DNA from: Plasmodiophora brassicae
Lineage: Eukaryota
Direction: 5' to 3'
NCBI GenBank assembly: GCA_036867785.1
Contig: CP145411.1
Coordinates: forward strand, 1,612,001 to 1,676,000
Length of the DNA: 64,000 nucleotides
Shown here: piece after piece, positions 1 through 64,000 of the stretch
How positions within the stretch are numbered: the stretch's first letter is position 1
Layout of the letters: the number at the start of each line of letters is the position of its first letter
Made by a program: the position numbers and the translations under genes
The notes under the pieces: generated by a model
Told to the model about the DNA's origin: nothing
What the model saw: the letters and a program-made list of their open reading frames with translations, nothing else
Databases searched by the model: none

Positions 1-3000
1 CGAGTACTTCTACCGTCAGGTAGAACAAGAGGTTCTGAAGGAAGTGCATCATGCGCTGGCGAAGCACTAGGGACCTGGAGAACGTTGACGATAGGTCGAG
101 TTCTCGCATTCTAAAACAGCGGTCAGAAGCCGGACGCGTTCAGCAACAACAACCACTGAACCTTTGCTGGTAGCGCCAAGTAATCCCGATCTGACGCTCG
201 ACATGTTTGATGAAGAAGATGTGTCTGAATAACAACTCGTACTTGGTCATCGCCTTTTTCGACAATACGATCGAGATGGGCCACTGCACAGCATATTCCA
301 GCGTAAACGCCTCGATACCAGTAAGCGGCGACCCGGTCGGGCGATGAAGTGTCTCAGACGAGTGCATCGTTCGAGAATACGCGTCATTAGCAACATTGTG
401 GATCACATTCCTAAACGATAACGCAGGTTGGCTCATCTTCAACAGAAACGCAAGCAGGACACTCATACAGCTTCTCCAATAGTGCATGCTGCTCTAGACG
501 ACAAGAGATCTCATCGTGACCAAAGTCATCGCCTGCCGTTGAGAGTGACAGCTCCAGCAATGACTGCAGACGAGCAAGTCTCTGAGCAGAGACGGGCCGG
601 CTCAAATCTTCCTCCGCCGAATCTAAAAAGTGGACAAAGAAATCGCCCTGACCATGCAGGAAATACCGTTTGAGGCATCTGATCGATTCTTAATCAGAAA
701 AGACAGGTCGAACACGTCGGATGAAAAAATGACCTCAAGCGCGGCAACAAGTTGTTCTGCTGCAACAGCACGTCCAGCAATGCAGAGCTCGCGTAGCCAA
801 ATGCAGCATCGATGATGCTTCCATTACTAATAGAGCGACAAAGTCAGACCTGGGCTGGGCGGTGATTAACTGACGTATACAGAGCGGCGTCGAAGCCGAA
901 GGACTGGTCGGCATCTTGTGACGAATCCCGACCAGCTTGCCCAAAGGAGCACTGCCGAAGCACGTTGAGGTATTTTCCCGTCAGTAGGATCTTGTTGGAG
1001 AACTGCTGGAGAAACGCTGGCACATGCTCGTTTCTCACAACGTATCGTTCGTCCTAGCAGACGCAGCCGAGTAAGTAGCTGGCCTGACTGGACTGCTGGC
1101 ATGGCGCCTTACCCAGTACGAGTCATTGAAGTCACGCTCGAGGTTATCCCGTGTTATGTCATCACGAACCTACAAAAACTATCAGATCTGAGCCCATAGC
1201 ACCATTACGTAGCCGAACCCGTATTTGGAATTCATCGTATGGATCCTGGACAATTCCAAACTCGATCCATTTCCGTAACAGGACGAAATAGGGCTCCGAA
1301 CAGTCTTTCAGGATTTGAAAGTACAGGGCACGCGAATTCTCATCACTACCAGAAATCGTAAGAAACGCATCCAGTCAATTTGAGCTAGATGCCATCTTTA
1401 CCCCTCTTTGCAGTACAGGTCGTAGAGTACTTGGATTAGCGAACCTCCGCAAGCACCGGCGGCTGCACTAACAAGAACATGCAATGCCGATATCGTTGCA
1501 ATAGAAGGCTGGAGCTGGAACCACAGCTGCTGGAGGGACAGGTCAGGAGAATCCAGCTGGGCGATCTTGACAACGTACATCTGTCCCGACACATAAGTGG
1601 ACGATCGGCCACATCCATCAACGGGAATTCAACCAACCTCAAGAACCGCCTCCATCGCGCCAGCAAGTGCCTGGCTGACAAGGCCATACTCGTATCGGGA
1701 GCGCAACTGCCAATAGCGCCGTACTGTGAGACAGGTCGAGTATAACTAGCCCGCCTGGAAGCAAACCTTTACGAAGTGCACGATTTCCAGATACTGGTTG
1801 CACACAGGGAAGCATCGCTCGACTTGGAACTGCATCGTAACGCAAACTTGCGTAGCAGAAAGTTTGAACCCAAGGTTCGGCGAGGACGATAAGCCGACCC
1901 ATTCTGATTCGAGGCCGAGTAATGCCGTAAGAAGCGCCCTGCAAAGAAGACGCTCCTAGCAAAAGTCAAGAACCTGCTGACCAGCCCGTGCATTATTAGT
2001 CATACCTGTCGCTCTTTAGGAAGTTTGGCGAACGAAGGAGCTTTACCAACACGTCTCGCGCTTCGAGATTCCCGCAGCCACGAGGGGGAATACGGCACTG
2101 ACGCCTTTTGGACGCTCCAAGTGGACGCAGCGGAAACGTCGGACATGCTCGAATGCAGAGTATCAGCTGAAAAGTACACCGTTAACGCAGACTACAGAGA
2201 TGCCAGCGTGAGCGGTACATCGATCACAAGACAGCAATGTTGCAAAGCACGATTTGAGGACAACGCGGTCTCCACTTCTGACTGAACTTGTTGAATCTGG
2301 ATTTGATTCGGCTAATTGTGCTATGAGCATGTCTCGTGCAGATAATCATTTGCGACACAAGTACCATTCACAACCGTCCATCTTGATCTCGAGTCATTGG
2401 GAGATCGGGAGCATTCAACACGTCCCTCACTGGTTGCACTCAGATAGACAGCCTCGGCACCTGACCGAAGTGACAGCACGACATTCTGGAAATAACAAGC
2501 CAACGATCATCACATGGTAACGCAAATGTGTCATCAGACGTCAAGTACGTCACCAAACAGGAGCGGGCCGCGATCTCTCCAGCTTGTACAGTTCGTGATA
2601 CAAACCGGAAATGCGACAGGCCACGAAGACCGGACCTCGCCGTCTTCGTCGAATGCCACTGCCAGTTTGAAATGTCATTCGAAAGTGCCTGGAATCACAC
2701 ACTGCAACTTGTGCTGACCGTATTTGCCAGCTTGGGAACGGAGCGCAATCATATCGCCGAAATTGATTCGCAGAACAGAAGGGATGTCTGGGAGATCACG
2801 ATGGTGGGTTTGCCCATTCTTTGATTGCTGACGATGGACATACCTGTTTTTCTTGCCTCCTTGCGGCCGCCAATAGCATCCAGGGCTGCTAGAGACTTTG
2901 GAGACAACAACGGGGTCGACGACTTGGTTTTACAAACTGCATAGCTAATCAGCAAGACCTGGATGTGTTACACATCATATTATCACCTGGCTTCCTGGGA

Positions 3001-3570
3001 GGTGACAAAGGAAGACCTTCCAGTAAAGAGGTCGTGTCAATCGTAGTTGACATGGACGACGTAACGGTCGGCGACTTTTCTCGAGTCCCCATGGTCGAAT
3101 TCAGACTGCCAGGAGGGGCCGTTGGTAATGATGACGACGGCGGTGAATCCCGCGGGAGCGATACAAGATCCCTGTTACTACACATGAGAAACACGATGGA
3201 CGCGCGAGAAATCAGGCATACCTGACAGCGCCATCGTCGAGGATGTGCCAGAGAACGTACATGAACCTGGCGCAGTCCACCGGGCTGGAAGCAGTCACGT
3301 TACATCGGCCGACGAAACCACGCCAGACGAGGTGTCCACCAACCAATTCCGCATGTCGTTGAGACGAGCCAGGGTCCGATTGAACAGGTCGACGTCGGCG
3401 CATCGCCCCGGCAATCGCCGCGCCGCCTTCCTCACGTTGTACTCGTCGACTTTGCTCAGCGACGTCGCCATCTTGATCGTGCCCGCCAGCGACGCCGCCG
3501 CGCTCGGGTCCCCGCCCATCTCGACGGCGATCTCCCGGGTCAGCTGCGCGATCTCATCCGACGCCGCCAT
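1..3570 (-). CDS. TUBGCP2: Gamma-tubulin complex component 2 (GCP2/Spc97 family), multi-exon, 3' end beyond the window start
   Basis: GRIP-domain motifs in exons: GIEAFTLEYAVQWPISIVLSKKAMTKYELLFRHIFFIKHVERQ, KILLTGKYLNVLRQC, LSLQQLWFQLQP, QERLLCRALLTALLGLESEWV. Probable ATG at 3570 (MAASDEIAQL); linking the 5' exons to the rest is my manual splicing. Confidence 0.85.
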
Positions 3571-3752
3571 TGGGACCGTCGCAGACGACCAAGGCCGTGG
3601 AACCCCCCCAATGGCAATGCACGACTTTGGCGGCGCCGCCGTCAAAATTTTTCGTGTTACGCGACGATGTGCAGCTCTGACTGGGACTGCAGTGTCCCGG
3701 GAGTGGATGTGTGGCAAGCGGTTCATTTTCGAATTTGGGTGGGCGGTGAGGG

Positions 3753-6700
3753 ATGTCGGCGTCGGGGAACGTGTTCCATGATTTCATCGATGAGGTGTAC
3801 GGCGCACGCGACGTGTGCATCGATGCTGGCCCATCAAGGAGCCGGAATTCGGGTGGATCGCCGGCGCTGAGGCAGATTTCTGATCTGGCGCCTGACCATC
3901 AAGGGTTCTTCGCCGGATACAAGGAGTTCAATCGCGTGCAGACAGCCGTGTTTGATGCGGTGTACCTGTCGGATCAGAATGTTGTGGTGTCGGCGCCCAC
4001 AGCGTCAGGCAAGACGACGATATTCGAGCTCGCGATCCTAAGGCTATTCAAGCATCGATCTAGGCAGAACGTTACTAGGAAACCGCGTCGCGCTGATGTC
4101 AAGGCTGTTTACATCGCACCTTTGAAAGCGATATGTTCCGAGAAGCTCACGGAATGGAGACCGAAATTTGCCCAGTTAGGGCTTGATTGTGTCGATTATA
4201 CGGGCGATTCCGAGACAAATATCTACAACCTCGCTACTTCCGATATAATGTTAAGTTCCTGCTTGACTTCTTTCGCAATGCTGACTGCATTGCCTTAGCA
4301 TTACGACACCTGAAAAGCTGGATGTGTCTTCGAGGAAGTGGCAAGAATATAAATTCGTTTTCGATCAAATCGGACTCGTTCTCATCGATGAATTGCACGC
4401 CATTGATGAAGAACGCAGTCGGGGAGTGTGCCTTGAAGCTCTTATTACACGGTCAGACCTCTAGATGTTTATTCATCAGGATTCTCATGAGACGTGTGGT
4501 TAGCTTCTTGACTATCAGTACACGGAAGACAAGTATGAAAGAAGAATGCCCCGCGTCTTCGATACGAGTGATTGCCCTTTCTGCAACGGTGAGCTTATTC
4601 GTGTCTCGCGTCACGATTTCATTGAATGAAAGTAGGCACCGAACATCGAAGAACTTGGAGAATGGCTCAATGCTGCCGTGTTTAAGTTTGGCGATGAGTT
4701 TCGTCCGGTCCCCTTGAAACTTTTCACGATCGGCAATCCGATGGGCAGAAAGTTCTACGCTTGGGACACTCTAGCGAACGAAAAAGTCAGGCTTCGTCGT
4801 GAATCTTCTACGCCGGATCTGAACGTGTTTCAGGTCTTGGACGTTATACGCGAGTATAATCCACAAGGACGTCCTACACTGATATTCTGCTCCAGCAGGA
4901 GCGGGTGCTTTCAGTGCGCCAAGAAAGTTCTTCAGTGCGCTACTGAGAAGCGATATAGACTTCTGACCAGTAGTGTGGACAAGGGTGTTCTGGCGGAATA
5001 TGCTAGAAAGCTGAATGGTACGATCACCAGAAGGTTGCAAAATTGCCTGACTTGTTACTCTTTTATCTGCAGATAACCGCCTTGCTCCTGTATTCGCCGA
5101 GGGCATAGGAACGTACCATGCCGGGCTGACTCAACATGACAAACAAATAATGACATCGACCTTCCTGGCTGGCCGCTTGAAAGTCCTATGTTCGACAACA
5201 TCCCTTGCGATGGGTGTCAATGTAATTCACGTGTAAACCCTTTGAAGCGTAATGCCAATCAGTATTGAATTTGTATGCAGCTTCCTGCACATCTAGTTCT
5301 CGTCAAAGGGACACAAACGTACGATCCCACCCGTCATGCATGCGTTGAACAACCGGCCTCTACAATTCTGCAAATGTGATGAATCGCACTGTCGGGTCAC
5401 TGAACCGGATACTCACAATACGCAGGATCGGTCGTGCTGGTCGTCCTCAGTTTGACAGTTTCGGAGTCGCAGTGGTAATGACAACTAAGAACATGGTGGG
5501 GGTGTACAGCAAGATTCTGCATGGTCAGAAAGCTATTGATTCGCGTTTGTTCGCGGGCAACCCTGTCGAGCATATCAATGCTGAAATTTCTATGAGTACG
5601 TGTCCCGGCTAGGATTACATGATTTCGTGCTTTCAAACCTTTGTACCAAGGAACGATAACCACGATCGGCGAAGCCGTCGTATGGTTGCGGCACACTTTT
5701 GGAGCTGTACGCATGCGCAAGCACCCAGTCCAGTTCGGAGAGCCTCCAGCTTGCGTGACTGATCCCGTTGCATTTCAACGGGTCCGACATGACTTCATTA
5801 GCGCTCTGCACTTGCAGGCAACAGCGGCTAACGAGCTTGTCCAGGCTTTGGAATCTAGAGTTAATCACAATGTAACGTTGTTGGCTGAAGCTGGAATGGT
5901 GAACGTGATGGCAAATACGACGGGCCTGATGCCGACAAAGCTGGGGAATATTATGGTCTGCGCAATTGAATTTACGAAAAACACATCCTCAGTTGCCATT
6001 CGACATAGGCTCGGTATTATTTGCAGCTGGAAACTGCTAAGGCGCTCACGTCCATCCGTGGCGATATCGACCTGGGGGGCATGCTAAGAGCCATATGTAC
6101 AAGTGCCGAATTCTCGGATCTTCGTATTAGACTGGGGGAGAAGAAAGGTACATGATGGGTGACGGTGCCCCCATCACTGAGGGCTGATAACGGCGTGCAG
6201 TACTGAATGCCGCTAACAAACCTGAAACGATTCGGTACCCCTTCAAAGACAAAGTTAAGACTCTAGTAAGCATGAACCAATGGAGAAGGTTAACGATAAG
6301 TTCTGAATATATACGGGATCGTCAGGAGGATAAAATATTTGTCATAATTCAAGTCGGGCTCCAGAAAGGTCCAACAACTTCTCCGTTTGAGAGCTTCCAG
6401 CTCGACAAAGATACCGCCTCCGCAATCGACATTGGCTGTCGAATTCTGGTACTAAAGGCACAACTCAAGTCTTCGGTTTAACGTCATGCTGTTTAGAGCG
6501 CCGTTGAGGAATATTACCGGGAATGCAATGACCAGTTCTCAGCGTATTCTAATGCCATCAGATTGTTGGTACGCTTCATATCCTGGAAGTTTGAAACTCA
6601 CGGGGGACTTCCGCAGGAAGAAATCGCTTAGCTTGCGAATGTGGCCAGACAGTCAGCACATGCTCCGGCAGATTGACGGAATCGGGCCCAAAAAAGTTGA

Positions 6701-8308
6701 CCAGCTGAAGAACGCAGGCATACAGTCAATTGGCAATCTGAGAGAGGCGTCAACCACCAAAATTGAAGCAGTAGCCCCAAGTATAGCTACGTTATAGCTA
6801 TGCTTCTGATCCTAATTCGTTAGGTATGTGATCGTCATCCACCGTTCGGCTTGCAGGTTAAACAGAGGCTCGCGTTGTTTCCTGCTTTGGAACTTAGAAT
6901 CGAGGTAGCACCCGAATATTTTAGTTAATCTAAAGTGACTCTAACGAGGCGAATGCAGGCCGATAACACTTCGATTGACTGGACCCGCCCGGTACACGTT
7001 CGGCTTGCTGTTGCCCAACAAAACCCAGAATTTAGACCCAAATCGGAGACTTCCGTCTACGTCATTGTTGGCCTCTCTGATCAGACTGTTGTCTTATCGC
7101 GGAGGATCAAGTCTGTGACTTTGTAAACATCGAGGAAATCGGTCAGTCTGACGTTGTTCTTTAGTCTTGCTGCTGGTGCCAGCGAGATGAAATTCGACAT
7201 AACAAGTTTGTATTCAAATTTCCGCAAGTTTGCTAATGAGCTGGCTGACATTCCAAATAGTCCCAATGCGATGTCAAAATTTGCACTTGCATTGCTTCGC
7301 GATCCATGCTTCCCTGGCCGGCATCGACGTTGAGCATGTTCATTATTTTTCTAACATCGACCATCAACGCGACAACGAGAATCTACAAACCGGACCGCAA
7401 GCCGGTTCCAAGCGTACACTGAAGTGCGGGTTCCCCAGCTGTCAAGGTTGCTCAATAATTGTTAGGAGAGAAACGAAAAGCCGCCTGTCCCACTGAGTCA
7501 CAAAGAACAGTAAGGCAGCACTGCGTCAAGATGAAAAACCTATTCTGACCATTCCCTGAAGTTTATGAAAACCCGGTTGTCTCAATGTGGAGCCGCGCCG
7601 AAACGGATTCGCGGCCCTCAGCCTGCGGCTTCTGCATTCGTCAGTGCTGCATTTGACAGATTGTCAGGCCAGGGATCCAACTGTCCAACAGTGCCAGATG
7701 GCAACAAATCTGCAGGCGCACATCAGGTTCGAATCTTTCTCGGCCGACAATTGCGTTGAGTTCCAAATTATCATGGCAGGCCGTTCCAACTCAACTCCTT
7801 GGACGCACGGCTCCCTCGCCGTCGACGCCAATATCCAATACGGTAGGCGCTTCCGGCTCCTGTTACACGCTTGCCCCTGATCTATGAAACATAGACCAAT
7901 GCAGCACGCTCTGCGATCAACGTGAATCTAGGGCATATAAACCCAGGTTCCAGCACCAGTGCAGGCGTTGCAAGCACGTGCCAAACTTCATCAGGAGCGG
8001 CGCTCGTAAGCAAGATGCCCCCGCCCCATGTTTCCGCACCATCAGCGAGGTTTTCAACAACTCCTCAACCACGTGCATTAGAATCGAACATTGGATACGT
8101 CAAGCCGAACCTGGGCCTTGGTGTCAACCTCCACCCTTTACCGCCCGCATGTTTTCATCAGCCTCCTGATCAATCGTCGTGCACGTTTGCCCAAACAGGC
8201 CAGCGTCTGTCTGATTCCACCGCTGTCCAGCCCCCTTCCATATTGGCCTTTCGTGACAATGACTTCTGTGACGCTGCTCTGCTGACTTTTACCGATCTAT
8301 TCTCATAA
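3753..8308 (+). CDS. HFM1: Meiotic Ski2-like DNA helicase MER3/HFM1, many introns
   Basis: FNRVQ, SAPTASGKTTIFELAILRL, AVYIAPLKAICSEK, DELH, FGDEFRPVPL, TLIFCSSR, GRAGRPQFD, EHINAEI, and a Sec63/HhH region (LRQIDGIGPK). The 3' exons are low complexity and uncertain. Confidence 0.88.
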
Positions 8309-8382
8309 CCTGAGCACTCTGCTGGCCATTCCCGTAAAATATTAATCGTTGTCCAGAGAATTTATTGAGCACCCTGGCATGA

Positions 8383-10812
8383 TCACCAGTAATCACCACA
8401 AGTGCACGCGCCATCGCGGAAGTGGTGGTGTCGATGGGCATCTCGAATGTAGATTTCGCGTTTGTACAGAGCGGAGGCTCTCTTGGCGGCTTCGTGGCAG
8501 TCGATGCAAATCGGCACATTCTTCACGGCGCGAATAGGCTCACTTTCCGGTAGGTAAATCAGAGCGCACACAATTGCAATCTTCTCACTGTGTACTGACA
8601 CCGACCGACGCGCATCGTCCTCCGATTCAGTCTGTTTCATGACAACCGTAACGTCAGGCGTGTACCCACTCTCGGCTAGGCGTTCCATGAGTTCCGTATG
8701 CTTGCATGAGAATTCGTACTCTTTGAGCAGTGGATCATCGGTGACGAACTCCAGCGATCGTGCGTTCGGTATCTGCAACCAAGTCCTTCCCGGGACCTTG
8801 CCCACGAGATACTGTGTCTTCATCCGTGTTCGAAGGTATGCGAGGTCGTAATACTGCTGGCATCTCGCGAACGTGTTCGCCAGTAGCATCCATCCGATTG
8901 CCAGGTCCTTTGGGGTCCACGCTGGAATAGTCAGCATGTGCTCGAACACACGTTTGCCTCGCGCGGTATCGTTCCACCATCGACATGCGGCCAGAAGCGT
9001 CGTCCAGCATGCGATATCGGATCCGGGCGACCCTCTGGCGATCCTTTCAGCAATGTCGAGGTTCCCAGCCCGACCGTGAAGATCAATAAGGCAGTTCAGC
9101 GACCGAGATGACAAGGTTGACGTCTTAGGATCTCCAGCGAACTCAGCAACGATCACAGTGGCACGGTCCAGGTCCCCAACATGGCTGCACCCAACGAGCA
9201 ACGAGGCTAACGTGTCCGGATTCGGGTTTACAGCGGCAGCTTTCATGGTCTCGAATGTCGCCAATGCCAGGTCCAACTTGGCATGGTGCCCGTAGGCGGC
9301 GATTATCGCGTTGTATGAGCTCGCGCCCGCCTCCGCAGCCTGGAACACATTCATGGCGAGATCGAGATGGCTGCTGCAAGAATACCCGGAGATGAACGCG
9401 CTAACGACAAGGTCGCTGTCCAAGAACCCCTTGCTGCGAGCAAAGTCCTGCAAGGTAACCAGGCCAGCCACGTCGCCAATGTGCCCGCAGGCGTTGACGA
9501 ACTTTGCTAGTAGGGGGCGATCGACCGGGACCTTATCACTGCACATTTGCTCGAACAGCCGCATGGGACGGGACAGCTTGTCGTTCTCATACAGCAGCGA
9601 GACCAAGGTGCTGAACGTGGTGAGGGACAACGGCAATTTCAGACTTCTCAACTGGACGAACATGGCAATGGCCCCACGAACGAGGCCACGATGGCCAAGG
9701 GCGGCAATGAATGCAGCGTAAACGGACTCGCTAAGCGGGCCTTCCTTGCTTCGAGCCTGAAAGACCACCTCTGTACTTTCGAGGTCCTTGCAGCGGTCGT
9801 AAGACGATATCAGTGCACACACGACGTCGTCGTGTTTCAACCAGGCCTGGCTGCATGCGTATTGGTGCAACTCACGTAACGCAGGGAGCCAGGATCTGCA
9901 GGTCCCACAGGCGGTTACAAGTTCTACGAAGGCGATGGTGCTGATTTCGGCAGCACGGTCCTCGAGAATCCGGAATACGGTCATCGCCTCGTCGATGTGT
10001 CCGTGTCGGGCCAGCTCAGTCAGGATAAGAGTCGACAACGAAGCGGTCGGATTCAGGCCCACCGACGTCAAGACTTGTACGATGCTCACAGCAAGCTCGA
10101 ACCTGCACTGGGAGAGAAGCGTACGCGTAAGGTTCAGGTACGTTGGAATATCGCGGCACGCAGGGTAGCGTTGTGATAACAGGCCATCCAGCAGTTGCTC
10201 GGCGAGATCCGCTGCTTGCGCATTACGAGCATCGGAGCAGCATTGAGCTGACAGTTCCATGAGCTTCGACGTGAACTCCGCGTTGTTCGTGATGGCGTCT
10301 GCAATGAGGGGTAATGCTAGATCCGGCTGATTGCTGAGCAAGCAGAGTTCGAGCATGCTGATCATGACGTCCATGGAGCGTGGAGCGTACTTCGTGTATC
10401 GGTCAACCGCAACCTGGGCAAGCGGTGGTACTGCGCTTCGGCATGCTTGGATGAACAGCGCGAACAGCGAATCGGAAATGACCAGACTGCGCGCTGCGAT
10501 CGTGTCCAACACAAGTGGGGCCTTCGCTGGCGCATTCGACTTGCAGAACGACATTATCGAAAGAAAGAAATCAATATCGGTCGGCAGTCCATCGCCGACA
10601 ACTCGCTCGTAGACCGCCCAGACGCGGTCTACGTCCCGCTCCTTCTCGAACACGGCGCACGCTAACGCCGCAGACGGCTTCTTCAGGAACGCATTGAACG
10701 CCGGCGAAGCAAGCGGCGATGGTGCTGGCGGATGCGAACAAAGCGATCGGCGAACGTGTCGCAAGACCGGTACCCGAAGCGCCCGTAATGCGTTGCGAAA
10801 CGACGAAGCCAT
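8383..10812 (-). CDS. PPR protein with E and DYW cytidine deaminase domains (candidate organellar RNA-editing factor), intronless, 809 aa
   Basis: PPR repeats (SYNAIIAAYGHH, VSAFISGYS, LIDLHGRAG), E motif CWTTLLAAC, PG box KVPGRTWLQI, GYTPD, HSEKIAI, CIDCH, C-terminal RDAHRHHHFRDGACTCGDYW. The N-terminus is Arg/Leu/Ser-rich and lacks acidic residues, like a mitochondrial presequence. Confidence 0.95.
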   Translation of the reverse strand: MASSFRNALRALRVPVLRHVRRSLCSHPPAPSPLASPAFNAFLKKPSAALACAVFEKERDVDRVWAVYERVVGDGLPTDIDFFLSIMSFCKSNAPAKAPLVLDTIAARSLVISDSLFALFIQACRSAVPPLAQVAVDRYTKYAPRSMDVMISMLELCLLSNQPDLALPLIADAITNNAEFTSKLMELSAQCCSDARNAQAADLAEQLLDGLLSQRYPACRDIPTYLNLTRTLLSQCRFELAVSIVQVLTSVGLNPTASLSTLILTELARHGHIDEAMTVFRILEDRAAEISTIAFVELVTACGTCRSWLPALRELHQYACSQAWLKHDDVVCALISSYDRCKDLESTEVVFQARSKEGPLSESVYAAFIAALGHRGLVRGAIAMFVQLRSLKLPLSLTTFSTLVSLLYENDKLSRPMRLFEQMCSDKVPVDRPLLAKFVNACGHIGDVAGLVTLQDFARSKGFLDSDLVVSAFISGYSCSSHLDLAMNVFQAAEAGASSYNAIIAAYGHHAKLDLALATFETMKAAAVNPNPDTLASLLVGCSHVGDLDRATVIVAEFAGDPKTSTLSSRSLNCLIDLHGRAGNLDIAERIARGSPGSDIACWTTLLAACRWWNDTARGKRVFEHMLTIPAWTPKDLAIGWMLLANTFARCQQYYDLAYLRTRMKTQYLVGKVPGRTWLQIPNARSLEFVTDDPLLKEYEFSCKHTELMERLAESGYTPDVTVVMKQTESEDDARRSVSVHSEKIAIVCALIYLPESEPIRAVKNVPICIDCHEAAKRASALYKREIYIRDAHRHHHFRDGACTCGDYW

Positions 10813-10986
10813 GCAGTGACCCCAGCTCCCCGACGCAACTCCGCGGCTGCATCAGGTCCACCTGTTGAACGTCGTCAAGGTCGCGCGTTCGACTCCGGCC
10901 TGTCGCCGGGCGCTCATTTTCCGCAGGCGATTGGCGCGCTTCATCAGTCAGTCCTCGGCTGCTGCAAAATCCGAGACGGGATCGGC

Positions 10987-12940
10987 ATGGCGCTGAAGAA
11001 GGCGAGGAAGATGGTGGTTGACGACGACGACGACGACGATGTCATCGTGTCGTCGCCCAAGACGACGACAAAGAAGCGGTCGTTGCCGTCGTATGACCAG
11101 GTTGGCTGTTGCGGCTGGTTGGCATGCGATCCGGGATGCTGATGTGGGACCTTTGACGGCTCAGAAACCGGCCAAGAAGAAACCGGTGAAAGATGATTTT
11201 ATCGACGACGAGGATGAGGATGAACAGGTTTCATGTCTGACATGTCAAAGTTTGATGGAATGACATGCTGTCTTCCAGAAACCGGCGAAGAAGAGGGCCA
11301 CGCCGAAGAAGGCAACGACTCCGAAGAAGGCGACGACGCCGAAGAAAAAGGCGAGTGCCGCCAAACTGGAAGTCGATGTGGTACGATGCTTTGGACGACG
11401 CATTAGTCTCTGCCAATATGTATGAAATTGGGCATAGGATTTCGAACCATCTGACGTCAACCACAATGAAATCTTCACTGAACCGCTGACGAAGCTCGCC
11501 GAGGAGGAATTCGTACGGTTGCCTGACAGGCTGCTTGAGACACAAGTGACGTTGTGGGATTTAGGCGATGGGCAACAAGTTCAAGGGGGCCATGATTCGC
11601 AAAGCTGTACAGTCCTTGAAGGTCTTCCCGCGTCGAGTGTCGTCGGGCGAGGAGGCCATGAAGCTCAAAGGCGTTGGTAAATCTATTGCAAAGAAAATCG
11701 ACGATATCATCGAGACAGGAGCCATGCAACGGTATTTACGTAGTCACTGATGTATTCGTCGATGCCTAAAAATGTTCCCTGAGGTCCGAGCATGCACCTG
11801 ATGAGGTAATTCAAAAGGCGGCGGACGAGATCCACACAGTGTTCGGTATCAACAAAACCAAAGCTTGGAAGCTCGCACGCGATCACGTATTCCATATCAT
11901 GTGGATGGCAGTGCTTCTAGTTAACGCTACCTTCTGCACAGAACGTCCGCCATGTTCAAGACTTGTTTAACCATCAGGACGTCCTGGAACAGCCAGCGAA
12001 AATCGGTTTACAATTGCACTACCTAGCTGATGTACTGTAAGGCTGATCCACTTTGTACAGGTCTGAAATACTTTAAGGAGTTTCAAGGTTCGTGACGATC
12101 TTCGATCTCCAGCGGCATCCCGACTGATTTTGTCATAGAGCCGATTTCCAGTGCCGACGCCGAAGCTGCCGTTAAGTTGATCGAAAACACTGCCCAAGAG
12201 GTCCACTTGCTTCCCTCGTGAGGGTTTTCGTTACTTACGCTCCGCTCCAGATCGACGACGCCATCGTCGTACGTGAATGTGGAGAATTTGGCCGTGGCAC
12301 GGGACCGCCCATCGACGAGTTGCACGTTCTTGTTGGGCACGCGTCTAAACAGCAATTCTCGACGCTAATGGACGCACTTCGTTCCTCTGGGTTCATCACC
12401 GATGACATCCAGTCCACCGCCGCCCCGTCGTTGCATGCCGTCTGCAAGCTCCCAGAAGCACCTGAACCAGTTCGCCATGACCACGTTGCAGAACCAGAGA
12501 CAGCTCCTGCCCTTGCGCCTAAGACGTTCTCCATTCCGAAGCTCTCTGCGCTCCCAAAGGCAAGCACGGGAGTGCCGAACCTCTTCGCGACTCGTGGGAT
12601 GTCTGAACCCGCTTCAACGACAGCAGCGCCAATGACTGCCTCGGGCGCTGAATCGTCTTCCAATACCCCGGCAGGGCAGCGTCGCCACTTCCGAGTTGAG
12701 TTCAAGACCTGCACGCTGGCGTCTCTTCCTGTGCACGTGACGTTCCTGATGGGGCCGCCGTCCTACTTCAAGGCTCTCCAGACGAGGGCTGAAGAGCACG
12801 GATACGTCCTGACGGAGCGATCCCTGCGTCGTGCCAACGAAGACGAGTCGTCAACGAAAGCACACGTGGTCATCGACTCCGAACAAGCACTCTTCGACAC
12901 GATCGGTGTCGAATGGGTCCCGTACTCGCAACGCTCGTGA
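10987..12940 (+). CDS. X-family DNA polymerase-like protein (Pol beta/lambda fold) with altered catalytic residues, multi-exon
   Basis: 8-kDa lyase/HhH domain (RKAVQSLKVFPRRVSSGEEAMKLKGVGKSIAKKIDDIIETG), palm (CGEFGRG...LHVLVGH), thumb (GYVLTERSL...SEQALFDTIGVEWVPYSQR). N-terminal KKATPKK repeats. Confidence 0.8.
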
Positions 12941-12961
12941 CCGGTCTCAGTACATCCCTCG

Positions 12962-13525
12962 TTACACTCCTGCATTGAACATTGCTGCCAGGTCGTCTAC
13001 AGCAGTCTCCTCAGCGTCCAACGTGCTCACTTCGACGTAGCGGCACGCTGGTTGAACCTCGGCGCCACCCTTCGTAATGTGCGCCTCCCAGTTGTCCAGC
13101 TTGAACTCGTCCCTCGGGTTTGCTCGCGCTCGTATCCTCGCCTTCAGCACATCGTTATCAGGACAGCGCACGTACACGACCTGGACGCTGGCGTCCAACA
13201 TGTGTTCCAGCGTCTCCGCCCAGTCCTTATCGTGGAGTTCCTGAGTGAACGGCCCGACGATGACGCAATCGAGATTCGGGTTGTCGTTGGCGATAGCGAA
13301 GACGGTGCGATAGACACTGTCGCGAAACGTCTGCTTATACGTTGGGGAATCGCGGTCGCGCGGCGAACGGCCAGCGAGCACGAGACCCGCTCGAACGACG
13401 TCCTCGGTGCATGTGTCCGTGTCCAGGAACATGCAGGGTGACAATCTAGCCGCCAGGCGCCGCCCGATCGTCGTCTTGCCGACGCCCGCTCTACCGGTCA
13501 CCACGACCACCCGGCGCCTAGCCAT
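12962..13525 (-). CDS. Small P-loop kinase (AAA_33 / nucleoside-nucleotide kinase-like), intronless
   Basis: Walker A GRAGVGKTT, FLDTD and lid motif LKARIRARANPRD. Confidence 0.8.
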   Translation of the reverse strand: MARRRVVVVTGRAGVGKTTIGRRLAARLSPCMFLDTDTCTEDVVRAGLVLAGRSPRDRDSPTYKQTFRDSVYRTVFAIANDNPNLDCVIVGPFTQELHDKDWAETLEHMLDASVQVVYVRCPDNDVLKARIRARANPRDEFKLDNWEAHITKGGAEVQPACRYVEVSTLDAEETAVDDLAAMFNAGV

Positions 13526-13569
13526 TATTAGCACGGTGCAACCGTTTCAAGTTTTATGACGATGTCGCG

Positions 13570-13735
13570 CTTGGGGATGGTAGGCGAGGACTGTCAGTTC
13601 CTCAAGGCGATCTGGATCTAGGCGACTTCGGTAAGGGTGCGGGCCTTGAGGGTGATCGGAGAGGATCATGAACTCCTCAAGGCGATCTGGATCTAGGCGC
13701 ACACGTTTGGGATCCGATAACCGCCTGAGGTCGGT
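13570..13735 (-). pseudogene. Possible hAT transposase C-terminal remnant, internally duplicated
   Basis: LSDPKRVRLDPDRLEEFMIL and PYRSRLDPDRLEELTVL resemble the end of the hAT dimerisation domain (RxRLxPxxxExL). DNA repeat ctcaaggcgatctggatctaggcg at about 13601 and 13676. Confidence 0.35.
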
Positions 13736-13970
13736 CGCACCCAGCCCTGCCACCTGTTCTGTCAGGCCATGCTGAACGTTGACGAGTGAACGAAAGCAGC
13801 GTCGCTGGAGGTGACGGTGCATTGCACAAGCCAGTGACATCGTGTGTGTGCAAGCGGGGAATTTGGGACTAATGTCCAGATTGCCAGCATCCGCCGGCAC
13901 TACCTGTCGTGACTCACTCATGCCACGACAATTATATGGGCGGCAGCCCTAAGAGGTCCTTCGCAGACTC

Positions 13971-14035
13971 CGCCACGGTGTCCGTGACGGACGTGCGTTG
14001 GGAACCGCCACGGTGTCCGTGGCGGACGTGCGCGG
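13971..14035. repeat. Short direct repeat (cgccacggtgtccgtg(a/g)cggacgtgcg x2)
   Basis: Seen directly, upstream of the snoRNA host transcript. Confidence 0.8.
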
Positions 14036-14176
14036 GAACCTGCGCGTCGACCAGGGCCTCGTCATTCGTTAAACAGGCTGGTTGGCGTTCCTTGTCCACC
14101 TACCGAGATCATGTTGCAGCACAATGGTATAGTGACAAGGTATGCAGTTGTTTGGTTTCGGGACGCATTTGCTTTT

Positions 14177-14278
14177 GAGATGATTAGTTTGAAACTTCTT
14201 ACCCCATGTGAATCGCTAGTTGATCACACCTCGTAAGACAGTGGGCCGCGGCCAGCGGATTCCATTGCAGAATGATCG
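14177..14278 (+). ncRNA. Orphan box C/D-like RNA, copy 1
   Basis: Intronic; C-like ATGATTA at 14180, ACTTCTTACCCC, long hairpin with GTAA loop, D-like ATGA at 14272. Confidence 0.75.
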
Positions 14279-14421
14279 CTTTTTTATCGCATTGTGTTCG
14301 TCTCGAACGTTTCATTTGACTGACAGCTCGTCTCAGGGGAGCACGTGTTGACTGGATAGCCAAGCGTGGCCGGGCGGTGTATACATCAGGTACATGTTTA
14401 TTGTTTTCTCCGTTTCTTTTA

Positions 14422-14524
14422 TCGAGATGATTATGAATAACTTCTTACCCCAAGTGAATCGCTAGTTGATCATACCACGTGAGGCAGTGGGCTGCGGCCA
14501 GCGGCTCTACTGTGGAATGATCGA
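14422..14524 (+). ncRNA. Orphan box C/D-like RNA, copy 2
   Basis: Intronic; TCGA/TCGA terminal stem, ATGATTA at 14427, ACTTCTTACCCC, hairpin with GTGA loop, ATGA at 14517. Confidence 0.78.
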
Positions 14525-14655
14525 ATTGAACAGTCCCATTTTTATTTGTCCATGCGCTTTCCAGTACTGACTGTTGCCTGTTGCAGATGATTGGGGGCCT
14601 GAGTAGAACGCAAATCAAGTCTTCTGCAGGTAACTTTTTTAAGTTGAAACTGACA

Positions 14656-14763
14656 GTTCGAAATGATTATGAAATTACTTCTTACCCCGAGTGAATCGCT
14701 AGTTGATCACACATTGTAAGACAATGGGCTGCGGCCAGCGGTTTCATTGTGGAATGATCGAAC
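14656..14763 (+). ncRNA. Orphan box C/D-like RNA, copy 3
   Basis: Intronic; GTTCGA/TCGAAC terminal stem, ATGATTA at 14663, ACTTCTTACCCC, hairpin with GTAA loop, ATGA at 14754. Confidence 0.78.
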
Positions 14764-14918
14764 GACCTTTTATTTCAGTACTCGTTGCCCTTATGTAGAC
14801 ACGAACTGACTGCCAGTGTTTGCAGAGCTAACCCCCCCCCCCCCCCCATTCTGCCGGTGCCTCGGTTGTCGTGACCAAGAACTGCGCAAAGGTAAACCTT
14901 TGTAACCGCTAATCATTT

Positions 14919-15000
14919 GCCACATGATGATCTATTCAGTTCTGCTCCTGAAAGCAAATTATTTGCATGTGTTGCAAACTATACCAAATTCGCTGATGGC
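14919..15000 (+). ncRNA. Box C/D snoRNA with two LSU guides (U38/snR61-like D' guide; D guide to the yeast Um898-equivalent site)
   Basis: C box ATGATGA 14924, D' CTGA 14948, D CTGA 14993, GCCA/TGGC stem. CAGTTCTGCT is antisense to LSU AGCAGAACUG; CTATACCAAATTCG is near-antisense to LSU CGAAUUUGGGUAUAG (one C fewer). Confidence 0.85.
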
Positions 15001-15097
15001 TTTAAAATTGTTCTGTTTTCAAAACCTGTGTGCGAAGTATGCTGACGTCGCCTCGTAGGTATACCGATTGGTTCAGTTGCACGATTTCCCTGCTCTG

Positions 15098-15176
15098 GTG
15101 ATGAGGTTCGTCTTAGACGGGCGGTCGTAAGCCGGGACTTACAACCTCGGTGTATTGACGAAGAATTAAACTCTGA
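15098..15176 (+). ncRNA. Box C/D snoRNA, U43/snR70-like (SSU Cm1639 equivalent)
   Basis: C box GTGATGA 15098, D CTGA 15173. GACGGGCGGT is antisense to SSU ACCGCCCGUC; the D' box is degenerate. Confidence 0.75.
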
Positions 15177-15304
15177 TTCTGGATTTCATTTTTCAAATCC
15201 TTTCTACTTGGGGGCTTTCTAACCGGGTGCACTGTGCAGGTTGCCATAACAGTTTCGTGACACGCAATGATGGTACGCCTGCCTAGTTTCTTATATTTCG
15301 GATT

Positions 15305-15375
15305 GCACGTGATGACCACACATAGACCTGTTCCGAGAGATATGCATGTGGACAGAATTCCTCGTTTCTGAAGCA
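15305..15375 (+). ncRNA. Box C/D snoRNA with two SSU guides (U25/snR56-like and snR57-like)
   Basis: C box GTGATGA 15309, D' CCGA, D CTGA 15368. CATAGACCTGTT is antisense (one G-U) to SSU AACAGGUCUGUG; GAATTCCTCGTT is antisense to SSU AACGAGGAAUUC. Confidence 0.9.
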
Positions 15376-15543
15376 CAATCACATTTGCTGTTTACCTTTT
15401 CTGCTATCTATGTTCAAGGTTGCTGACGTCTGGACGTTCCCAAACAGGTGATCTTCCTTGCCATCGGATATGTCGGTGGGCGTCGTGTCGAATGCGAAGC
15501 TCGCAGATATCGGGTATGAAGTCTTTTCTTCAATTTGTCGTTT

Positions 15544-15619
15544 GCTTCTGATGTTACACCATATTTGCTACTCTTGACTGTTGTGTGATGATTCTCTATC
15601 CACCAAGATCTCTGAAGCG
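15544..15619 (+). ncRNA. SNORD24: U24 box C/D snoRNA
   Basis: U24-type C box TGATGT; guides TATTTGCTACT (antisense to LSU AGUAGCAAAUA) and CCACCAAGATCT (antisense to AGAUCUUGGUGG); internal C' GTGATGA; D CTGA 15612. Confidence 0.92.
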
Positions 15620-15769
15620 TTGTCTGCTCTTTGCCGTTCCTTTTCGTAGTCTTTATGATCATTAACATGGTTGCGTAGGGCCTTCCCTGGTCACTTTCAT
15701 CATATCAAACCTTACCTCCCCGCCAAGGCTCATCAGGTACGCGCATTTGCGTTTCGACCGTCATTTCTT

Positions 15770-15854
15770 GTGATGAACGTGCATCTCGCCAATCGAATTC
15801 GTTTGCCATGTCAGCAACGGGCAATGTGACTAGTTGATGCTGCCTTCCTTCTGA
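15770..15854 (+). ncRNA. Box C/D snoRNA, snR52/U83-like (SSU Am420 equivalent)
   Basis: C box GTGATGA 15770. TGCTGCCTTCCTT directly before D box CTGA 15851 is antisense to SSU AAGGAAGGCAGCA, and the D+5 rule lands on the A420-equivalent. Confidence 0.9.
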
Positions 15855-15967
15855 ATCGCTTCATTTGCCGTTTATGTCCGCGTGTCCGTTGACCAGCCAA
15901 CTAATCGATCCGCTGTGTAGGCATGCCAGGGTAAGATGCTCCCCCCTTTTTTTCACGTCCGCCTTTC

Positions 15968-16040
15968 GAATGATGAACAACCAAGTCCAATTCTTAACCA
16001 ACCATGTTGAACACGAAAACGAGCTTTTTAAATCTGATTC
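15968..16040 (+). ncRNA. Box C/D snoRNA, U36/snR47-like (SSU Am619 equivalent)
   Basis: C box ATGATGA 15970; ACGAGCTTTTTAA is antisense to SSU UUAAAAAGCUCGU; D CTGA 16034; GAA/TTC stem. Confidence 0.9.
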
Positions 16041-16155
16041 CCAACATTCCCCGCGTTTCGTCACTTGATCGTCTGCCCTGATCGCTGACCGTGCGCCCTG
16101 CTTTGTACAGACGTGACACAATGCATATTATAAACACTATGAATATTATTACGTT

Positions 16156-18709
16156 TTATCTTTTCGGGCCTCTGCCACCCGTTTCGGTCTGTGATGCTCG
16201 TATCATGTCATTCACCAGATCGGGCCAGATTCTGTCGGCGAACGATCCGCGTATTGTCATCGTGATCGCCATCACGCATAGTCGCCGCGCCGGTGATGTT
16301 CCTGCCACCGTCGTCAAACGTCGTGTGAATTTCCTGTCGTTCGCGGTACCATCATCGTGCTGGCGTTCAGCTTCTGAGCGAGCTGCGGGAACCAATCGCC
16401 GAACGGAAGCCAACAGCGTCTCGTCGGCGTGCTGCCCATCGTCCAGGGCCTGCGTACATGCCAGCACCGGCATCAGGAACCCCTTCGTCTTCTGGATGCG
16501 TTGGTTCCTCCACTTCGTTCGCAGGTTGCCTGTGGCGATTGACGAACGTCAGCCCACGGTTTCGTCAACCTCTAGTAGGCTACTAACTGAAATATTCGTT
16601 GGCCATCGCGCGCTCCTGTGGCGTCACCACCATCTCATTGTAACTTGTCAGGTTCGGCAACCTGAACACGAGGTACAGCCGGTGCAACGGGACCGTCGCG
16701 ATCGGGTTCGACGACACCAGGACCTCGGTGATCCTGGTGAACACCTGCGGGTAAAGCAGTAAGCGCGAGGAACGAGTTCCCGTGATCTCTCTGCGGCTAC
16801 CGAAAGCGAGTCGAGCTGGTAGAACGAGACGATGTTGTTGAAGGAGAATTCGAGGCGTCGCAGGTTCGCCCAGGCGACGAATTTGCTGAAGAACGGCGTG
16901 ATGTTGTTGAAGGGGACGTACTGGAAGCTGAGCGACGTACAGTCCGACGCCGTCTCCAGGTCGAGCGCCTGGAACCCGAATCCGAATCTGCCATCAGTTC
17001 GGGTCAGCGGGAGCCATTAGCCACAGCGCGCCTACTGACACGGCGAGTTTCGTCCTGCCGTTCTGGAACTGGTAGAACGACGGCAACGTGGATTCCTCGA
17101 GGTCATCTGCGTCATCGGGCCGATCAGCGCAACGCCCTCCCCTGGGAGTGGGCCTGCCGCCCATTCTACACCTAAGTTGTGTTGGTTGGCCTCCCACCAG
17201 TCCCGAATCTTGTGCGAGTTCGCCGTCCAGGGCGCCGCTGTCGGCCGCACCCGTTGCCCCATGGATGCGACCTGACCGCCCGGTGCCGCTGGATCCTCTG
17301 TCGCCGGCGGGACTTGCTCTGCCGCCTTCGATTTGTCGTCGTCCGACGAATACGACCATGGCTCGTGCTGTCGTTCCCCATCACTGTCAGCGCGTTCCTC
17401 TGCGGGAGCGGACACGTCTTCTCCAGGCGCAGGAGCACGCGTAACGGGCCGATGCCCGCCTTCCCAGACGTCCAGCGCCATTCTACATTCGGCATATCAC
17501 GACATGGATCGAACAGCAACCGTTCGCGACGACGACCGACACGTTTGCCAATCCACCAGACTGGATGCGCATCATGAACGCAGGATCGGAGCAGATCGGG
17601 TTGTGCCTCAGGGTTAGTTCTGGACGCGCAACCCATCAGGGCGTGTTGCAGGACGTCAACCAGGGCGGCGAACCTCGAAGGGAGACGATGGCCGACAGCG
17701 CGTCGATGACGCTGGAACTGGTGATGCGGTTGTTTGTCAGGAACGCCCTCGACAGGTTGGGGAGGCCGGTTAGCGTACAGCATTGAAACACCTGCCCCAC
17801 GGGTACGGGTGAGGCCTGGAAGACATCCAGTGAGTCCCGTATGCCTCCGTCACCTCATTGTGGGACAGATTGATCTCCGACAGGGACGACATTCCCGACA
17901 GGTTCTCGATCCGTTCGATGCGGTTGCTTTCCAAGTTCAGTACGCGCAGGGATTTCAGGTGCTGTACGTTTTCTGCAAACCCAGGGTGCCCCGAGTTATT
18001 AAGTCACGCGTAGCGACACAGGTGAACACACTGGGCGACGAACCGATTCGCGGGATATTGTTGGAATGCAGGTCGAGAACGTCGAGCATTGGAACCTGTT
18101 CCAACCCGGAGATCGCGGTGAGGTTGTTCTGCCCGAGGAGGAGGACCCGCAGGAGAGGGACGCTGTCAAGTCCAGCAATGCTCTGCGAGGCGTTAGGGGA
18201 CAGCTGCTGCAGAACGAAATCGGGTGCCCACCTGAAGGCCGTTGTTGTGGAAGTCGAGGAAGATCAGGTTGGGCAGCGTCAGGCGCTCGATCCGCCGTAT
18301 GAAGTTGTTCTCGAAGCTCAGCAGCTGCAGGCGCTCCTCGCCGACGAACGTGGGGCAGACCATCAGGCCGCGCCCGTTCAACGTCAGCCGATCCGGCCGC
18401 GTCCCCTTCTCTGAGGCGCTCCTCGACACGACTGGAATCAAATGGTTCACTGGACGCGGCAACGACGACACCTAGCATTGAAGGATCAGCAGCGGTTCAG
18501 CGGGGGGATGGGTTGCCATTGCTCACCGATGATGTGGCAGTGGCGTTCGGCGGCGGCTGCTGGTTTGCGCTAATCAACCGGGCCAGGCGGCTGGGCGAGT
18601 ACCGCATACGACTGGGCGCATGGTCTACGCGTGCATGCACTGAGCATTGGGCAGAAAGCCGGGAATCGCCATACGGTACTGCACCTGCTGTCGGCAACGG
18701 GTCGGCCAT
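16156..18709 (-). CDS. LRRC49: LRRC49-like leucine-rich repeat protein (tubulin polyglutamylase complex / centriolar), multi-exon
   Basis: DRLTLNGRGLMVCPTFVGEERLQLLSFENNFIRRIERLTLPNLIFLDFHNN followed by SDS22-type LRRs (LDVLDLHSN, LRVLNLESNRIERIENL). Confidence 0.75.
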
Positions 18710-18918
18710 GAAGCGGGCCCGGGCCCCGAGATACGACCCACCGCCAGCTGTGACGCGGGCGCCTCTGAATCACGTTCGGTGCGAGGCCACGCCCAGAGCG
18801 ACATTGGCAGACGCAACAGGAACCTCTGCAACGATTCGCTATCGCTCATGACGGTATCCTACCCAATGCTGAATGAAAATAGGGCGGGCGCGGGCACCAC
18901 CGGACCCAGTGGCCAAGA

Positions 18919-20016
18919 ATGGCATCCCCTCCGAAGGCGTCGGCGACGTCGGCGCCCGGGACGCCGGCGTTCGCCTCGTTCCGAGGTGCTGCGACGCCTG
19001 GTATCGCCCAATCCGCGCACAAGACGCCCGCCAAGACGCCTAGGTCCAGTCGCCGTGTTGTAGAAGGTATTCCGATGGTGCGCGCTTCCCGCGTTGCCTT
19101 GCTCATCGTGGGCGTTGCAGTGAAATCGAGGTACTTGACGAGCTCGGTCCGCAAGCAGCGTCCCGCGTCCAGCAGGGACGAGAACGCGTACAAGAGTGAC
19201 AATGTTCGCCGGTCGATGTCCAGTCGGAAACAGCGCCCTGAGCCAGTTAACACTCCCAGAAACAATCGCCCGGCATCACCACCAACAAGCGCCCGACGGA
19301 AGTCGCTGATACGAAGGACAGTGCCGTTGTCGACGGCGAAGATGAAGCAGTGGCAAGTGCCGTCGGAAGAGAAGGCGACGACGACGAGGACGACGACGAG
19401 CGCTCGGAAGCCGCAGTCTGGCGTTCATCCTGTTCGTCGTGTGGAATTGCTGAGGAATATGATCCTGCAAGCGGCCTATGCGAGGGCTCTTGTCTCCGAA
19501 TCGTTGGCGCGTTCCACGAAAGCATTTGATGATTGGTGCTCCTCTGTGCACGAATCCATCCAGGGGAGCCAGCGCGCCACCGCCAACCTCATGCTTGTCA
19601 TGCAGCGCCAAGAAATGCAGAAGGCGGCGGATGAGGTGCTGGCCAGCCAGGGTAACGCAGCTGATGATGTCGCTAGGGCGTTGACGGACATGTCGATTCG
19701 GCATCGGGAGCTGGGGTCTGCCGTTGCCAGCGCCACCGTCCAGTTGCCGGTCGCGAATTTAACATTCCGGTCGGAAGATGATCTACTGGCGTCGATGGAG
19801 AGATGCAAGGCAACTGTTGAGCGATTCGAGAAAGAGGCCCGTGTGCCGAACCAAGCCATTGGCGACATCGACGCGAATGTCGCCGACTTAAAGGATACGG
19901 TCGCCCGTGAGAGTAAGGTGCTCGAGACGGCGCGAGCCCAGCTGGTGAGGTTGGAGGCCCTGGAGAACGAAGAACGAAGCCTGAGAATCCAGACGCTCGA
20001 ACCTGAAGGCGTCTAG
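18919..20016 (+). CDS. Augmin subunit HAUS8/AUG8 (QWRF-family)-like protein, possibly one in-frame intron
   Basis: Basic disordered N-terminus with VKSRYL; RVELLRNMILQAAYARA (QWRF-like); ASATVQLPV; C-terminal coiled coil. Confidence 0.55.
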   Translation: MASPPKASATSAPGTPAFASFRGAATPGIAQSAHKTPAKTPRSSRRVVEGIPMVRASRVALLIVGVAVKSRYLTSSVRKQRPASSRDENAYKSDNVRRSMSSRKQRPEPVNTPRNNRPASPPTSARRKSLIRRTVPLSTAKMKQWQVPSEEKATTTRTTTSARKPQSGVHPVRRVELLRNMILQAAYARALVSESLARSTKAFDDWCSSVHESIQGSQRATANLMLVMQRQEMQKAADEVLASQGNAADDVARALTDMSIRHRELGSAVASATVQLPVANLTFRSEDDLLASMERCKATVERFEKEARVPNQAIGDIDANVADLKDTVARESKVLETARAQLVRLEALENEERSLRIQTLEPEGV

Positions 20017-20281
20017 TGTCATAGTGAACTCAACCCTGTTGAACACGCTACGAATTCTGAACTGCCTTTAAGTCGACACGTATGGCCCATGCGTTGCGAT
20101 GATCATAGACGGTGTCATCAGTAGTACGTTCCAGCGTCGCGGCCAATATGCAGGCCACAGCGTATGTTTCCCGTCAGACAGGCGGCGGAATGTTCCCCGA
20201 GATGTGTTGAGGTTCCGGCAGTGGCCTGCATACAGGTGGACCCGCGAGAACTGCGGAGTCCGTCGCGCAGAGTCGTTCCAG

Positions 20282-22195
20282 ATGCCTGGCCCTGCGAAGG
20301 ACGCTGCCCGTTCTGAGCGGAAGGCGCGCAAGAAGGCGAAGGGCAAGGTCGCTAATGTTGCAAAGATTGAATTGAGCGATGAGGCCAACGTGATCTCGGG
20401 AACGGCGAAGGAGCCGGCCGTTTCGAACGGTGGTATGGCTCCGGTGAAAAAGAACACGCGCACGAAGACGCCGCAGACTGACGATCCGTCTGAAACGGCT
20501 GTAAAGCGTCCTCCTGCTCAAGAACCAGCGAACGTTGAAGGTACGGTGCAACCGAACAGCACTGGTGCCCGTGAACCTACTCCGTCGAAGAAGAAGAAAA
20601 CGCGCAAATCGAAGGCGCAGGATATCGGTGCCTCTGAGGATGCTGAACACAAACCGCAGGTTGAAGAACCGGCGACTGAAGGTGCGGCGCAGGCGAACAC
20701 CAGTAGTAGCCCGTCTGGTGTTGATGGAGCCACCCCAGCGAAGAAGAAAAGGAAGCGCAAAGCGAAGTCACAGCGAGGCGGCGCCGCTGAAGCTGGTGAA
20801 CGGACGCCTCATGTTGAAGAAGCGGTGAACGGTGAAGGTACGGGCGAGTCGATCGACCAAGGCGTCTTGCGTGATGCTGTTGAATCCACTCTTGTGAAGA
20901 ATAAGATGCCCGCGACAAAGCATCAGCCTAACGGGGCCACTGAAGTTGTTCAACAGAAGGCGGATGGTGAGCTCGTAACCGAACCGAAAGAGGATAATGT
21001 CCAGCGTGACGGGAGGGACTCCACTTTGACGACGACGAAGAAGAAGAAGAAAAATGGAAAGAAACCGCCAGAGCTTAACGGGACGCTTGAAGCTGTCAAG
21101 GTGGATCAAACGGAGAACAGTGACATGATGAAGTTGACAGGCGAAAATGACGACCGTGCCGCGTCTGACTTCACTACCGCAAAGCAGACGACGATGACGA
21201 TGACGACAAAGAAGAGTAAGAAGCAAAAGCAAAGGCCTGCACACAGTGAAGCGTCGGAAGCAGCGGAACATCTCTGCCACGCTGGCGACATGCCTGTTGA
21301 TGAAGGTGTAAGCAAGTCGCTTACCGAAGGTGCCGAGGACGCTGTTGGTGGGCCTGCTGCGGCGACGAAGAAGCGAAAGCAGAAACGTAAGCGTAACGGA
21401 GCGCCCGACGTCGTCGAAGGTACTCAACCAGCTGAAAGGACAGCAAACGTTGTAACTGTGACGAAATCGGTCGAAAATGCAGTCAGTGATGCGAATGTTT
21501 CCGCCGGAATGCAGGAGATCAAGTCGAAGCAGAAAAAGCACCGCACCGAAGTCGTTCAAGATAAGGAGGATCGTCCTGTTGCTGATGGACCGGTGAATGC
21601 TGAGGGCGCGCAAAAGCCGAAGAAGAAACGTAACCGACGCGATGCTCGTGAGTGTTCTCCCGACCCTGAGAAGCGGATGAAGGATTCGGCTCCTGACGAC
21701 GAACCGTGTCCGGCTGAGGAATCGGTCCTGACGACGGTCGAAGACGTGATGGCGCTTGGACCAAGCAAACCTGTGTCGATGATGTTGAAAGTGTTCGGTA
21801 TGGCTGGCGAAGTCAAACGGGGCAAAAGCCTGGTATGGGAGATTGCATTGACCGATGCGTCCTCGCCGACGCATGCCGAATTACGTGAAAAGCACGGCGA
21901 GAATCCTCCTGACGATGCGTTTCCAGAGGCGGTTGAACTGAGGATCTGGGCTGCCGAACTGTTACCGCCCGGGATGCGAGAGCAGATTGCGTCCGGCAAG
22001 TTCGTGTTAGTAAGAAACGCGTTCCTGAAGGTCAGCGAAGAAGAAACACTCGTTGCGAATCTGAGCAACACCAAACCCGGCCAAGCGCTCCTCGTCAGCG
22101 ATAACCCGATTTCGCCATCTGAATACGGGAACGCGGTGCCGTGCAACGTCGGTCTGGGCAAGAAACGCGTTCGTCAGCGACAATCCCATTCGTGA
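20282..22195 (+). CDS. Lys/Glu-rich low-complexity protein with a C-terminal globular (OB-fold-like) domain
   Basis: Long ORF with many KKKK NLS-like clusters; beta-rich C-terminus (LVWEIALTDAS, VELRIWA, GKFVLVRNAFLKV). Confidence 0.6.
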   Translation: MPGPAKDAARSERKARKKAKGKVANVAKIELSDEANVISGTAKEPAVSNGGMAPVKKNTRTKTPQTDDPSETAVKRPPAQEPANVEGTVQPNSTGAREPTPSKKKKTRKSKAQDIGASEDAEHKPQVEEPATEGAAQANTSSSPSGVDGATPAKKKRKRKAKSQRGGAAEAGERTPHVEEAVNGEGTGESIDQGVLRDAVESTLVKNKMPATKHQPNGATEVVQQKADGELVTEPKEDNVQRDGRDSTLTTTKKKKKNGKKPPELNGTLEAVKVDQTENSDMMKLTGENDDRAASDFTTAKQTTMTMTTKKSKKQKQRPAHSEASEAAEHLCHAGDMPVDEGVSKSLTEGAEDAVGGPAAATKKRKQKRKRNGAPDVVEGTQPAERTANVVTVTKSVENAVSDANVSAGMQEIKSKQKKHRTEVVQDKEDRPVADGPVNAEGAQKPKKKRNRRDARECSPDPEKRMKDSAPDDEPCPAEESVLTTVEDVMALGPSKPVSMMLKVFGMAGEVKRGKSLVWEIALTDASSPTHAELREKHGENPPDDAFPEAVELRIWAAELLPPGMREQIASGKFVLVRNAFLKVSEEETLVANLSNTKPGQALLVSDNPISPSEYGNAVPCNVGLGKKRVRQRQSHS

Positions 22196-22947
22196 AAATA
22201 AATGCTGTCAGTGTGCCCCGTACCTGTGCCCCTGCTTCTGGACCGAATCGATCTCGGTCAGTACGTTTAAGTTCCGTACTCGATGTCGTCGCCGCATGGG
22301 GCCGCCAGCGGTGCCGCCAACATGAACGCGCTAGAAACAATGGATTGGAGTTCGGCGCATCCTCGCACAGGCCTTGCAGATACACTCCATCGGGTTACAC
22401 GAGTTCGCCAACGTATTCCCGGCGCTGCTCTTAGCATGCAGTAGGTACCTTGGCGAAACATTGCGGTTGCCTCCCTTTCACTAGCAGTTGTTCTTCTACT
22501 TGGGCCCTTTCAAGGCCTGTGTACGTCGTTCAGAGTCAACGTGGGCAGGCTCGACCCTCAAATATAATGCACAGGTCTTATCGCCGTCGTCTATGCTCTG
22601 GGAAAAGCACTCGCTTTCGTACCGGACAAGCCTGCACAAGGACTGGCGCCTACTTCCACCCCGGCGCCCACCACCTTGTGCCGCCCTGCTGGACACAGCA
22701 ACGGCGGCCCCAGAATCGCCACCCTCTCGCAAGCACGTTGACAACAACAATGAAGCCAACCAATGCAGTCCGAGAGTCCCGAATTTCCTTCAGACGTGCT
22801 CAAATGAACTTTGGCCTATTTTCGCAGAAAGCGACGTGACAGTGGAAAACGCTGCCGCTAGCTGTCGAAAACGTGGGAAGGCGTATACCCATATTGCGAC
22901 GAACATGAGTCACAGTCGGAGCTGCACAGCCGCGTGCCATTTCGTTA

Positions 22948-24312
22948 ATGGGGCGGCTGCGTGAGGAACGGACGTCCAGAAGAGGGAGGCGGGCGTGGAC
23001 GTTCACGTCGGTTCGCGATGGGATACGCGAGTCGTCACGCGCCCAGCACGTCCTGCTATGCGGCCTAGAGATGACGCTGGCGATTCCGCTCGGTCTGCTG
23101 CCGCCGACCTTCCCTATGGTTGCCCGATCGCGTGGCGTGAGCGCCAAAGATGTTGGGATGGTGATGGGTGCACACCCTCTGATCGTCCTGCTGATGGCAC
23201 CGTTCGCCGCACGTCTCATTGGACGGTTTGGCCCCAAACCCGTTATCGTGGGTGGGGTGCTGCTGACGGCACTGGCGTTGTTCCTGTTGTCATTCGCTGA
23301 AGCGTTTAAGGGCCAAGCGTTTCTCTCGTACTGCATCTTCGTGCGCGTTCTACAGGGAAGCGCGGTCGCAGCAACGAGCACGGGCACATCGACACACCTG
23401 TCGGATGTGTTCCTAGATCCCGTCCGTATGTCGGTTGTCTCCAGCCACATTTCCGTATGTGTCTCGATCGGATACCTGCTCGGGCCAACGATCGCCGGAG
23501 TAACCATCGAGTTCGGCGGGTTCCCATTGCCATGTCGAGGTAAGTTATCAATCCGTGTCAGCCATGCAGTAGATCTGATACGCTGCATGATAGTTGTCGC
23601 ATGCGTTGCGATGGTGGCGGGGGCTTTAGCGTCCGTTGTGCTAAAAAATTGGCGGTCGAATCTGACGAACGCTGTCCGTCCCGTCCCGGTTCGTAACAAA
23701 CACGTCATCGAAGTACCTGGCGTCCTGTCCCGACTTGTTGCCTACTGCACAGCATTCACCGTGTTCGGGGCGATCGATACGGGTTTGGAACCGGAGCTTG
23801 TAGGCCGTCATCATCTATCCCCTGCTGGCGTTGGGGCATTCTTTGCTCTCTTATCAGCAAGCTACGCGTGCGGTGCATTGGCTGTGGGCCGCGGGATGCG
23901 AACACGCCGCTGGCAGTACTTGATCATGGGTGGACTCTGCCTTGTTGCTGTCTCCCTCGGTACTGCTGGTGTGGCCCCGGTCGTAATCGGGGAGGTCTTC
24001 GGCAAGTACGTGCAGATGCTCGCGTTGATGATCGTCTACTCGTCTTCTACTTTGATCGTCACGCCAATGTCAAGCGAACTTTCAATGCTGACCTCGCGTG
24101 CATTTGGCCACCAGGCTAGGGATACCCTGGCAGGCCTTATGGTCTCCGTCTCCAGCCTCGGCGAGATCATCGGCCCCAACCTAGGCGGACAACTTCTCGC
24201 CAGGTCCGACTTCGGCACGGCGATGCTCGCAATGGGCATTCTCGTTGCGTTTGTTGCTGTACTCTTCTCCCGAGGGACCCCGCGAACATTAGAGCCGCGG
24301 AAACAGGAATGA
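22948..24312 (+). CDS. MFS transporter (SLC18B1-like)
   Basis: About 12 hydrophobic segments; LIGRFGPKPV motif A, VRVLQG, GYLLGPTIAG, LGEIIGPNLGG. Probable in-frame intron near 23540-23592. Confidence 0.85.
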   Translation: MGRLREERTSRRGRRAWTFTSVRDGIRESSRAQHVLLCGLEMTLAIPLGLLPPTFPMVARSRGVSAKDVGMVMGAHPLIVLLMAPFAARLIGRFGPKPVIVGGVLLTALALFLLSFAEAFKGQAFLSYCIFVRVLQGSAVAATSTGTSTHLSDVFLDPVRMSVVSSHISVCVSIGYLLGPTIAGVTIEFGGFPLPCRGKLSIRVSHAVDLIRCMIVVACVAMVAGALASVVLKNWRSNLTNAVRPVPVRNKHVIEVPGVLSRLVAYCTAFTVFGAIDTGLEPELVGRHHLSPAGVGAFFALLSASYACGALAVGRGMRTRRWQYLIMGGLCLVAVSLGTAGVAPVVIGEVFGKYVQMLALMIVYSSSTLIVTPMSSELSMLTSRAFGHQARDTLAGLMVSVSSLGEIIGPNLGGQLLARSDFGTAMLAMGILVAFVAVLFSRGTPRTLEPRKQE

Positions 24313-24339
24313 ATTCGGACAATGTTTATCACATCATAT

Positions 24340-26478
24340 TCATTCGTCATCGAGGCGGGGCTCACGAGATTCACGCTCGAGTTCGCGTTCAGCTTCGCGA
24401 GCACGGCGCTCATCTTCGCGCCGGTATCGAGCGGCCTCGGCCTGCATGGCCTTGATCTCGTCAGGACCCAAGCGACCTGCGTCGTGCTGGATCTCGACGT
24501 TCGACCTGGCGCCCGTCACTTTGTCGCTAGCCGTAACCGTCAGCAAACCGTTCGCGTTCAGGTCGAAGCAGACATCGATCTTCGCCTCGCCCTTCTTCGC
24601 GCGCTCGATGCCAGTGATCGTGAACTGGCCCAGCAGGTGGTTCCCGTCCGTGATGACACGTTCACCTTCAAAGATACGCACGTCGACGCTGGTCTGAAAG
24701 TCCTCGACGGTCGTGAACTCGTGCGACTTCTTGCATGGAATCGCCGTGTTCCTCGGGACGACAACGGCGAACTGCTTGCCTTCGCATTCAATACCGAGCG
24801 ACATGGGCACAACGTCGACCAGCAGCAGTGAATCCGTCTTCACGTTCCGAACACCACTCAAAATCGCGCCCTGGACACTGGCGCCAATCGCGACGGCCTC
24901 ATCTGGGTTGACAGACTTGCAGAGTGTCTTGCCGTCGAAAAAGTCGCTGAGGATCTGCTGGACACGTGGGATACGAGTCGACCCACCAACGAGGACGACT
25001 TCGTCGACTTCGTTCTTGGCACACTTGGCATCGGCCAGGACGCGCTTGACAGACACCATGCAGCGCGCGAACGTCTCATCACACAGCTCGTTGAGCTTGT
25101 CACGCGTCAACTGAACCGACGCTTCGCCATCGTCGTCAAGGGCGACCTCGACGAATGTCGACTTGACAGACGACAACTCGCGCTTCGCGGTCTCACAAGC
25201 GGAACGCAACTTGCGAAGCAGGCGCTCGTTGCCCTTGAAGATGTCCTTGCCATCACGTTGCTTGGAGATCTCGTTCCGGACCCAGTTGCAGATCGCCGTG
25301 TCGAAGTCTTCGCCACCGAGGTGCGTGTCACCGGCCGTCGCACGAACCTCGAACACGCCGTTGTCGATTCGCAGCAACGACACGTCAAACGTACCACCGC
25401 CCAGATCGAAGACAAGAACGTTCGTCGCTGGTGGTTCCGTTCCATCGTCTTCATCATCGCCAACCATGCTGTTCTTCGCCTTAATGTCAAGACCATACGC
25501 CAAAGCCGCAGCCGTGGGCTCATTGATGATTCGGAGAACGTCAAGGCCGGCAATTGCGCCAGCGTCCTTCGTCAGGCGACGCTGGATGTCGTTGAAGTAG
25601 GCGGGAACCGTGATGACCGCCTTGGTGATGCTGCGTCCGAGAGCCGCTTCAGCGCAACGTTTCATCTCCTCCAGGACCATCGCCGAAATCTGTTCCGGAA
25701 GATACGACTTACCGCCAACAGTGATGAGGGGGGCCCCGTTCGCTGGATGCTCGGTGACCTTGAACGGCATCAGCTTGATTTCCTCAAGGCATTCCGAGTA
25801 CTTCCTGCCGATGATACGCTTGATGTTGAACAGCGTGTTCGTCGCGTTGTTGGCAGCCTGGCGCTTGGCAGCGTCGCCGACAAGTCTTCGGCCGTCGTCC
25901 GTGAACGCAACCCAAGACGGCGTCGTCCGATCGCCGCTCGTGCTAGTCAAAACACGAGCCTTGCCGTTCTCCCATATGGCAACACAGGAGAACGTCGTGC
26001 CCAGATCAATGCCGATAACGGGTTCGTTCAGCAGTGCACGCTTCTCGAGAGCAGCAGCGACTTTGTTCAGGCCATCAGTCAGCGCGTCGTTAGCGCGATC
26101 ATGGGTAAGGCCTTGCTCGAACGCAGCCTTGGCCTCCTCGAGCTTGTCCTGCTTGAACAGGGCGAATCCAAGACGGCTGTACGCTTTCGACCACGTCGCA
26201 TCCAGCTTGATCGCCATGTTGGCATCCTTTACCGCATCCTCGTACTTCTCCAGGCAAGCGAACGCCGCACTCCTGTTCGAATAGAACACCTTGTCATCCG
26301 GGTCGGCGTGGATCGCGGTCGAGAACTCCCGGATGGCCTTTCGGTAATCCCCAGCAGAGAACGCAGCATTGCCCCGCGCCTTGGCAGCAGCAGCGAACGG
26401 CTTAGCCAACGCCGTTCCGGGTGCTGGCACACCCTGCAGGTTCAGGCCCTCCATCGACTCGTGCAGCGTCTTGCTCAT
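24340..26478 (-). CDS. TPR-Hsp70 fusion protein with truncated lid and no EEVD, intronless, 712 aa
   Basis: Three Hop/STI1-type TPRs, then GIDLGTTFS, TVPAYFND, RIINEPTAAA, FDLGGGTFDVS, LVGGSTRIP, linker LLLVDV and SBD-beta; ends EPRLDDE. Confidence 0.92.
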   Translation of the reverse strand: MSKTLHESMEGLNLQGVPAPGTALAKPFAAAAKARGNAAFSAGDYRKAIREFSTAIHADPDDKVFYSNRSAAFACLEKYEDAVKDANMAIKLDATWSKAYSRLGFALFKQDKLEEAKAAFEQGLTHDRANDALTDGLNKVAAALEKRALLNEPVIGIDLGTTFSCVAIWENGKARVLTSTSGDRTTPSWVAFTDDGRRLVGDAAKRQAANNATNTLFNIKRIIGRKYSECLEEIKLMPFKVTEHPANGAPLITVGGKSYLPEQISAMVLEEMKRCAEAALGRSITKAVITVPAYFNDIQRRLTKDAGAIAGLDVLRIINEPTAAALAYGLDIKAKNSMVGDDEDDGTEPPATNVLVFDLGGGTFDVSLLRIDNGVFEVRATAGDTHLGGEDFDTAICNWVRNEISKQRDGKDIFKGNERLLRKLRSACETAKRELSSVKSTFVEVALDDDGEASVQLTRDKLNELCDETFARCMVSVKRVLADAKCAKNEVDEVVLVGGSTRIPRVQQILSDFFDGKTLCKSVNPDEAVAIGASVQGAILSGVRNVKTDSLLLVDVVPMSLGIECEGKQFAVVVPRNTAIPCKKSHEFTTVEDFQTSVDVRIFEGERVITDGNHLLGQFTITGIERAKKGEAKIDVCFDLNANGLLTVTASDKVTGARSNVEIQHDAGRLGPDEIKAMQAEAARYRREDERRAREAERELERESREPRLDDE

Positions 26479-26847
26479 GGTGATCAGATTTCAGCCCCCG
26501 GGTTTGACGAACGGCGTTGAATTGGTTGTGCCTTGCCGCTGTCTCCAGGAACTCCGTACGGAGTCCGTACGGACCGCGCAGGGCAGGTCTCGAAGTCCGC
26601 GGGCAGGGCCTGGCGAGACCAGCACGTGTGAAAGCAAACCCAGATATGTGTTGACACTTTGAGGGGAGATCAGCTTTCAGACGATGCCAGAATTCGACGG
26701 TGCCCTCAATTGCGCTTGGTCCAGCTATGACTGCAACTAGTAGTGACGTCGAATTGGCAGTCACACAAGCTCGATCAGCAGCTGGGTTTGCAGATGGAAA
26801 AGTTTCACTATCTCAGCTGTCCGCGACCTTTTCAACTAAGATGGTTC

Positions 26848-27423
26848 TTATTGAAAGATGACTTCACGCCCGCTTATGCGACAGGCTCTCGGATTGAACC
26901 CGAACGCAGTAATGAATGAGTTCTTGGGAACCTCGCTGGCTTTGCATTCGACGACGGCCCAGATCCGGTAGAGGTCCTGAAAGTTATTGCTGTCGTCGTC
27001 ATTGTCGTGCATGTCCATCGACATCTGCTGCACGACACACAGCAGGTCCATGGCATCTTCAAGTGGCAACGATTCCACCCATTCCTGCTCCAAGATCGTG
27101 TCGGCGTCCGTCCTAACGGTCGGGAATCGACCACGAAGGCCACTACCGTCCTCGGTCGTGAACTGGCGATAGTCAAGCAGGGCTGATACGTTTTGCTCCA
27201 AAGCGCAGTGAACAGCGGCCAACTTGCTGGCGAACGGCATCAGCACCTTGCCGTTCAAGATATCCTGCCGTGCCAAGCGCTGCTGTCCAATCCCGTTTCG
27301 TGGCACGTTCTCGATTGGGATCACGACATCAGTGACCCAGAACAGGGTGTGTTCTCTGATGGGTTCCAGCATGAGAGGCCACAACTCGCGTGGCAGATCC
27401 CTGATCGTGGCCGGTTTCGACAT
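26848..27423 (-). CDS. Hypothetical protein with an F-box-like N-terminus
   Basis: Protein-like ORF; TIRDLPRELWPLML resembles the start of an F-box. Confidence 0.5.
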   Translation of the reverse strand: MSKPATIRDLPRELWPLMLEPIREHTLFWVTDVVIPIENVPRNGIGQQRLARQDILNGKVLMPFASKLAAVHCALEQNVSALLDYRQFTTEDGSGLRGRFPTVRTDADTILEQEWVESLPLEDAMDLLCVVQQMSMDMHDNDDDSNNFQDLYRIWAVVECKASEVPKNSFITAFGFNPRACRISGREVIFQ

Positions 27424-27534
27424 GCTGTGCGCGCTACACGACTGAACCTCCAGGTCGCAGCCGACCGAATTCGAACCCTCGGAACGTGACGTCACGCGCT
27501 CGAATGAAACAATGGCGAACGGGCGTGTATTCCG

Positions 27535-29425
27535 TCACAGTCTCTGACGTTTCGTGTCCGAGAACGCCAGCTTCGTCCACGTCGTCCCTGGCGTTAATCG
27601 CGACTCTGCCTTCGTCTTACGAGGGGACGGGGTGCACGGGCGGGAATATACGGGATTCGGCTGCGATAGCGAGTGCTCGCGAAGCAGGCGCGACATGGCT
27701 TCCCTGGCGCAGGCCACGTTCTCGTCCGTCGCGTCACGAACGAACACGCGCAGGACGCATTCGCTGAACATGCCCGGGATCATCATCGACACGTGCGAGT
27801 CACACAACGGGAACGCGACCATCGGGTTGTGCGACTCGTAGAACCGAACGTTGCCAACCGGGTTCCTGTCCTTCATTGCATAGTTCCTGGGCGGCACCAC
27901 ACCGTTGCTGTTAATTCCAAAGTACGATGGACAACCGTGTTAACGGACATGTGGAACTTCTGAATGATGATGCCCTCGGGACGAAGCTTCCCTCCTGCTG
28001 GCTGCCTGGTCGAGATGTCGGCGGCAGTGACATCGCCGATCCGTTCGCCATCTGCACAGCTCATCACGACCTGCAAGACATGTCAACAGTTGCCAAACGA
28101 ACGCAAACAGGGAATGATTCCGAACCTCTCCAACCATCTTGTACAAGTTCCTGGTTCGTACGTCCTTGAGGATCTTCCGGCTACGAGCCAGCGCGCTGTC
28201 GCTGCTTCGCTCGATCTGCTGGACGATCGAGTCGGTCATGTACAGGAACCGGTCCGGGTCGTTGATCGACGACGATATGCCCAGATGCGAATCGGCGGCG
28301 ATGAACGCGTCCGTGATCATGTACTCGATCGACTTCGACACTTTGTGCTGGTAGACTGAGCGGAACTGTCAGATACGTCGTGAACGCCAAAGTTGCAATC
28401 TTTACCAGTCTTATGCAGAGAATACCGGGTATGAAACAGTTGATAGATGTTGACTGCGAGAACGGGTAAGCGGCGAGCGGAGACCCGCGTGAGTGACAGT
28501 CTCCTACAGGCATGCTTCGCAGGGTAACAGATCTCGTCGTCAATGACACGCGCCATGTGGATCAGCCGGTTTGCATCGTACGACGCCTTCAGGCCCATGC
28601 AGTGCGAATCGCGCTGAAGGTAGTCTGCCGGGCAGGAACGGTTACGGCAACGTTTTCAAACCGAGAACTGCCGCAGGGCGTACCGAACTTGTCGACGTCG
28701 ATGGAGTTCTTGCTGTTCGAAACAATGTCATACAGGAACTTGTGTTCGGTCCGGGTGCTAAAACGCAGATACCCATTCAACTTATGCGATGGTTAGCAGG
28801 CGCAGGACGTTACGGTGCGTTGTGCGTCGGGTCGATGAGCTCGCTGATGAACCGAATCTCGTCACGCTCGACGTCGATGTGGTTGTCGTCGACCATGCGC
28901 TCCAGCATCATAATCGAGCCCTGCTCGTGTGTCCAGGTGCTGTCGGGCAACGTCGTATCCTGGAGCCCGACGCGGTCAACTTGCACGATGAGACGGGCGC
29001 AGACGAACAACGCAACCGACAATGAATGTATCGAACGCGTGGCTGAACGGCCCGTGGCCGAGATCGTGGCACAGCCCGGCCATCTTGACGAGCAATTTCT
29101 CCCGCGAACCGAGCCCGAGGTGCGGCTGCAATCGGTCGATGTTGTCGAGCAGGAGGCCGGCGAGGTGCGCCGTCCCAATCGAATGCTCGAAACGCCGATG
29201 CGACGCGCCCGGAAACACGTAATACGACGTGCCCATCTGCGACAGGTCACGAAGACGCTGGAACTGCAGCGTATCGATCATGTCGACCAGCTCGGGATCG
29301 ACATCAATCAGGCCTGGCGCAAATGCCTCAGAACAGGTGCACCGAAGGTGAGGCAGGGCGCGAGACCGACCATGGATCGCATCCATGATCTGCTTCGGAT
29401 ACCTGGACTTGTCCAGCGCCGACAT
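27535..29425 (-). CDS. SAMHD1: SAMHD1-like HD-domain dNTP triphosphohydrolase, multi-exon
   Basis: IMDAIHG, FQRLRDLSQMG, VFPGASHRRFEHSIG, AGLCHDLGHGPFSH, WTHEQGS, FLYDIVSNSKNSIDVDKF, LFHTRYSLHK. Confidence 0.92.
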
Positions 29426-29759
29426 GTTGCCGTGCTTACCGACAGTCGCCGACCGGGCCGCCCCTGCCCTGCCCGTTCAGGTCGGACTCCGCAGTCCGCA
29501 CGCAGCGTCCCCGATATTTTTGTTACGGAAGCGACGGACACTGTTGCGCAAGAACTGCAACACGAACGACGGTCGACGACCTCGTAATTTGGCGCTCTCG
29601 ACGCTAATGTAGAGCATGAACATCTGCAGGGACCTTGAGAAGTACGTCTGCAATCGTAGGATCGGGGGCGTCGTTCCGCCTGTCGCTGCGTCGTCACTCG
29701 CACCCCTGGCACCTGCCGTCCCAGTTGCCTCATTGGCACTCGATGTCCCAGTTGCCCCA

Positions 29760-30235
29760 TTGGCTCCTCCTTGAGCACCTGCTCTGTGTTCCCAGAAATG
29801 ACGTCAGCGCGCGGGACGATTACAGGATGACGCCGCTGCACAGGTCCTCCCTGACGAATCAGCATCACGTTGTCAAGCGCCTGCTGAACGCCTCGCTGAT
29901 CGTCGTCGTTGGCCGCAACCTGCAGTGCAGGACGCCATTGCACTGAGTCTCGTACGACCAGCGTGATGACGTTGTCGAACCGCTACTGCAATGCACGTGG
30001 GGCGGGTCCAGTGCTGGCCGCGCCCGGGGCCCCTTTGACTCGACTGCTCAACTGGGTTCGCAGAGCGCGCTGTTCAAGGTCCAGTACTCTTGACATGGTA
30101 CTTGGTGTCATGTCAATACAGGGCCACCGTTCAAGACATCTTTGGGTTGTTGATACGCCAACGTCCCGGTCAGGCTAGCACCAATCGAAAGTGGACGACC
30201 CCACTGCAATATGCCTCGAAGAGGGGTCCCGAAGG
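29760..30235 (+). pseudogene. Degraded ankyrin-repeat gene fragments
   Basis: DVSARDDYRMTPLH, RNLQCRTPLH followed by a stop, KWTTPLQYA, spread across broken frames. Confidence 0.55.
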
Positions 30236-30319
30236 TTCCGCCCTAAAACCGAAACGAAATTGTATTGCACAGTAGGCCCGTCTACTCGGGCGAATCGCAT
30301 AAGACAAACAAACCTGCCC

Positions 30320-31733
30320 TTAGCCGACGACGATGCCATACGTCATCGTCCCGAGGATGGTCAACATCAAGGTCGTGGTGCCCGGCAACGTGCTGGCCGA
30401 AGACGACGTTGCAAAGGCACCAGTTGCCTGGATGCTCTTTGCTGTTGTTGCCCTGGCATCCGTTGGCGCCGGCGCGCTCGTTGCCCGCGTGATCGGTACC
30501 CGCATGGTCTTCGCTTTGGGGCGTGTGGCCCGGACAGTGCCTGCCGGCCTGGTCGGTGCCCGCGTGCTCTTTGCCTTGACGGGTGTCGTCTTGAAGGTTG
30601 TGGCCCGCTTGGTCGATGCCCGCGTGCTCTTCGCCTTGACGGATGCCGCCCTAACGCGTGCGGTCGTGGGGCGCCGGGCGCTCACTGCCCGGGTGCTTCC
30701 CGTGCGCTGGAAGATGTTCAGGGCGTTCACGGCGAAGTACGCCTCGGCGAACCGGGCCGGGTTGTTCCTGACAAAGGTCGCACAGTCGGGCGCCTGCTGG
30801 ACGCAGCCGGAGCTGGCCCAGATCGACGGGTCGCCCGCATAGTTGCCGCAGAACGTCAGGTCGAACACGATCTGCATGTTGGCGAACCGGGTCGGCGAGC
30901 ACGTCCTGCCGAACGTCAGGTTGGCCATCGGGATCGGCCATAGGTCCGGCCTGGGCGCGTTGCCGACGATGTCGTCCGGGATGGCGCCCCGCGGGAAGAA
31001 CCAGGTGACGATGCCGGCGGCATCCCACAGCGTCGCGTACACACCGCCGCCGTTGGCGTTGAAGTCGGCGCCGTACGCCCCGGGCGTGTACGCCAGGTTG
31101 GCGCAGCCGGTGGCGCCGGTGCCCACCAGGCAATCCTGGCCGGCGCTGACGGCCGTCTGCCGCCTGGCGCTGGGCTGCGTGCACTTGGACCCCGTCCAGT
31201 ACGTCAGCTCGTTCCACGTGTTGTTGTGCACGCCCTCGATCACATCGACTTCGCCTGCGGGCGGGGGTGGGCACGCGTCAGGCGCGCGTCGCGGGCGGGG
31301 GTAGGACGGACGCACCCGAGCTGGGCCAGTTGGGCCCCAGGAACCAGTACGCGGGCCAGGTGCCGCACCCGACCGGCATGTGCGCCAGGTCGAGCAGGAA
31401 CAGGCCGCCGTTGAACCGCTGCTTCGACTGCAGGCGGATGGAGCGACGCCCGCGGGCGCTGCCGCCCACCACGTTCGTGCTGTCCGCTCGCAGCTGCTGA
31501 GCGTTGTTCACGATCGGCACCAGGTTCTGCAGCGACGCCGTCGCCCCGTCGACGTAGTCGACGAACCCGTTCGTCGGGTCGTCGTCCGTGTCGAAGTCGA
31601 ACTGGTCCAGGAACGTCGACGGCGTCCACGCCGCCGTCCGCGTATACGACGACGACGAGCGCACCGGCGCGATCAGGGCGACGACGACGAGGCACAGGCG
31701 GCGCGACGTGATCCACGACGGCATGGTGGCCAC
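30320..31733 (-). CDS. Secreted GH16 endo-1,3(4)-beta-glucanase with Thr/Ala/Lys-rich tail and hydrophobic C-terminus
   Basis: Signal peptide; DDDPTNGFVDYVD, HMPVGCGTWPAYW, catalytic GEVDVIEG (ExDxxE) after one intron, FNANGGGVYA, FDLTFCGNYAG. Confidence 0.92.
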
Positions 31734-32590
31734 GATAACCGGCCCGGTCGACAGATTCGTTCGAGAGGCGATCGGGGAATATCCCCCGAGCGGGACGCCT
31801 GCTGATCCTTGCGCCTGCTGCGGTGGAGGTGGAGCTGGCCCCCGACGTCACAGGGCATCTCGCTGTGCACGGCAAGTGGCGATCTGTACGTGGTGGGGCG
31901 GTCCCAGCGATTACGCATTCATTTCAATGAATCCGCGCGTACGGCCGAATGGCACCGTTGTTATTCATTTCGCCATTTGAAGTATTAGGCACAGCGATGA
32001 CGCCGGGGCTGCTGGGGCCGTCGAAAACTTGCCACTTGCGATGATGAACGTGGCATCACCGGCAAATGATCACGGGAACCAGGCCGTGCCGTGCTCCCAG
32101 CATTAATGTGCGGTCGTATGGGTCTGGGGCGTGCCAATTAGACGGAGCGATGTCCAGGGATCCGCCTATTGGTCTATTGTTTCCCACACAGAGGAGTTCC
32201 TGTGGCCAGAGCGACCGTACCAATTGCATCGGGTGGCGGGTTCCGCAACCCTCAACAATGAGAGAACTTGGCGACCCTGGTGGGATCCGAACGCTCTGCC
32301 ATAATAATGGTAAACGACTAATACGGATGCGATCGTAGACAGCGTAAACGTCAACCACATTAAGCTGTGATGGACGGCACCAAAGATCCGGCAAAAGTCC
32401 CAAGCAGCGACACGCAATGCTGATCCGTACCGGACCCGGCAGTGGCTGCTGTCTGCCTTAGCGACTCCGACGGTGGGCTCCCACGGCACGCCGCATCCGA
32501 CAGGTCCGCAACTGGTCCTGCGTACCGGTTGGGCTCGCGGATTGCGGTAGACACATCTCGGTCCGTCTCCGGCACACGTGTGTCGGCGTT

Positions 32591-34165
32591 ATGTCGGCGC
32601 CGGGCGACTTCCCTGGCACAGAGCTGGCCAATGTTTGCGTCGCAGCGTCCGAGACGGTGCAGACGGTGGCCGTCACGACGGCGACAGGTGGTGTTAGTGT
32701 TGAAATCGAGTTGACAGAAAGGTGGTTGTCGGCATCGTACTTCCTCAGCCGCGCGATGTCGGTCCCGGTCATGCGGCAGGCGTATGGCCGCACGCAGGCT
32801 CCAATCCAGGAGGACTGGTGGGAGCTCTTTTTCGACCTGATCTTCATCGGGGTCGCCGACATGCTAGGTTCCGCTGTCGATCTGGCTCTGAAAGAACCAA
32901 CACCCGGGAGAACCTTCTTCACAATCCAGACGACGTTCGTGTTCGCGTTGATGTGGTTCGACTTTACCTTGTGTAGGGTGGCTGGAACTGAAATCCGCCG
33001 CTGGTCCCATTGACGATTGTCCCAGATTTCAACCGATTCATGGTCAAGAACGACCTTTACACAACGGGCGCGCTGTTCCTACATTCGCTGTCAGTCGTAC
33101 TAATGGCTGTGTGGATCGAAGAACTTCGCCATGGCCTCAAATACGAGTTTTGCCTGTTTGCTGCTGTATCCGAATTCAGCATGATCCTCATCCACTTGCC
33201 GATGAGCATCCGGGGGTCGCCTCAACAGTACGTGACCAGCGTTTGCAGTCTATACAGGGCGGTCTCTCTAAACGGGTTTGTGCAATAGGAAGCGATTCGC
33301 ACGGTCCCGTATTGTGCTCTTTGCGATCAGCGTTTGCCTGTGGGCCATTAATGCTGTACAGCCAGTACGCCTCGGCCAAATGATTGTCACCAGCGTCATC
33401 ATCATCTACAGCTTCGCCGTTCTGTTCCTCGTAACCGGCCCCGGGTTCCAAGCGCACCCGTTTCGGTTCTGCTTGCCGCACAATGCCTTTCACCTGGTAT
33501 GTGCCTGCGGAAATCGTCGTGCCCTTCATGCTGACCGTTTAGGCAGTGCGATCGAAGCTATGTCCTGGTGCTGATCTTCCTCGGTGACATGGTTGTCAAG
33601 CTGATCCGGCCCCCACCAATCATACCGACCACGCCCCAAATGGTCGCACTGTCACTAGGTTTCCTCTTATGCCTGACCATTAAGCAACTAGGTATGGCTC
33701 TGGTGTACATATACCCTCGAACGACGCTTATCTGCGGCAGGTCATGATTGTGCCCCACGAACTCTGGACGAGAACGCTCTGTACGGGTCGAAGTTGAGAG
33801 GCATCGCATTTATATGCTTGCACATGTTCCTGCCGTTCACCCTTCTCAGTCTCGGGATCGGGTTCAATGATGGGTTGCTGATTGCCGAATCCAGCACTAC
33901 TCCCAAGCACATCATCATCGTCCTGACGACATCATACGTTACCGTCATCGCCATCCTCATCGCCATGCGATGCCTCCACCAGTTCCAGCGGCGCTCTGCC
34001 GTCGTCTGGGCGTTCCGAATCGTTCTGATCGCCGCCATGGCCGCCACGCTTCTCACCGTCGGCGAGCGCCTCCCCGTACTGGCCGTCCTCGGCATCGTGT
34101 CCGCTACAGGAACCATCCTAGCCGTTTCCGACCAGCTTGGCTTCGATCTGCCCAGCCACCGCTAA
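32591..34165 (+). CDS. LtrA-like (low temperature requirement A) membrane protein, paralog 1, multi-exon
   Basis: WWELFFDLIF signature, MWFDFTL/FNRF and many TM segments. Confidence 0.75.
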
Positions 34166-34337
34166 CAATATTGTCACATGTTAGCCGTATAAACATCTCC
34201 GTCCCTTCGTGAAGGGCAACGGCAGAACTTGGGCACGCGTCCACCATGACGTGCGACAGTGTTGTTGCGACGCGGCCTGTACCTGTCGTCGTTACGACTA
34301 GCGCCCTGTTATTGTTGCAGGAGGTCCGTTAAATCGT

Positions 34338-60800: not shown

Positions 60801-61482
60801 AAACAGCCCTGAACGAAAAGGCAACGTCATTCAAACGTCCGGTTTTTCAAGGGTTACCAATACAGGGGAACAACCTTTTACGGAAACAGTCGTCCCAACC
60901 GACCTCGACGCATGACTCTGACATTTCAACGTGCCATCTGCCTCGTACACTAACAGGGCCCCGACGGTATCGTCACTCGTCCTCGTCGTAACCTACAACG
61001 CAACGTAAGACAGCGATTGGCGTCGCGCAGACCATGCAGGTCACCTCGAACGACGACGACAGCGCGCAGAGAGCGGCCAGCGCTTCTCCTCGAAACCCGA
61101 ACGTCTTCACCGACTCTAAGTCGCTGAACCGAGATATCTTCGACGTGTGATGCCTGTTGTGAAGCAGCACAACCTTTGAACAATGACCTCAGCCGAAGAA
61201 GCAATGCATCATACCGGAGGACAAGGTTCGGACGATCTTCGTTAATAATACCAACGCCATCATCACTGACGTTGATCTCATCCGCGCCACCGCCTTTCAA
61301 TCGAACATCGATGCGAGTCGCGCCCGCGTCCAACGCGTTTTCAATGAGCCTGCAGTGAAACGTCACCACGGAAGATTCGCTGGCGAAGACGCCGGGCAGT
61401 ACTCCTTCAGGGCGGTGCGCAGGTCGACGATAACCTGCGCGCCCGATAGCCGGTCGACGGCGGCGGACGACAGCGCGTGCAT
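57847..61482 (-). CDS. PMS2: MutL-family mismatch repair endonuclease PMS2 (yeast PMS1), many introns
   Basis: [64 protein letters not shown] endonuclease motif, [26 protein letters not shown]. Confidence 0.93.
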
Positions 61483-61720
61483 CGCTGGCAACGTCGGCGC
61501 AGTCCGCCTGCGCGCGCCTTTCACGCCCACAATCCCAACGAGCAGTCATTCCCGTGTGGGTATTATCCAAATGATATGCATGAGGCTGCCGTCTACACCA
61601 CGCGACCTGTCCGTCATCACGTAACGCGTCTACGTTACATCGGAGGGGGTATGCATCTCAGCTGCGGATGGGTTTGCGCGCGGCGCACCTACCAACGGTC
61701 CAGCTACCAGCATTGTCGAC

Positions 61721-62075
61721 ATGGCTCGATCACGATCGTCGGGACGGCAACGAACGCGCACCGCGGCCCAGTTCCGTGTCAGCAACCGCTCCAAATACCA
61801 GGTCCCTGCCGAGCTATGGGCGGACGCCGTTGTCGGTTTGGGCGTTGTCCGTCGTCGCCTGCGAGTGTCGCAGGGAACGAGCCGCTCTGTCACCGGGAGC
61901 AAGCCCCTGTCGAAGAACTCGGTGGATGCCTACGGCAAGCACATTCGCGGACTGAGGTACTATTGTTGCCTGGTGGGTGACTACTGACTACGACAGTCTG
62001 CTTGTTCTGCAGGACGATGCCCAGTCGGATCACTGTCCCGTCGATGAGTGCGAAGACTGTATCACTTCGTCCGGT
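61721..62075 (+). pseudogene. Frameshifted fragment, possibly the N-terminus of a Crypton-like tyrosine-recombinase element
   Basis: KPLSKNSVDAYGKHIRGLRYYCCLVGDY / DSLLVLQ...HCP / SMSAKTVSL, broken by a 7-bp duplication (tgactac x2) and a +1 shift. The family assignment is recalled resemblance only. Confidence 0.3.
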
Positions 62076-62147
62076 TCAAGACGGGCGTCAAGGGGACGCC
62101 TCTTGTCGATGCCTCCGGCATACCCGTGCTGGATCGGCGTGGAGAGC

Positions 62148-62275
62148 CCGAGAGCCGCATGCACGTAACAGCCGACTCGAACTGCTCCATGTTTCCAGGG
62201 CCGTTCCACCAACCTTAGCAAGCCTTGGGAACATGGAGCAGTTCGAGTCGGCTGTTACGTGCATGCGGCGCTCGG
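62148..62275 (+). repeat. Near-perfect inverted repeat (48-bp arms, 20-nt loop); candidate hairpin RNA
   Basis: 62154-62201 pairs with 62222-62269; the only two non-Watson-Crick positions are G-U on the + strand. Confidence 0.92.
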
Positions 62276-62312
62276 TCAACGTGGGAATTTTGAAGATGCG
62301 TGCAACGAATGC

Positions 62313-62767
62313 TGACGACGCGCAGTGTGCACGATAGCACCGCAATATCGGCGTCAGGACCTGGTTGACGAACGTTCTGGCGCTCAGTTAGGTCCTTTTT
62401 GCTGGCTGGCATCAACGCCTCGATCCATAGCAGAAGATCAATTTTCTCCGCAGAAGACGTGAGCTTGGCAAGCGTCGAACGTTCAGCGAGATCGATATCA
62501 CCGCCGGATCAATTACTACAGGTTCGTGTGCCACACCTGGCACACATGATGATACCGTTGGTGAATCAGGTCGTTCTGCAGCGGCTCGAGAACTCGGCGT
62601 CTCAGCAAAGTTCCCGTCTTCTGGGGAGAAGATTGATTTTCTGCTATCCATCGAGGCGTCGATGCCGGACAGCAAGAACGATTTGACCAAGCGCGCACGC
62701 ACGTTCGTCAATCAGGTCCTGGCGCCGGTACTGCGGTGCTATCGTGAACACTGAGCGCGCGTCGTCA
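62313..62767 (+). repeat. Long imperfect inverted repeat (about 450-nt fold-back); candidate hairpin RNA
   Basis: cagtgtgcacgatagcaccgca...gacgaacgt pairs with 62701-62753; ggcatc...cagaagacg pairs with about 62615-62667; internal gtgtgcca/tggcacac stem. Confidence 0.9.
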
Positions 62768-63038
62768 TAACTAGAACACACATGAAGATCGTGGGCAACA
62801 CGTCAATGCATAATGTACCGATCATAGATGCCGTACGGACACCGTGAACCAGCAGCATGGAGCGTATATGGAGCGTGCTCTAATCTGTCATTGCCCAAAG
62901 GAGTCCAACTCCCCGCACCCCCGGTTTTCGAAAGGGTGTGGTTGTGTGGATCCCCAATAAATTGGATGATTCGTTCCGCATTTACCTGCGTTTCCAGCTG
63001 GCAATGTGTTCTTGGCGGTATGCACGCGCCATCCAATT

Positions 63039-64000
63039 CACAACTTTCCTGGATGAGCATTATTGCAATGTGCTGCCTCGCGTCTGGGTCGTGGCTGCTA
63101 ATCGCGGCGTCCACGAATGTTTGAAAGTGATTTACTTTTTCGACTTCAACTTTTTCTTGGACGCGAAGGCGATATTGTTTGCCGCCAGATACGCGAGCAG
63201 CCGTTTGAACGGCCGATGCGCGTTCTTAAATTTTATGGTGCCTTGGAGGTCTCCGAAGGTGGACCCGGACGGTGATGCAGTCTTGTTCTTGATGCCCGGA
63301 TCGAGAACGACGAACACGACGTCGCGCGTAGCGGGTTGATAGAGGAAACACACCCGTCCGGCATCAAAAGCAATTTCAATCTCGCTGCATAAAGGGAGGC
63401 CATTCCACGGATTGTCGATGTCTTGTTCGGTCAGGTGGAAGGTCGGCAGAGCTTTTCGGCATCTGTAGTCCCACAGTGTTGCTCGCCGATGTGATCTGAT
63501 GGAATTTGCCCAGCAACCATGCAGTAGCTGCGATCGGCATCATAGAATTTGCGGACACGAGTCGCGAACTCGCTCTGTTGCGTACAAAGACGCGATGACG
63601 ACGACGATGCGCTCTGCGACCACGGCGGCCGAACGTACTTCGGGTGGAAGAGCGCTCGATGATAGTGCTGGACACTCGGGAGGACACGAATAGCGTCCGC
63701 AAGGGCTTTCGTTGATGACTGGCGATCGGCGCGCAGAATGCGCTCGTCCTGCATCCTCATCAGCTGCATTTCTAGAAGCTTGGCTTCCTGACCGTGAAGC
63801 TTGGCTTTCTGGTATTGAAGATGGACTTTCTCGGCTCCAAGGCGGAAGACGTGTTGACGGACCAGCTTTACGTCATCGTCGAACAGAATTCGCTCGTCAT
63901 ATGTCCACTCTGCACGGCCAACAATGAGGCATTGCAAACGGCCCAGCTTGAGTTCTATGTCGTTGATCTGTCTCGTCACCGAGGCGATCTCTGACTCGAC
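63039..64000 (-). pseudogene. Second, inverted and frameshifted copy of the coiled-coil HNH gene; 5' end beyond the window
   Basis: Highly similar to 56065-57066; 19-bp deletion at about 63475 removes VKAAHL; further indels near the 3' end. Confidence 0.9.

Follow-up and report, generated by a model that had tools for sequence, protein, structure and literature searches.

An intron-free PPR-E1-E2-DYW gene of Plasmodiophora brassicae and its large protein family: a candidate factor for mitochondrial C-to-U editing

To our knowledge, DYW proteins accompany C-to-U editing in every lineage looked at so far. In plants, degenerate and DYW-less members of these families rely on DYW domains that other proteins provide in trans. 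The closest described systems are the PLS-class PPR-E1-E2-DYW factors of land plants, for which OTP86 (PDB 7o4e and 7o4f), DYW1 (7w86), and a synthetic protein (9kfx) serve here as references. The available portion of PMC11946409 describes paradinids (Ascetosporea, Rhizaria), in which mitochondrial C-to-U editing was seen by RNA-seq together with PPR-DYW transcripts. The same portion states that in Heterolobosea (Naegleria, Acrasis) nuclear DYW-PPR genes co-occur with a few mitochondrial C-to-U sites, and it reports that paradinid and fungal DYW domains share the loss of two residues between HxE and CxxC, at alignment positions 43–44. For Rhizaria as a whole, PMC13386178 tallies 31 DYW.

Here, we analyzed a window of 64,000 nucleotides of DNA from Plasmodiophora brassicae, the clubroot parasite, with a reading frame for one such protein, P0001. 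Like the land-plant factors, P0001 has the C-terminal order P1-L1-S1-P2-L2-S2-E1-E2-DYW, a PG box, HxE, CxxCH, and a CxC-DYW tail, and its predicted fold matches theirs with TM scores of 0.83–0.85. As in land plants, the gene is intron-free and part of a large, dispersed family that includes degenerate-DYW and DYW-less members. Unlike these factors, P0001 is only 33–41% identical to plant proteins over E2-DYW and falls in a separate clade, reads KNVPIC in place of KNLRVC, and carries an 11-helix N-terminal module that plant-like matches leave unaligned. The order of its PPR motifs upstream of P1 is also irregular (P-P-L-S-P), with few classical code pairs.

P0001 shares the conserved H, E, and two C of the DYW domain with paradinids and Agaricales fungi (PMC11946409, available portion), and P. 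brassicae, like the paradinids, lies within Rhizaria (Endomyxa). Unlike the paradinid and fungal subgroup, P0001 does not have the two-residue deletion, with 28 residues from H741 to C769, equivalent to positions 28 and 56 of the alignment in that portion of PMC11946409; most P. brassicae paralogs are also undeleted. Whereas the same source gives 1–3 DYW sequences for paradinids, P. brassicae has 38 clusters, and the DYW-PPR families of Heterolobosea and other protists are small by comparison. The P. brassicae genes resemble those of Heterolobosea in being non-plant DYW-PPR genes, and heterolobosean sequences were absent among the named top hits.

The gene and its transcript

The reading frame is the longest in the first 20 kb of the window by a wide margin. 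See Table 1 for the coordinates of all features. Its product is a 100% match to a deposited P. brassicae (Rhizaria) protein annotated as “DYW domain-containing” and carried on contigs of up to 1,875,601 bases, and the original prediction that this was a non-plant genome was therefore correct. The gene was found in 20 runs from 8 studies. We aligned contigs from four runs (four studies), and in all four the gene is covered continuously, with neither joint nor gap. Within positions 1–20000 of the window, these runs have 73 joints, 13 of which are introns of 49–63 nt in the gene at 110–2549; we took the four runs to be RNA from these spliced neighbors, as they are not recorded as such. Because intact contigs occur in runs that splice the neighboring genes, the gene is transcribed. 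It is a real gene without introns, as had been anticipated for this locus amid intron-rich neighbors. Judged by the contig span, the 5′ leader measures 142 nt or more and the 3′ UTR is short. A tblastn search for other family copies within the window, using 62 family proteins, gave 128 HSPs, none of them outside 8300–10900.

Table 1. Features of the P0001 locus (window positions; aa, residues of P0001)
Feature	Position	Strand	Details
ORF of PPR-E1-E2-DYW protein P0001	8383..10812	-	Intron-free, 809 aa, ATG start, TGA stop
Unbroken contig span, taken as RNA-derived	8351..10954	-	X11 8351-10905; X10 8370-10954; X1 + X2 7894-10877
AATAAA hexamer	8361..8366	-	17 nt past stop codon; X10 and X11 contigs end nearby
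Presequence-like N-terminus, aa 1-36	10705..10812	-	Basic, no acidic residues, amphipathic
Family-specific N-terminal helical module, aa 37-212	10177..10704	-	11 helices: 5 PPR-like hairpins and one helix
Eleven recognizable PPR motifs, aa 222-599	9016..10149	-	Order P-P-L-S-P-P1-L1-S1-P2-L2-S2
E1 and E2 helical hairpins, aa 600-670	8803..9015	-	9kfx alignment, model
DYW cytidine-deaminase domain (predicted), aa 671-809	8386..8802	-	Pfam, 9kfx alignment, predicted fold
PG box PGRTW, aa 674-678	8779..8793	-	Translation
HSE, aa 741-743	8584..8592	-	Translation, alignment
KNVPIC-IDCH, aa 764-773	8494..8523	-	Variant of usual KNLRVC (KNVPIC, aa 764-769), then CxxCH zinc motif (CIDCH, aa 769-773)
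HHHF...CTCGDYW, aa 795-809	8386..8430	-	HHHF 795-798, CTCGDYW 803-809

Domain architecture and predicted fold

The first 55 residues of P0001 contain eight K/R and no D/E, the earliest acidic residue being at position 56, in agreement with the presequence-like N-terminus originally proposed. The hydrophobic moment of this region is 0.58, a value that reflects composition only, and AlphaFold has low confidence at residues 1–29. Arg-rich, acid-poor starts are also found in many paralogs. The helical module that follows is the best-conserved region across the 38 paralogs (mean entropy of 1.85 bits), and P0001 has a total of ~16 PPR-like hairpins.

The Pfam profiles PPR, PPR_2, PPR_1, PPR_long, and PPR_3 all exceed their cut-offs and, with the 9kfx alignment below, bear out the earlier description of a full PPR array. 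We set the motif register by alignment to designer PPRs and 9kfx, and the helix pairs in the predicted model fall in line with it. A PLS-type array, P1-L1-S1-P2-L2-S2, spans residues 397–599 with motif lengths of 35/35/30/35/37/31. The 5th and last residues of the eleven motifs are, in order, L/T, T/S, V/H, C/E, A/S, S/D, A/S, S/G, N/N, A/S, and N/D. Only three of these (S/D, N/N, and N/D) are classical code pairs, the others being unusual (L/T, C/E, A/S, etc.). With non-classical residues in 8 of 11 motifs, RNA recognition may depart from the plant code. Across paralogs, the same two positions mostly hold PPR-code residues (T/N/S/A and D/N/S/T/G) that differ between copies, and in the 38 paralogs these specificity positions were not significantly more variable than others (2.43 vs 2.10 bits, one-sided p 0.07).

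The solved structure of 9kfx aligns to residues 408–809, from P1 through the DYW domain, with an E-value of 4.7e-79. Pfam DYW_deaminase (PF14432) matches residues 716–809 over profile positions 1–93 of 93, at 94.6 bits (cut-off 24) and an E-value of 3.2e-27. At these E-values, the sequence matches are not due to chance. The E motifs named in the original prediction are recovered by the 9kfx alignment and by helix pairs of the model at 600–627 and 634–666, although Pfam E_motif scores under its cut-off (18.7 vs 27.3 bits). The PG box, HSE, CxxC zinc ligands, and terminal DYW described earlier are likewise all present in the translation. In HSE, we take the histidine to bind zinc and the glutamate to be catalytic, while H773, H796, C803, and C805 presumably form a second zinc site. 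Across all 100 aligned sequences, H773, H796, G801, C803, and C805 do not vary. Judged by its sequence, P0001 has intact catalytic and zinc residues.

The full-length model of P0001 is a continuous solenoid with a pLDDT of 93.4. The E1-E2-DYW model (pLDDT 94.7) superposes on 9kfx_A with a TM score of 0.83 on the query, an rmsd of 2.6 over 210 columns, and an E-value of 3.8e-17. Its TM score is 0.85 on the target for 7o4e_B (OTP86 DYW domain) and 0.84 for 7w86 (DYW1 domain), the latter with an rmsd of 1.7. The predicted structure of P0001 thus has a DYW-type cytidine-deaminase fold.

A family with and without DYW domains and its possible function

An exhaustive search recovered 38 diverged DYW-bearing family members or clusters, and all 16 that were looked up belong to P. 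brassicae. At least 15 further relatives carry the same N-terminal module with no DYW domain. P0001 is not a sporadic single gene: a paralog count, as the original prediction had proposed, gives a family. At least one catalytic or zinc residue is lost in 19 of the 38 DYW copies, or half of them, in contrast to 2 of the 88 remaining top-hit domains, which come from plants wherever a source is named. P0001 is among the catalytically intact copies, retaining H, E, C, and C, and since 19 family members lack one or more of these residues, its active site is not merely a default inheritance. Variants at the KNLRVC site within the family include KNLRVC, KNAPMC, KNRPLC, KNVPVR, and others. As KNVPIC is one of many, it has no supportable special meaning, and the earlier suggestion that it may alter specificity or activity finds no backing.

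We think it fairly probable that P0001 is a nuclear-encoded, mitochondrion-targeted, site-specific C-to-U editing factor of P. brassicae, a reading in which we infer its location, deaminase activity, target, and the editing itself. The N-terminal presequence would direct import into the mitochondrion. The PPR tract (residues 222–599), with its plant-like P2-L2-S2 end, would then bind specific sequences, one or a few in number, in single-stranded RNA immediately upstream of a cytidine, over which E1 and E2 would place the DYW domain. The putative zinc site (H741, C769, and C772), with E743 as the catalytic residue, would convert the cytidine to uridine. A family of ~38 copies that includes an intact P0001 suggests that mitochondrial RNA of the parasite undergoes C-to-U editing.

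Several observations count on either side of an editing role. In its favor are the intact motifs, the fold match to solved DYW domains, the presequence-like start, and transcription in four of four runs, as well as the paradinid (Rhizaria) and heterolobosean precedents. On the other side are the 3 of 11 classical code pairs, the p value of 0.07 for variability at specificity positions, and the sub-cut-off Pfam E_motif. In addition, neither editing nor PPR proteins come up in the available sections of two P. brassicae mitochondrial-genome papers that used transcript data (PMC6823432 and the preprint 10.1101/335406), and such silence is not evidence of absence. In the literature searched, we found no report of this family or of editing in P. 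brassicae; the 31 DYW tallied for Rhizaria in PMC13386178 may already include those of the species.

A broader scheme, plausible in outline and on balance doubtful, is that P. brassicae has multi-site mitochondrial C-to-U editing that both published annotations missed. The agent would be a PPR family specific to this lineage, with ~55 members (38 with DYW, half of them catalytically dead, and at least 15 without) and a plant-like division of labor that evolved independently of land plants. Non-catalytic specificity factors would rely on an active DYW domain lent in trans, and the N-terminal module would be an assembly or docking device.

If these proteins do edit, DNA alone would give a wrong reading of mitochondrial genes in a major crop parasite. 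It would then be necessary to revisit the published annotation, in which PMC6823432 describes genes in fragments, odd start codons, and splice sites left unresolved. Rhizaria would also gain a second, far larger DYW family besides that of the paradinids. With deaminase domains that range from active to dead, this family would offer a natural series for studying how editosomes with trans-acting deaminases arise.

An alternative that we consider unlikely, if deserving of weight, is that P0001 is a mitochondrial RNA-binding factor with no editing role, acting in splicing, end processing, or transcript stabilization, with the DYW domain as a structural, protein-binding, or nuclease-like module. 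The 19 copies that have lost catalytic or zinc residues still keep H773, H796, C803, and C805 invariant, which points to a non-catalytic DYW role under selection in the family. With half of the family predicted dead and a non-catalytic N-terminal module as its best-conserved part, the core job of the family may not be deamination. The relatives that carry this module without any DYW domain fit such a role, as do the eight motifs with non-classical code residues and the 54 introns of the P. brassicae mitochondrial genome, whose splice boundaries are given as unresolved in the available sections of PMC6823432. However, P0001 itself has lost none of the four catalytic and zinc residues, has both a PG box and a terminal DYW, and in its predicted fold matches plant DYW domains that are active. 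DYW proteins are also known to co-occur with C-to-U editing in all lineages examined so far, in line with statements in PMC11946409, which argues for the editing role.

We regard it as very improbable that some family members, possibly including P0001, are effectors sent into the host cell to act on host organellar RNA. P. brassicae is an intracellular parasite of plants, whose organelles employ the same type of factor, and the family is large and diverging fast. Host PPR genes shift their expression at night during infection (available part of PMC13247141), an observation that concerns host genes only. However, the N-terminus of P0001 resembles a mitochondrial presequence, no hydrophobic signal-peptide-like stretch was seen in it by inspection, and the free-living or animal-parasitic rhizarian relatives (paradinids) have PPR-DYW proteins linked to their own mitochondria, as stated in the available portion of PMC11946409. 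For P0001, mitochondrial editing remains the reading we favor. As for other mentions in the literature, two PPR genes of P. brassicae appear in PMC8298192 among those with differential expression, and PMC13746701 merely cites the paradinid paper.

Origin and relatives

In an unrooted tree, the P. brassicae copies form one clade with an SH-aLRT of 87, or 99 when joined by three environmental or metagenome sequences. Across the split, the nearest neighbors of this clade are environmental sequences and one amoebozoan, Soliformovum, the sole named protist neighbor, and not angiosperms. The original prediction had called for a DYW phylogeny of this kind. The P0001 gene has a GC3 of 0.66. In synonymous codon usage, its correlation with other genes of the window is r 0.81, a value within the 0.74–0.93 that these genes show among themselves.

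The earlier concern that the gene is a plant contaminant or misassembly, here from the Brassica host or as a very recent transfer from it, has a negligible chance of being right: the parasite does inhabit Brassicaceae cells, the gene is intron-free within an intron-rich genome, and an AU test with the Brassicaceae protein forced beside the clade, a group chosen after the tree had been seen, did not reject that placement at 0.05 (lnL 69.05 worse, p 0.091), but the identical protein lies on a 1.88-Mb contig, the gene recurs across runs and studies between spliced P. brassicae genes, its codon usage is native, the 38 paralogs are united by an N-terminal module not of plant type and by a single clade, and the Brassicaceae protein (37% identity) is no closer than other angiosperms. 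The low identity to plants contradicts a recent transfer from a Brassica host in particular. A horizontal origin of the gene, as the original prediction suggested, is possible.

We also searched for relatives more widely. A word-based search with the whole of P0001 returned the self match alone. For stand-alone DYW proteins, a search with residues 671–809, by a method that needs shared words, gave 61 candidates, none at E ≤ 1e-8. In a protein atlas, residues 620–809 matched no clusters other than DYW or E-motif ones from plants and rotifers. A metagenome scan with a 9-sequence alignment found that 516 of 595 matched stretches encode relatives; no close relative was among the best 80 of the 516, all of which are 24–35% identical. 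A word-based search with residues 620–809 gave 36 matches, consisting of one paralog and otherwise plant proteins or proteins without a name.

Gene structure and transcription

The DYW gene consists of a single uninterrupted 809-codon frame, by far the longest in the first 20 kb of the window. Pfam assigned a DYW_deaminase domain to aa 716–809 of the product (E 3.2e-27, profile positions 1–93 of 93); five PPR families exceeded their cut-offs, and the E_motif score fell below its own. The top match among solved structures was the synthetic PPR-DYW protein 9kfx (E 4.7e-79), aligned over aa 408–809 as P1-L1-S1-P2-L2-S2-E1-E2-DYW. The translation contains the full signature set, namely PGRTW, HSE, KNVPIC-IDCH, HHHF, and CTCGDYW. 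The original prediction of a PPR-E-DYW frame with intact motifs was confirmed at every point by translation, Pfam, and structure matches.

We placed contigs of four sequencing runs from four studies (X1, X2, X10, and X11) on positions 1–20000. These runs are RNA-derived in practice, because their contigs skip short GT..AG-ended segments (73 in all, 15 listed). All four agree on 13 such introns of 49–63 nt in one minus-strand gene, and all four span the DYW gene without joint or gap. At the average joint density of the stretch, ~9.5 joints would be expected in this span (crude Poisson probability of none, ~7e-5). Since positions are known for only 15 of the 73 joints, the intron-free claim rests on the uninterrupted contig pieces. 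An AATAAA hexamer lies 17 nt past the stop codon, and the X10 and X11 contig ends adjoin it. The X1 and X2 contigs continue into both neighbours. The last open frame of the left neighbour ends ~45–60 nt from the 3' end of the DYW transcript; the genes thus lie tail to tail and are separated by hardly any spacer.

Table. Features in window coordinates. The last four frames have Pfam matches, as listed, to an HNH_2 endonuclease domain, two MFS transporters, and a DNA polymerase beta thumb domain.
Feature	Position	Strand	Remark
DYW gene	8383–10812	-	809 aa
Contig cover, X10	8370–10954		uninterrupted
Contig cover, X11	8351–10905		uninterrupted
Contig cover, X1 and X2	7894–10877		uninterrupted
Contig continuation, X1 and X2	7894–8383, 10816–11142		into both neighbours
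Left neighbour, last open frame	ends 8308	+	
Intron-containing gene	110–2549	-	13 introns
Upstream ORF	10852–10944	-	30 codons, ATG at 10944
Upstream ORF stop	10854–10852	-	TGA
TPR-Hsp70 frame	24340–26490	-	716 aa
Pfam-matching frame	55705–57075	+	
Pfam-matching frame	22909–24312	+	
Pfam-matching frame	41624–44314	-	
Pfam-matching frame	12176–12940	+	

The identical 809-aa protein, named "DYW domain-containing" in UniRef, is recorded for Plasmodiophora brassicae on contigs of up to 1,875,601 bases, and the gene stretch is complete in 20 public runs from eight studies. Its GC content (0.568), GC3 (0.664), and synonymous codon usage lie inside the spread of the other Pfam-supported ORFs of the window (codon-usage correlation r 0.81 with those ORFs, 0.74–0.93 among themselves). 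Furthermore, aa 620–809 show 33–41% identity to plant proteins (37% in the case of the single Brassicaceae protein listed). Taken together, the species record, the runs, the native codon use, and the low plant identity make a host contaminant or recent host transfer untenable. The P. brassicae genome thus has here a genuine and expressed PPR-E1-E2-DYW gene, free of introns and with its deaminase site intact.

One source's label for the protein is at odds with the 1.88 Mb contig. Other nuclear paralogs carry it too; it is apparently a quirk of how the records were labelled and says nothing on location.

Predicted fold and N-terminal module

The full-length AlphaFold model, built from a 100-sequence alignment, has a mean pLDDT of 93.4 and a pTM of 0.85, with aa 1–29 not confident. 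The N-terminus is basic and disordered, with eight K/R and no D/E within the first 55 residues. There are 37 helices up to aa 666, including 11 in aa 37–212 and 13 helix pairs in aa 222–666. The motif register, derived by aligning the protein to designer PPR proteins and 9kfx, matches these helix pairs and yields eleven PPR motifs (P-P-L-S-P-P1-L1-S1-P2-L2-S2), after which come E1 and E2. Modelled separately, aa 601–809 (pLDDT 94.7) superpose on 9kfx_A (TM 0.83 on the query, r.m.s.d. 2.6, 210 columns), the OTP86 DYW domain (TM 0.85 on the target), and DYW1 (TM 0.84, r.m.s.d. 1.7).

The fifth and last residues of the eleven motifs are, in order, L/T, T/S, V/H, C/E, A/S, S/D, A/S, S/G, N/N, A/S, and N/D. 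Under the plant PPR code, only S/D, N/N, and N/D are classical pairs, which would read G, pyrimidine, and U, respectively. Across paralogs, these positions carry mostly code-type residues that differ between proteins; their variability slightly exceeds that of the other positions, though not significantly (2.43 vs 2.10 bits, p 0.07).

The most conserved region across 38 paralogs is aa 37–212, with numerous near-invariant positions and a mean column entropy of 1.85 bits (DYW, 2.05 bits; PPR tract, 2.12 bits). The plant-like matches of our HMMER search leave it unaligned. Judged by sequence, it is an N-terminal module specific to this family.

The P. brassicae PPR-DYW family and its origin

Searched exhaustively with HMMER, 1.84 billion cluster representatives yielded 9392 matches at E<=1e-3, of which the best ~60 also cover the N-terminal half of the query at 32–38% identity. 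The matches listed include 149 non-self proteins, 127 with a DYW region and 22 without. Tree building on the DYW region (FastTree, 177 rows) and on E1-E2-DYW (IQ-TREE quick, 93 rows) placed the query in a single group with 37 other proteins (SH-aLRT 87); this group plus three metagenome proteins is set apart by a branch of support 99. The suggested paralog count thus comes to 38 DYW-bearing members: all 16 of the 37 others that were checked are P. brassicae by name, on different large contigs, and the remaining 21 are assigned by clade only. Each member is a separate 50%-identity cluster representative, and the family is therefore old and diverged. The query is a member of a large lineage-specific family; no second copy was found elsewhere in the 64-kb window.

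At least 15 of the 22 DYW-less matches carry the N-terminal module at 26–35% identity, a count that leaves out two long proteins matching at 22–23% through repeats alone. All four checked among these 15 are P. brassicae by name. In three DYW-less proteins (P0046, P0036, and P0077), the alignment runs through E2 to aa 645–664 and then ends, much like plant "E-class" factors without their own deaminase.

H-x-E and C-x-x-C are kept in 19 of the 38 clade members. The other 19 comprise 12 with a substituted catalytic Glu, four with a substituted His, and three in which only a Cys is changed. By comparison, 86 of 88 further representatives found in that search are intact; those with names are plants, apart from one amoebozoan, and the others are unnamed. 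Residues H773, H796, G801, C803, and C805 do not vary in any of the 100 aligned sequences or in the 41-sequence clade alignment. Since they persist despite these losses, the fold and C-terminal site have been retained and catalysis apparently abandoned. The pattern speaks for the degenerate members being putative pseudo-enzymes rather than products of decay. The query falls in the intact half and, with PGRTW, HSE, CxDCH, and DYW, is among the most plant-like members. Its KNVPIC, singled out earlier as a notable change of KNLRVC, proved to be one of many family variants at that spot.

In the unrooted tree, the closest neighbours of the P. brassicae clade across the split are unnamed environmental sequences and the amoebozoan Soliformovum, and named angiosperms, including the Brassicaceae protein, sit deep within their own clades. 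Forcing the Brassicaceae protein beside the P. brassicae clade cost 69 log-likelihood units, a placement that the AU test does not formally reject (p 0.09). Unlike paradinid and fungal DYW domains, which have a two-residue deletion between HxE and CxxC according to PMC11946409, the family retains the undeleted spacing and therefore lacks this deletion. The family may stem from an ancient streptophyte gene transfer, from a transfer out of another protist, or from vertical descent accompanied by many losses.

Putative function and further features

We consider the protein a probable mitochondrial site-specific C-to-U editing factor. The main rival, a non-editing role in RNA processing, seems to us rather unlikely. 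As far as its accessible text goes, Yabuki et al. 2025 (PMC11946409) shows for paradinids PPR-DYW transcripts together with C-to-U and A-to-I editing in the mitochondria, calls C-to-U editing previously unreported in rhizarians, and makes no mention of Plasmodiophora. A 2026 survey (PMC13386178), in the part available, gives a supplementary-table count of "31 DYW in Rhizaria" and has no Plasmodiophora in its main text. The available portions of the two P. brassicae mitochondrial-genome papers yielded no mention of editing or PPR proteins; according to one of them, gene predictions are fragmented, the boundaries of the 54 introns are unresolved, and nine genes start at codons other than ATG. 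No published description of this DYW family was found in the literature searched. The gene is thus annotated in databases and may be included in one table, yet stays undescribed in that literature.

The upstream ORF is in frame with the main ORF, and its stop lies 13 codons ahead of the main ATG. Contigs of two of the four runs (X1 and X11) show two plus-strand changes, A>G at 10854 and T>G at 10863. Read on the coding strand, the first converts the TGA to CGA, and the second, AGG to CGG, is synonymous. The N-terminus may therefore be longer in some isolates, although the X1 and X11 contigs end short of the upstream ATG. The N-termini of paralogs agree with the 809-aa gene model. Elsewhere in the window, one frame joins N-terminal TPR repeats (aa 40–133) to a full Hsp70 domain (aa 158–708, E 7.5e-200), an unusual case of a chaperone fused to a co-chaperone-type module.

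Follow-up and report, generated by a model that had tools for sequence, protein, structure and literature searches.

Three paralogous intronic box C/D RNAs of Plasmodiophora brassicae with a predicted guide towards domain II of the large-subunit rRNA

Box C/D small nucleolar RNAs include non-methylating or dual-function members (U14, U8, U22, U13/snR45, snR4, and snR190) that carry conserved elements beyond the guide as well as internal hairpins. Box C/D snoRNP assembly that is coupled to splicing typically has the RNA ~50 nt ahead of the branch point, and the 5' end of U1 snRNA reads ACUUACC. Three intronic RNAs of P. brassicae invite comparison with each of these systems and with the canonical intronic C/D guides that share their host gene. 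They lie in the window, the whole 64-kb stretch of DNA analyzed here, and a preliminary description based on its letters had presented them as copies of an orphan, non-methylating C/D-class RNA whose invariant motif is complementary to the 5' splice site. The copies and their parts are as follows:

14176-14279, + strand: copy 1, box C/D RNA recognized by sequence, alignment, 12-mer, and hairpin; box C 14180-14186, putative guide 12-mer 14194-14205, box D' (GUGA) 14208-14211, box C' (UGAUCA) 14221-14226, hairpin 14239-14267, and box D (AUGA) 14272-14275.
14422-14524, + strand: copy 2, box C/D RNA recognized by sequence, alignment, 12-mer, terminal stem, and hairpin; box C 14427-14433, putative guide 14440-14451, box D' 14454-14457, box C' 14467-14472, hairpin 14485-14512, box D 14517-14520, and terminal stem UCGA/UCGA.
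14657-14762, + strand: copy 3, box C/D RNA recognized by sequence, alignment, 12-mer, terminal stem, and hairpin; box C 14663-14669, putative guide 14677-14688, box D' 14691-14694, box C' 14704-14709, hairpin 14722-14749, box D 14754-14757, and terminal stem UUCGA/UCGAA.

The alignment of the copies (three sequences, 128 columns) bore out the presence of three ~100-nt paralogs with a mean column identity of 84%, and the 12-mer ACTTCTTACCCC, described earlier as invariant, was exact in all three. A search of both strands of the 64-kb window allowing up to one mismatch returned three matches, all exact and all within the copies, and no shuffle out of 100 gave three matches of this 12-mer. Variable columns dominated the flanks and spacers (7/7, 2/2, 10/11, and 12/12) and were absent from the 12-mer (0/12), D' (0/4), the D'-C' loop (0/9), C' (0/6), the hairpin loop (0/5), and D (0/4). 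The bases preceding box D varied, as had been noted, at two of the four columns between hairpin and D and at five of the 13 columns in the 3' strand of the hairpin. Across the three copies, blocks of 12, 19, and 16 positions were invariant or near-invariant while the spacers were saturated with change, a block-wise conservation which argues that the copies are old duplicates under selection and not recent repeats.

Box C (AUGAUUA) and box D (AUGA) were likewise invariant in all three copies and both are non-canonical, AUGAUUA fitting RUGAUGA at six of seven positions and AUGA fitting CUGA at three of four. The departures face each other, with U-A replacing the usual G-C. A D'-like GUGA was identified two variable nucleotides past the 12-mer in every copy, followed 9 nt further by a C' box UGAUCA, both of them invariant. 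This C'/D' motif has a C-G in place of the usual pair (G45-C62 replaces the C-G of CUGA/UGAUGA), and alignment columns 22:109 (U-A) and 45:62 (G-C) form standard pairs in all three copies. The terminal stems are clearest in copies 2 and 3 as previously stated (4-5 bp, vs. 3 bp in copy 1), with 91.7% of cells paired at columns 12-15:113-116. By sequence, the k-turn geometry has exactly 3 nt separating the stem from the GA of box C, with box D abutting the stem. Assignment of the three intronic copies to the C/D class holds, and they appear to be complete C, D', C', D RNAs in which each protein-binding motif carries a compensated change. The statement that they have no position for a methylation guide was in error, since the 12-mer lies directly upstream of an overlooked D' box that is paired with C'.

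No Rfam family matched the copies at gathering thresholds. Rfam 15 searched at E up to 10 over 2.4 kb reported nothing on the three copies, while copy 2 searched alone gave no + strand match and just two minus-strand miRNA matches (E 5-7). The pattern C-guide-D'-C' had no match as an orthologue in the metagenome collection. The three copies probably constitute a C/D snoRNA family that is absent from Rfam and lineage-specific. The window also encodes a Nop56 orthologue, a core box C/D snoRNP protein (572 aa, intronless, 38741-40459, - strand; 526.7 bits vs. human, 485.2 vs. yeast, and 438.6 vs. Chaetomium), which shows only that the C/D machinery exists.

Splicing of the host gene was evaluated with contigs of three runs from three studies (X15, X16, and X18), which are only guessed to be RNA, and of one DNA run (X14). 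The host transcript was GT..AG-spliced in all three putative RNA runs and not in the DNA run. The host gene comprises the following features:

14140-14336, + strand: host intron 1, with copy 1; joint present in X16 and X18 (one contig apiece), absent from X14.
14390-14586, + strand: host intron 2, with copy 2; joints in X15, X16, and X18.
14630-14825, + strand: predicted host intron 3, with copy 3; GT..AG and CTGAC present in the sequence.
14892-16110, + strand: rest of the host gene, recognized by Rfam, joints, and guide matches.
14892-15058, + strand: host intron; joint in X16.
15273-15447 and 15514-15678, + strand: host introns; joints in X15, X16, and X18.
15737-15920 and 15931-16110, + strand: host introns; joints around the micro-exon in X18.
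15921-15930: 10-nt micro-exon GCATGCCAGG between two snoRNA-bearing introns; contigs of X18 only.

The proposed location of each copy alone in a consecutive intron was confirmed by GT..AG joints for introns 1 and 2 and stands as a prediction for intron 3, for which no joint occurred in any of the four runs and a poly-C run at 14832-14850 breaks the contigs. This run of ~18 C lies in host exon 4 on the + strand; the contigs of all runs break at it and one X16 contig is short by one C. The contigs of the four runs contained no differing letters, and the reads therefore provide no relatives for covariation. One X15 contig joins exon 2 to a cryptic acceptor within copy 2 (GUGAG|GCAG; 14390-14465/14466), a splice form that would destroy this copy.

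Copy 1 is followed by a branch-site-like CTGAC with its A at 14323, 44 nt past the copy, and the corresponding branch A lies at 14570 for copy 2 (45 nt) and at 14809 for copy 3 (47 nt). The distance from snoRNA 3' end to branch A was 45-50 nt in four of the five intronic neighbors, namely those with a CTRAY branch site. A position 44-47 nt upstream of the branch A agrees with the spacing rule for splicing-dependent assembly. Non-canonical boxes C and D, together with the single contig of a single run (X15) that uses the acceptor within copy 2, could be taken to mean that the copies are decaying or non-functional snoRNA duplicates kept only through their intronic location. This is highly improbable given the 12 + 19 + 16 positions kept amid saturated spacers, the compensatory nature of the box changes in both motifs, and the maintenance of the branch-site distance.

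Five intronic neighbor snoRNAs were seen in the host gene plus one further candidate:

14919-14999, + strand: snR61-like (snR61/SNORD38, RF00476); Rfam 37.2 bits, below the gathering score of 45.
15092-15183, + strand: C/D-like candidate (GUGAUGA ... CUGA) with a 10-nt complement to SSU ACCGCCCGUC.
15304-15376, + strand: snR56/U25-like; Rfam.
15543-15619, + strand: SNORD24; Rfam 61.3 bits.
~15766-15858, + strand: U14-like candidate, intronic, with box C GUGAUGA and pre-D guide UGCUGCCUUCCUU|CUGA.
15966-16043, + strand: SNORD36; Rfam 31.0 bits.

The candidate at 15092-15183 lies within a stretch that the RNA contigs read as exon (15059-15272), with an alternative acceptor at 15116 inside it (X16). 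The guide UGCUGCCUUCCUU of the U14-like candidate is presumably complementary to the 18S segment at which U14 domain B is directed, and the candidate went unreported by Rfam at E up to 10. Rfam overlooks snoRNAs of this lineage, the U14-like neighbor included.

In eukaryotic LSU rRNA, the LR6 primer site is preceded by a GGGUAAGAAG-like segment, and 11 of the 12 bases of the 12-mer are complementary to GGGUAAGAAGU in LSU rRNA of other eukaryotes. The rRNA stand-ins scanned for guide targets came from other eukaryotes; model positions 1-773 of the SSU and 1890-3401 of the LSU lie outside them and may hold a better target. Two of the stand-ins, L006 and L007, are contaminating eukaryotic rDNA contigs in prokaryote assemblies that were retrieved with the pattern GGGTAAGAAGT + 40-70 nt + primer site; they match the 11-mer by construction. 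Both were classified by Rfam as LSU_rRNA_eukarya and both read CUUUAAAUGGGUAAGAAGUC. Against the stand-ins, ACTTCTTACCC:GGGTAAGAAGT was the only Watson-Crick run of at least 11 common to the three copies (in the LSU of L006 and L007), and the match stops 3 nt before GUGA. The best guide duplex in both LSUs had an energy of -17.6 kcal/mol and spans +4 to +14 from D' with 11 Watson-Crick pairs, position +5 being paired and facing the middle G. With GGG in the target, the 12th C of the guide meets a mismatch, and the duplex does not begin before +4. In both contigs the predicted site lies 74 nt upstream of the A targeted by the snR61-like neighbor.

The identical scan returned 10-11-nt rRNA matches adjoining a D or D' box for three neighbors (snR61-like, snR56-like, and U24), and the new RNA therefore behaves like its neighbors. 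Judged from its sequence, the RNA is probably a single-guide methylation guide for one G in domain II of the LSU rRNA, present as three paralogous snoRNAs. The earlier designation as an orphan, non-methylating RNA was not supported, given the D' guide geometry and the 11 of 12 bases complementary to LSU rRNA of other eukaryotes, nor was it refuted. For the organism's own LSU, the reading predicts GGGUAAGAAGU 74 nt upstream of AGCAGAACUGG, and an LSU reading like AGGUGAGAUAC would contradict it.

When 12-mers were shuffled, 91 of 20000 did as well against L006 and L007, a control that is biased because both contigs were fetched with a pattern containing the 11-mer. A further contig, L003, was found via the primer site without the 12-mer and gave a 9-nt match at the homologous place, equalled by 140 of 50000 shuffled 12-mers. 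L076, found via the upstream flank alone, reads AGGTGAGATAC there and gave a 6-nt match. These shorter matches indicate that the site varies among eukaryotes and is not universal. To our knowledge, no methylation is known at the predicted LSU G in yeast or human. A full 12-mer complement upstream of the primer site (GGGGTAAGAAGT) had no match in the metagenome collection. In the literature, a motif search for guide or target gave no paper on snoRNAs by title among the matches listed, and a search on snoRNAs in oomycetes gave no snoRNA catalogue among the matches listed.

L003 and L076 derived from scans of viral contigs. The LSU primer site gave five loci, among which L003 and L004 hold a short LSU piece only and L001 stops short of the site; the upstream flank gave 110 stretches, of which 80 became loci and one of those (L076) was LSU-like. 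The SSU 5' primer core gave eight loci and the sarcin-ricin motif two, none with rRNA in either case, and the NS1 primer had no match in these contigs. In L003 (1-130) and L004 (2380-2430) the LSU piece ends right past the LR6 primer site and is followed by unrelated sequence; Rfam called neither of them LSU.

The likeness of the 12-mer complement to a 5' splice site had suggested a splicing-related role through CUUACC. The last donor of the host (GGGTAAGA, 15929-15936) is indeed a real donor, as seen from the micro-exon joint in X18, and has 8 nt in common with the 12-mer complement. It is the only one of eight host donors to match over more than 5 nt, the other seven sharing only GGTA or GGTAA. 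Because the proposed LSU target itself contains GGUAAG, the likeness needs no splicing role and is most simply a by-product of this motif. It is quite unlikely that the copies are orphan C/D RNAs whose 12-mer targets something other than rRNA, such as an snRNA, a tRNA, or pre-mRNA 5' splice sites including the last donor of the host. Such targeting would suit the full complement GGGGUAAGAAGU, which occurs in no rRNA examined, as well as the G|GUAAG within it and the 8-nt match at the real donor 15931. Set against this are the solitary donor match beyond 5 nt among the eight, the lack of any further 12-mer site in the window at up to one mismatch, the rRNA guides that make up all neighbors in the host gene, and the 11-nt LSU match, which is correctly placed for D' and accounts for the GGUAAG likeness.

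The RNA was previously described with a long hairpin, AAUCGCUAGUUG:CGGCCAGCGG. The sequence permits this fold, but 10 of the 11 pairs are invariant and it is no better than chance: the complementarity of its blocks was equalled by 17-26% of shuffles and the helix is worth only -4.7 to -8.9 kcal/mol. The long hairpin was rejected as unsupported for its unvarying pairs, the shuffles, and the weak energy. Of the GNRA-capped stem described with it, just 2 bp stand beneath the GNRA loop, where 83% of cells are paired. Between C' and D, a local hairpin has 11 pairs and 100% of cells paired; five of the pairs vary and all of these remain paired, mostly by G-C/G-U exchanges. It is worth -11.5 to -17.0 kcal/mol in the context of the whole RNA, and the isolated segments gave -13.4 (z -2.45), -15.9 (z -2.82), and -10.4 kcal/mol (z -2.16) for copies 1, 2, and 3, respectively; the shuffles that folded equally well numbered between 1 and 7 of 200 (1, 3, and 7). 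Covariation counts were reached by 337 of 500 shuffles, a control to which three sequences give zero power. The energy minimum of the whole molecule uses the long-hairpin helix in copy 3. The local C'-D hairpin is better supported and is preferred over the long hairpin, and the question is not regarded as settled. The local hairpin leaves ~16 unpaired nucleotides between C' and D, just 4 of them before D, and there is no D guide.

More is conserved than a simple guide requires, since the 9-nt D'-C' loop is invariant and the GC-rich top of the hairpin nearly so. As they were kept while the spacers were saturated, the 19-nt invariant D'-loop-C' and the 16-17-nt GC-rich top of the hairpin would mark extra contacts. 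A C/D snoRNP base-paired to pre-rRNA, whether at the LSU site or elsewhere, without methylating it, as a folding chaperone or processing factor likened to U14 domain A, U8, or snR190, could use them as further contact surfaces. Such a factor would explain the invariant loop (0/9) and hairpin loop (0/5) columns, for which a guide gives no reason; boxes C and D are both off consensus, no known family matches, and a target UGGG would start the duplex only at +4 from D'. It is nonetheless unlikely, as the guide stands at the distance from D' required for methylation and no pairing position is lost in either k-turn motif. Compared with the rRNA stand-ins, moreover, the other invariant blocks showed no pairing common to L006 and L007, the matches falling in spacers or variable GC-rich parts; the 9-nt match GAATCGCTA:TAGCGATTC occurred in L007 alone and at chance level. 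It is similarly doubtful that the copies are more than a plain guide, that is, a C/D RNP with extra contacts which acts either as a lineage-specific pre-60S chaperone clamping LSU domain II or as a guide for a non-ribosomal GGGGUAAGAAGU, for example of the 5' splice-site class.

Under the preferred reading as a methylation guide, each snoRNA would be released from its own intron of the spliced multi-snoRNA host transcript. Each copy would form a C/D k-turn (3-nt bulge, G.A/A.G, U.U, then U-A) closed by the short terminal stem, and an internal D'/C' motif (GUGA ... UGAUCA) with C-G for G-C. The sole guide would be the invariant ACUUCUUACCCC upstream of D', pairing within domain II of LSU rRNA with 5'-(N)GGGUAAGAAGU-3', which precedes the snR61/SNORD38 site by 74 nt, and under the box D'+5 rule fibrillarin would be directed to 2'-O-methylate the middle G. 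The C'-D stretch would be guide-free and folded as the 11-bp hairpin with ~16 unpaired nucleotides left between the boxes. This model starts from the observed sequence architecture, intron positions, host splicing, and complementarity to the LSU of other eukaryotes, and it predicts the site in the LSU of this organism, accumulation of a ~100-nt RNA, binding of C/D proteins, and methylation.

The copies would most likely be RNAs of an ordinary kind, new in their predicted target. If true, the reading extends the snoRNA catalogue of a poorly studied eukaryote by one guide family and its lineage-specific 2'-O-methylation site in LSU domain II, and in the C/D and C'/D' motifs alike the copies exemplify natural compensation at the Watson-Crick position beside the sheared pairs. 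The three snoRNAs open no new mechanism.

The window is gene-dense with ~55-60% G+C, long uninterrupted ORFs, and CTRAC-like branch sites. The higher score of its Nop56 with the human protein than with those of yeast and Chaetomium speaks weakly against a fungal source, the branch sites notwithstanding. Genes of the PPR-DYW type are rare outside land plants, and the window encodes an intronless 809-aa PPR protein (8383-10812, - strand) whose C terminus carries a DYW deaminase domain (E 3.2e-27). Matching clusters in the Atlas came from Rotifera and Streptophyta for this protein, and the Nop56/58 clusters were uninformative. A literature search for DYW in Plasmodiophora brassicae gave nothing related, and the passages of PMC11946409 on DYW outside plants held nothing bearing on this organism. 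In a single 712-aa ORF (24340-26478, - strand), a full Hsp70 domain is fused behind TPR repeats at the N terminus.

Among known systems, U14, U8, U22, U13/snR45, snR4, and snR190 resemble the copies in having conserved elements beyond a plain guide and internal hairpins. None of them matches the copies in Rfam, none of their known antisense elements was recognized in the copies, and the conserved element of the copies has ordinary D' guide geometry. U1 snRNA has CUUACC in common with the copies, and hence the complementarity to GGUAAG, a likeness of 6 nt only; the copies differ from it in being intronic, with C/D boxes and terminal stems and without an Sm site or the U1 fold. The canonical intronic C/D guides, represented by the snR61/SNORD38-like, SNORD24, SNORD36, and snR56/U25-like neighbors, are alike in their ~100-nt size with one RNA per intron, terminal stem, C/D k-turn, internal D'/C' pair, branch-site distance, and a 10-12-nt antisense element that ends a few nucleotides before D' and is complementary to a conserved core of LSU rRNA. 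In contrast, the copies have AUGAUUA/AUGA (U-A for G-C) and GUGA/UGAUCA (C-G for G-C), an 11-bp hairpin and not a guide before box D, and no Rfam family at E up to 10. snR61/SNORD38 (RF00476) differs from the copies in its own guide and target nucleotide, its canonical boxes, and its recognition by Rfam, and it has in common with them the host gene and the LSU domain, the snR61 target AGCAGAACUG in L006 and L007 lying 74 nt downstream of the predicted target.
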